DNA of 64,000 nucleotides from Squalus acanthias (taxonomy: Eukaryota). How positions within the stretch are numbered: the first letter of the stretch is position 1; each line of letters opens with the position of its first letter. Positions 1-64,000 of the stretch are shown in pieces. The stretch covers positions 15,438,001 through 15,502,000 of the forward strand of contig CM059437.1 of NCBI GenBank assembly GCA_030390025.1, in the 5' to 3' direction. Position numbers and translations under genes: made by a program. The notes under the pieces were generated by a model, which saw only the letters and a list, made by a program, of their open reading frames with translations, was not told the origin of the DNA and searched no databases.

Positions 1-235
1 TACATCTATCCATCCAATAGGACACCAAGAACTCAACTCATCACCCTTATGCATTCTCTTAGTGACTGTCTCGTGTGTGTCTTTGCCTATCCTACTGATG
101 TCACACAGTGCTACCCCAGTGGCTGCAGCATGGCTGGTGGAAGACTGCTGACTTTCAGTGGGGGACACTGCAAATGGCCTTGCTAGTTGACCTTGAGGAG
201 CTGCTGGCTGGGAGTGTCAAATCGAGTGATGGTGA
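1..235 (-). mobile_element. Internal fragment of non-autonomous PIF/Harbinger-like element (family A)
   Basis: Highly similar to 9480-9710 and the reverse complement of ~55380-55575; truncated by the window edge and a LINE insertion. Confidence 0.65.
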
Positions 236-1786
236 AGCTTCTTCTTCTTCTTCTTCTTCTTCTCCTGGCCCCTTTTTTTTTATTTGTTCCTGGGCTGCGG
301 GCGTCGCTGGCAAGGCCAGCATTTATTGCCCATCCCTAATTACCCTTGAGAATGTGGTGGTGAGCCGCCTTCTTGAACTGCTGCAGTCTGTGTGGTGAAG
401 GTACTCCCATAGTGCTGTTAGGGTGCGAGTTCCAGGATTTTGACCCAACGACGATGAAGGAACGGCGATATATTTCCAAGTCAGGATGGTGTGTAACTTG
501 GAGGGGAACTTGGAGGTGATGGTGTTCCCATGCGCTTGCTGCCCTTGTCCTGCTAGGTGGTAGAGGTCGCAGGTTTGGGAGGTGCTGCCGAAGAAGCCTT
601 GGCGAGTTGCTGCAGTGCATCTTGTAGATGGTACACACTGCAGCCACGGTGCGCAGGTGGTGGAGGGAGTGAATGTTTGAGGTGCTAGATCAGGTGTCGA
701 TCAAGCGGGCTGCTTTGTCCTGGATTGTGTCGAGCTTCAAGTGCTGTTGAAGCTGCTCTCATTCAGGCAAGTGGAGACTACTCCATCACACTCCTCACTT
801 GTGCCTTGTAGATGGCGGAAAGGCTTTGGGGAGTCAGGAGGTGAGACACTCGCTGCAGAGTACCCAGCCTCCGACCTGTTCTTGTGGCCACATTATTTAT
901 GTGGCTGGTCCAGTTAAGTTTCTGGTCAAAGGTTACCCACCAGGATGTTGATGGTGGGGGATTCAGTGATGGTGATGCCATTGAATGTCAAGGGGCAGTG
1001 TTTAGACTTTCTCTTGTTGGACTTAGTCATTGCCTGGCACTTGCGTGGCGCGAATGTTACTTGCCACTTAGCAGCCCAAGCCTAGGACACTGCCCTGAGG
1101 AACTCCTGCAGTGACATCCTGGGGCTGAGATGATTGACCTCCAACAACCAAAACCGTCTTCCTTTGTGCTAGGTATGACTCCAGCCAATGGAGAGTTTTC
1201 CCCCTGATTAACATTGACTTTAATTTTACTGGGGCTCTTTGAAGCCACACTCAGTCAAATGCTGCCTTGATGTCAAGGGCAGTCACTCTCACCTCACCTC
1301 TGGAATTCAACTCTTTTGTCCATGTTTGGATCAAGGCTGTAATGAAGTCTGGAGCTGAGTCATCCTGACAGAACCCAAACTGGGCATCAGTGAGCAGGTT
1401 ATTGGTGAGTAAGTGCCACTTGATAGCACTGTCGACGACACCTTCCATCACTTTGCTGATGATTGAGAGTAGACTGATGGGGCGGTAATTGGCCAGATTG
1501 GATTTGTCCTGCTTTTTGTGGACAAGACATACCTGGTCAGGTTTCCACATTGTCGGATAGATGCCAGTATTGTAGCTGTACTGGAACAGCTTGGCTAGAG
1601 GCGCGGCTAGTTCTGGAGCACAAGTCTTCAGCACGACAGCCAGAATGTTATCGGGGCCCATAGCCTTTGCTGTATCCAGTGCGCTCAGCTGTTTCTTGAT
1701 ATCACATGGAGTGAATCAGATTGGCTGAAGACTGGCTTCTGTGACGGTGGGAACTTCAGGAGGAGGCCGATATGGATTATCCACTC

Positions 1787-1890
1787 AACAACAACAACAA
1801 CAACAACTTGTATTTATATAGCACCTTTAACGTAGCAAAACGTCCCAAGGCGCTGCACAGGAGTGTTATAAGACAAAACAACTGACACCG
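1787..1890 (-). mobile_element. Short L2 3'-end fragment with (GTT)n tail, nested in the LINE
   Basis: Reverse complement of the L2 tail at 11720-11827; resumes (gagccacat) at 2830 after the LTR. Confidence 0.8.
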
Positions 1891-1893
1891 CTC

Positions 1894-2829
1894 TGTAGGG
1901 GGTGGTGGTGGGGTCAGCCTTTCCCCTGACTCAGTGAGCGGTTCGAATCGCTTCCACGCCCCAGGTTCAAAACTTGGACTTATTTAGGGGTTGTGAATAA
2001 AGATGCAGTAGACAACAGGTTCCGATGAAAGAATTATAACTTTTATTAAAATTAAAAGGTAACAAACTGAAACACACTTCACACTTAAGCAGGTTTGGGG
2101 AACACACGGTTACCGGCGAGGGAGAATGACAATATACAAGAAAAACCTTTATCCCTCCCAAAAATCCCACTATCTAGCTAGGTTTCGGTTTCAGGAGATC
2201 AGGGATAATGCTCACCAAACAGGGGTATTAACAGTACGAAATCCAGCCAGGTAAGTTGATGGTGATTCTGGTCATCGAATGTCTTCCTTTACCATGCGGC
2301 TTCTGGGCAGAGCTGAGAGGGAGCGTTGTTCCAGCGTGGTCGGCGAGTCGAAAGAGAAAGAAATCTTGAGTCCTGCTGCAATTATAGTCCTTTTCGCCCC
2401 CCCTTCCCCAAAACTCCTCACAAAAACTGGTTTCGTAATGCAGTGAGTTTCAGGTGAGGCCTGTTCATTGTCTTGTTAAATTTTGATGGGTCTTCAACTA
2501 TGCTAAACCAAATCAAATGGCTTGCGTCCTGTTGAGCTGTTGTTTTATGGAAGCTTGCATTGTTCTCATGTTTTGGGTTCCTTGCTGGGCCTAGCATTCC
2601 TATGGGTTCTGTGTTGTGGGTGGGGCGGCCTTCTCCCAGGGCCTATTGTCCAAATGTTAATGTTTGCTGGGCTTTGGATCCCCAGACAATGCAATCCTCA
2701 AGCCTGCTATTCACAGAGGTAGATCCACGTGCGGTACATGTCCAGACATGTTCCTTTAAAGTTCCAAAGTCCTTATCTTTTTTTTCCCTTAGATATTTTT
2801 GGGGATCTGCAAATTTTGGAAACTTTACA
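1894..2829 (-). mobile_element. Putative solo LTR
   Basis: TGTA...TACA termini; minus-strand TATA-like motif (~2384) followed by AATAAA (~2045); cleanly interrupts the L2 tail. Confidence 0.65.
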
Positions 2830-4335
2830 GAGCCACATCCAGTACAGCTACAACTTGGCACGTCTGGCTGAAGGTGGTTGCAAATGCTTCAGCCTTGTCT
2901 TTTGCACTCGCGTGCTGGGCTCCACCATCATTGAGGATGGGGATATTCATGGAGCCTCCTCCTCCCGTTAGTTGTTTAATTGTCCACCACCATTCATGAC
3001 TGGATGTGGCAGGACTGCAGAGCTTTGATCTGATCCGTTGATTGTGGGATCGCTTAGCCCTGTCTATAGCATGCTGCTTCCACTGTTTAGCATGCGTGTA
3101 GTCCTGTGTTGCAGCTTCCCCAGGTTGGCACCTTATTTTTAGGTACGCCTGTTGCTACTCCTGGCATGCTGTTCTGCACTTCTCATTAAACCGGGGTTGG
3201 TCCCCTGGCTTGATGGTAATGGTAGAGTGAGGAATATGCCGGGCCATGAGGTTACAGATTGTGGTGGAGTTCAATTCTGCTGCTGCTGACCCACAGCGCC
3301 TCATAGATGCCCAGTTTTGAGCTGCTAGATCTGTTCTGAATCTATCCCATTTAGCACGGTGGTAGTGCCACACAACACGATGGAGGGTGTCCTTAGTGTG
3401 AAGACGGGACTTAGTCCCCACAAGGACTGTGTGGTGGTCACTGCTACCAATGTTGCCATTGACAGATGCATCTGCGAAAGGTAGACTGGTGAGGACGAGG
3501 TCACGTAGGTTTTTCCCTCATGTTGGTTCTCTCATCACCTGCCGCAGGCCCAGTCTGGCAGGACTCAGCCAGCTTGGTCAGCAGTGGTGCTACCGAGCCA
3601 CTCTTGGTGCTGGACATTGAAGTCCACCACCCAGTGTACATTCTGTGCCCTTGCTACCCTCAGTGCTTCTTCCAAGTGGTGTTCAACATGGAGAAGTACT
3701 GATTCATTAGATGAGGGTGGGTGGTAGTTGGTAATCAGCAGGAGGTTTCCTTGCCCATGCTTGACCTGAAGCCATGAGACTTCATGGGGTCCGGAGTCAA
3801 TGTTGAAGGCTCCCAGGGCCACTCCCTCCAGACTGTATACCACTGTGCCGCCACCTCTGGTGGGTCTGTCCTGCCGGTGGGACAGGACATACCCAGGGAT
3901 GGTAATGGCGGAGTCTGGGACATTGGCTGAAAGGTATGTTTCTGTGAGTATGACTATGTCAGGCTGTTGCTTGACTAGTCTGTGAGACACCTCTCCCAAT
4001 TTTGGCACAAGTCCCCAGATGTTAGTGAGGAGGTCTTTGCAGGGTTGACTGGGCTGGCTTTGCCGTTGTCGTCTCCGAAGCCAGTGCCGAGATCGATGCC
4101 GGGTGGTCCGTCCGGTTTTATTCTTATTATTGCTTTTCGTAGTGGTTTGTTACAACTGAGTGGCTTGCTGGGCCATTTCAGAGGGCAGTTAAGAGTCAAC
4201 CACATTGCTGTGGGTCTGGAGTCACATATAGGCCAGACCAGGTAAGGACGGCAGATTTCTTTCCCTCAGGGACAGTTAGTGAACCAGATGAGTTTTTACG
4301 ACAATCCGTTTCATGGTCAACATTACTGTTACTAG

Positions 4336-4480
4336 TGTGGCATGGTAGGTTAGTGCTGCGCTACGCATCGCCAACCCTAGGGCGAATTTTTTCAGCGGTA
4401 GTGCTGCGGCCATTTTCAGCAGCCGTTAACTCGCGTTGCTGGTGACTCCAGCAGCTTTTTGTCGCACACCAATTTTTCGG
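4336..4480 (-). mobile_element. Subterminal fragment of Harbinger family A
   Basis: Similar to the reverse complement of 54300-54410 (GTTAAC, gcgctaaacctacc blocks). Confidence 0.5.
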
Positions 4481-4481
4481 A

Positions 4482-6416
4482 GTAGGTCTTGTGTCAGTTC
4501 TTATATTTATTGTGCTCTAGATTCTTCATGTGGCATTCACATGTACATCTAAATGATTGGCTCATTCAAGCATGGCTTTAGTCCTTGTTCATGATTGGTT
4601 CAAAGTTTAGTGGGGTTACAGCATCATGTGTGTCACTTTTTTTTAAATTTGTTTTTATGGGATGTGGGCGTCGCTGGCAATGCCAGCATTTATTGCCCAT
4701 CCTAGTTGCCCTTGAAAAGGTGGTGGTGAGCTGCCTTCTTGAACCGCTGCAGTCCGTGTGGTGAAGGTACTCCCACAGTGCTGTTAGGTAGGGAGTTCCA
4801 GGATTTTGACCCAGCGACGATGAAGTATCGACGATATACTTCTAAGTCAGGATGGTGTGTGACATGGAGGGGAACTTGGAGGTGGTGGTGTTCCCATGCG
4901 CCTGCTGCCCTTGTCCTTCTAGGTGGAAGAGGTCGCGGGTTTGGGAGGTGCTGCCGAAGAAGCCTTGGCGAGTTGCTGCAGTGCATCTTGTAGATGGTAT
5001 ACACTGCAGCCACGGTACGCCGGTGGTGGAGGGAGTGAATGTTTAAGGTGGTGGATGGGGTGCCAATCAAGTGGGCTGCTTTGTCCTGGATGGTGTCGAG
5101 CTTCTTGAGTGTTGTTGGAGCTGCACTCATCCAGGCAAGTGGAGAGTATTCCATCACACTCCTTACTTGTGCCTTGTAGATGGTGGAAAGGCTTTGGGGA
5201 GTCAGGAGGTGAGACACTCGCCGCAGAATACCTAGCCTCTGACCTGCTCTTGTTGCCACAGTATTTATGTGACTGGTCCAGTTAAGTTTCTGGTTAATGG
5301 TGACGCCCAGGATGTTGATAGTGGGGGAATCGGCGATGGTAATGTCATTGAATGTCAAGGGGTGGTTAGACTCTCGCTTGTTGGAGATAGTCATTGCCTG
5401 GCACTTCTGTGTCGCGAATGTTACCTGCCACTTATCAGCCCAAGCCTGAACGTCGTCCAGGTCTTGTTGCATGCGGGCATGGACTGCTTCATTATCTGTG
5501 GAGTTGTGAATGGCGCTGAACACTGTGCAGTCATCAACGAACATCCCCATTTCTGACCTTATGTCAGAGGGAAGGTCATTGATGAAGCAGCTGAAGATGG
5601 TTGGGCCTAGGACACTGCCTTGAGGAACTCCTGCAGCGATGTCCTGGGGCTGTGATGATTGACCTTCAACCACCACAACCATCTTCCTTTGTGCTAGGTA
5701 TGACTCCAGCCAGTGGAGTGTTTTCCCCCGATTCCCATTAACTTCAGTTTTACTAGGGCTCCTTGATGCCAGACTCGGTCAAATGCTGCCTTGATGTCTA
5801 GGGCAGTCACTCTCACCTCACCTCTGGAATTCAGCTCCTTTGTCCATATTTGGACCAAGGCTGTAATGAGGTCAGGAGCCGAGTGGTCTTGGCGGAACCC
5901 AAACTGGGACATCAGTGAGCAGGTTATTGGTGAGTAAGTGCCGCTTGATAGCACTGTCGATGACACCTTCCATCACTTTGCTGATGATTGAGAGTAGACT
6001 GATGGGGCGGTAATTGGCCGGGTTGGATTTGTCCTGTTTTTTGTGGACAGGACATACCTGGGCAGTTTTCCACATTGTCGGATAGATGCGAGTGTTGTAG
6101 CTGTACTGGAACAGCTTGGCTAGAGGTGCGGCTAGTTCTGGAGCACAAGTCTTCAGCACGACAGCCAGGATGTTGCAGTTTAATGAGGGTCTTATCTCAA
6201 GACAGTGCTGGTCGATTCCACTGGTTGCATAGCAATGCCAGACATGTCCCTGGCCACAACTGCTTCTTTTATCTTAATAATGTCTGTTAAAAATGTTCCT
6301 CCATATTCTTTGTTCTCAACTTGCATTTTAAATTGCTGTAACCATCATTAAAAAAAGTTCTCTTTTGTATTAAAGTTCTTGTTGTTGTCAGGGATGTTTA
6401 AAATAGATTTCCCTTC
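4482..6416 (-). mobile_element. Partial solo LTR, split by a LINE insertion
   Basis: 4482-4637 and 6173-6416 join collinearly and match 51853-52253; ends gatttcccttCA. Confidence 0.75.
4637..6173 (-). mobile_element. CR1-group LINE, 5'-truncated (same family as 272-4335)
   Basis: ORF 4702-5682 RT ([14 protein letters not shown]) plus upstream frameshifted pieces; same 3' tail and poly-A. Confidence 0.92.
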
Positions 6417-6767
6417 ACTTCCCTCCAATAGATGGACTTCAATGTCCTCGATACTCCAAAGCACTTTACAAACAATGGGTTACTTTAGAAGTGCCTGATG
6501 GTGGTGGGAGGGGTGGATAAGTAATTATCGGGGCGGGTAGTTTAGATTGATGCTGGTCAAGAGTGAGTACCCGTCCTGGACTAATTCCACTTTAACTATA
6601 ACACTGACACAGTGCTGCCAACTCATGTCTTAGGAGAGCTTCCAACTCCTAAGATACTGACAGGAAAAGCAAAAATAGGCCTGGTGCATAAATCTTTGAT
6701 TCACTTGGATGTGGGATCATAGTTTTCGCTGATTGCTTATTTGATCTTGATTATATGGATGTAGTTA

Positions 6768-7086
6768 AGAAAGACTTGCATTTATATAGCGCCTTTCACA
6801 ACCTCAGGCCATCCCAAAGCGCTTTTGCCAATGAAGTACTTTTGAAGTGTAGTCACTGTTGTAATGTAGGAGACGCGGCAGCCAATCTGCACACAGCAAG
6901 CTCCCACAAACAGCAATGAGATAATGACCAGATCATCTGTTTTAGTGATGTTGGTTGAGGGATAAATATTGGTCATGACACCGAGGAGAACTCCCCTGCT
7001 TTTATTCAAAATAGTGTCCTGGGATCCCTTAACATCCGCCTGAGAGAGCAGACGGGGCCTCGCTTTAACGTCTCATCCGAAAGACC
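6768..7086 (-). mobile_element. Deu-domain SINE (SacSINE1/AmnSINE1-related), 5'-truncated
   Basis: Reverse complement reads GTCTTTCGGATGAGACGTTAAAGCGAGGCCCCGTCTG... with L2-type tail AAAGGCGCTATATAAATGCAAG; matches 36627-36955. Confidence 0.8.
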
Positions 7087-7630
7087 GTGGGTTCAAGATG
7101 TGGATATTGTAAATGTGACTGGTTTTAGGTTTCGCATTAGAAAAGCAAGTGAATTTATTAGTCAAAGAGCACTAAAGTAACCAATGAGAATATGCTCCAT
7201 GATCCACTGAAGTAGATATAAACGGTCCCAGATAAACATTCAGAATAGTTGTTTGAGAAAGTAGGTGATAGATCAAGAAGGAACCTCATGGAAGATTTAA
7301 GCAATATCAATGGGAAATGATAAGTTATGCTGTCTGGCTTTATCTTAGGGGACAGGAGCTATAGCAACGGTGAGTTCAAAGCATTAATAATTTTTAGATT
7401 ACCTTGGGCGACATTTTAGAAAGTGCAGAAAGAAAATGCTTATTCCGGACAACTTGCATTTCCATTGTGCTCTTCACATGCCGAATGCTGTACAGGGTAA
7501 AGAGTTGATACCAAATAGAGGGGCAAAGGGAAAAAGAGGGGTTGGAGGGACATAAACACAATCAAAGAGAAGGATCTTGAGCTAATAGATTGGGAGGAGT
7601 GCGACCTGAGATGAGTGTCTGCTTTATAAA

Positions 7631-8126
7631 ACTTCAGCAGCCAGGGGTATTCAGCCTCGGATCTGCGGGTAAGCGTTCTCCAAGGCGGCCTTCGGGATAC
7701 ACGACAGCGCAAAATCATAGAGCAGAAACTGATAGCCAAGTTCCGCACTCATGAGGATGGCCTCAATCGCGATATCGGGTTCATGTCACGATACAGAACG
7801 TGACTTGACATCATGGCCGGTCTTTCCAGGTGTTTTTTTTTTAAAAAGACTAACACAAGAACCAACACAAATTGACAGGCTATGCAGCCAGCAGGTGTTT
7901 TGACACGTTGGACCCCCTGGGACACATCTCATTGTCTTGGCTGTGCTCTTAGTGTGTCTTTGATGTAGGGAAAGATTTGAATAGATTTTGTCTGTGTTTA
8001 TATTGTGAATTCTGGGAGATTCTCTCACTGCTACCCTACCTGAGGAAGGAGCGAACCGCTCCGAAAGCTTGTAAAATTAAATAAATCTGTTGGACTATAA
8101 CCTGGTGTTGTGCGACTTCTCATTTT
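7631..8126 (+). mobile_element. Penelope-like element family 1, 3' fragment (GIY-YIG C-terminus + pLTR)
   Basis: Translates to ...SDLRVSVLQGGLRDTRQRKIIEQKLIAKFRTHEDGLNRDIGFMSRY; contains a hammerhead motif; flanked by tgctttataaa (7620-7630 / 8127-8137). Confidence 0.85.
8037..8073 (+). ncRNA. Minimal type I hammerhead ribozyme motif
   Basis: tac-CTGAGGA-a-ggagcg/cgctcc stem II-GAAA-gctt-gta; palindromic AAGCTT in place of stem III. Confidence 0.75.
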
Positions 8127-8789
8127 TGCTTTATAAAGAGTTGAGCAAGAAAACCTGGGGAAACTGAATGGTAAGCTATCACTTCAAAAATCGACAGAAC
8201 ACTTCAGCTGTTGGACAATGCTTTGAAAAAACTAGGGGAGATTGACCTCGATTAATATGCAGACCAGCCTATGGCAGTACGTAGGAGCTGTTTGTTCTAT
8301 CAGAGAAGACACAGCCTTGTGGAAATAACTTACTAGAACATGAATAACCTGACCAAAAAATCACAGGGATAAGTCTTTTTCAGGTACCAGTCAAGCTTCA
8401 CCAATTATCTGCAGCTTAACTGGCCTTACCAGAGGGAGCCCAAATGGAGATTGCATAAGATCAGCTTTCACTCGCACTGCAAATAATCAAAGGGGGTGAA
8501 GGAAATGACCACTGCTAACAATGACGCCAAATTCTGACCTTAAAAAAGGGCGCTATAATATTGCAACAAAAATTAAACTGGAAAACAAAAATCAAGTGTT
8601 GATATGCTGCTGATTGGAGCCATCATCCCCTTGCCAGGAATGAGAGTTCGTTCACTTAAAGATTTATTGGAGGAAATGATACTCACAGACAACACGTGCG
8701 ATGATGCAAAGGCTACGGGAGACCTCATGTTACAGTTGCTGAGCTCAGTCGCTGCCATTGTCTGCGCTCACTGGAAAAATGGTAATTAG

Positions 8790-10390
8790 TCAGATCGTGC
8801 AACGCTGAATTGACGCACAACCTGCTATTTTGGATGGCGCCGCTCCATTCAATGCCCTCTTCAAAGCACGCACAGCTGAACCTGCATGACGGACCACCAC
8901 CAGTGCTTCTTAAAGGGACACCCGCAACTTTGGGGTAAGTTTAGATTTTTGCTTTTGTACTGGTTCCTGCACATTTTATTTGAATAGTGGCTTGGCGTAA
9001 GACATTTAAAAAATTGTTAAAGTGTGCAGGGAGTGCTGCTGGACATTTGCAAGGCTTTGGCTCTTAAAGGAAGGCTTCTGAGAACACCACTTGCTCCCAG
9101 TCCTGGGAGGTCTAGTTGCAGTCCCCCTTGAGCTGCAGCATGACATGAAGATAGAGCAGAGGCAGCAAAGGGGATAAGCTGCTCACAGAGGGAAGAGGAG
9201 GAGGAAGGGGAGAAGGCGGAAGAGGAAGTAGCAGAAGATAAAGAAGCAGAAGAGGAGGAAGCGGAAGGAAGGAAGCAACCCAGACAGCCCCTTTCTGGTG
9301 GGATATCCGGGATCGAATCATCCGCCTGCGGTATCAATGACCACAACCCCAATTACCATTTCAACTTTTGTCCCACACCTTACCTTCCCTCTGTTACTGA
9401 CCATCACAGCATCCTCTTGGCCACAATGCTGAAATAAAAGCCACCACAAAGCAAACTTCCAATCCAACTTTATCCATATATGCACCCAAGATGACATCAA
9501 GAAATCGACTAAACACCCTTGTGCATTCCCTTAGTGACTGTCTTGCGTGTGCCTTTGCTTATCTTAGTGCTCCTCTGTAGTGCTACTCAGTGGCTGCAGC
9601 ATGGCTGGTGGAAGGCTTCTGACTTTCAGTGGGGGACACTGCAGATGGCCTTGCAGGACGACCTCGATGAGCTGGTGGCTGGGAGTGTGAAATCAAGTGA
9701 CAGTATTTCTTCTTCTTTTTCTTCACTCTCCTCTCCATCTTCTTGTTCAACCACTGGCTGGGCAGGCTGGATTTCTTGGGTGTGTGAAATGAAGAAGGCT
9801 CAAGAGTAGGGTTGTAGTGAGGGGAGAGGGGTCGGGGGGTGGGGGTAAAGCAAGAGGTGCATGCTTACACCTTGTGCAGCTTGTAAAGCAGAAGATATTC
9901 TGGGATGAGGGGGAAGTGGGATGTGAGAAGGAGGATAACTTATGAGGATACCGGTATCTTGTCTTCTTTCAGCCCCGCCCCGGCCAAGGGTTCAGCCAGG
10001 CCCCTGCCAAGAATGCCGAGCACCATCTTCTCCAAGGGGGTGAGGTGAAGCTAGGAATGTGAGGAGGTGAGGAGCGTCTCATGTTTGATAGAGATTGTTG
10101 GTAGGTGAGTGAAGTGGGGGGAGGGGGTCGTGCATTGAGCACTGTGTGAGGCTAGTGGTGCAGTTGGTCGGAGACGGCTTTTGAAGATGCATTCACTGAC
10201 CTTGACCACTCGTCTGAGGTCATGAAACTTCTTTGAGCACTGGAGTCACATCCTGGGGGCAAAACTGCTGGCAGTGACTGCCTCGGCGATCTGGTCCCAC
10301 ATCCTTCTTTCGGGAGGGCCTCCTGGCCCCCTGTGGGTAGAGGACCTCGAGTGCTGCATCCGAGACCCTGGGTACCTTTCCCCAGCCTGT
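8790..10390 (-). mobile_element. Non-autonomous Harbinger-like element (family A), partial
   Basis: Collinear reverse-complement similarity to 54720-56200. Confidence 0.65.
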
Positions 10391-10499
10391 TGAGCCATTT
10401 GGGTTAGTGCTTGTAATGTATTATCACATGGTTTGTCACATGGTTAGTATGAGCATGCTCAGTTCACTCTGGCCTAATAAACAAGCACCTGGACTAGCA

Positions 10500-11827
10500 A
10501 CTCATCGTGTCTCATCGTGTCTCATCAAAGTCACAAATGACATCGTTTGTGAATGTGACAAAGGTAAACTATCCTCCTCGTCCTTCTTGACTTGTCTGCA
10601 GCCTTTGACATGGTTGACCACTCCATCCTTCTCCAACGCCTCTCCACCATCGTCCAGCTGGGTGGGACTGCACTCGTCTTGTTCCATTCATATCTATCTA
10701 ATCGTAACCAGAGAATCACCTGCAACGGTTTCTCTTCCCGATCCCACATCATTAGCTCTGGTGTCCCCCAAGGATCTATCCTTGGCCCCCTCCTATTTCT
10801 CATCTACATGTTGTCCCTTGGCGACATCATCCGAAAACACAGCATCAGTTTCCATATGCACGCTGACAAGACCCAGCTCTACCTCACTACCTCTTCTCTT
10901 GACCCCTCCATGGTCTCTAACTTGTCAGACTGCTTGTCCGACATACAGTTCTGGATGAGCAAAAATCTTCTCCAATTAAATATTGGGAAGACCGAAGCCA
11001 TTGTTTTCAGTCCCCGCCACAAACTCCGTTCCCTAGCCACTGACTCCATCCCTCTCCCTAACATCTGTCTGAGGCTGAACCACACTGTTCGCAACCTTGG
11101 TGTCATATTTGACCCTGAAATGAGCTTCCGACCACATATCCGCAGCATAACAAAGACCGCCTACTTCCACCTCCGTAACATCACCTGTCTCCGCCCTTGC
11201 CTCAGCTCATCCGCTGCTGAAACCCTCATCCATGCCTTTGTTACCTCTAGACTTGACTATTCCAATGCACTCCCGGCTGGCCTCCCACATTCCACCCTAC
11301 GTAAACTTGAGGTCATCCAAAACTCGACTGCCCGTGTCCTAACTCGCACCAAATCCTGTTCGCCCATCTCCTCTGTGCTTGCTGACCTACATTGGCTCCC
11401 AGTTAAGCAGCGCCTCGATTTCAAAATTCTCATCCTTGTTTTCAAATTCCTCCATGGCCTCGCCCCTTCCTATCTCTGTAATCTCCTTCAGCCCCACAAC
11501 ACCCCCGAGATATCTGCGCTCCTCTAATTCTGCCCTCTTGAGCATCCCTGATTATAATCGCTCAACCTTTGGTGGCCGTGCCTTTTGTTGCCTAGGCCCT
11601 AAGCTCTGGAATTCCCTGCCTAAACCTCTCCGCCTCTCCGCCTCTCTTTCCTCCTTTAAGACGCTCCTTAAAATCTACCTCTTTGACCAAGCTTTTGGTT
11701 ACCTGCCCTAATTTCTCCTTATGTGGCACGGTGTCAAATTTTTTTTTGTCATATAATACTCCTGTGCAGCGCCTTGGGACGTTTTTCTACATTAAAGGCG
11801 CTATATAAATACAAGTTGTTGTTGTTG
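10500..11827 (+). mobile_element. L2-clade LINE, 5'-truncated
   Basis: ORF 10592-11527 RT (SAAFDMVDH, GVPQGSILGP, HADKTQLY, LHWLPV); tail aaaggcgctatataaatacaagttgttgttg. Confidence 0.92.
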
Positions 11828-12857
11828 ACGATTAATATAAATGTGAGCACGGTTCTCCCCAAAGGAAGAGCAAAGTGAACGGTCTGTGCTATCTCTTATA
11901 ATTGTTAAAGGGCAGAAATGTAACATGTTTTGAAGCAGTTTGTGTGGGACTTAAAACATTCTGGGTGCCATCACAATAGCAGACATTGTCCAGTAGTGAT
12001 GCTGTTGAACAATCGATTATTTAAACTGTATCAGAGATTCACAACATGTCGGCCTACAGCAGCTCAGGACCAGAGTGAGAGGGGGAGCTCATTAACACTA
12101 CAAGAGATGTGAAGGTAAAGTCAATAAGCAGGTGGGCAAGTAACATCTGCAAAATTAAACTTCAAGTATAAAGAAAAAAATCTTCAGTGTTTGTAAAACT
12201 ATAGATGCTGTGAGTCTGTTGAATGTTGAATGAGGCGATGGTCGACTAAAACCACTGCGAGTTCTGTTGGCAGACCCCTGAGTCATGCTCCAGAGGACTA
12301 CATCCTCCAACTTTGCAGCCTGAGGGAGTCTAATCATGAGATTGAAGAGCAATCATGTGAGCTCTATGACTATTTTAATACTGTGTGCAGCTGCTGTTTA
12401 TACAGAAATCTCTCTATATAGTGTAGGACACAACCATCTATTCTAGGCTATAAGTCAGTTTGATCTGTCAATGTTTCATTTTATGTACAAATCTCATATA
12501 AAGAAACAATTAGGAACAGACACAGAGCACTCTGGTTTCCTGATCTCAGGTATCCAACATTGCCATGGCAAGGCCTAGGATCTTATGTTTTGCTGGCATC
12601 ACAGCAGAGTGTTCATGCAGGGGAGAGGAGGATATGTTCACTGTGAATTCTCCGGGGTCATACTAAATATCTTTGGTTGGATTCCTGCCTGGATCAGGGA
12701 GCCTGCTTCAGGAAGAGGAGGGAAAATAACTGCTGTCGTCTCCTAAGGAGTGACTTGGATGGGGACCCAAAACAGGCGGAATCGCATTTGCGGAGCATTA
12801 AACGGCACGCCTGATAGTCAGGTGTTTTGAAGTCAATGGGACTGAATATCGGGCGTT

Positions 12858-13122
12858 TAACATAAGAACATAAGAAATAGGAGCAGGAGTCGGCCATTCG
12901 GCCCTTTGAGCCTACTCCGCCATTCAATGAGATCATGGCTGACCTTCTGCCTCAATTCCATTCACCGACCCTATCGTCATGTCCCTTGATGCCCTTACTA
13001 GTCAGAAATCTATCGACTTCTGTTTTGAATATACCCAATGACTGAGCCTCCACAGCCCTCTGGGGTAGAGAATTCCAAAGATTCACCACCCTCTGTGTGA
13101 AGAAATTTCTTCTCATCTCTTA
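12858..13122 (-). mobile_element. CR1 3' end fragment
   Basis: (TTCTTATG)n tail and RVVNLWNSLP-type coding remnant; inserted into an older MITE (~12745-13180). Confidence 0.85.
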
Positions 13123-13414
13123 ACGGATGGCCAATACAACACTGCCTGTTTTGCGCCCCGGCCCATGTGCAATTTTACCCCCAAAGTGTCTGCACCAGTG
13201 GAGCAGAGGCTGGTTGGCTGCCTGTGGGGCAACTCAAATGGAATTAAAACATTTTTTTTTTAAACTGTGCAGGGCTCTGAAGTGCAATCGGTCACCCTTG
13301 CAAGGGCCCTTTTCTTATTTAAATTCCCGCTTGCTTGCCAAAGCGACACAGGAAGAAGCAGACGCGTCCAGTGTCCATTGCTGTTGTGTAATGACGGGAA
13401 ACACAAACCTTCAA

Positions 13415-14050
13415 TTATAACTCTGGGCGGGAATCGGAGGTGGGGGGGGGGGGGATTTTTGACTCCCGGGCCTCATTTGCTTGCCCTGAGACTGACTCCC
13501 GGCCCAAGTTGGCGGGAATGATATCACTGCGAGTGGGCAGGAGTCAAAGTTCATGGGGGAGGGCTCAGGCTGCTGCCAGGGCCCCGTGAAAACTATCCCC
13601 GGCAAGTAAGTAAGTAATGGGGGGTGGGAGCAGATCAAGAGAGTCCATGATCGGGGGAGGGGTAAGCCCGGCGCTAGGCAGGCTCAAGGTATCCTTGTGG
13701 GGCCAGGAGGCGCAAGAATGTTCCTCCTGGTCCACATTTTTTTTAATTCTAAAAATTAAACTTACCTGGCCCTCTTGTGGCCAGGATGCTGCCTGCTGCC
13801 AGCTTTTTCTAGTGGGTTTGGGACTATGTGACCTTTAGTCAGGCTTGCAGTTAAAATGGCATGCGAGGCCCGATGACATCATCGTAACATGACTTTGCCT
13901 TTTAGGGCCCCACTCCTCTGGGGCAGACGGCCTTTCTGTGCCTGATTTCAAGCGAATTAAAATAATGGGTGGAGGGAACACAATGTGAACCGCCATCTTA
14001 ATTCCCCGCCCGCACTGTTCCCGCTGTGCGGGGTGTTTAGAATTCCTCCT
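13415..14050. mobile_element. Degenerate GC-rich Harbinger-type MITE
   Basis: Internal blocks (cttgtggggccaggagg, aacttacctgg) shared with 14976-15640 and 26462-28854. Confidence 0.5.
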
Positions 14051-14434
14051 ACAATGAATGACATATTCCCATTATTATTACCCAGTTTGAATATGTCTGC
14101 CCATATTTGGCTGGACATGTTCAACAGCCACTGTCACTTTGCCAATGTATTTTTTTCCTTCATATGCTGCTTTGGCTTGTATTCTTTCACATTTCCCTCT
14201 CCTTTTCCCGTTACAAAACTGTGAGATCGAACCACTGTGAGTTACATATGAACATACCGACATACGAACAATGACAGACAGGTTAACACCCTCTGGTCCA
14301 TCGAGCCAGTCCCACAAAATTGCGATACCTTATATATCACAATATATATAGTCCACACCGCACGAAAGTTCTGTCAGGAGAGCCTTGGATATTGGTCCAG
14401 AGAACTGAGTCCTGTGGGTCTCTAGTCTCTTGGA

Positions 14435-14785
14435 CATATAAGAACATAAGAAGTAGGAGCAGGAGTAGGCCATATGGCCCCTCGGGCCTGCTCCGCCATT
14501 CAATAGGATCATGGCTGATCCGAACCTAGACTCACGTCCACTTCCCTGCCCGCTCCCCATAACCCTTAATTCCCTTACCAGCTAGGAAACTGTCTGTCTC
14601 CGTTTTAAATTTATTTAATGTCGCAGCTTCCACAGCTCTCAGGTAGCAAATTCCATAGATTTACTACCCTCTGAGCGAAGAAGTTTCTCCTCATCTCAGT
14701 TTTGAAACAGCAGCCCCTTATTCTAAGATTATGCCCCCTAGTTCTAGTCTCACCCATCAGTGGAAACATCCTCCCCGCCTCTACA
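14435..14785 (-). mobile_element. CR1 3' end fragment
   Basis: RMFPLMGETRTRGHNLRIRG...RNFFAQRVVNLWN; (TTCTTATG) tail. Confidence 0.88.
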
Positions 14786-14975
14786 GAATCTGAAGCATGA
14801 AGCTGAAGGTATATGTTGTATTTTGAGGGATAGAGTAATCTTTCATCCCCAGTAAGTATGATGGATGACCCAGTATTAAATGTTCCTCTACAGGAAGCTC
14901 TGTCACAGTGCCAACTTTCAGGGCGTTCTCCAGTCTCCTTTGTCAATAAATACCTTTCACTCCTATAGACTCTTC

Positions 14976-15640
14976 GGAGAGAATTTTAATGCCCCAGTAC
15001 AGGTGGGAGAGGGGTTGGGGGGGGTTAAATTCTTTAAAATGCAAAAACACGACCCCAGCCCACCGCGAATACGGTTTAACCGGGGCGGGTTTGGAGGTGA
15101 GCGAGTAACCTGCTCTCAAAAGGCGGGTCATTAATTATAATATTTAAATGAGGCGGGGTGCCTCAGATTTTAGCAGCCATGTGGATTTGAAGGCTCCGAC
15201 CCGGGTTTCCCAGGGCTCGAGAAACCCGGCAGCTAAAGGGAGGCGAGAACGGCCAGATCCAGCAGGTAAGTGCTTTCCCAGCACTGCTTGTGGGCCAGGA
15301 GGAGCAGGAGTGCTTCCCCCTCGGCCCCACAAGCTAACCTGCCGCGATATGACTCCTTCTCCGTGATCAACCGAACCTCCCCCCCAATGATCTGATGTCT
15401 CCTCCTCGATCCCTCCCTCCTCACTGGTCCCCGATCCCCGGCTGTGGCCCTCCAGCCAGGCAGCTGGCCCAGCCTCTCAATCTGGCCATCTGCCGGGCGG
15501 GAAACGGAGAAAATAATTTCAAATGAGGTCCTGCCATTAAATTCGGCAGGACCTCCACCTTTCCTGTATTTCCGGCTTTCCTGGCTGTTGACAGTCGTCC
15601 CCGCTCCGCCCCCACCCGCCCCGTAAATAATATCGGGGCC
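14976..15640. mobile_element. Harbinger-type MITE
   Basis: Right end taatatcggggcc; internally similar (inverted) to 26462-28854. Confidence 0.6.
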
Positions 15641-15997
15641 GAATTCTGAAAGGAATTTGTGAGGGTTTTTTTCAGTGTTTTTCTAGGGTGCCCATACCTT
15701 AGCTCTATGATCTACGTTCTTCTCCCAGTCAGCAGTGATTTGCTGGTCCTCCTGTGAGCAGGTTCAGCAGTTACAAAGCTGCAATCTGCCTCTTCCGATA
15801 AATATTGAGAAGTTACTGCTTATTATATTTGACTTTTTAAACCTCATTTCTTCTAATTGTCTTTTATTTGAGTACATTTTATTTATTATGTTGGTTGAAT
15901 CCATAAATATTTACAAAGGTTGGCAGTTTAAACCACAAGAAGTCATATTAGTCAGGAATGTATTCTCGCTTGGCTGAAGAACTTATTTGGGTATCGA

Positions 15998-16187
15998 TGT
16001 AAGAAAACTACTAGGCACTTGGTGAAAGCGTTAAACAAAGCTTTAATCAACTGTTTTTCAACATGGAGATCTAGTTGTGGCCTTCACTAGTTCCTGCTGA
16101 GGAATGTCCTAAGCAAGCTGGGCCCATGCCCGAGTATTTATACTCTCCCTGGACAGCGCCACCAGCAGGCCGCCCAGTATTACTTCA
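15998..16187 (-). mobile_element. Possible short solo LTR
   Basis: TG...CA ends; minus-strand TATAAATA followed by ATTAAA; no clear TSD. Confidence 0.4.
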
Positions 16188-17394
16188 TACATGAATGACA
16201 AGATTCATGTCAGGTATTTCTTTAGTTTTTGCCACTTAGTCAAAGCAGAATCATGCTTATTATCGAAGTTATTTTCAAGTCCTATTTTGGTCTTAAAAGT
16301 CTCCTGTGCCTTCGGTGAACACCTGATGGAGAGGGGTGACCTTCTGAAGATAGACAGCATTGTGACAATGTGCCATCTCGATGAGGAGAGCTAAAATAGG
16401 ATGGTTATTGATTTTCACATTGAAAGCAGGTGATACCTGGCACTGAATGTAAAGGAATATTGGCCGAGGAATTGCGGCCTGAAGTTGTTTTTTTCTTCAC
16501 CCTTCAGGACGTATTATTTTTGCACCACAAATTGCTGGAAATGCAAATTGATGACAGCGGGGCGAGGTCAAAGGGCCATCCTGGATCTCATGAACGTCAG
16601 GTCCAATGGTCTATCTCCTTAACCAATTAAATTTAAGGATAGAGAAAAAAAACAGAGGGAACAACGGAGTAGGAAATAGGGTGAATTAGAGTCAAATTAG
16701 AGAGAAATAAAGAGAAGGAAAGTAAGAATGGATTAAGAGAGAGAAAAAAGAGACAGAAAACATTTTTTAAATTTTAAATTTTAAAAACCTCTAGAAACAA
16801 TTTGCTACCTGCAGGAGTGAGACTCCATAGTTTCAATTGGTCCTTTTCTGGTCGAGTTTCATGTCAGAACCACAAATCACATCATTAACAGGGTCCTTAT
16901 GACATGAAATGCCAGCCCTAAATGTCTGTGGCGAGATTCATTCGTAGTTACGGCACAAATCCAGCAATTTCTTGACGCTCATGGGGAGGTCCCATTTTTG
17001 CAAGGCTAATGGTGGAGCAGCGCAACTCATGGCGTATCTCTTCCTCGCCACAAACTGCTGAGCTTTTTACGCACTAACAATGGCGGGTGGTGTGAACCCG
17101 CCTTTATTTTTCCAGCAATTTATGGGCCATTATACTCACAACCAAAATGGGCATCTTTGTAAATAAAAACTTTTAAAATTTCAATATCTGAAACAATGAA
17201 GTCACTTTGATTGTGACATCACTCGGACTTGTTCAGCAGGTTTAGACTTCTTTGCACCATTGGCCAATTCTAAGCTCCCTTGTGCTTCCTTGAGGTTTGC
17301 TCTCACATTCATTGTAACAACAATTCCTTTTGTGTAAAAACGTAAGAGATGGGGAAGCAAGGCCCAGATCAGCTCGAACAAGCAGAAAACTATT

Positions 17395-18155
17395 GGGCCA
17401 AAAATTCAGCTCTTGTCGAGTGAGTATGCACTGTGTACTCACCCGTAAGGCCTCCTGAAGTGCCGGTTTCCTGCATGCACTGCGCATGCGTGGGAAACCG
17501 GAACTTCCGGTCTCATGTAGGGAGGGGTTCAGAGGTGAACCGCGTGCGCGGTAGAGGCTGCGCGCACGCAGCAAACTTAGGGTTTTTTTCAGGTTTCTCC
17601 GGGAGGGTAAGCATTGAAGAAGCTGCGCTTTTAAAAAGGAGGCGCAAGACCCGTTTTCAACAAGGTAAGTGGTTAATTAATTACAATTTAAAAAAAATTT
17701 CAACAGGTTTATCTTTTTTAGATACTTTAAAGAAAGGTAAGTTTATTTTTAGCACTGTTAAAAAGTATTTTAATTTTTTCAAAAATTTAAATTTTTGTTT
17801 AAAGTAGTTAATTTATTTAACTTATAGTTATTTTAAAAATGTGATTTTTTTAAAAAATTTATTTGAAGTTTAGGTGTTGTTTTGGGGCCGATTTCAATTC
17901 ATAGATTTGACAGGTCCTGTCAAATCTATGAATGAAAGATGGTCTGCTGCCATTGGCTCTCCATGGCCCACGTGATCCCAGGGGACGCATCGCACTAACT
18001 GCGCCCCTGGGACACGCAAGCACTGCGCGCCGGCATTTGGGGGAGGCCCAGGAGCTGAAGTCCCCGTGGGCCCAGAGGTCAACGGCAGGCGCGGTAGGTA
18101 GGTGCGCGCGCGATCCTTGCACCAGCGGGAAGCCAGGGAGCCGAATTTCTGGGCC
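17395..18155 (+). mobile_element. MITE family B (GC-rich arms, AT-rich core), Harbinger-type
   Basis: TIRs gggccaaaaattc / gaatttctgggcc; full-length relatives at 44095-44857 and 45779-46530. Confidence 0.85.
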
Positions 18156-18892
18156 AATAATTATATTTTATTGAGCCAGGCAGCCTTGGTTTCCAGACCT
18201 TTCTGACGTTGGCTCTTCTTCAGAAAATAATATTTGTGACAAATAAATTCCGATGATTGCAGTTCATTTTGATTACTGTTACAAAATTGTACAGCGACTG
18301 TTTGAAATTAAATACTGCATTAATGTTTAAGACTAGAGATTAATTAGCATTCATGAATAGCCTATATAATGTCTCCAGAGAAAGTGTGAAATTGATTTAC
18401 GAGGAATTTTCATCCACCTTCACTTGTGAAACTTTGGGAGTCGAAGCAAACCGGATTTTCAGCCTTAACCTGGTTCACTGCACTTTGTGAAAAATGTCCA
18501 CATGAGTATTAGCAACAGCCAAAGCTGCTGTTTGATGGTAATCCAATGAGAAAGGTTACTGGTAGTTACTATGATGACAAAAAAAATGTCAGTAATAATC
18601 ATATCTATCAAAACAAGTCTCAAATATATGAAATTATATCAATTGCATTCAAGTCAAACTGCGAGTGAAAGCATACCTCACTCCCAAACATGGAATCCCA
18701 GTGTGTACAATATCACTTCCCAGTCTATGTGGTACAGAAGTTCAATATAATAGGTCACAGACAGTATAAGTAGCTGTCATGTTGGCTTTAATTATTCATC
18801 ATTTGATTATTTTTTTACTCCTTTTTATACCATTTTCCCCCTTCTTAAGGTGATCACTCCTTGCCAGAATACAGTTTTTCAGGCACTAGTTA

Positions 18893-19080
18893 GGGGAGAA
18901 ATTCGGTATCGCCCTGTTTGGGGCGCAATTATTGGCCGGGTGCAAATTTTAGCGCCTGGCGCTAATTATCGCCTCTGACTGCAAACTTGGTTTCTATCGC
19001 CCCTGGAGGTGATTGGAGCGCTAAATCAGGCGCTAGACACCTCTCTTAACGGGAGGCGCAAAGCAACCGAATTTTTCCCC
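18893..19080. mobile_element. Short MITE
   Basis: TIRs ggggagaaattcgg / ccgaatttttcccc. Confidence 0.7.
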
Positions 19081-19689
19081 CGACTGTCCTATAATACCGC
19101 GTTCAAATGTCCATCTTCAAAGTTTAACTTAGTCCGTGACTGTTGGAAGACTTATCAATTGTACAAGACAGCAGAGTTTAGCGTGATCCTGTCTTCACTT
19201 GATGTTTATGGACGATTGGTGGATAACCAACAGGAGTGATGATCCTTCCCAATCTTTTCCTTCCTTCACTTAAGGATACTGAGGTCAATTGTATTGCCAT
19301 CCTGACTGAGCTGAGTTAACCAAATAAAGAACAGGGATTGAAGATGGAACCTTCCTGATCTGTATGGCTCAGCTATTCACTGGCTTAGCCATCAGGAGAG
19401 CTTATTTCATTATTTTTTAGGGATTACTAAGTGTCTTTGTTGACCTAGCAAGTTGATATAAATTATGTTGTTGACTCTTTGTAGATATGTGAACAGATTG
19501 CTCTGAGCAGCTTCAGCACGTGTATACAAGTACTGGCTTCATCAGAATACTGATGGTACATCAAACAGCTGCCAGAATTCAGGAACTGGATGGTGAACTG
19601 TCTCTAGTGTGACCTCTGAGACTTGGGCTAGAATCTGCACAGACTCTGTGTACAAGCACGGCTAGTGTGAGAAATGAAATGGAAATGCA

Positions 19690-19785
19690 TAGCTATGAGG
19701 AAAGATTGGATAGGCTGGGGTTGTTTTTTTTTGGAACAGAGGAGGCTGAGGGGAGATTTGATTGAGGTGTATAAAATTATGAGGG
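19690..19785 (+). mobile_element. CR1 ORF2 C-terminal fragment
   Basis: [28 protein letters not shown]-like translation. Confidence 0.75.
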
Positions 19786-21462
19786 ATCCAGATCATTGAT
19801 GTAGATTGTTAATAGCTGAGGCCCAAGCACTGATCCTTGCGGTACCCCACTAGTTACAGCCTGCCAACCCGAAAATGACCCGTTTATTCCTTCTCTCTGT
19901 TTTCTGTCTGTTAACCAGTCCTCAATCCATGCTAGTACATTACCCCCAATCCCATGTGCCCTAATTTTGTTTAATAACCTCTTGTGTGGCACCTTATTGA
20001 ATGCCTTCTGAAAATCCAAATACACCACATCCACCACACCCCCTTATCTATTCTGCTAGTTACAACCTCAAAAAACTCTAACAGATTCGTCAAACATGAT
20101 TACCCTTTCATAAATCCGTGTTGACTCTGCCAATCCTATTATTATTTTTGCAGTGCCCTGTTACCACATCCTTAATAATAGATTCCAGCATTTTCCCTAC
20201 TACTGGTCTGTAGTTCCCTGTTTTCTCTCTCCCTCCTTTCTTAAATAGTGGGGTTACATTTGCTACCTTCCAATCTGCGGGAACCGTTCCAGAATCTATG
20301 GAATTTTGGAAGATGATAACCAATGCATCCACTATCTCTATAGCCACCTCTTTCAAAACCCTAGGATGTAGGCCATCAGGTCCGGGGGATTTATTGGCTT
20401 TCAGTCCCATTAATTTCTCCAGTACTATTTTTTTACTAATACTAATTTCTTTCAGTTCCTCATTCTCCTTAGACCCTTGGTTCTCCACTATTTCTGGGAG
20501 ATTTTTTACATCTTCTTCCGTGAAGACAGACACAAATGGTTGGATTTTGCCAGCCCTGAATACAAAGACTCATCAAACAACAGAGAATGTCAGTGTTTGA
20601 CAGCTACACAGAGCTGTCAAACGATGACAATTCATCTGTCAAAAATTTTTGACAGATGAAACATCATACGCTGTCGTTCTCTGTAACCGGCTTCTCCTTA
20701 ATTGGACTGCTAAGCCCGCTGGGCGGGCTTAACAAGGTCAATCAACGGAAAATAGCGTGGGTTGGCCACAAGTCGATGGAGGCAGGACTGAAACCCAACA
20801 AGCAATAGTCCCGCCACCAACGCGCCCCCATTGACAAAATCACCCCCAAAGTATTTGTTTAATTTCTCTGCCATTTCCTTATTCCCCATTATAATTTCTG
20901 CCGTCTCAGCCTGTAAGGGACCCACGTTTACTTTTGCTAATCTTTTCCTTTTTACATACCTATAGAAGCTTTTACAGTCTGTTTTTATGTCTCTTGCTAG
21001 TTTACTCTCATATTCTATTTTCCCTTTCTTTATCAATTTCTTGGTCCTCCTTTGCTGAATTCTAAAACTCTCCCAATCCTCAGGCTTACTGCTCTTTTTG
21101 GCAACATTATAAGTCTCTTCCTTTGATCTAATACTATCTTTAACTTCTTTTGTTAGCCACAGTTGGACCTCTTTTCCTGTGAGGTTTTTGTGCCTTAAAG
21201 GAATGTATATTTGTTGTAAATTATGTGTTAATTCTTTAAATGCTAGCCATTGCTTGTCTACCATCATACCTTTTAATGTAGTTTCCCAATCTACCTTAGC
21301 CAACTCGTCCCTCATACCTACATAGTTTGCCTTGTTTAGATTTAAGATCCTAGTTTCAGATTTCACTAAATCACTTTCGAACTTAATATAAAATTCTATC
21401 ATGTTATGGTCACTACTCCCTAAAGGCCCCTTTACTGCAAGGTTATTAATTAACCCTTTCTC
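19786..21462 (-). mobile_element. CR1 ORF2 internal fragment, split by a MITE
   Basis: ORFs 20710-21504 (LGSSDHNMIEF), 20108-20533 (KSPGPDGLHPRVLKE), 19777-20037 ([18 protein letters not shown]). Confidence 0.92.
20538..20847. mobile_element. MITE family C, internally deleted
   Basis: TIR-like ggttggattttg / caaaatcacccc; interrupts CR1; interior matches 53465-53725. Confidence 0.75.
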
Positions 21463-22485
21463 ATTGCTCATATTCAAGTAACATTGTGCTAAAGATTCCC
21501 ACAATGTAACATTGTAGAATGTCTACAATAACATCCTGTGCTTATAGATTTTTTAAAGAGAGCCTAACCTGTAGAATGCCAGCAGATCTACCAAATCTCC
21601 ACTTCTTTACCGGGCTGCTAACTGATCTAACCCCTTTTGTTTCCCTCCCTCAATTGTCACTGATGCTTGCCTGGATTCCAGGTGTCACAGTGGTTGCATC
21701 ACATGCAGTACTTGAGGAAATCATAAGGAAAATGATGAAGAAAATCCTTACAAAGGCAAACCATTATGTAAAACTAAATGTCATGGGGTCCCGATGTAAC
21801 GCACTTTCTCATGGGATCCATTTAGTCCATGTGGGTTCCTCCGGTTAATTGATAATGTTTGTAGCTGAGAAATGTCTAACTTGAAATACGATCAGAGAAC
21901 TGTGAAGTATGTCTTGACGGATCACTGCTCAGCCAGCAACAATTTGATGACTTTTTTCTTCCCTTTGATTCAATTTGGATTGGCTGATTATAATGGATAC
22001 ACTGCAACAAGGGGTTATAGTCTGTGAACTGGAAACAGTTCCAATACGTTTAGCAACATCTCACATCAATCCTCATCCTGCAAGTAGTTTTTCCTTCCAC
22101 AACAATGAATGGATCACAGATGGAAGGAGAGATTGACAGCAGATGGCTGATGAATGGTTAGGAGCTGAATATATTTGTATTAAACGAGGACAGAGGAAGA
22201 AGCAAGGCTGCCACTGAAATGGTGATTGATGAGAATGCATTGAAGGTGGTGGCACAGGAGATAGTTTACTGACAAGGTACTGGAGGGAATTCTCCAAGAA
22301 AATGCTGAAATGCCTGAAAAGTTAGGAACTGATTAAAGTTTGGCACTTAGTTAGCAATGATTTCAATTTATTTTCCTTTTAACACTATCATCTCTCATCA
22401 GTAGAATAAAAGGTGTCATTCATTGGGAAAAAAGAACTCTTACAGACTTCTTTAAGTGATCAGTAAGACACCAGCAGGCCCAGTG

Positions 22486-23822
22486 TGTTGACAATGGGTG
22501 GAGGGTTTGTGTGTGTATGGGAATGTAAGGGTGCATTTTGTTAGAAACTAGGGGTGCCTAAAAATGTATATGGCTACGTGAATAATACTGTGTTTAAATG
22601 ATTGTATGCTAGTGCTCGAGACAAGTAAGGGGTTAATGTATAAGTTGTGTTTTACTGGAACTGTGTAAGTTTTGGTTTCCTGAAGACTTGTATTAGACTT
22701 TGAGACAAAGTGTTTGAATTAGTTAGATTAGAGGATGCATAACATCCCACACAGAAGCGCATAGTATGGCCTTGCCAGTTAATAACAGGCTAGCTGTCTG
22801 TTGTTTGTAAGTTAGGATTTTTGACTCTGTTGTTGTCTTTAATTTGGCCAATGAAGGCCCAACCTTTGTTTCTTCCATTATTACTAATAACCGTATTATA
22901 ATGCTAAGGTAGAATTTGGAATTTGTTTAACAGAACTGCTTGCGAAGTTAATTAAAAGTTAATTATTATAAAGGACATAGAATAGAAGGAATTTATGGGA
23001 GTTAAGGTACCATCTCAGGATGGAATAGTCTCTTAGTTTAAGGGGAGATGGTTTGGATGGCAGCTGGTTGAGTAAGACAGCTCTGACTTGGGCCTCTGAT
23101 TTAATGGCCCAAAGCTGTGCCTGATACACGCACTGGTTGCACCGGGGGTGGGGGGGGGGGGTGGTCGGAGGGGGGCGCTAGACAGGATGAGATAAGAGAC
23201 TATTTATTGTTTTGGAAGGAAAGGGTCGGATGAGATAATGGAAGACAGTCCTCAACATGCTGTAAGGCCATGATTGGTCAAGTACAGAAAGCATGTGTAA
23301 TGGTTGTGAAGACCCCTTGAGGGAGCGTCTTCATCGGTAAGTTTAGACAAAGAACTCAACATGCCATTGGGCACCTTGTTTTAAGGGGACCTCTATAGGT
23401 TAAATGGTCTTGTCCATTATTCTACCTCAGGCCCACCCCTAAAAAGAGAATAAAAGGAAGAGCTAAAGAACTCGTAGCTCAGACCGTGGAGCAAGCGGCT
23501 CTCAAGAGTGGACCCATGTGGACCCTAGTCTAACACTCTTGGGTAGTTCAGAGAAAGAGAGAGAGAGACACGTGAGACAAGAAGGAGGACGAATAATAAG
23601 AGTTGTTCGCACACGCCAGCCGTCTGTCCGATCGGGTCCGGTACCAGCTACTTGTCACGGTCGTATGTTTTTGCTGTATTTCCAGTGTGTTATATTCCAT
23701 CCTAAACTCCGATTAAGCACAATATACCCACCATATTGGTTTGCACTCGATCCTGGTTACCAGAGATATGCGAATCTATACAATTTTCCACTTCTGCGCT
23801 CCTGGTGCATACAGGGACAGCA
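22486..23822 (+). mobile_element. Possible long solo LTR (ERV/Gypsy-like)
   Basis: TG..CA-bounded block with AATAAA at ~23449 and LTR-like composition; no TSD found. Confidence 0.4.
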
Positions 23823-23841
23823 TGTAGATGAGGAAGAGGAG

Positions 23842-24520
23842 GGGGCTAATTAAATCAAGATCTCCAATTCCTTCCTGGAGCGCAATCGGCAGCAGGCGGG
23901 GCGGAGACTTCAGCAGCGCTGCACACTGGGCCGTGCAGCGCCACTGCGTTCAAAGGCTCCTTCCCTCCCTTAAAGGGAAGGGCCATCGCTGCAGGCTCTG
24001 CAATAGAAAAATTACCTACCTGGACCACCAAGGCAGCCGCGATCCCGCGCGATCAGCCCGGCACTCAAGCAGAGCGCCGGGCTGATTGATCGTGGGCAGG
24101 AACCTGCGAAAAAAACTGCAACAAGAAAGGTAAGGTTTTTTTTACACACCTCGGCCACCTCGCCTTTAATCACCGCCCCCGAAGCGGCCAGCCGCCCGAT
24201 GCACGCCTCCTGCAGCTGTCGGTGTTTTAATTACAGTGCAACTATCATATCTTAAAGTATAAAGTGGCTAGGGAATGGGTGGCAGGGGACAGAAGTCAAT
24301 TTCGGGTCCATGGCACTACCAGGGCGATGCGCACGGCGATGACGTCACAATCTCTGGCCGAAGGAGATCGGGGCGCAACGCCCCAGCGCCGCCGCAAAAC
24401 TCCTGCCGAATATGGCGGGAGTCGATGTCAGCGCCGCGCCCGGTCGCAAAGCCATTTGTGCCCCATTAGCGCCTCCCGGAGGCACTAACTGGAGGCGCAA
24501 AGGCACCCAATTTCGCCCCC
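23842..24520. mobile_element. CpG-rich Harbinger-type MITE, partial
   Basis: Right end ccaatttcgcccc with multiple gcgcc subterminal motifs, as in 18893-19080. Confidence 0.55.
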
Positions 24521-25029
24521 ATTGTTTCTATGTCTATATCTGGGTATAGTGCACCACAACCAAAATGACAGGAAAGCCTATGTGGCCACCTGTTTCTTTG
24601 CACAAGAGAAAGCTATGAATCTGCCACTTAGTGGAACAGTGCATCTGTCACCTCCTCAGTGCAGATGGATGTGGTGCTTTGAGTGGAACCACTGCTGTAT
24701 TTCCTGGTGCCTGAAACAGCCTGTGGCAAAAGCAATTAATATTTTCTGTGCCTTTTAATAGCCACGAATTGGAGCGATTGGAGACTCTGAGGAACTTTCA
24801 AAATCTGAAATTAGTCTTTGGCATATTTGTGTGAATACCTTGTTATTTAGCTTAATTCTCGTTTACACACTGCTTCTCGGAGAATTCATCCTTGGCTTAA
24901 ACAGCCTTTCCTGTGGACAGGGCCTACTCCTAAATGTCACTCCTGGGCTTGCTTCTCCTATTTGTCTTCATTCTGGCAGAGATAATAAGTGGTTGCTGCT
25001 GCAACATTTTAGAAATCCCTGGAAACATA

Positions 25030-25561
25030 CCGCCAGACGCTATGTCCGACGGGTTCAGGGAGGCGTACGTGCGGCCGGGGCGGCGATATTTAAAGGGGAG
25101 GTGGCAGGCGGCCATTTTTGTTGCTGGCCGCCTGCCAGCACCTGCCCCCGTTGCTGTCCCCGGCCCCCGTGAAGCCCCCCCACCGTGAAGTGCCGGCTGC
25201 GCTCCAAGAGCCCGGCACTTCTCTTGAGTGCCGGGCTCTTTTGCCGGCACTCCCGATCCCTGGGGGCCCAGCTGGGCCCCGGTTCGCGCTGCGCAGGGTC
25301 CCTCCCCTTTAAGAAGGGGAGGAAGGCCTGCAATACCGCGGCGCGACGTGCCGCAGCGCGTGGCGCTGCGGCACGTAGCGCCAGGATATTCCCTCACAGC
25401 GCCCCAAGAGGGATGCGGGGTGCTTCCAGTGGCGCCCCGCTTCCCTCTTGGGGCGCAACCACTGAAGTTCCGGCGCGGGGCCGCTAATTTTTTCGGGGCG
25501 CTAAAAGTCGCGCCCCGGCGAGGTTAGCGCCCCAAATGGGGCGCGACTCAATTTTTACCCC
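25030..25561. mobile_element. CpG-rich Harbinger-type MITE, partial
   Basis: Right end caatttttacccc; interior related (inverted) to 23900-24100. Confidence 0.55.
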
Positions 25562-25872
25562 TAGATTTGGTCTGGCAGCAATAATGAACTCAAGCAGCAA
25601 GTTTTATTTGGAACTTACATCTAAATGTCAAGCTAGAAAACTAGCCAAAGCTGACGCAGCCCTGATAACTCAAGAAGAGCCCTGATTATAGGGCTATAAT
25701 ATGTGAATATAAGTAGTTATGTGGATTATGTATCATAAACTGTAGGTATGCCCAACATTCCTTCATTTGTATTGGATGATGTTACATTGCTAAGGGGTTG
25801 TCATGTATCAGGATTTTTTGATCATTTTTCCACAGAAAGCAATTGAAAGCAAGAGTTACTTTAAACTTAGGT

Positions 25873-26315
25873 TCATAGAATCATAGAATGGTAACAACAC
25901 AGAAGGAGGCCATTCGGCCCGTCGAGCCCGTGCCGGCTCTCTGCAAGAGCACTTCAGCTAGTCCCACTCCCCCGCCCTTTCTCTGTAGCCCTGCAAATTT
26001 TTTCCTTCGGGTACTTATCCAATTCCCTTTTGAAAGCCACGATTGAATCTGCCTCCACCACCCTCTCAGGCAGTGCATTCCAGATCCTAACCACTCGCTG
26101 CGTAAGAAAGTTTTTCCTCATGTCGCCTTTGGTTCTTCTGCCAATCACCTTAAATCTGTGTCCTCTGGTTCTCGACCCTTCCGCCAATGGGAACAGTTTC
26201 TCTCTCTCTACTCTGTCTAGACCCCTCCGATTTTGAACACGTCTATCAAATCTCCTCTCAACCTTCTCTGCTCTAAGGAGAACAACTCCAGCTTCTCCAG
26301 CCTATCCAGTCTAGC
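25873..26315 (-). mobile_element. CR1 3' end fragment
   Basis: AEGSRTRGHRFKVIG...QRVVRIWNALPE; (ATTCTATG)n tail; same subfamily as 58464-59016. Confidence 0.9.
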
Positions 26316-26461
26316 ATTGTGTATTCGCATAAGCTTTTTTCAAAAAAGACTTCAAAACGAAAATGGGTTAATATGCTAAATGAAAGTTCTTTTCCATGGA
26401 GACTGAACAATAAGCAATGCATTAGCTTGTCTAAGTAATCAGAAAATGCATCAGACCTATT

Positions 26462-28854
26462 GGCCCCCATCTTATCTTACGGGCGTGTTCGGTGCGGCGG
26501 TGGGGGCTACAGTTAGGATCATGGAAAACGGAAGTACGGGTTTCCCGAACGTCCGTAGTTTTTAACTGCAGGATGTCTTTTCGTTTTTTTCTGTAGGTTT
26601 CCCACCCGACGGTCAACCTGATTGGTTGGGCGGAAAAGCCTGCAGCACAAGGCCGCAGGTGTGCTGAGAGCAGATAGGCCTCGTACGGGGGTGCGAGACA
26701 TTGCGGGGGTGGGTGGTGGTTGGGATGTCCGATCGCTGCAGGGTGGTCCGATCGCGGCAGGGTAGGGGGAGATGGTGGTCGGGGGTTCCGATCGCGGGGA
26801 AGGGGGGAGCAGACAGATCATGGCGGGGAGGGTACAGAGGTAAACTTGTTGGGCCTGGAGGAAACACTCCTGCTCTTCCTGACCCACAAGCAGTGCAAAA
26901 AAGACATTTACCTTATGGATCCGACCCTTCTCACCTCCTTTTACCTGCAGGGTTTCCCCAGGCCAGGGAAACCCGGCCGACTGTGCCTAAAAATATAGGG
27001 GGGAAATTTTTCATGGGGGTCAACGGGCATGTTTGGTGGTGGGATGGGTGGGAAAAAAAATGTTGATAGCGGATAGGGAACCCGCTGTCAACCTGCCGCT
27101 ATGCTAGTTTTACAGATGTCGGGTCTGTCATCGCTGAACAGACCCGATATCAAGCGATGGGGGAGGCAATTTAGATGATTAAGAGCTTGTTAACTATTTT
27201 AACTATTTTAAGCTCACCTTTAAATTTTATGAGTTCGCCCACTGGTTCCCCGCTGCTCGGGGATCATGTCAGGTAAGCAGATCGGGTGTTGTGTCACCAT
27301 GGGATCAATTGTATCCAGTGTCACCTCATTGGAACAAACTTTCTCACCATTGACAGATCACCTCTGTCATCTCAACTTCACCTGCCATCTATTCCATCAG
27401 CATTGTGCACTTGAAACTATATCAACTTGGTCCTCAGAATCCCACCACGATCAGCCCCAACACCAGCAGCACCAGGCACACCAGCAGCACCAACAACAAC
27501 ACCAACCTTCTCCGCAATCAACTGATGCTGCACAAGACAGAGGGCATCAGCACCCAACCACATTGCTGGCGATGAGGCCAGGGATGACCGCACCATGGCC
27601 AGATTTGCTTCACTTGACGCTGTTCACCCTGACTGCCACATGATGCGTCAGGTTGGCACCACCCCACACCAACACCATAAAGCATCCCTACAGTGCCCAA
27701 GCCATTCCTTTTACACTCATCACCATCGCGGGGGGTAACTTTATGTCTCACCATTCACTGCAACTCACTAAGCCACTTCCAAAGGTGCACACAAATCTGT
27801 CCAATAATGCAAAGTGTTGAAAATAAAGATTTCAATGTTTGACAGCAGATTAACAGAAGCTTCACATGGACATTGGCTAAAACACCCAAGTGCCTACCCT
27901 TGTGTGTTGTTACTTGGCATGATTGAACTAGGATGAGGGTGAGTGTGAGAGGTGACTAGTGAGAAGGGGAACTGATAATGTAGATAGAGAGAGATGGGTG
28001 GAGGTGCAAGGTAAGTTGGTGTGAGTAAGGATGTGCAGGAGTAGGGTAGGGAAGGCTAAGTGCTGGGGATGTATTGAGTGGCACAACAGGATGAGGTTGA
28101 GTGTGGCTTTGCAGTAATATTTCGTGATCTACTGAGATCATTGAAAGGTTTGTGCCACTGCAGCCAGGTCCTCCTGACAATATTCCTGCTTGTGCCCTCC
28201 AGTGCAATGTGCAACCAGGCTGCGTTGGTCTCCTGGGGAGGTCTCTTCCACCCATGGGAAGGGAAGAGACCTCCTTGTGTGCTGTGACTCCCTCCATAAG
28301 TATATGGAGGGAGTCATGGGAGAGCCTGGGTGCAGCCGTGCACCTCTGTGCAGTGGTTGTCAGTGTTTGCAGCACCTCAATTCTGTAGAACACTGACAGC
28401 ACAACTGTCAAAACCAATTTGCGCATGGTCCCTTTAAGGAAACCGACTGATGATGCATCATAAAGTGACGTCATCAGACCCACTTCCTTCAATTGGCCGG
28501 GAAACACGCTGGGCGGGCTTAACAAGTCCAATCAACATAAAATCACTTTGGACAGCGGGCTGGAGCCAGCAGCGAGGTCGCAACCCGCCACCGACCCCGG
28601 CCGCACCGGACCCACCGAGGTCGGGGAAATCGCAGCCATAATCACGGTTAAAATGAAGGCACGCATCCTCATTAAATATTTAAATGAGCACCCCGCCTCC
28701 TGAGAGCAGATTCGTCGCCCGCCCCTCGTCCTGCCTCCATTAAGACTGTAAATGGGCGGGTTCGAGGCGAGTTGTGTTCCCGTTTCAGATTTTTAGCTTT
28801 TTGGCCACCCACCCGAACCAAACCCACCCGTCTTTGGGGATTAAAATTACCCCC
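26462..28854. mobile_element. Harbinger-type MITE with nested element
   Basis: Halves 26462-26997 and 28638-28854 together match the 14976-15640 family; 3-bp TSD ATT at 26459-61 and 28855-57. Confidence 0.75.
26998..28637 (+). mobile_element. Internally deleted PIF/Harbinger transposon
   Basis: 3-bp TSD ATA; transposase C-terminal remnant (ARDD..MARF, ~27575-27610, +); Myb/SANT-like remnant (APRLSHDSLHILMEGV, -). Confidence 0.75.
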
Positions 28855-29007
28855 ATTGTGTTGGGAAGTTCTTTGATCTCTGTATGCCTGAACAGGGGGA
28901 GATAAAAAAGATTTAGAGGCTGGCAGACAATTTTGTTGAACCAGGAAGGCTGAACGTTGAGTCAGTCTTTTAAACAAAGAGCTTCAAAAGCTTCAGGCAG
29001 GCTCATA

Positions 29008-30250
29008 AACAACAACAACAACAATTTGCATTTATATAGCACCTTTAATGTAGTAAATGTAGTAAAACATCCCAAGGCACTTCACAGATGACCAAGCTTG
29101 GTCAAAGAGGTAAGTTTTAAGGAGCGTCTTAAAAGAGTTGAGAGAGGTAGAGATGCAGAGAGGTTTAGGGAGGGAATTCCAGAGCTTAGGGCCAAGGCAG
29201 CTGAAGGCAGAACCGCCAATGGTGGAACGAATAAAATCGGGGTGCGCAATAGGCCAGAATTCAAGAAGCGCAGAGATCTTGGAGGGTTGTAGGGCTGGAG
29301 GGGGGTTTCAGAGATAGGGAGAGGCGAGGCCATGGAGGGATTTTAAAACAAGGATGGAAATGTTAAAATTAAGGCATTGCCGGACCGGGAGCCAATGTAG
29401 GTCAGTGAGCACAGGGGTGATGGGTGAACGATGGGTGAAGAATTTTGGATAAGCTCAAATTTATGGAGGATGGAAGATGGGAGGCCGACCAGGAGAACGT
29501 TGGAAAAGTCAAGTCTAGAGGTAATAAGGGCATGGTTGAGGGTTTCAGCAGCAGATGAGCTGAGGCAGGGGCGGAGTCAGTTGATGTTACGGAGTTGGAG
29601 GTAGGCGGTCTTGGTGAGGGAATGGATATGTGGTCGGAACCTCTACTCAGGGTCAAATATGGCACCAAGGTTGCGAATGATCTGGTTCAGCCTCAGACAG
29701 TGACCAGGAAGAGGGATAGACTCAGTGGCTAGGGAATGGAGTTTGTGGCGGGGACCGAAGACAATGGCTTCGGTCTTCCCAATATTTAGTTGGAGGAAAT
29801 TTCTGCTCATCCAGTACTGGATGCCGGACAAGCAGTGAGACAGTGGAGGGGTCGGGAGAGGTGGTAGTGAGGTAGAGCTTGGTGTTGTCAGCGGACATGT
29901 GGAACCTGATGTGTTTTCGGATGATGTCGCCGAGGGGCAGCATGCAGATGATAAATAGGAGGAGGTCAAGGATAGATCCTTGGGGGACTCCAGAGGTAAC
30001 GGTATGGAAGCGAGAAGAGAAGCCATTGCAGGTGATTCTCTGGCTACAACTGGTTAGATAAGAATGAAACCAGGCAAGTGCAGTCCCACCCAGCTTGACA
30101 AGGGAGGAGAGGTGTTGGGGAGTATGGTGCGGTCAACCATGTCAAAGGCTAGAGACAGTTCGAGAAGGATGAGGAGGGATAGTTTACCACGGTGGCAGTC
30201 ACATAGGATGCCATTTGTGGCTTTGATGAGGGCCATTTCAGTACTGTCAG
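29008..30250 (-). mobile_element. L2-clade LINE, 5'-truncated
   Basis: Reverse-complement homology to 10500-11827; NFLQLNIGKTEAIVFG; (GTT)n tail. Confidence 0.9.
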
Positions 30251-30855
30251 AATAAAGTCAGAATTGCTGGAAGGACAGTTAGAAGGCAGCTTGTTTAAAT
30301 GAAAGCAGGTTACGCACTGATGTGGGGAAGCATAGCCTGTTCTTTATTTTGTGTCATTACGCAAGGATAAATTGTACTGATTGAAGTAAGTGGATCTGAT
30401 CAGAACTGTTGCTCTGAATACTCACTTATTGTGAAATAAAGCAGCTTAACGATTGGTATCAAGTGTTTACTCAGTCTGCCTCGGAGAGATTGAAGAAGTA
30501 CATTTGTGAAAGACATGAATATCAGGTTCTGGTCACAAGGAGGTAGTATTGTTTTATCCCTGGGTCCTGCTATTGCACAACTAGATATAAGGCAGTGTGA
30601 GTCAACTCCCCTCAAAGTAACCTGCACAGAATGTTTTCAAAAGCAATTGATAGCACTGAGCCTGAAGGAATGTACAGCAGACCTGAAGTTGTAATGGAGT
30701 TCTGGGGGAATGGTCCTCAAGGAAATTCTGAATTTGTACATTAAAATAGTGCATTATGGTTTATTTTAAGCATTTTATACTTCACAATTGAAAAACAATC
30801 ATGGTTGGGTTTTTAATAGACCAACCAGATCATCACTTCCCAAAACTTACCTACA

Positions 30856-31173
30856 GGAATGGTAGCGTAGTGGTTATGTTACTGACCTAGAGGCGAGTGA
30901 ACTACTGATCTGGAATATTGTAGTTCAAATCTCACCACGGCAGGCTGGGGAATTTAAATTCAGTCAATCAAATAGAAAATCTGGAATCTGTAAAAATCCA
31001 TCTGGTTCACTAATGTCCTTTATGGAAGGAAATCAGCTGTACTGGCCTATATGTGACACCAGACCCACAGCAATGTGGTTGACTCTTAACTGCCCTCTGA
31101 AATGGCCTAGCAAGCCACTCAGTTCAAGGGATGGGCAATAAATTCTGGCCTTGCCATTAACGAATAAAAAAAA
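30856..31173 (+). mobile_element. tRNA-derived SINE with the 3' tail of the CR1-group LINE
   Basis: A box TAGCGTAGTGG (30863), B box GTTCAAATC (30923), tail GGGATGGGCAATAAAT plus poly-A. Confidence 0.85.
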
Positions 31174-31179
31174 GCAGTC

Positions 31180-31810
31180 CCCACATCTACTCCCGACCCT
31201 TTCACAGAGACACACTCTCCTTCTCCAACCCTCCTAGTTCATACTGACACTCTTATACCTCTCCCTCCTCACCCCCACCCCCACGTTCAAGCTGGCATTC
31301 TACTCCATCTCCACCCCTGATCAAATTGGTCATTTCACCTCTCCCCCACCCCCTACAATCATATGCAAAGTAGCACTCTTCCTCCCCTCCAGTTCAAACT
31401 GCCACTCTTTTCTCTCTCCAGCCCCTTGAGATCATGCTAGTGGTCTTCCAACCCCCTCAGTTCAAGCTTGCACACTTCCATCCCTCCATCAGTTAACGCT
31501 GCCTCCCCACTCCCTGTCACTGGCACTCCCCCTCATCCCCACCTCAAAACACTGTTTCAGCTTCTCCCCCATTCATTTCTGAATTTCTGATCCATTTCCC
31601 TGTCCCCTTCCTTCTCCTTTTCATTGGCATCTATTTCCTGCCCTTCGTTGCTGTCCATTTCCCTCTCCCCTTTCACTGCCATGAATTCCCCCTCTCCTTT
31701 GTTTCATTCCCCTCTTCCTTCTCCCTTAATTTCCTCCTTCCCTCTCCCTTTCATTGCCATCCACATCCCCCCACCCCGCCCACCTTCCCCCTCACCTCAT
31801 TGTCACTCCT
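31180..31810. repeat. Pyrimidine-rich low-complexity tract
   Basis: C/T-rich, with degenerate cagttcaa-ctg-cactc units. Confidence 0.6.
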
Positions 31811-32637
31811 ACCTGAGTCCTGCTGCCAGTACAAGTGATTCTGGCCATTGCATTCTGTACGCAGCAATTCCTGTTCTTGTGTGAATTCCTGCCTACAGTA
31901 TACAATGACTAGAATCACTTCCTCTAGCAGCAGGATTCAGGTTGGTGCAGCACTGAGGGGAGGCTAGCCCCATCACTCTGATTTTTGTTGGCAGACTTTG
32001 ACGCACAGACCGGATCTCCAAAACACTAAACATTAGCCGTTGTCAGGTCTGCTTACAGTGCTGATTGTCATTCCTTCAATTTGCATGAAAATAGAAGATA
32101 AACTAAAACAAGTGTTATCTGTCCCCTGATGTTTGTTTAAACTGGTGTTTTTAGTTCAGTAACAATAAGCATTTACAGTTAGGTTGAACTTACAATCAAA
32201 TATACAGAGTGGCTAAAAGAAACTATACTGGCTAAAATGCAATGATCAACTCTGCAGTAATTGGGCAAGAAAATGATCAACACTCGAAATATATAAGCCA
32301 AGATTTTTTTTAAAGAGTATTTGATCATGTATGTCCTTAATTGCCCAATAACATGGAGCCTGGTTTTTAAACAAATAAGCTTCAAAGTCATTCTTAAAGG
32401 CGCTAATAAATCTGGCATTAAGCTACTTTGATGGGAATCTATTTCACATATTTACTTTTCATTGGAGAACAAATCGTTCTAATCTCTATTCTTGTTGGGA
32501 GCTTGTCAGTTTTATACTTCACCTCCTCTTCTTCTGGGAACATAGTTGAAATAAATTGGCCTGCTTTCATCCATGATATCCATGCCTTCCAGCATTGAAC
32601 GACCTGGATCCTGTCCTATGTCAACCTTCTTCTCTCC

Positions 32638-33206
32638 ATGATGCGGAGATGCCGGTGTTGGACTGGGGTGGACAAAAGTGAGAAGTCGCACAACACCAGG
32701 TTATAGTCCAACAGCTTTATTTGAAATCACAAGCTTTCGGAGCGCTGCTCCTTTGTCAGGTGAAGTGAAGAAATGCATATGGGCACAGCATATATAGTCA
32801 GAGAACAATGCCAGACGACTACAGTTAATCTTTCTAACTGCCCTTTATCACACCTCGGCAGAGAGACAATCACGGCAATCAAAGGTGTGGATGGTGTCCA
32901 AACAGGTCAGTCAGGAAAACATTACATCAAAGACAATAGCTATCGTCTTTGATGTCATGTTTTCCTGACTGACCTGTTTGGACACCATCCACACCTTTGA
33001 TTGCCGTGATTGTCTCTCTGTCGAGGTGTGATAAAGGGCAGTTAGAAAGATTAACTGTAGTCGTCTGGCATTGTTCTCTGACTATATATGCTGTGCCCAT
33101 ATGCATTTCTTCACTTCACCTGACGAAGGAGCAGCCGCTCCGAAAGCTTGTGATTTCAAATAAAGCTGTTGGACTATAACCTGGTGTTGTGCGACTTCTC
33201 ACTTTT
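32638..33206. mobile_element. Fold-back (palindromic) Penelope-like insertion, family 1
   Basis: Arms 32674-32939 / 32940-33206 are near-perfect inverted repeats; extra tail 32638-32673; flanking ttcttctctc duplicated. Confidence 0.9.
33116..33153 (+). ncRNA. Minimal hammerhead ribozyme motif
   Basis: tcac-CTGACGA-a-ggagc/gctcc-GAAA-gctt-gtga; the mirror copy at 32727-32763 (-) has a mutated core, CTGACAA. Confidence 0.8.
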
Positions 33207-34077
33207 CTTCTCTCTAGTTCAAGCTGGCTCCAACCCCCTTGGATCATGTTAGCGCTCTTACAAGATCAATTTTGTTAGCATATCCTGGTAGGTCAACATT
33301 TTTAAACTTCCAGTTTCATTCTACGAACCTCCTCTCTGAATTTTCTTTCAACGCGTCGATGTGGTTTTTGACCACAAGGTACGTGAAAATACATAGAGGT
33401 ATTTCGAACGTGACCTTTCTGGGAATCGTCGGTTGAATTGATTAAAAGGAAATTACCTCATTGAATGGCTTAAATAAATTGAGCAAGTGAAGCTTGAATG
33501 CTTTATTATCATGTAAACCCTGAAGTGAGATTATTTCCGCTGTGATCACTCCCACTCCCATACACAGAGATGGCAGTATTGTATTATTGACAACTATCGT
33601 AAGTTACAGGAAAATATCACTGCTCTCTATATTGCACAAAAATAGCCGTCACATTGCAGTAACACTGCTCTTATCTCTGTTTGCTTGCTCCAAGTCTCAC
33701 ATCAACTTTTCTTGTTATGACTTTGAGAGCTAAAGAAGAAAAACTCAAAAGGAGGAGGAGGCAGTAGTAATCTCCCAATAGATTATAGATTATTGCCCGC
33801 GGTTGATTTACCTGGACGTTACTAAAGTGCATTTCCTGAGAAAATGTTAGCTCAGCAGGCAAGTCCTGGTTGACTTTTGTGAAGAACTGCAGAGTGATCT
33901 AGAATTTGGATCTGCTTGGCCAGTAGCTGAAACAAACTTCTGTTATGCACCTACAAGTTGGTCAGTGTCGCATTGTGTTATGCAGGTCACAACAGGCGCG
34001 TTCAAGAGTGCACCTCGTTATATATAATCCCTTAGAATTCGTGACCAGCAGCTTGAGCCTTAGGTTGCATTTACACC

Positions 34078-34212
34078 ACTGCTGCCAATCGAGTGTTCTA
34101 CATTACAACAGTGACCACACTTCAAAAGTACTTCATTGGCTGTAAAGCGCTTTGTGACATCCTGAGGCTGTGAAAGGTGCTGGCTGCATAAATGCAAGTC
34201 TTTCTTTCTTTC
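34078..34212 (+). mobile_element. Deu-SINE 3' fragment
   Basis: Matches 36830-36950. Confidence 0.75.
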
Positions 34213-35099
34213 AGGTGCATACACTCCTGCATATACTGTTTGTGGCTCCTGCCTGGTTGATGTTTTAAGTGCCTTTGTTTGAGAACGTGCTCTGCGCATG
34301 CCTGGGTGAATAGATGCACATCATTGTCTCCCAATAAAAAGAAATGTTTAGACAGTGTGGAGGGGGTAATGAGGTCGATTTTGACTTTTGGGTGACCAAT
34401 CGGTGGAGCACGCTAGTCGGCCGTTCCTGTTCAGAAGGTGAAAAAGCCCCAGCCATTTTGAGGCCCCGGCCTGATTTAAATTTTGCAGGCGATTTGCGGG
34501 ACACAGGCATCACCTCCGAGGATTCTTACCCTGCATTGCTTGGGAGTCATGTCACATTGACACTAAACTGGTAGTGTAACTGCACCCTTAGTAACAATGT
34601 TTGTAACGAGTTGTTGAAATTTCAGGGATCTCGGATGTTGTTGACTACACACACGTTGTATATGTAGCTCCCCAGAATGGCATAGGAAAGGTTTAATTGC
34701 ATGAATAGAGTGTGAAGTAAAAAAAAACATATTGATGCAAATTACCCTGCAGACATGCATTACTTCATAACGCTGCCTCTTTCTCCTCTATGTCTCACAA
34801 GTCTAGGGCAGACAAAACATTTGAGGGTTGGCTTTTGAGCGGCAGTGGAACAGATTTTCATCTACGGGTCTCAGTCTGTAATAAATGGTTAAGAACTGGT
34901 GTCAGTTGCGTGTGAGTGAAACTTAACGGAATGGAACCAGTTAAAGGAGACTGTCACTGTTACATTTTTAGGTGTTTCTACCCTCCTTTACTCCTCTTTC
35001 ATATTTCAGATTGCCCTCTTAGGAGATTCCCAGCTTCCCAGACTTTAAAAGCGTTAGCCTTAACTGAATAGTAACATGCTCAAGGTAGCGAACAAAAAA

Positions 35100-35700
35100 C
35101 CTACACTGGGGAAGCCAAAGGCAGATTGGGTGATCGCTTTGCTGAACACTTCCGTTCAGTCCGCAAGCGTGACCCTGAGCTTCCAGCCGCTTGCCATTTT
35201 ATTTCTCCGTCACACTCCCACTCTGACCTCTCTGTCCTCGGCCTCATACACTGTTCCAACGAAGCTCAACGGAAGCTTCGATTAAACACTTTACAACCTT
35301 CCGGACTCAACATTGAGTTGAAATTTTTCAGATTATAACCTCTGCTCCCATTTTTTCAGACATCAAGTGCTGGTAATGGTTCTGCTGTTGCCATTGACAG
35401 CTCATCTAGAGTCTAGACCCATCTTTTGTTTCTTTACTGGTCCCAGAACCACCCCCTTTTCGCCTTGCATCATCCTCCCTTTTGTCATTTAAACACTCCT
35501 GCCTTCCGCCCTATCACAGGCCTTCCCTTTTGTTCTTTCCTTCTAACCCTCTCTCTCTGCCTCTGTACCTGCTTAAAAACTGGTACATCCCTAACCATTT
35601 CCAGTTCTGACGAAGGATCATCGACCTGAAACATTAACCTGTTTCTCTCGCCACAGATGCTGCCTGACCAGCTGAGTATCTCCAGCAGTGCAGAAAACCT
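35100..35700 (+). mobile_element. Penelope-like element family 2, 3' fragment (GIY-YIG + pLTR)
   Basis: LGDRFAEHFRSVRKRDPELPAACHF...LQPSGLNIE; hammerhead motif at 35603-35638; end gatgctgcctgaccagctgagtatctccagca. Confidence 0.85.
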
Positions 35701-35939
35701 TTGTCTGTCAATTATTTTGAATCTACTGGAATTATTCTTGTGTCTCCACAAGCTCTCTCTCCAGTCTTCAAAAGGCAACAGGGCAGCCAATCAGACCTTG
35801 TTCTCATTTTAAAATACTAAACAAATATGCAACACCAACTTATTTGTAGTATGATGTGGAGATGCCGGTGTTGGACTGGGGTGGACAAATGTGAGAAGTC
35901 ACACAACATCAGGTTATAGTCCAACAGCTTTATTTGAAA

Positions 35940-35976
35940 TCACAAGCTTTCGGAGCGCTGCTCCTTCGTCAGGTGA
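35940..35976 (-). ncRNA. Minimal hammerhead ribozyme motif
   Basis: Exact reverse complement of 36129-36165; core intact. Confidence 0.8.
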
Positions 35977-36128
35977 AGTGAAGAGATGCATTTTGGCACA
36001 GCATATATAGTCAGAGAACACTGCCAGATGATTACAGTTAATCTTTCCAACTGCCCTTTATCACACCTCGGCAGAGAGATAATCACGGCAATGACTATAT
36101 ATGCTGTGCCGAAATGCATCTCTTCACT

Positions 36129-36165
36129 TCACCTGACGAAGGAGCAGCGCTCCGAAAGCTTGTGA
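36129..36165 (+). ncRNA. Minimal hammerhead ribozyme motif
   Basis: tcac-CTGACGA-a-ggagc-agc-gctcc-GAAA-gctt-gtga. Confidence 0.8.
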
Positions 36166-36626
36166 TTTCAAATAAAGCTGTTGGACTATAACCTGGTGTT
36201 GTGCGACTTCTCACATTTATTTGTAGTAGAAATCCTAAAGTTGCTAATCTGATTTGTAGCTAAATTGAACAACTCTTATATGAACATGTTCCCTCCTCCA
36301 TGACTCCTTCGGAGCTGTGGGCACCAGCTCGTGTCTTTAAGATCTCAGTTTGTTCAGTTCGACACACTCAGAGGATGATTACCCGTTTGATTCTTTTAAT
36401 AGCTTCTGACCTGCTTGCTTTAAATTCATAACTGCCAGCCGTGTTCAAAGAAAGTGCGCTCACGTTCCTGAACCAATCACAAAGTCTGTATGCATTTGAA
36501 TGTTAAACTCTCTTTCAGTGCTGTAGAGGTTCCGGGGACAGATTCCTCCTCCCGCTGCACGGCTGATTGAGTAGGAGCTTGCTGCTCCTAAAGTCTGATG
36601 GCAATGATGATGATATTTGGATTTTC

Positions 36627-36955
36627 GTCTTTCGGATGAGACGTTAAACCGAGGCCCCGTCTGGTCTCTCAGGCGGACGTAAAAGATCCACGGCACTATT
36701 TCGAAGAAGAGCAGGGGAGTTATCCCTGGCCTCCTGGCCAATATTTATCCCAATCAACATCACTAAAAAAAAAACAGATTATCTGGTCATTGTCACATTG
36801 CTGTTGGTGGGAGCTTGCTGTGCGCAAATTGGCAGCCGCGTTTCCTACATTACAACAGTGACTACACTTCAAAAAAGTACTTCATTGGCTGTAAAGCGCT
36901 TTGGGATGTCCTAAGGTCATGAAAGGCGCTATAGAAAGGCATAGCTTTCTTTTAT
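36627..36955 (+). mobile_element. Deu-domain SINE, 5'-truncated
   Basis: GTCTTTCGGATGAGACGTTAAACCGAGGCCCCGTCTG...; L2-type tail. Confidence 0.82.
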
Positions 36956-39900
36956 TGAGGTCATTAAAGCTATTTCGGCCCTGTGTGGCTATTCTTGGGG
37001 TGATGGAGGTTGTACTGACTGCCTGCTCCAAACTCCATCCAGACAGCTTGTCCAACTCTTTAACAGAGCTTCCTATCCTCAATGCCCAGGTGACAGTCCC
37101 TCCCTGTCCTGACTTCTGCCAGCACAGCCTCCGCAGATGCCCCAGTTGCTGGTGCCATGCCCAAAAACTGCTGCCTCCTCGGCCATTTTGCAGTGTCTGG
37201 TGCTGTAAACGCAAGGTACCCCTTTAGCTGGCTGATGCCTTTTAAAGGCTGCCTCGGAAATGCATTTCCCTCCCTTTCAGAGATGGTAAGCCAAACTGCC
37301 CAGCGTGGCTAATGAGGGTTCTGGCAGGAAATAGTGGTGGGTTAGCGATGGTTTCATGTTGATGGGCATTAGAACCAGCAGCCTGTCAACATGAGGAGAA
37401 TCCAGGCCCCATCTCCTAAAAGATAACCTGTCATTTGGTTAATGCTATAACAATACTCTCTGGGGTTCTGACACAGAATAAAACATTTCAGAGCTTCCAT
37501 TACAAAAGCACTTGGAGTCCATCTTCCATTTAAGGGTACCATTACATTGAAAATGATGCATATGCAATTTATACACATCTCATGGGACAGAAATTGTATT
37601 GTTGGCATAATTTGTTCCATACCTGCTTGTACAGTAGTGCACAATGTTGCTGTTTATTATCCATCTGGGTGAGGGCAATCTGGAAAACATCCTGAATGGC
37701 TGCTATTTCAGTACAGAGAGTTTCCTGAATTTCCACTATGCCAATCTATGTTGTTGTATACATCTCTGCTTCAGCAACCTGCATATTTCAGCCGCATCTG
37801 TGTTCCCTTGCTCCTACAGCTTAAGGAGTTCTTCGAGAGTGCTTGATGTCCTAATGCCTTTGGTGTTAACTTACTTAACTTTTTCTGTAGAGCTTCTTGG
37901 GACAGGTTCCTCCTCCCACTGCATGGTTGGTTAAGTAGGAGCTATGTTCTGTGAGATAATCCAACTTCAAAGTAAAGATTCCTCATGCCCTGTCAATAGT
38001 GTTGGTATTCGTATGGGCGACTGCACTCGAAGCTACAGATGGATTCCTTATCTGTAACTGTGCTTTTATTCCAGGGCTTACTTCCTTTCAACTGATATCA
38101 CATCTAAACAGTGTTGAAGTACTCATTCATGCTGTACCATGTAAAATATGACATGCTGTGACTGGGCTGCTTCTGAAGAACCATCCAGCATAACAGTTAT
38201 TCAGGCCTTCGCACGTGAAGCACTTATTTTGGATCCAAAACTAGAATCACGTCACCTTAAAACTAAAAGTTCCACCACTCCCTTTGTAAGCAGTGGTTTC
38301 CTGAATTGCTTTCAGACTATTTTCACGGTTTTGGAAGCAGTGCTAATTTATTTATTTTAATTTTAATTTTTAACTACATGACCTTTCACAACAGCTTGAA
38401 TCTAATAAAAGTATCAAAAAGATGACACTTCAGAATTAAACTATTTGTTATGTCTTGTAATCCCTTTAGGTAAGTGTTCTGCAAATAAGTCACAGAACAT
38501 CTTTGCAGTCTGGCAGTGAGACGGAAATCTTATACAGAAGACCATACCATTACTCTGTCAGTAGAATCTGATGCTGGAATTGCAACAGGACAGTGACTTG
38601 AACAATTTCAGTTGCAGACTTGGAGGAGCCAATTTCCCTGCCTTAGCTCCTTGTGCTTGCCAATTCCCAATGCGCTAGGAACATGAAATAGGAACAGAGA
38701 CCCATAACTCTGGGCCTCTGCCCCTTTTGCATATGATACAATTTTCTGGTGGGTGGGAGCGGGCGGTGTAGCTAGAGGAAGATGAGGCAGAAGTGTTATT
38801 CTGCATTTTTATGCACCCTTCCTGCAAGTTAAATGAATGGTTTATAGAACAGGGCATCCAGGGTTGCTAGGCCATAAGCAGTACAGGCAAGAAGATTTAA
38901 AGAGCCATAAATAAGATTCTTGCAGCTGTTTTTGAAGCCACTTCTGGCTTGATTTTCATCATTTTTTTTTTTGCTCCATGCACTTTGGTTCTCATGAGTT
39001 TTTGCGCCAATTGTTTTTTGTTTGCCTGCAGCACAATCACTGGCATCAATGGGTTCCTCAGTGGGATACCCGCCCCATCTGAAGTGCTGGGAAGAAGACG
39101 AGGAGGACCACTGAAGGAATGCTAGGCAGGTTGGGCTGTATGAGAGATGACTTGTGCCCATCCATTGGTACTTGGACATCTGCATAGAGTGGTGGCCGGA
39201 CCTCACTTGGGCACGCAATCATTGCATGTGGAAACACTAACTTTGAAGGTCGGCTATGACAGCAGGTCCGATTGTGAAGGCCTGACTAACTGTTGTGCTA
39301 GGTGGTTCTTCAAAGGCACCCCAATCACTGCATGGCGTATTTTACATAGTACTGCATCAAGAAGGCATCATCAGCCAACAAAGCTAGATTGCCCGCATCT
39401 TACAAGATCCTACCAAGCCTATTTGAAGACCTTGTCACAGCTAATGGACAATGAATGTGGAGATTAGGCCGTGGGTAAGTGTCTTCACAGAACCTGGGTC
39501 AACAGAGAGCCAGATGCAGAACTGTGCCATGGGCTGTAAAGGACACTCGCTGCCAACACCCGCCATAGGGCTGGCACAGTCAGTGACAGAACCAGTTAGC
39601 TGTGACCCAACCTGCACATGGGCCTTCTTTTCTCTTAGTTTTTGTTTGTCACTTCTTAATCCCCGACCCCACCAGCAAGGGCAAAGGCTCCTAATGGATT
39701 GGGATGCCTTTTGAACCTTTCTCAAGGCTTTCATAATTTTTGTTCCTCCCCCTTCGCCACTCTTTACCACTCTCAGCTTCTTACACTTTCTCCAGTCTGC
39801 ACCTAATTGGTAATTAATGTGCAAATGCAGTAACTTCTTGACACTCATGGGGAGCTTGAGGGTGAGCTGCCGTTTTTGCGAGGCTAATGGCGGAGCGGCA

Positions 39901-41721
39901 CAAATCATCCAGCAACTTGTGGCGATTTGTGACTTACGGGATATCTCTTCCTCGCCGCAAATTGCTGGATGATTTACACATTAATAACAGCGTGCGCGTT
40001 CTGGCCCAATACTACACGGTTAAAAACAGTAGAATAATTATAATGGTTTTCCCTTTAATTCTGCTGTTTTCAGCAATTCTACATTCATCAATGGGATAAC
40101 AAAACCCTATAAATAACAGACTCATAACACATCTTAAATTCTATCAAAACAAATAAAGCCACCAATGCAACATATGAATTTGTTTAATCTGTGACAACAA
40201 ATCACAAAATGCTTCGGTTTTGTGCAAACACTTCCTTCACTCTTAAGATCGAGGAAGGTGTGAGTTAGATGCATTTCCAAAGAGCAAGAGGCTCATTAAT
40301 TTTCATCATTGCAACCAAAATTGATTGGACAGCTAAAGTTACTGCTGATGATTCATCACAGAAATGAAAGTGAGCAAACCAGTAGACATATTGCTAGTAG
40401 CTTTCAATGAAAAATGTTCAATCCTTTGAGGTACGAATGCTACAAATAAAAGCGTATAGATAGGCAGATAAGGACCAGTCAGCAAGCAGTTCATTCAGGC
40501 AACATATTTGCAGACACGGGGTTAGCTTAATCAAGAGTCCTTTAGGCCTCAGTGTAACAGATGTAAGATGCACAGAAAGATAGATGGGCCAACTCAGTAA
40601 GCAGTGCTTTTAGACTGATCTATTAAACAGATACATCGACCAAGGAATTCTTTCAGGCTGTACTGTTGCAGACACAGCGATGCACAGATGGGAAACAGAC
40701 AGGATCAGATTGACCATCTGTATTACACCATTTCACTTTCCGTTGACTTCAATTAAAAATGGGCAGCCGATCTGATCGGGTTAGGTTAAACTGACCCCCA
40801 TAGGGCGGGACTTTCAACCTTGTAATACGGGCGGCAGTGAATCGGCCGACCATATACGCCAGGCTCAATTTTCTCTTCCATTGATTGGTGTTTAACAGGC
40901 AGCCGATCCACTACCGCCCGTATTACGCCCATGCTGAAGTTGAAAGTTGAATCAGTTCAGTGAAGAGCTCATAAAGGACTGACTGAAAATAAAATGGAAC
41001 CAATAACCAGTGTATGAATGGCTAAAAGGCATGGGATTCTACACTCAGTGTGAGAGATGTGTAGCCAACCTGGAATACATTTTATTTTCATTTCATTTCA
41101 GAATTCTTATGAATTAAATATTCTGAATTATCGAATCATTAATACAGATCTTTTCTCAACAAGGAATTCCGACGAATGATACAAAAGCAAGAACTTGCTT
41201 TATTTTATTTTAATCAAATTCACTTGACTTAAAATTCAAATTTTGCACATTGCTGGTATTCACATGCTGCCTGTGGCTTAGTTGAGAAGAGATAAATAGG
41301 TATTAGCTATTAACTGACACTGATAAATTGGGCAAAAGACGAAGCATTTGGTTCACTTCAAGTAGCTGAATTATGAATAATTCATCACATGTGCTCATCC
41401 ATAAATCAAACCAGCACAGGTCAGTGCACACAGCTCCCTTCTACAAACATACTCATGCTGTTTCTTTGACATGAAACGTAATCTTCAGCTACTCTCTTCT
41501 TTGTACTTGCATAAATATAACATGAGATGTGTTATTGCATTAGTTCTGAGGTGATACTTTAAGGCCTAGGGCTCTTTATTAGAGGGATTTAATTGTAATC
41601 CTTCCTCAACTTTCATTCGAAATGACTAGAATATTCATGTGCATTCAGTGAACACGCTTTATACTGAAAATGGATCACACAAACACACGTATACGCACGC
41701 ACGCACACACACACACACACA

Positions 41722-41884
41722 CCCGATCCCCATATTCCTTGATTCCCCATGAGTTCAAAAGTCTATCTATCTCAGCCTTGAATATACTCAAAGACTCAGC
41801 ATTCACAGCCCTCTGGGGGCAGAGAATTCCAAAGATTCACAACCCTCTGAGTGAAGAAATTCCTCCTCATCTCAGTCTTAAACA
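41722..41884 (-). mobile_element. CR1 3' fragment running into the gap
   Basis: Similar to 12965-13120 and 59930-60070. Confidence 0.8.
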
Positions 41885-42028
41885 NNNNNNNNNNNNNNNN
41901 NNNNNNNNNNNNNNNNNNNNNNNNNNNNNNNNNNNNNNNNNNNNNNNNNNNNNNNNNNNNNNNNNNNNNNNNNNNNNNNNNNNNNNNNNNNNNNNNNNNN
42001 NNNNNNNNNNNNNNNNNNNNNNNNNNNN
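41885..42028. other. Assembly gap
   Basis: Run of N. Confidence 1.
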
Positions 42029-42983
42029 ATGTTTTAAAATTCTAAAATAAGATCTTTAGGTGAATGGAATTGCAATGGATCTTAGAACAGACATTTCCAC
42101 AGTAAAAATAGTTTGCGATGTTAGTTTTTTATAAGAGGATCACTGAAAAGAGCAGTACTATCCAATGCTACTACGGGCTTGCTACTCAAGGAACGCTTAT
42201 ATGCTTTCATGCTCAAATCACAACATTTCAGCTTTGATACTGATAGCGTAGCAGTAGCACACTGAATATAGACCTTGCACTCAGTAAAACTGTACTGGAC
42301 ATCAAACATCATTGTAATATATTGTTATTGAGAGAAACCCAGCTAATCAGATACTGTGAAGCTTATAATTGTTACTGTGATGATTAATATTCTGTTGACA
42401 ATTGTTAAGAATGAACTGATCTTTATAGTAATCACCAATATTTAATCTTATGGTGGCATTGACCATATCTTTTCAATTGTAGTTAAAGAACACCGTGTTA
42501 GCAACACATCTTTGTGCCCACTTTGGTCTGTAATGTCTTTGACAAGTAAGACTTAAGTTACATTAATAGTCCTGCTGTTGACTCATTTAGTTTGATTTTT
42601 AATCAATAAACTCGGGCTGGATTACATAGCAGTCTGAAGTGGGTCAATTCAAACATTGTAGCTGGAGCTTTCTGCTTCTGTGTTTGCTCATCCACAATTT
42701 TCTGCCCAATAAAGTAAATGGGTGAAAAATCACAGGCTGATGGCTGCAGAAGCTGAAAACTCCAAGCTGAAAACTTCAAACCTGAGATATCCAAACCAAT
42801 CTAATCCTCAGATCTGAGCTTATTGGTGGAGGAAGAAGAAGCATCTAATAGTCCTCCACTAACATAGACTGCCTACCGGAATTTATCAATACTTTTGATA
42901 CTTCTGATATACTGAGGTATTGTTCCAGACCGACCCTTTGTCTTTAGAACATGCGGCAGTAATAAAGTGTGTCCTATAGCAAC

Positions 42984-43961
42984 ATGAGAAGTCGCACAAC
43001 ACCAGGTTATCGTCCAACAGATTTATTTAAAATTACAAGCTTTCGGAGCTGTTGCCCCTTCGTCAGGTAAAGGTACAATGAGGGAAGCTACAATATTACA
43101 CAGTATATAAACACAAAAAGCAATTTGTCTGCAGAGATACAATCTTTCGGGAGGCATTACATCAAAGACACATCAGAGCACAGCCAAGACAATGAGATGG
43201 GTCACAGGGGGTCCAACGTGTCAAATCCTGCTGTCTGCAGTTGAGCTTTTAACCTTTTTTTTCCCCCTTTTTGTGTTTTTTTGGGGGGGGTTTTGTGGGT
43301 TTTTTTAAAAACTGGAAAGATAGACAACGATGTCGAGTCACGTTCTGTAGCGTGACATGAACCCGATATCTCTATTGAGGCCATCCTCATGGGTGTGGAA
43401 CTTGGTTATCAGTTTCTGCTCGATGATTTTGCATTGTCGTGTGTCTCCAAGGCCGCCTTCGAGACACACGACAATGCAAAATCATCGAGCAGAAACTGAT
43501 AACCAAGTTCCACACCCATGAGGATGGCCTCAATAGGGATATCGGGTTCATGTCACGCTACAGAACGTGACTCGACATCGTTGTCTGTCTTTCCAGTTTT
43601 TAAAAAACCCCACAAAACCCCCCCCAAAAAAACACAAAAAGGGGGGAAAAAAAGGTTAAAAGCTCAACTGCAGACAGCAGGATTTGACACGTTGGACCCC
43701 CTGTGACCCATCTCATTGTCTTGGCTGTGCTCTGATGTGTCTTTGATGTAATGCCTCCCGAAAGATTGTATCTCTGCAGACAAATTGCTTTTTGTGTTTA
43801 TATACTGTGTAATATTGTAGATTCCCTCATTGTACCTTTACCTGACGAAGGGGCAACAGCTCCGAAAGCTTGTAATTTTAAATAAATCTGTTGGACTATA
43901 ACCTGGTGTTGTGCGACTTCTCATTTTTGTCCACCCCAGTCCAACACCGGCATCTCTGCAT
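42984..43961. mobile_element. Fold-back Penelope-like insertion, family 1 (~470-bp arms, includes GIY-YIG C-terminus)
   Basis: Arms 42984-43453 / 43455-43924; tail 43925-43961; TSD ctatagcaacatg (42974-42986 / 43962-43974). Confidence 0.92.
43838..43875 (+). ncRNA. Minimal hammerhead ribozyme motif
   Basis: ttac-CTGACGA-a-ggggc/gctcc-GAAA-gctt-gtaa; mirror copy at ~43033-43070 on minus strand. Confidence 0.78.
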
Positions 43962-44027
43962 CTATAGCAACATGGGCATGCATATGCATGTGCCTGAGTG
44001 CTTTGCATGCTGCCACAAAAACAGTAC

Positions 44028-45182
44028 TGAGGGCTGACCTATTAGAGGTCTTTAAAATTATGAAAAATTTTGATAGCATGGATACAGAGAGATTGGCCCA
44101 GAAATTCGCCTCTCCGGCTTGCCGCGGGGGTAAGGATCGCGTGCGCTCTTACCTACCGCGCCTGCCGTTGTGTTTTGGGCCCACGGGAACTTCGGGTCCT
44201 GGGCCTCTCCCAACTGCCGGCGCGCAGTGCTTGCGTGTTCCAGGGGTGTAGTTAGTGCGATGCGTTCCCTGGGATCACGTGGGTCATGGAGAGCCAATGG
44301 CAGCAGACCATCTTTCATTCATAGATTTGACAGGAGACCTGTCAAATCTGTGAATTGAAATCGGCCCCAAAAGAACAGCTAAACTTAAAATATTTTTTTT
44401 TAAAACCATCGCATTTATAAAATAACTATAGTTAAATAAATTAACCACTTTAAACAAAAATTTAAATTTTTGAAAAAATTAAAATACTTTTTAAAAGTGA
44501 TAAAAATAAACTTACCTTGCTTTAAAGTATCTAAAAAAGATAAACCTGTTGAAAAAAATTTAAAATTATACTTAATTAACCACTTACCTTGTTCAAAACG
44601 GGTCTTGTGCCTCCTTTTCATTAGTGTAGTATCTTCAATGCTTACCCTCGCGTAGAAACCTGAAAAAAAATCTAAGTTTGCTGCGTGCGCGCAGCCTCTA
44701 CCGCGCACGCGGTTCACCTAGGAACTGCCCCCTTCACCATACCGGAAGTTCCGGTTTCCCGCGCATGCGCAGTGCATGCAGGAAACCGGCACTTCGGGAA
44801 GCAATACAGGTGAGTACAGAGCGCGTACTCACCCGGGAAGGGCCGAATTTTTGGGCCAATGTTTCCACTTGTGTGGAAGAGCATAACTAGAGGCCATCAA
44901 TATAAGATAGTCACCAAGAAATCCAATAGGGAATTCAGAAGATACTTCTTTACCCAGAGAGTGGTGAGAATGTGGAACTTGCTACCACAGGGAGTGATTG
45001 AAGCGAATAGTATAGATACATTTAAGGGGAGGCTGGACAAACATATGAGGGAGAAGGGAATAGAGGGTTATGCTGATAGATTTAGATGAGAAAAGAAGGG
45101 ATGAGGCTCGTGTGGAGCATAAACGCCGGCATGGACTGGTTGTGCCGTATGGCCTGTTTCTGTGCCGTATATCCTATGTAGT
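44028..45182 (+). mobile_element. CR1 3' fragment, split by a MITE
   Basis: LRADLLEVFKIMK before the MITE and MFPLV...TRGHQYKI...FFTQRVVRMWN after it. Confidence 0.85.
44095..44857 (-). mobile_element. MITE family B
   Basis: TIRs ggcccagaaattc / gaatttttgggcc; reverse complement of 17395-18155. Confidence 0.88.
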
Positions 45183-45778
45183 ACCAAGGTGAGAGGAAAC
45201 TCTTGTTGGTATCAATTATAAGGGCAAATACTAAAAGCAGGCAAAGTTTGGCACTCATACCTTGGCGATCTTCGAGAGTCTGGAAAATGTCTTTCTCATC
45301 TGCTCCTATGATCTACAGACAAGGAATAATGTGTTCATTTGGTTGGCCAAGCTATTTCTAACATTACTGCGGTTCATCGGGTGCCCCTCAGCTGTGAGAA
45401 AGCAACCTTCTTTTGTAACACTTCCTGAAGAAAGACCTTCAGACCAACATCCTCAAATGGAGAATTCCTACTGCTGTCCTGCCTTGCTTCTATCTTCAAC
45501 TGCTAGCAGCAAGGCTTAATTTTTTTTTTAATTGTGCAGTGCTTTAACTGTGAGCAGCAGCCCTTTAAGATCTGCTGGCTTGCCAGATATCTCACTCACG
45601 CACCCAGTGCTCTCCCCATCCATCAGCCAAGCTGTGCTTGGAACAGATGATTATTAAAATGAGCTGACCTTGGGAACTCGCACTAGGTCAGTCTCGATGC
45701 TACCTGCACACTTGCGTACAATGAATTACAGAACCACTGACACTATGACGGGACTGTGGAATTGTCCCGTTAATCCTT

Positions 45779-46530
45779 GGGCCGAAAATTGATCCCGGGA
45801 CGCGAGAGTACGCACTGCGTACTCTCGCGTATTCCCACTCCAATTGCCGGTTTTCTGCATGCCCTGCGCATGCGCTGAAAACCGGCAATTGCTCTTCTGA
45901 AAAGGGGGCGGGTCCTGGGTGCATCGCGTGCATCGCGTGCGCGCTACAGGCTGCGCGCACGCTGTGCACTTCATGCTTTGGACGCGCAGGTAAGTAGGGA
46001 AGATTTTGGAAATGTAAAAAGGAGGAGTAAGACCCGCTTTTAAGAAGGTAAGTAGTGAATTAAGTATTTTTTTGAATTTTTTTTTACAGGTATATCTTTT
46101 TTAGAGACTTTAAAGACAGGTAAGTTTATTTTTATAACTTTTTAAAAGATTTAAAAATTTTTCAAAAATTTAATTTTTTATTTAAAATGGTTAATTTAAT
46201 TAACTATACTTATTTTATTAATGTGATGGGTTTTTTTTTAATTGAATTGAGGTTTAGCTGTTATTTTGGGGGGGTGTAAGATTCATAGATTTCACAGCAG
46301 GTCTGTGAAACTTATGAATGGAAGATGGTGTGCTGCCATTGGCTCTAACTGAGTCACGTGATTCCACAGCTCGCACGAATTCACTACGCCGCTGGGATAC
46401 GCAAGCCCAGCACAGCTGATGTCTGGAACATCAAGTTCGTGCGAGCTGGATCTGAAAAAGCACAAGCGAGGTGAGACATCGCGGGGAAGGCTTACCCCCG
46501 CGGGAACAGAGCGAGATCAATTTCTGGGCC
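45779..46530 (+). mobile_element. MITE family B, diverged subfamily
   Basis: TIRs gggccgaaaattgatc / gatcaatttctgggcc; TSD CTT. Confidence 0.85.
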
Positions 46531-47242
46531 CTTGTGTTTCGATTGCTATCACCAATTGAATTTGTTTCCTTAAGCTCGATTCATAGCTGAATGATGTAAA
46601 AATGGAATCAGCTTTATTTTTTGGGTTGAGAAACCTAGGTGAAGGGTCGAAACCGTCGTGAAGAGTGCCATGAAGTCTAAAAATAGAGGAAAGCATGCAG
46701 AGGTGAATCAACAGTTAGTGGTTAGGTGATGACACGTCTGTGTTTTAAAGACCGATAAATTGGAGGAGGAAGGTAAGACTAATGGGAGTAAAAGGGTTAA
46801 TTTTCCACTGGCATGCTCTCAAATAGTGCCTGTAAAATGGGTGCAATGCAGATGAAAAATGGCCACTATTCCTTTGTTGCCATTCAGTGCCTGAGTAGCG
46901 CTGCACCTGAACTTCCTCTATGGCTTTCCTGGTCCACATCTGACAGCACCTGAAGAAGGCACTCCTGGAAGAATTGTGTGACAGTCCTTCTGATGGGACA
47001 TTAGATTGCAATCCTTGGGGTACAACCCCTGGGAATCACCCTCCTTCTATTCCAGCTCCAGCCACCTTTAGATTGTGGTAGCCCTGCCTTGATCAGGCTC
47101 GCTCCTCAAAGCAGGTGAGCTCCCTGATGGAGGCTTGCCCACCTCAAGTCCCCTTTGATTGTGGGCTGCTTTCTCCTGTAAGAGATAAAACAGGGTTGAA
47201 GTGAGCAGTGCCAGTTACCAAACCCATGTGAGAACTAAATCA

Positions 47243-47340
47243 AGACAGAAAATGCTGGAAATACTCAGCAGGTCAGGCAGCATCTGTGAGAGACACCGAG
47301 TTAACGGTTCAGGCCGATGACCCTTCATCAGAACTCATGT
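47243..47340 (-). mobile_element. Penelope-like family 2 3' end with degenerate hammerhead (GAAA mutated to GAAC)
   Basis: Reverse complement of 49062-49158. Confidence 0.75.
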
Positions 47341-48247
47341 AAGAACGAGTTGGGCTGATAAGGAAGAGAAGTAGATGATGTGGATGAGGTGACATGCAGG
47401 CTTGGGAGTGAGAAAGTTGTGTTAGGGGAATAAATGGTTTGCAAGGAAGCGGTAGAAGATAGAAGCCAGGAGGATTTTGGGACCCATGCAAAAGAATTGT
47501 GAGGGACAGAATGCATTAAGATGCGCAGTAACATATTCTACCTTGCCTCTTCTGATGAGGTCAGTGAACTTTTTATGACACTGCATCCATGAATGGCCTC
47601 CTTGTGTGCTGTAATTTTCATGATTTCTGTGTTTCTATTCAAGCACTCCAACACTCAAATTGCATTGCAAGCACTGTGATAACACGTACAATGCCTGTTG
47701 AAATTTTACACTCAGGTAAGTTTCCTGATCTCCTTATTTAGCAGTTTAACATTCATTATATCATTTCACCCACAACCTTTTGCAAAATTGGAATAATATT
47801 CACTATTTTCCACTTCTCTGGTTGCCAGCACTTGGCCCAGTGAGCCACAAAACATTCCTGCCGCAGTTCTCCTGCTTCCCTTCTTATCCCTTAAGTACTC
47901 TTAATTAGATTCCTTCTGGTCCTGACTTCTTATGAATATTCAAATAATCCTGTTGCTTATTAATGACAACTTTATTACCAACCTCAATCATCGTTGTGAC
48001 CTCAACTATTCTAATGATTAGAAAGGAAATATTACTCATGCTTTGATCGGGATAAACTTAGACAAAGCTTGCGATGCTTGACACCTGAAAGGAAGACTCC
48101 TATCTTCTATGATTCTATGATTCTATGAGCCCCTCCCCAGCAACTCTTTAATGTCTCTCTGCGTCATGGACGATCCTCACGCTCCTAGATCTCTACCTGT
48201 CCTATTGAATAATTAGCCCCTGTTCTGGTGAACATTGATCAACAGCA

Positions 48248-48430
48248 CCAAAAAAATCAGATTAACTGGTCATTTCTCTCATTGCTGTATTGGTTGTGTG
48301 CAAACTGGCTGCTTGTTTGCCTCCAATGAGCAAAGTGACTGCACTTAAAAAGTAATTAATCGGCTGTGAAACACTTTGAGGCATCCCCAGGTCATGAAGT
48401 GCACTTTATAGATCATAAATTCTTTCTTTT
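48248..48430 (+). mobile_element. Degenerate Deu-SINE 3' fragment
   Basis: Similar to 36760-36950. Confidence 0.6.
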
Positions 48431-48824
48431 ATTCACTGGGAGGTACAGAAAAGCAGCGTGAAGTGACTTTCCTCCCCTGGTCTTTGCCCGTCATCTCTCC
48501 AATGTCACACGGCTGAACTTTAATAACTCATTAAATTGGAAATTGCACACAAGAAAGCCGCAACGTAGCACGCTATGGGAGAGTGTATTGAGCTCCACCA
48601 TACTGACTCCAGTAAACAATCATGGGCAGTCACTCACTCGAAGGAGCAGAAACCTGGTGGCTGGAAGACCAGCTGCTTAGCTGCTGGCCAGGAAATAGGA
48701 CTTCACAGGACGTGCCTACAAATGAGGCATCATATCTGAGCATTCTGTCCTGGTCCGCAGTTCCATTTCATCCTTCGCCTCATCCGGCGCTTTAACAAAA
48801 AACTTTTTTTCTTCCTTTCAGGTG

Positions 48825-49162
48825 TCAAGGATCGCAAGCTTCAACAACTCTTGGACACCAATGCCCCTCCGGAACCTTCCATCCTTTGTTTCTTAACCTG
48901 TCCCATTACCATCTCCTTTTGCCTTGAATATCTCTCAATGTCTCTTAACCTCTCCTGCCTTCTATCCGATCACAGACCTTCCCTTTTGTTCTTTCATCCA
49001 CTCCCCCCTTTCCCAGCTTCTGCACTTGCTTAAAAATCTGTTCCATTTCCTGCTTTTTTCCAGTTCTGACGAAAGGTCATCGACCTGAAACGTTAACTCT
49101 GTTTCTCTCTTCACAGATGCTGCCTGACCTGCTGAGTATCTCCAGCATTTTCTGTTTTTATA
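48825..49162 (+). mobile_element. Penelope-like family 2 3' fragment
   Basis: Similar to 35300-35690; hammerhead agtt-CTGACGA-aaggtc/gacct-GAAA-cgtt-aact at 49062-49098. Confidence 0.8.
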
Positions 49163-49414
49163 TCTGAGCATGTGTTTCATTCCATTTCTTGTGTGCAAGT
49201 CAAGTGTATTGCAAAGTCTAGGGGTAACTATGGACAACTGCACCAACAGTAATTTTTCTAATGAATGCTCTGGATGGAACTATAGACACCCTGGGCTCGA
49301 ATATGCAGCAGTGTTCCTTGTCTGGTTTTAACATAGAGGGAGTGCGGAAGGTGAGGTCAGGGATCAGATTGACAGAGCCATAACACAGAGCTTCAGCAGC
49401 CTCATTGCTGTCTT

Positions 49415-49870
49415 TTTAAATTCATTTTCAGGATGTGGCATCACTGGCAAGGCCAGCATTTATTGCCCATCCCTAGTTGCTCTCAAAAGGTGGTAGTGGG
49501 CCTGCTTGAACTGCTCCAGTCTGTGTGGTGAAGGTGCTTGGCAGTTTGATACAACTGAGTATCTTGCTAAGAGGACATTTAGCAACTTCAGAGGACAGCT
49601 AAGAGTCAACCGTGTTGGCGCAGGACTGGAGTCATACGTAGGACAGATCGAGTAAGGACAGTAGATTTCCTTCCCTAAAGGACATTAGTGAACCAATTGG
49701 GTTATTACAATAATCCAATAGCTTCATGTTCACTTTTCCTGATACCAGCTTTTAACTTCAAGAATTTTTTTAAAAACTGAATTCAAATTCTCAAACTGCC
49801 TTGGTTGGATTTGAACTCACCTTCCTCTGGATTACTGGTCCAGTGACATAGCCATTACATTATCGTACCC
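49415..49870 (-). mobile_element. tRNA-derived SINE with a longer LINE-derived tail
   Basis: Minus-strand B box (gatttgaac, 49808) and A-box remnant (~49855); body as in 30856-31173; ~120 nt of LINE 3' end. Confidence 0.8.
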
Positions 49871-50486
49871 GCTCCCACCACAGATTGCTCGACATGCTGA
49901 ACGAATGTCCCACAGCAAGGGAATGGTGGGAACAGGTAAGGATGATGGAGCTGTTTCTCAGGGCCACACCGAATCTGTCCCACCCAGCCATTCCAGTCAT
50001 GTGGCTTGCAAATTGTGCCAGAGAGTAGTTTGGACCAGACAACCACTGTAGCATTACCTGTGGTGCCAACAGTTACAGGGCGATCTCATGACCCAGCAGG
50101 AGGAGGTATGGACCAGTTTCATCCCAAGAGCCATGAATTGACAGCCAGCAGCCAGCCATCATATGTACTCCTACCAATGGGGAAGCACATTGATGGAGCA
50201 TCAGTTAAGTAATAAAATACATAGACCATACACTTTCACACACTGAGCACATATGGAGCTCATAGTATTAGGGAGAAAATGGATTTATTGTATGTCACTT
50301 GTGTCCTCAGAGTTTACTTGAGATGGGCTGGAATAAGATAGGAGCAGAAGCATGGTCTGGTAGCCATGGCAGTTGCTATAAGGCTAAGTGAAATGGTGAA
50401 GATAGTGCGCTTTATTGGACACATGACTGTGCATAAGGCAAAACAAGCACTTAAGTTGTCAATTAGAGCCTGCCTTGAGACTCCTC

Positions 50487-51246
50487 GGGCTGGATTTTGT
50501 CTTGGAGTCGGGTTGGGGTCGTGTAATCCGCATTTCGTGTTTTCCCCCCGACTCCAGATTAATGTGGATGCCTGATGCAATTTTCACTTAATTGGGCAAT
50601 TGAGTTGGAGCATGTGGGAACCCATGAACTCATTAGTGTTTTCAGTCTGAAAGTCACCTCTGATGATGTCATCATTGCTGACTGCCTAGTCTCAGAGCCT
50701 GTTGGTGAGAGAGGAGTTGCCTGGACCTGGATGCAAATATGGGGGGGGGGGGGGGGGGTAGGAGAGAGAGAGAGAGAGAGAGAGAATGAGAGAATTTTTT
50801 TGCCAAGCAAGTCCTCCCAGGCAGTCTCTGAAGACATTCAATGCAGCAGCATCAGAGGCGACGTTCAGACCTAATACTACTACTACTACCTTCATCACAT
50901 CTCTGTTGTAATAGTGGACCTGCAGCCGATAGTCAGCTATCCACTTGTGCTCCCGCCAGGTTTCACTGGAGTGTTTCACACCAGGCGTGCTTCACGTCAG
51001 AAGAGGGTTAAACTAGCTACAGCGTTTCAAAATGGCATTACAGAGCCAATTTAGAGCTTGTTAAGGGCTTTAATGGCCTCTCCCGCCTCTTGAAGGCGGG
51101 ACGGAGTCGGGAACCCCGTGACTGATTATGTCAAAATTGTGTGGAGGCGGGATGGAGTCGGGATGGGGTCGGAAACCCCGACCCCGCAAATTTAACCCCC
51201 CACACGCCTCCAAACCCGACTCCATGGGTCATTCAAAATCCAGCCC
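50487..51246. mobile_element. Harbinger-type MITE
   Basis: TIRs gggctggattttg / caaaatccagccc; 3-bp TSD CTC. Confidence 0.88.
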
Positions 51247-51518
51247 CTCCTGTCTGTAACATGGGGAGAGCATGGACATAAACAGCCCTCAAAATGATAC
51301 ATTCATGTTTAATGCCTCAGCAAGGAACAATCAGACTGACTGTGAAACTGCTTTTAGAAGCTGACAAGAAAAATGATAGAGTAAATGGATCAATGAACTG
51401 AGCTACAGAAGTAACTGATCAGCAGGACTTTTGGCTATTCTCTTAAAGTTAGAATTGTTTCAAGTGCAGTACAAGGAGAGAGGGCATCCATTTTCCAGTG
51501 AGAAAGCCACCAGATCAA

Positions 51519-52253
51519 TGTAAGGTGCAACTGAAGTTAAAAACAGAAACGATGGTATCGAATCTGTAGGAATTATTTACGACTTTCACACCTCGCACAT
51601 TGGGTATTAGAGTAGGGTTCATAGACCTGAATCCACTTTAACATAAAACTCCACAGATGCACTATCTCCCAGAGATCTTTTACTTAACCACTCACGCACG
51701 GATTAAATAAGAACCCAACTTAACCTGTCCTGGAGTCTTCAAGTGTCTGATGGTCAAACCGACAATCACTTGAAGTCTGTTGAAATCTTTAGACGTCTTC
51801 TCTTCGTTAAACCAGGATACGTTTATCCTGGCCGACTGCAGTAAAAAAAACTAGGTAGTGTGTCAGTCCTTATATTCTTTTGTGCTCAGATTCTTCTTGT
51901 GGCGTTCACGTGTATACCCCAGTAATTGGCTCATTCAAGCATGGTTTTTCCCCTTGTTCATGATTGGTTCAAAGTTTAGTGGGATTACTTCATCATGTGT
52001 ATCACTTGCTGCAGTTTAATGAGGGTCTTGTCTCAAGACAGTGCTGGTTGGTTCCACTGGTTCCATAGCAACCCCAGATTTGTCCTTGGCTACGACTGCT
52101 TTTTTTTTTGTCTGAGCAATATCTGTTAAAAATGTTCCTCCATATTCCTTGTTCTCAACTTGCATTTTAAAGCGGTATAGCCATAATTAAAATGTCTCTT
52201 TTGCATTAAAGTTCTTCTTGTTGTCAGGGATGTTTAAAATAGATTTCCCTTCA
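51519..52253 (-). mobile_element. Solo LTR
   Basis: TG...CA ends; flanks atcaa / atcat (near-TSD); second copy at 4482-6416. Confidence 0.7.
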
Positions 52254-52881
52254 ATCATACCAGGAAGGGCCCCAGTTCTATCCCTGATCTGTGCTGAATT
52301 GACTGATTTCAGCCTGAGGAGGGCTGGGAGGCATACAATTGTTCTCAGCATCCCTCAGTTAGGAAGGGGGGGGGGGGGGCGGTGGTGGAGTAAAAAAAAC
52401 AGCCAGTGTTATCCAACATCTTCTCCCAGGTTAGGAACCCTGGGCAAATTGTAGAACTCCCCCCACCAGACCACCAGCCGCTTGGTGTGAGATCGGCTGA
52501 CTCAGTGGAGTATCGATTGAACCTGGGGGACCTCCAGAGCATTTTGTCTCAATACCACACCATATACCAGCTGAGACATCAAGGAAGCTTGAAAAATGTA
52601 CAGTAGGCACATTGGCGGCGGGTTGGGGTCGGATTTCCCAATTTAAACCCATAGCCCGCCCATCCTGGGAGGGGTTAAAATTCTTGCCATCGTTTTTACG
52701 ATTTTTCTCCCGGTTTCCTCGCAGCAGTGACCAGGAGGTTAATCTTTAATTCCTGGAGACTCCAGGGGCAATCCTGAAGGGTTGGCGACCCTAATGCCGC
52801 CCATCTATGAACGGACAGGTTCAATGGCCACCATCATTTTGCGATCTATAAATGGCTGTTCGTGCTAACAGCAAAAATAAA

Positions 52882-53725
52882 GGCCTGGATTTTCATTGAC
52901 CCGTGGAGTCGGGTTTGGAGGCGTGTGGGGGGTTAAAGTTGCAGATTCGGGGGTCCCGAACCCATCCCGCCCCCAACCCGCCTCCATGCCAGTTTCGCTG
53001 GCGGCGGGTACCCAACCTGTGCTGGGACCCGCCTCCCCGAGGCGGGAAGGGATTAGTGACAATTAACTGCCTGTTAACAGGTAGTTAACAGGCAGTTTTT
53101 TGCCTAATCCCTATTTTGAAAGCTGAAATGTGGGCTTCCCGACAGGTCCCAACCACTCCAAGTTAGCGAGGCGGACCGTGGGTCTGCAGGGGTTGGAGGG
53201 GTCGATATGTCCGGTGGGCAGGTGAGTGATGGGTGCATGTGTGCAGAGGTAAGTGTGTAAGGTAAGTGCAAAGTGTGGGGAAAAGTTTTACTTACCTTAA
53301 CTTCCTCCTGCAGGTGTCAGCCTTTCAGTTCTCGGGAGTCAGAAATCTCACTGGCACAGAAAGCAGAAAGGCCGTGGTGCTGTCAAAAACTGCAGCCTCT
53401 GTTTTCTGTGCTGGAATGATTTCTAACTCAGCCTGAGAGGAAGGACTCAAGTTAGAAGACAAATTGTCAGTGTTTGACAGCTTCACAGAGCTGTCAAACG
53501 CTGATATTTCATCTGTCAAAAGCTCTTAACAGATGAAATGTCAATCTGTGACGTCACCTGTTGCCGGGTGGCCCTCAATTGGCCTGCTGAGCTCACTGGG
53601 CGGGCTCAACAAGGTCAATCAAAGTGAAAATGCAGTGGGTTGGCCACAAGTCGATGGAGGCGGGACTACAACCCAAAAAGTGGGAGTCCCGACTCCATCA
53701 CGTCCCCAGTATCAAAATCCAGCCC
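52882..53725. mobile_element. MITE family C (Harbinger-type)
   Basis: TIRs ggcctggattttc / caaaatccagccc; TSD AAA. Confidence 0.85.
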
Positions 53726-54279
53726 AAAATGCCTCAAGTGGCAGATTTCCCCCACCACCGGAAAGGAGCAGAATTCAAGCCACAAATATTTATAGCTAAC
53801 GAGAATAATCACTGAACAACCAGGGGGACCATTGAACCATTCGGCTTGTGGCCTTTACAGTTCGGAAACAAAGTCATAATTGTAGGCAGCCCATCACCAG
53901 CACTGACTGAAAAATTAACCATGAAGTAAATACGGCTGTCTGCCACTGTGGGTGTCCTGACATTTCACAATAGAACCTGGAACCAATAGTGTGGCTGATG
54001 TACTGGAACAACATGGTGGCACAATCAATCATATTGTTCCTCTGATTGCTGGCTTTACTTTACAAGGATCGAAATGTGGTACAAGCCCACTTTGAGCTGG
54101 AAAATGTTTTCAAAGAGGGTCGCGAGTTACTCGTGTGGAGCCAATTGAGCAGTTTACAGAAATAATGAAAGATTCAGCTTTATCAAAGTGGCACTCCGTG
54201 GCCCCTTAATGAGGTTGGGATGTTTGTTCAATACTTATCATTGAACTGTGTGCCTAGGGATCAATTTAATAAGAAATAT

Positions 54280-56290
54280 GGGCCTAGAAATTCCAGTGCG
54301 CCGAAAAGCTGCCGGTGCCGGCGCCACAGTTAACGGCCGCCCACATTAATAGCGGTATTTTGGTGCTGCCCGCTGATTAACATTAGCACAGCGCTAAACC
54401 TACCGTGTAAGGCTGGTTTTCAGGCGTTACTCTCAGTGGGAGGCCCAATGTCGTGTGGTCGTAGCGTCCCTGGAGGAAGAACAGCCTTATCTTAAAGCTA
54501 GCCTGTCATTGCAGTGTCGGTCCCTTAAAGGGGAACTGCTTTCTATAATTAAAGAAATAAAAATAGGCAGATTTTAGCTCTTAGAACGCAACTGCCTTCT
54601 GAAAAAAATAAACATTAAAAGTAATTCCCAAATGGCAGTCTGCAGCTCCTAAAGCTAAATTGCCTTCCGCACTTAAAAAAATGGTAAAAGTGCTTCAGCA
54701 TTAGCACAAATGGCTCAACAAGCCAGGGGCACTCAGGGTCTCACACACAGCACTCCAGCTTTGTGCAGGGGGCCAACACTGAAAGAGAGGTCCTCTACCC
54801 ACTGGAGCCAGGAGGCCCTCCAGAAAGAACGATGTGAGACCAGATCACCGAGGCCGTCACTGTTGGTAATGTCGCCCCCACCACCTGGCTCCAGTGCCCA
54901 AAGAAGCATCATGACCTCAGACCAGTGGTCAAGGTCAGTGAATGCATCTTCAAAGGCCGTCTCCTACCAACTGCGCCACTAGCCTCACACAGTGCTCAAT
55001 GCATGACCATCGCTCACCTACCAACAATCTCTATCAAACACATGGCACACTTCCCATTCCTAGCTTCACCTCACCCCCTTGGAGGAGGTGCTGCTGGCCA
55101 TTCTTGGCAGGAGCATGGCTGAGAACTTGGCCAGCGGCGAGGCTGAAAGGATACAAGATGCTGCTATCTTCAAACACTATCCTCCTCCTTGCATGCACCT
55201 CTTGCTTTCCCGCCCTCCCCTCACCACAACTTCATCCTTGTGCCTTCCTCATTTCACACACCCAAGAAATGCAGCCTTCCCAGCCAATGGTTGACCAAGA
55301 AGAAGGAGAGGAGAGTGAAGAAGAAGAAGAAGAAGAAACACCATCACTCGATTTCACACTCCCAGCCACCAACTCTTCAAGGCCATCCTGCAAGGCCATT
55401 TGCAGTGTCCTCCACTGAAAGTCAGCAGCCTTCCACCAACCATGCTGCAGCCACTAGGGTAGTACTGTGTGACATCAGTAGGATAGGCAAAGGCACACAC
55501 AAAACAGTCATTACGGGAATGCATAAGGGTGATTAGTTGATTTCTTGATGTCTTATTGGATGGATAGATGTATAAAGTTGGATTTGAAAGTTTACTTTGT
55601 GGTGGCTTTTATTTCAGCATTGTGGCTAAGAGGATGCTGTGATGGTCAGTAACAGAGGGAAAGTAAGGTGTGGGAGAAATGTTGAAAGGGGTTGTGGTCA
55701 TTGGTACCGCAGACGGATGATTCCATCCTGGATATCCCGGCCAGAAAGGGACTGTCTGGGTTGCATCCTCCTCTTCTGCGCCTTCCACTTCTGCATCTTC
55801 CTAGTCTGTGTCTTCCTATTCTGCATCTTCCTCTTCCCTCTGCGAGCGGATGCTGGAAATCTGAAATAAAAGCAGAAAATGCTGGAAATAATCAGCAGGT
55901 CAGGTAGCATCTTGACCTGTGACGTGAATTCTGTTTCTCTCTCCACGGATGCTGCCTAATATGTTGAGTATTTCCAGCATTTTCTCTCTTCTCAGCAGCC
56001 TTCCTTTACCATCTGAGGCCTTGCAAGCATCCAGCAGCACTCGCTGCACACTTTAAAAAAATTTAACATTTATTGCACCAAGCCATTACTACAATAAAAT
56101 ATAGAAAGTCCTGTCCAAAAGCTGAAATTCAAACTTACCTGAAAGATGTGTGTGTCCCTTTAAGTAGTGCTGACAGTGTCTCTGTTTGCTGCATGCTCGC
56201 TTCTCTGAGCGAGGTTAGGACCGAAATGCTCGAAAAATCACGAGGGCCTCTCAAAATAGGCTTAGAGAGACCCTTAACGAGCATTTAATT
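54280..56290 (+). mobile_element. Non-autonomous Harbinger-like element (family A)
   Basis: Left end gggcctagaaatt; decayed Myb-like and acidic coding remnants; homologous to 8790-10390 and 1-235. Confidence 0.65.
55851..55986. mobile_element. Miniature inverted Penelope-like family 2 insertion
   Basis: agaaaatgctggaaataatcagcaggtcaggtagcatc is inverted against gatgctgcctaatatgttgagtatttccagcattttct. Confidence 0.7.
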
Positions 56291-56470
56291 ATCTTAAGTA
56301 GCGCTATGGTCAGCTGGAGGCAGGACCGTTCCCTGACCTACAAAACCGGCACCGGCAAAATCCCGTGGAGGCAGGTTGGAGGCGGGTTTCAAACCCGCCC
56401 TCATTGTTTCTGATTTTCCCGCCTTTCCTGCCTCCAAACCCGCCTCCTCCGATGTCTGAAAATCGCCCCC
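56291..56470 (-). mobile_element. Harbinger terminal segment (inverted partner of the 58390-58463 end)
   Basis: Ends gaaaatcgcccc; shares ggaggcgggtttcaaaccc with 58395-58413. Confidence 0.7.
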
Positions 56471-57310
56471 AATACTTCAGTTGAGGCCGAACCAATGTTT
56501 TATAAAGGTTCATCATAACTTCTTTGCTTTTTTTACTCTATGCCTCTATTTATGAAGCCCAGTATCCCATATGCTTTTTTAACCGCTTTCTCAACCTGCC
56601 CTGCCACCTTCAATGATTTGTGTACATATACCCCCAGGTCTCTCTGTTCATGCACCCCTTTTAGGATTGTACCCTTTAGTTTATATTGCCTCTCCTCGTT
56701 TTTCCTACCAAAATGTATCACTTCGCACTTTTCTGCGTTAAATTTCATCTGCCATGTATTCGTCCATTTAACTAGCCTGTCTATGTCTTCTTGAAGTCTA
56801 TCACTATCCTCCTCACTGTTCACTATACTTCCCAGTTTTGTGTCATCTGTAAATTTTGAAATTGTGCCCTGTACACCCAAGTCCAAGTCATTAATATATA
56901 TCAAGAAAAGCAGTGGTCCTGGTACCGACCCCTGGGGAACACCACTGTATACCTTCCTCCAGTCCAAAAAACATCCGTTCACCACTACTCTCTGTTTCCT
57001 GTCACTTAGCCAATTTCGTATCCATACTGCCACTGTCCCTTTTATTCCATAGGCTTCAACTTTGCTGGCAAACCTATTATGTGGCACTTTATCAAACGCC
57101 TTTTGGAAGTCCATGTACACCATGTCAGCCGCATTGCCCTCATCAACCCTCTCTGTTACCTCATCAAAAAACGCGATCATGTTAGTTAAACACGATTTGC
57201 CTTTAACAAATCTGTGCTGGCTTTCCTTAATTAATCCATACTTGTCGAAGTGATAATTTTGTCCCTGATTATCGTTTCTAAAAGCTTCCCCACTACCGAG
57301 GTTAAACTGA
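56471..57310 (-). mobile_element. CR1 RT fragment
   Basis: ORF 56533-57180 (YMDFQKAFDKV, GVPQGSVPGP, FTDDTK); ends at LYKTLVRPQLKY. Confidence 0.92.
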
Positions 57311-57768
57311 AGTGGCTATTGATGCCGATCAGGAGGCCAGCTAACGAGGCTGAAGAGCGCTACAACACCAGCCACACTTCGACCAGGTCCATCATCGAGC
57401 AAACCATTGGGTTGTTGAAGATGCGCTTCCATTGCCTTGACTGATCAGGTGGAGCCCTGCAGTATACACCATACAGGGTCTCCAGAATGGTCGTGGTCTG
57501 CTGTGCACTGCACAACATCGCACAGCGTCGCGGCTTGCAGCTTGCTGATGAGCAAGCGGCTCAGTTCCAGCCCTCCTCAGATGAGGATGAGGAGGAGGAG
57601 GAGGAGGCTGAGGAGTGGGAGGATCTGGAGGAGGAGGAGGAGGAGCAGGAGGAGGAGGAGCAGGAGGAGGTCAGAGCGCCGGTGTCTCGACCAGCAGCAG
57701 TGGCAGCATGCGAGCACATGGCTGCCTGGGATGCAAGGGATGAACTTATCATGGCCAGATTTGTATAG
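57311..57768 (+). pseudogene. PIF/Harbinger (HARBI1-like) DDE transposase C-terminal fragment
   Basis: WLLMP...EERYNTSH..TRSIIEQTIGLLKMRFHCLD*SGGALQY...CCALHNIA plus acidic tail; contains an internal stop. Confidence 0.9.
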
Positions 57769-57949
57769 GTTGCCCAAGTTGGCACATGTCCTTGGCTCCA
57801 TCCTAAGACATCCTTGACAATGGACATGACTCTCTGGTCTCCTTTCACTCAGGCCACCAACCTGACAACGCAAGTGTGGCGGAGCCCGCAATGTGGAGCT
57901 GCCTAAGGCAAAAGAACAAATGCCATAACACCAACATTTTGGCATCAAA

Positions 57950-58180
57950 TCATTTTAATGCTTTCCAACAGGGATGGCATTTCATCAATACACAGAAACA
58001 TTCTCCCAATCTGCACACAGATCTTGCCAGCTGTACCCACACAGCCTTGGTTTCTTTGGCAGGCCTCTTCCTCCGAGATGAGTGGAAAAGCACCTCCCTG
58101 CTATCTGTCACCCCCTCAAACAACATTTGCAACGCCTCATCCGAGAGCCTCGGGGAGGCCCTTGCCTTGGAATTGGACAT
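57950..58180 (-). pseudogene. Harbinger second-ORF Myb/SANT-like DNA-binding fragment
   Basis: RASPRLSDEALQMLFEGV..SREVLF...W..LA..V; convergent with the transposase, as expected for Harbinger. Confidence 0.75.
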
Positions 58181-58463
58181 CGCGGTTTCTCAGAATATGT
58201 TGCAGGTGGTGCAGCATAGGCAGAAATCCTGTGGAATGAGCCAAGGCAGCAAGAAGCCATAAAATCAGACTGGAAAAGTGATGTCAGCAGAGGCGAGTTT
58301 CAGTCCCAAAACACAAATTGACAAAGGGCATCCCACACCTCTGAAATCAAGTGGCCAATCATGGGTAAATCGCAAATTTTTGAAAACTATCAGTGGAGGC
58401 GGGTTTCAAACCCACCCAAACCGAAACCCACCTCCATCTTGCCTCCAGTGAGAAAATAGCCTC

Positions 58464-59016
58464 CATTGTGTCCAATTCTGGGCACCGCAATTTAGGAAGG
58501 ATGTGAAGGCCTCAGAGAGGGGGCAGAAAAGATTTACGAGAATGATTCCAGGGATGAGGGACTTCAGTTGCGTGGATAGACTAGAGAAGCTGGGGTTGTT
58601 CTCCTTAGAGTAGAGAAGATTGAGAGAAGATTTGATAGAGGTGCTCAAAATCAAGAGGGGTCCGGGCAGAGTAGATAGAGAGAAACTGTTCCCATTGGCG
58701 GAAGGGTCGAGAATCAGAGGACACAGATTTAAGGTGATTGGCAAAAGAACCAAAGGCGACATGAGGAAAAACTTTTTTACGCAGCGAGTGGTTAGGATCT
58801 GGAATGCACTGCCTGAAAGGGTGGTGGAGGCAGACTCAATCATGGCTTTCAAAAGGGAATTGGATAAGTACCTGAAGGAAAAAAAATTGCAGGGCTACAG
58901 GGACAGGGCGGGGAGTGGGACTAGCTGAAGTGCTCTTGCAGAGAGCTGGCACGGGCTCGACGGGCCGAATGGCGTCCTTCAATGCTGTAACCATTCTATG
59001 ATGCTTTGATTCTATG
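58464..59016 (+). mobile_element. CR1 3' part
   Basis: Starts at CVQFWAP; EDLIEVLKI...RVVRIWNALPE; attctatg tail. Confidence 0.92.
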
Positions 59017-59804
59017 AAGTTCCCTTTTCCTTTACACTTCTTGCAGAAGAAGACAGCCCGCAACAACCATGAGTGATCACTTACAGGAGGTACATTTAGA
59101 CCACTTGCCCCATATGAGGGAGAAACCCTCAAAATCTGAGAATGGAGGCTTTAGAGCTGATGTGAAGTGAGCGGTTTTAATCAGCTCAGAGTTCAATGGA
59201 AACTTCTGCTGCTCATTCTATTCTCTTATTCACTAATTTGCTCTCTTCATTTGGACAAGCTGATTAGCGATCCTGTCGAAAGAGTGGCTGAGACTGCAGC
59301 TAAAGGCTTGTATGACAGCAGTCTGAGCATTCAGGAGCAATGCGCAGATAGACATGACGGCCTCCGTCGCGAGGTTTGCGCGACAGATCTCCACGGCGCT
59401 ATCAGCCGTTCCAAGGCTGACTGCATTCTTCCTATGCTGCGCATGAGAAGCTGACAACATGTGGAATCCACCATGTGTTGAAAGCTCCTGGGCACCAGTG
59501 ACTCCAACAATCTCTCCATAACCACTCAAAAGCCAGGCGACAGAAATCAGGATCCCTGCCCTCATCTGCTATGGATGGAGGCAAGCTCATTCTCTGATCA
59601 GCTACTTCCTGCCCCTGAACCCTCTACCTACCCATGCTTCTGCTCACTTGTGCTGTGTGCTTTACCCCTCAGATTATCTAAATCCCCCGGGGGATGGATC
59701 CATGCTGCTTTGCAGAGTGAATATGAGTGTCAGCATGTCAGTCAGGTGCTTGGTGACTTCAGATCTGAGGGCCCTGAGATAGCTCCTACTGCCATACCTG
59801 CAGA

Positions 59805-60255
59805 CAACATACGAACATACGAATTAGGAGCAGGAGTAGACCACTCAGCCCCTCGAGCCTGCTCTGCCATTCAATAAGATCATGGCTGATCTGATTACTC
59901 CACATTCCCGCCTACCCCCGATAACCTTTCACCCCCTTGCTTATCAAGAATCTATCTAGCTCTGCCTTAAAAATATTCAAAGACTCTGCTTCCACCGCCC
60001 TCAAAGGAAGAGAGTTATAAAGACTCACGACCCTCTGTGAGAAAAAAATTCTCCTCATCTCTGTCTTAAATGGGCGACCCCTTATTTTTAAACAGTGACC
60101 CCTAGTTCTAGATTCTCCCACAAGAGGAAACATCCTCTCCACATCCACCCTGTCAAGACCCCTCAGGATCTTATATGTTTCAATCAAGTCACCTCTTACT
60201 CTTCTAAACTCCAGCGGATACAAGCCTAGCCTGTCCAACCTTTCCTCATAAGACA
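59805..60255 (-). mobile_element. CR1 3' end fragment
   Basis: ORF 59912-60256 SYEERLDRLGLYPLEFRRVRGDLIETYKIL; (TTCGTATG)n tail. Confidence 0.92.
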
Positions 60256-61429
60256 AAGGACGAGGAAATGTGTTAACAGCATATGCTCATAACAAATTGT
60301 TGCCAAATGGCCTTTGTCCAAGAGCTAGTATGAATCTGCTGATGTATGCAAGCTTTCATGTCAGTGATTGCATAACTGAATGGGATGGAGTGTGAAGGAA
60401 GGTTAGGTCCCATAGAAACCCTGGATGATGAGCAGTAGCAGGAGAAGAACAGAGGCAATAGCAATGAGGTAAACTATGAGGAGGCTTTTGAGATTTGAAG
60501 AGAAAGGTTTGAAGAGAGAGTTCCCACATACTATCACTATAGGGAAACAACTTTGTATATCGAAATTCAGTGGAGAGGCCACTTTGAACTCATCCACTCT
60601 GCAGAAGGCTTCCACACACAACTGCTGCACATATTCCACGTGCAGCATATCGACATCCTCCTGAAGGATTCCACAGCTTATCTGTGGGCTCTGGATAAAT
60701 TTGACGATGCATCTATGGGTTTTGTATGAATTCCATGACCTTATCAAAAGGCTCTGTAAACCTTCCACACCACCCCTATCGTAGTTGGTGACTAAATAAG
60801 TATTGGCTAGAAGAAAAGGTAAACTTTTGAAAATGCATCTGAGGCTTGGGTTTGTATTATCAGCTGCTGTGCAGTGTGGAGTATAAAGTCACCTTGTTCT
60901 CTGCTGTAGTTGGCCCCATGAATCAGCCTTCCTAAGGAGAACCTAAACTTACAAGAAATAATAAATTGTGATCATTTACTCACAAACGTGAACCTCTGCC
61001 AAGTCTTCTGAACAACGTGCTGCTGTGTTCCAGTGTCATTGCAGCTGGGATTGACAATGGTTCTCCTTCATCCAATGCATTCTAGGCAATGTTCTGCAGA
61101 AATCAAAGACTTGTGGCTCAGATGCAAGAAATGTGTTCATGCACACAAATGTGTTGGCACATAAAAGAATGGCGCACATCCAGCAACATTCTCTGAAAAC
61201 AACACAAAACATCACTTTTGCACTTTTGCACAGGATTTAGGCGACATTGCAGCTCTTATTGTTTTTTTGTCTTTGCATTTGAGCCATAGAGATGAATTCC
61301 AAAGTCTTTGATTTGTATGGACCATTGATTAGAATGCACTGGGTTGTCCAGATCACCCCACCCACCAATGCCCCCTCGGACTCTGCCAGCCAATCAATAA
61401 TGCCTGCCCCAAACCGATGCTTTGGTGGT

Positions 61430-61650
61430 GTGGCCCCACTCCACTGGTACTTCTCCCCTGAGATGCCCTGAAATTCCCTCTATAAACCTCTCTGTCACTG
61501 CACCTCCCTCTCTTCCTTTAAGACCCTCCTTAAAACCCAGCTTTTTGACCGAGCTTTTGGTCAACTCTCCTTCTTTGGCTTGGCATCTATTTGTGTCTGT
61601 TTTCTCCACTGCCTGGGACATTAAATGTACTCGATAAATTCAAGTTGTTC
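61430..61650 (+). mobile_element. Degenerate L2 3' end
   Basis: Similar to 11570-11825. Confidence 0.6.
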
Positions 61651-62550
61651 TTTTTAGATGAAGGAGAACCAATGAAAGATAAAAGCCATGATAAGGGTAG
61701 GTTGTACAGTCTGTTAAAACCTCAGGCTTGATGGTCCAAACAATATATTTTTATGTTCTATAAGCAGAATTATACAAATATGGAATTCCAACACTGTAGC
61801 TTATATTTTCCACATTAGCACATTTCCGGCTGATATGTTGGAGCAGTACTGTCAACATCAATCAGATTATGAATGTAATGATATTCAATGTGATCTCACC
61901 GAAGGTATCACTTCTCACACGATTGGTACTTGTGTCCAAAACATCAATAAACAAATAAGATGATTTCTGTTTGAATAAAATTGACAGAACAACATTATAT
62001 TGAACATTACAGATGGAGAAGCATCACTATTTTAATGAAAATCCTCTTGATATTGACAAAATGTTTTGTCCCTCTGCTGCTTAATGGCATGAATTGCTGT
62101 TCTGTGGTTTCAATGAGTTTTCTGCAAATGAGAAGCAATGATAAGATTATTAACTGTTTGTGGCTGGGTGGACAGAGCAAATCATTTTAACAGGGGAGCG
62201 AATAAGTAGATGATCTGAATAATAATGCAGATGTGAGAAGTGAGTATTTGGATGCAGGGAGTTTGATTAAAATGCAGATAAATGTTTGAATGTCCAAGCA
62301 ATTTTCCTTTTATTCCCAATTTTCTCCCTGTCACAGTTTAGAAATCTCTGGCCAGTGAAATGGACATTAATGGATCGGCCGCCCGTTACACGCCCAGCCT
62401 GATATTCAGTTTCATGATGAATGTCAATACATGGCGGGACCCATTAGGTGGATGTGAAATGGGTGGATGAGTAGTTGAAGGGCAGTTTAATGCAAAGGGA
62501 GGGGGCGGGGGTGGTACTGGTGATGGGAGCGGACCGCAGGACTTCATTTG

Positions 62551-62838
62551 TTATGTTTCACAATAGTTGAACCTTTGCGATATTAGGGCATCCCTGGAAT
62601 CCCAGGCAGCACTGTGAGCAGCTGGTCTGACGATGGGTGCCCCATCTTCATCCTCCTCATCCTCCTCCTCCTGCTCCTCCTCTATGTTCTCCTCACCTGA
62701 AGATGAGTGATGAGCCCCTTTGTCCTCCTCCACCTGTAATCCGCTCTGCTGCGCAATGTTGTGCAGGATGCAGCACACCAACATTCTGATGGCTTGCTCT
62801 ATGGTACACCTGGTGGTCATGTGGCTCTCATTGCAGCA
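62551..62838 (-). pseudogene. Harbinger transposase C-terminal fragment
   Basis: NESHMTTRCTIEQAI..VCCILHNIAQQSGL...acidic...SRDALISQRF. Confidence 0.85.
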
Positions 62839-63605
62839 CTCCTCAAAAAATTCAACTAGACATGACATAACCTTTACAAATCCATGCTGGCTCTCTCTGA
62901 TCAGCTCATATTTGTCCAAATGCTCAGTCACTCTGTCCCTAATAACAGATTTTAGTAACTTACCCACAACTGACGTTAGACTAATAGGCTGATAATTCCC
63001 TGGTTTATCTCTCATACCTTTCTTAAATAGTGGAGTGACATTTGCAATTTTCCAATCCAAGGGGACAATTCCTGAATTGAGAGAGTTTTGGAAGATCATG
63101 ACTAACGCAGCAACAACTTCCTCACCTAATTCTGTTAATACCCTGGGGCAGAAACCATCGGGTCCCGGAGATTTGTCTATCTTTAATAACATTAGTTTCT
63201 CCATCACCATTTTTTTTTTTACTTGTATTGAATCTAGTTACTGTAGTTCCTCCCGTTTATTTAGTTTTAGTTTTCCTTGTGTCTCTGGTATTTTATCCTC
63301 ATCCTCTACTGTGAAGACTGATACAAAGTAACTATTTAGTAAGTCCATCATTTCCTGATTTTCAATTAGAATATCACCAGCGTCTGCCATTAAGGGACCA
63401 CACTCTTTCTCTTAATATATGAGTAAAAGCATTTAGTGTTGTCCTTCATATCACTCGCAAGCTTTTTCTCGTATTCTCTTTTTGCAGCTCTTAGCACTTC
63501 CTTTGTATCCCTTTGCTGTTCTTTATAACTCTCCCAGTCTGTGAGATCTCGACTGTTGATTGCCTTTGTATAAGCCCCTTCTTTTAGCTTTATACTATCT
63601 CTCAC
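62839..63605 (-). mobile_element. CR1 ORF2 internal fragment
   Basis: DKSPGPDGFCPRVL...DWKIANVTPLFKKG...SQHGF. Confidence 0.9.
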
Positions 63606-63656
63606 ACAAGTGCACTTTGGAGAGTGATCGAGAGCAGGAACCCTAACTGTTATTTC

Positions 63657-64000
63657 GGGCTGGATTTTCCCTGCGGAGGCGGGATGGTGGCGGGAGAGCT
63701 GGTTGCCGGGTTCCGGTCCCAATCCCATCTGCAGCCGCTCTCTGAAAATGATTTTCCATAGATTGGCCTTGTTAAGCCCGCCCTGCGGGGTTCCTGGCCA
63801 ATTAACAGGAAGCGGGTCTGATGATGTCATTTGATGACGCGTCATCAGCCGGTTTCCTTAAAGGGACCACAGCCACATTGATTTTGACAGTTGTGCTGTC
63901 AGTGTTTGACAGCATTGAGATGCTGCAAACACTGACAAGCACTGCACAGAGGTGCACGGCTGCACCCAGGCTCTCGCATGACTCCCTCCATATGCTTATG
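63657..64000 (-). mobile_element. End of a Harbinger element (same family as 26998-28637), runs off the window
   Basis: TIR gggctggattttcc; reverse complement of ~28295-28637. Confidence 0.8.

Follow-up and report, generated by a model that had tools for sequence, protein, structure and literature searches.

Head-to-head units in the window

The window, a 64-kb stretch of Squalus acanthias DNA, contains three head-to-head Penelope-like units (A, B, and C), whose arms of 266, 127, and 470 bp are 97.6–98.5% identical within a unit. The arms differ at 5 of 267 columns in A, 3 of 127 in B, and 7 of 470 in C, and 4 of these 15 differing sites are CpG transitions. A first-pass annotation of this DNA had described three fold-back units with differing fold points, each with its own duplicated flank of 10–13 bp, and the arm alignment confirmed this. 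Its count of three folded copies out of four also held, as blastn with the common 3′ end returned seven arms, two each in A, B, and C and one in a plain copy, D. The single target duplication bracketing each whole unit supports its claim of one insertion event per unit, and the independence of the three events is supported too.

In unit A, a 10-bp left target-site duplication (32627–32636, +) is followed by a 37-nt 3′ tail confined to one arm (32637–32673, −) and by the paired arm (32674–32939, element sense on the minus strand), which has a hammerhead-like motif at about 32727–32763 with one core change. The tail-less arm (32940–33206, +) has such a motif at 33116–33153, and its last 2 nt overlap the right duplication (33205–33214, +). 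The apex lies between 32939 and 32940 with a 0-nt loop, and two of the five arm differences fall within 17 nt of it.

Unit B starts with a 12-bp left duplication (35840–35851, +), a 3′ tail of 35 nt plus 1 nt in common with the duplication (35852–35886, −), and the paired part of the tail-bearing arm (35887–36013, −). This arm is prolonged by a 78-nt spacer of native element sequence (36014–36091, −), with a 1-nt junction overlap at 36092. The tail-less arm (36092–36218, +; hammerhead-like motif at 36129–36165) overlaps the right duplication (36217–36228, +) with its last 2 nt.

In unit C, the last 3 nt of the 13-bp left duplication (42974–42986, +) are in common with the element. The tail-less arm (42984–43453, −) contains the end of the endonuclease ORF, the 3′ UTR, and a hammerhead-like motif. 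A 1-nt centre at 43454 separates it from the paired part of the tail-bearing arm (43455–43924, +; hammerhead-like motif at 43838–43875), which is followed by a 3′ tail of 37 nt plus 1 nt in common with the duplication (43925–43961, +) and by the right duplication (43962–43974, +). The fold lies inside the ORF. A fold-back with no loop or nearly none, as first described, applies to A and C but not to B with its spacer. The first-pass annotation had also missed the inequality of the arms.

D is a plain 5′-truncated, tail-less insertion of the C-type subfamily (7631–8128, +) inside an 11-bp target duplication (7620–7630 and 8127–8137, +), and served as a non-inverted internal control. A second, unrelated Penelope-like family is present as a head-to-head unit at 55851–55985, in which a tail arm of 61 nt (minus) and a tail-less arm of 78 nt (plus) overlap by 4 nt at 55908–55911. 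The unit is old, with 7 mismatches in 39 nt between its arms, and a clear target duplication was looked for but not found. Because each arm holds sequence missing from the other (about 35–40 nt and 23 nt), neither was copied from its partner. Within the 64-kb window, blastn found no full-length copy (partial-tandem pLTR-ORF-pLTR), and the insertion sites of A, B, C, and D had no empty paralogue.

Probable identity of the inserted elements

The Penelope-like assignment is supported, indirectly, by the coding remnants of C and D, which match shark proteins with reverse transcriptase (RT) and GIY-YIG endonuclease carrying Neptune-type motifs; A and B have no coding sequence. The last 41 codons of the C ORF (43445–43567, +), the C-terminus of the GIY-YIG domain, and 55 codons of D match the C-terminus of protein P0001 with 79% (over the aligned stretch) and 91% identity, respectively. 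P0001 has an RVT_1 domain (E 5e-9) and its relative P0004 a GIY-YIG domain (E 2e-5); the window peptides of C and D alone matched no Pfam family, and a PDB sequence search with P0001 gave no match. At 505–513, P0001 has the CX2-5CxxC linker between RT and endonuclease, as in the Neptune clade; in Nematis this linker is reduced. Its residues 542–559, a region absent from the window copies, include two cysteines lying between GIY and YIG, and a CCHH zinc motif with two cysteines so placed is a feature of endonuclease-bearing Penelope-like elements (PMC8557442). The 5′ truncation and the variable length of the target duplications (10, 12, 13, and 11 bp) are also as in those elements. Judged from sequence, the insertions are probably 5′-truncated copies of Neptune-type Penelope-like retrotransposons.

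The first-pass label of one and the same family is loose. The last ~125 nt are common to A/B and C/D with 87–92% identity by blastn, but nothing is shared beyond. Whole-arm identity of A/B to C is 61–68%, with one short arm at 78–80%. A and B are 94–97% alike, yet their fold points differ.

A minimal type I hammerhead-like core with stem II and a 3–4-bp stem I is predicted by pattern match in all seven arms, with the core change in the tail arm of A and, between A/B and C, stem I changes that compensate each other. The predicted cleavage site is ~57 and 91–94 nt 5′ of the insertion ends, whose position is therefore not set by the ribozyme.

Several other identities were rejected. A MITE or DNA transposon does not have arms unequal at the outer end, nor an apex and length varying from unit to unit. 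A non-LTR retrozyme was dismissed because 31500–45000 contains no tandem hammerhead array, the one row found there being a 14-bp repeat. As for a microRNA gene, Rfam gave five weak matches, all to microRNA precursors and all below threshold; four lie on the palindromes, touching all three units at scores far below gathering level, and hammerhead is absent among the five. Scans of bacterial and archaeal genomes for stray copies gave 30 pattern matches, none confirmed, and a motif scan of such genomes gave 7 matches of only 19–26 nt, taken as chance. A, B, and C would be insertion scars without further function and, if transcribed, would give long hairpin RNA. Units of this kind seed near-perfect palindromes of 0.3–1 kb that might give rise to hairpin RNA and be mistaken in annotation for MITEs or microRNA precursors.

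Unequal outer ends of the arms

In all three units, one arm has an extra 3′ tail of 36–38 nt at the outer end; D has no tail. In each of A, B, and C, the tail arm includes the whole sequence of the tail-less arm, and in the two units that are informative on native read-through (B and C), it continues the tail arm. Relative to one T-run, the tail-less arms end at −4, 0, and 0, and D ends at +1, all within a 6-nt window. By a naive estimate, three ends of DNA copies would come to lie in one such window with a probability of 9e-6. Because D is not inverted, its tail-less end must be the priming end. In four of four copies, D included, the tail-less end and the start of the target duplication overlap in register, by 2, 2, 3, and 2 nt. 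As for the duplications as a whole, abutting matches of at least 10 bp occurred in only 2 of 5000 random junction pairs.

The earlier proposal that both genomic junctions derive from element 3′ ends is therefore right in that both are 3′ ends, but they are two different ones. Its truncated cDNA snapping back agrees with the containment of the tail-less arm in three of three units, but does not by itself explain the fixed stop at the T-run. A DNA self-copy should stop anywhere or at the very end.

The tail pairs with an upstream 8–9-nt stretch in four of five minimum-energy folds of the RNA 3′ end. With z-scores of −0.8 to −1.9, this pairing was set aside as evidence.

Apex of unit C

The apex of C lies on a native 21-nt LQGG quasi-palindrome (43444–43464), and folding at a self-complementary spot is supported for C. 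This apex ranks best of 499 positions in the C sense arm with 9 of 10 pairs (the runner-up has 7), and the same site is joint best in the independent copy D, where 2 of 479 positions have 8 of 10 pairs. Among 494 stops, 40 have a paired 3′ end, and the 3′-paired DNA hairpin of this apex, at −4.8 kcal/mol, ranks second in that set. Its three asymmetric positions read C/C/C, a sense/antisense mosaic, as the sense strand alone would give C/G/C and the antisense strand alone G/C/G. The centre change replaces Gly with Arg, which occurs in none of the 36 relatives with a visible codon (35 Gly, 1 Ser; 39 printed). Both C arms, on the other hand, carry three amino-acid changes relative to P0001 and D, so that either the source had already decayed or the arms were later homogenised, and either weakens the reading of the apex.

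Proposed priming at two start sites

We lean slightly towards each unit being one insertion made by two primings, in which staggered nicks each prime reverse transcription and the two cDNAs join. The GIY-YIG endonuclease of the element would nick the two target strands 10–13 bp apart, a stagger suggested by the duplications. Each nick would then prime reverse transcription on element RNA, one at the internal T-run site and the other ~37 nt further 3′ at the tail end. Here we infer that what is seen in vitro for a lizard Poseidon element, a pair of start sites and both strands being extended, applies to these units. Both cDNAs would be antisense and truncated early, so that they could be joined only where the element is self-complementary. 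A native quasi-palindrome might serve as the direct joining point (in C and perhaps in A), or microhomology might (in B and the 55851–55985 unit); alternatively, one cDNA might first fold back on itself, its sense copy then annealing to the second cDNA. Fill-in and repair would give the observed layout of duplication, tail, arm, apex, arm, and duplication, and failure of the second priming would give a plain tail-less copy such as D.

The results that favour two primings include the fixed stops (short arms at −4, 0, and 0 and D at +1, with tail arms 36–38 nt further), the in-register overlap of all four tail-less ends with the target duplication, the two start sites and two-strand cleavage and extension of the lizard protein (PMC11167929), the arms of the 55851–55985 unit that are not copies of each other, and the mosaic C apex on the best native quasi-palindrome, with its Gly-to-Arg centre change. 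The predicted protein P0010, in which ~21 residues of antisense tail arm are fused directly to sense endonuclease sequence, was also counted for this reading, but a splice could yield an identical fusion in such a protein-level prediction. Protein searches found no tail-arm fusion beyond P0010. A representative protein search gave 13 matches, 11 of them at 30–42% identity in many stretches; inspection covered the two of high identity, P0045 and P0047, both of which hold the antisense tail-arm peptide without a sense arm.

Several observations point the other way. Containment of the short arm in all three units and the tail-arm read-through of B and C are exactly what snap-back of one cDNA predicts. 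The 2–3-nt overlaps suit end-joining equally, and the lizard enzyme primes without homology (PMC11167929). The mosaic apex is a single case noticed post hoc, for which one point mutation suffices. The 1-nt overlap at the B junction could come from a later deletion, the 55851–55985 unit is old and has no clear duplication, and the in vitro data are from another clade, Poseidon.

The chief alternative is an amended snap-back, which we regard as rather unlikely. Here priming at the tail end yields one truncated cDNA, which folds on itself and is copied. A bound protein or the endonuclease halts or nicks this copy at the T-run, and 2–3 nt of microhomology connect it to the other end of the target. 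Such a course accounts for the containment in three units, for native read-through lying on the tail arms of B and C, and for the second-ranked hairpin at the C apex; the tail has been ascribed to endonuclease-mediated resolution (PMC8557442), and the fly endonuclease requires the tail for recognition (PMC11167929). However, it needs an extra programmed stop coinciding with the end of plain D, predicts C/G/C rather than C/C/C at the C apex, would have to close the 78-nt loop of B with only 1 paired nt, and cannot make the 55851–55985 unit without a later deletion.

A palindrome formed before integration is less probable still. It would arise by self-priming on antisense RNA, or be inherited from a source with an inverted pLTR and a 5′ palindrome, and insert whole. 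Such an origin was proposed in PMC3846280, where 18- and 38-bp palindromes occur at pLTR 5′ ends, and the two A differences near the apex suit it, but A and B fold at different points despite their likeness and C folds inside the ORF. Two separate insertions, or inversion or replication error after a plain insertion, are very improbable. The asymmetry of B and the changes common to both C arms leave room for later remodelling, but one duplication brackets each unit, the outer ends are exact element ends, and the two arms of a unit resemble each other more than they resemble the sister unit, A and B having 3 fixed and 1 further disjoint difference in 127 nt. Fold-back reads are a recognised sequencing artefact, but an assembly or sequencing origin was rejected as extremely unlikely because the inversions halt at element ends, the flanks are unique, duplications are present, and the arms differ at the 15 sites, CpG transitions included.

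A more specific form of the two-priming reading seems possible, with a probability we would put somewhat below even: the inverted one-tailed insertion may be the direct twin-priming product at two programmed start sites, with a dimeric RT-endonuclease extending both staggered nicks and antisense cDNAs annealing at native micro-palindromes. If so, repaired heteroduplex scars such as the mosaic at 43444–43464 would be expected, tail, inverted arm, and target duplication would be tied together in one step that needs no antisense RNA, and the short copies in sharks would amount to a very large natural archive in which twin priming could be tested. No statement of this reading was found in the literature searched, which was covered mostly at listing level and excluded the main subscription papers on Penelope structure.

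Comparison with known systems

Penelope-like elements are the sister group of telomerase, and how they complete integration and form tandem or inverted structures is a named open question (PMC8557442, PMC11167929). The routine fold-back product put forward in the first-pass annotation is not new, as inverted structures have been described as typical and self-priming was proposed for them in 2013 (PMC3846280; PMC8557442). In Pen2a_Av/Pen2 of Adineta vaga, as here, an inverted 5′-truncated copy lies head-to-head beside a direct one, the whole unit is inside one 9–10-bp target duplication, a 31-bp tail is on one inverted arm only, and a palindrome marks the inverted junction (PMC3846280). Those units, however, hold an ORF between pLTRs, whereas A, B, and C are two truncated 3′ ends only, and the passages covered of that paper invoke an antisense RNA template and do not link each end to a priming site of its own. 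Endonuclease-bearing elements in general often have an inverted truncated copy at the 5′ end and a one-sided 30–40-bp tail, and in Drosophila virilis variable-size inverted terminal repeats are the most frequent structure, with a 34–37-bp repeat (PMC8557442, PMC2377424). The passages covered in these two sources ascribe the tail to endonuclease resolution and give no per-junction account of apex or microhomology.

PAc, a Poseidon element of Anolis carolinensis, encodes a protein, predicted to be a dimer, that cleaves and extends both strands and has two RT start sites in vitro, the interval between which is the tail (PMC11167929). As in our copies, which are probably Neptune-type, its hammerhead lies upstream of an AC-rich 3′ region, and the tail end is 111–118 nt from the stem II start vs 114–116 nt here, an approximate match in position. 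Unlike PAc, our copies have no ATG at stem II, and they show 2–3-nt overlaps where no primer-template homology is reported for PAc; the covered portion of PMC11167929 gives no model for inverted units. PMC12910113 and PMC8969392, in the parts covered, add nothing on mechanism.

In L1 twin priming and fold-back inversions, both nicks also prime, head-to-head joining uses microhomology, and self-annealed 3′ ends can prime inverted duplications (PMC10191854; bioRxiv 10.1101/2024.12.14.628481). L1 twin priming, however, gives inverted non-overlapping segments of one RNA, whereas here the same element 3′ end appears twice with both starts fixed, and L1 fold-backs copy flanking DNA, unlike A, B, and C. 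With Penelope-like minimal hammerheads and non-LTR retrozymes, our copies share the type I core, stem II, a short stem I, and palindromic 15.2–16.2 without helix III (PMC4209133; bioRxiv 10.64898/2026.07.22.740005), but retrozymes are direct tandem arrays and A, B, and C are inverted. The combination of inverted truncated copy, one-sided tail, target duplication, and junction palindrome is the published Penelope layout. This kind of insertion is already known, and A, B, and C add a modest mechanistic lead, namely junction-level evidence that distinguishes snap-back of one cDNA from twin priming at two sites.

Three inverted units and a plain copy

Self-comparison of the window recovered three close inverted pairs of a Penelope-like sequence at the positions given in the first-pass annotation. 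The arms of unit A (32674-32939 and 32940-33206) meet without a loop and those of unit C (42984-43453 and 43455-43924) flank one central base, as had been claimed for loopless or near-loopless folding, but those of unit B (35887-36013 and 36092-36218) lie 78 nt apart. The two arms differ at 5/267, 3/127 and 7/470 positions in A, B and C, respectively. CpG transitions make up 4 of these 15 differences, a share resembling ordinary decay.

Each unit has its own duplicated flank, also as claimed, with direct repeats of 10 bp (A), 12 bp (B) and 13 bp (C); repeats of at least 10 bp arose at random junction pairs in 2 of 5000 trials. Each unit is one insertion event. Copy D (7631-8128) is single and 5′-truncated with an 11-bp duplication. 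The seven homologous arms, two in each unit and one in D, are the complete set of matches within the window, and the proposed fold-back share of three in four copies is correct.

Element identity

Remnants of an open reading frame cover the last 55 codons in D and the last 41 in C. When the D peptide was searched, 15 of 24 candidate proteins matched, those with names being from sharks. The top match (93%) is P0001, a 643-aa Heptranchias perlo protein whose cluster has 54 members. These matches make a shark origin of the window probable. P0001 contains a reverse transcriptase (RT) domain, YIDD and DKG motifs, a CX4CxxC linker and a GIY-YIG domain with two internal cysteines. By the motif definitions in the consulted part of PMC8557442, the related element appears to be of Neptune type. 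Shark gene models of XRCC5, FAM210B, septin 5a, FAM204A and DIPK2Ab isoforms (P0002, P0011, P0014, P0015, P0023) matched or clustered with the element protein, probably by exonisation or annotation error.

A minimal hammerhead pattern was matched in 7/7 arms, while the Rfam results for the window contain no hammerhead. A and B, 94-97% alike and without coding sequence, pair as sisters. Because only the last ~125 nt are common to A/B and C/D, these represent two subfamilies.

Unequal outer ends

The head-to-head architecture is real, but its arms are unequal, a detail overlooked in the first-pass annotation. One arm of each unit runs 36-38 nt further 3′, and these tail ends cluster within about 4 nt. 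Measured from one T-run, the tail-less arms of A, B and C end at -4, 0 and 0; the end of D lies at +1 on that scale. There are two fixed 3′ ends, one of which is common to the plain copy.

The target duplication opens, at each of the four tail-less ends, with 2-3 bases that extend the element in register, with a naive chance of 7e-6, the significance of which any T-rich target preference inflates. The overlap at tail ends is 1 nt in B and 1 nt in C. Upstream of the tail lies an 8-9-nt stretch complementary to it (32638-32725, 35852-35985 and 43880-43961), so the internal end sits inside a possible stem-loop, with weak folding z-scores. The ATG that terminates A's tail (32637-32640) may open the ORF of a following tandem unit.

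Fold points

Copy D supplies the native sequence across C's fold point, which is a native quasi-palindrome within LQGGLR codons. Among 499 positions of the C sense arm it ranks best, and in D it is one of two that tie for best among 479. C folded at native self-complementarity, and its fold is therefore sequence-directed, as both a single cDNA snap-back and cDNA-cDNA annealing require.

At three asymmetric positions of the apex, the plus strand of C reads C/C/C, where pure sense would read C/G/C and pure antisense G/C/G. The middle base turns a Gly codon into Arg, and Arg occurs in 0 of 36 relatives with the codon visible (39 printed). A heteroduplex of two antisense cDNAs, if repaired in opposite directions, would yield C/C/C without point mutation, a post hoc account of one case. 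Both C arms have three further amino-acid changes in common relative to D and P0001 (43445-43567 and the mirror arm), two of them of CpG type, and therefore either the source was a decayed element mobilised in trans or one arm later converted the other.

The spacer of B is native sequence of its tail arm, joined with an overlap of 1 nt. For A, no native sequence upstream of the apex was found within the 64-kb window.

A second Penelope-like family

An unrelated Penelope-like family left a GIY-YIG-like remnant near 35080-35320, with copies at 35019-35690, 47237-47335 and about 48820-49160, along with hammerhead-like cores near 35600 and 49065. Its old head-to-head unit (55851-55985) has a one-sided tail like A-C and a join overlap of 4 nt. 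As each arm has sequence missing from the other, neither would have been copied from the other, barring later deletion. No clear target duplication was found at this unit. At the corresponding spot, a paralogous host repeat (about 8900-9400) carries ~95 nt of different sequence, suggesting that target deletion accompanied insertion. In P0010, a predicted protein known from protein alone, a short antisense tail arm is fused to sense endonuclease sequence; further protein searches gave no second such fusion.

Other features of the window

A dispersed ~770-bp non-coding repeat (17387-18158, 44092-44864 and 45777-46406) has an internal palindrome (17892-17937, 44313-44360 and 45841-45891), and one copy begins 120 bp from unit C. 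An isolated G+C-rich hairpin at 40820-40928, with ~30-nt arms and a 45-nt loop, weakly matches a microRNA precursor. Numerous decayed fragments of LINE-like RT and endonuclease were called by eye from translations (1-6400, 10500-11700, 20100-21500, 29100-30200, 56500-57300 and 62500-63200). Short imperfect palindromes at 25332-25456 and 53502-53543 are unrelated to A-C, and 144 N lie near 41880-42030.

Formation of the units

The part of PMC11167929 consulted describes a lizard element that cleaves both strands, extends each of them and begins copying at two sites on its RNA, the interval between which is the tail. We lean toward twin priming for A-C. Both staggered nicks would prime reverse transcription, one per start site. 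The resulting antisense cDNAs, both truncated, would unite where a micro-palindrome or microhomology allows, whether or not one of them snapped back before joining. The first-pass annotation instead had one truncated cDNA fold back and be copied. Its single event per unit and the self-complementary fold in C stand. Containment of the short arm in the tail arm (3/3 units) speaks for this model, as does read-through that belongs to the tail arm in the two informative cases. However, plain snap-back needs an extra stop or nick at the T-run; with that proviso it is viable, at roughly half the likelihood that we give twin priming.

Antisense-RNA self-priming or an inherited palindrome is improbable, and later rearrangement more improbable still. 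An assembly or sequencing artefact is very unlikely, the least credible source of all, because the inversions end where the element ends and unique sequence flanks them. The worth of the units lies in their unequal ends and mosaic apex, which make the question of how Penelope integration is completed testable by a genome-wide tally.

Comparison with published systems

In the consulted passages, PMC3846280 gives as typical an adjacent inverted pLTR and a tail of 31 bp borne by one inverted arm, the whole unit lying within a 9-10-bp duplication with palindromes at the inverted junction, and reads such structures as self-priming. Corresponding passages of PMC8557442 mention an inverted truncated copy as often present and the tail as often at one end only, and those of PMC2377424 the inverted-terminal-repeat form as most frequent in D. 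virilis. Therefore, the layout, its frequency and the self-priming idea are already published. An explicit two-site twin-priming model was not found in the literature searched, whose reach stopped short of the older subscription papers. L1 twin priming serves as our working analogy, although, as far as the accounts consulted go, it yields inverted segments that do not overlap, unlike those here. A, B and C are additional shark representatives of a known Penelope insertion type.
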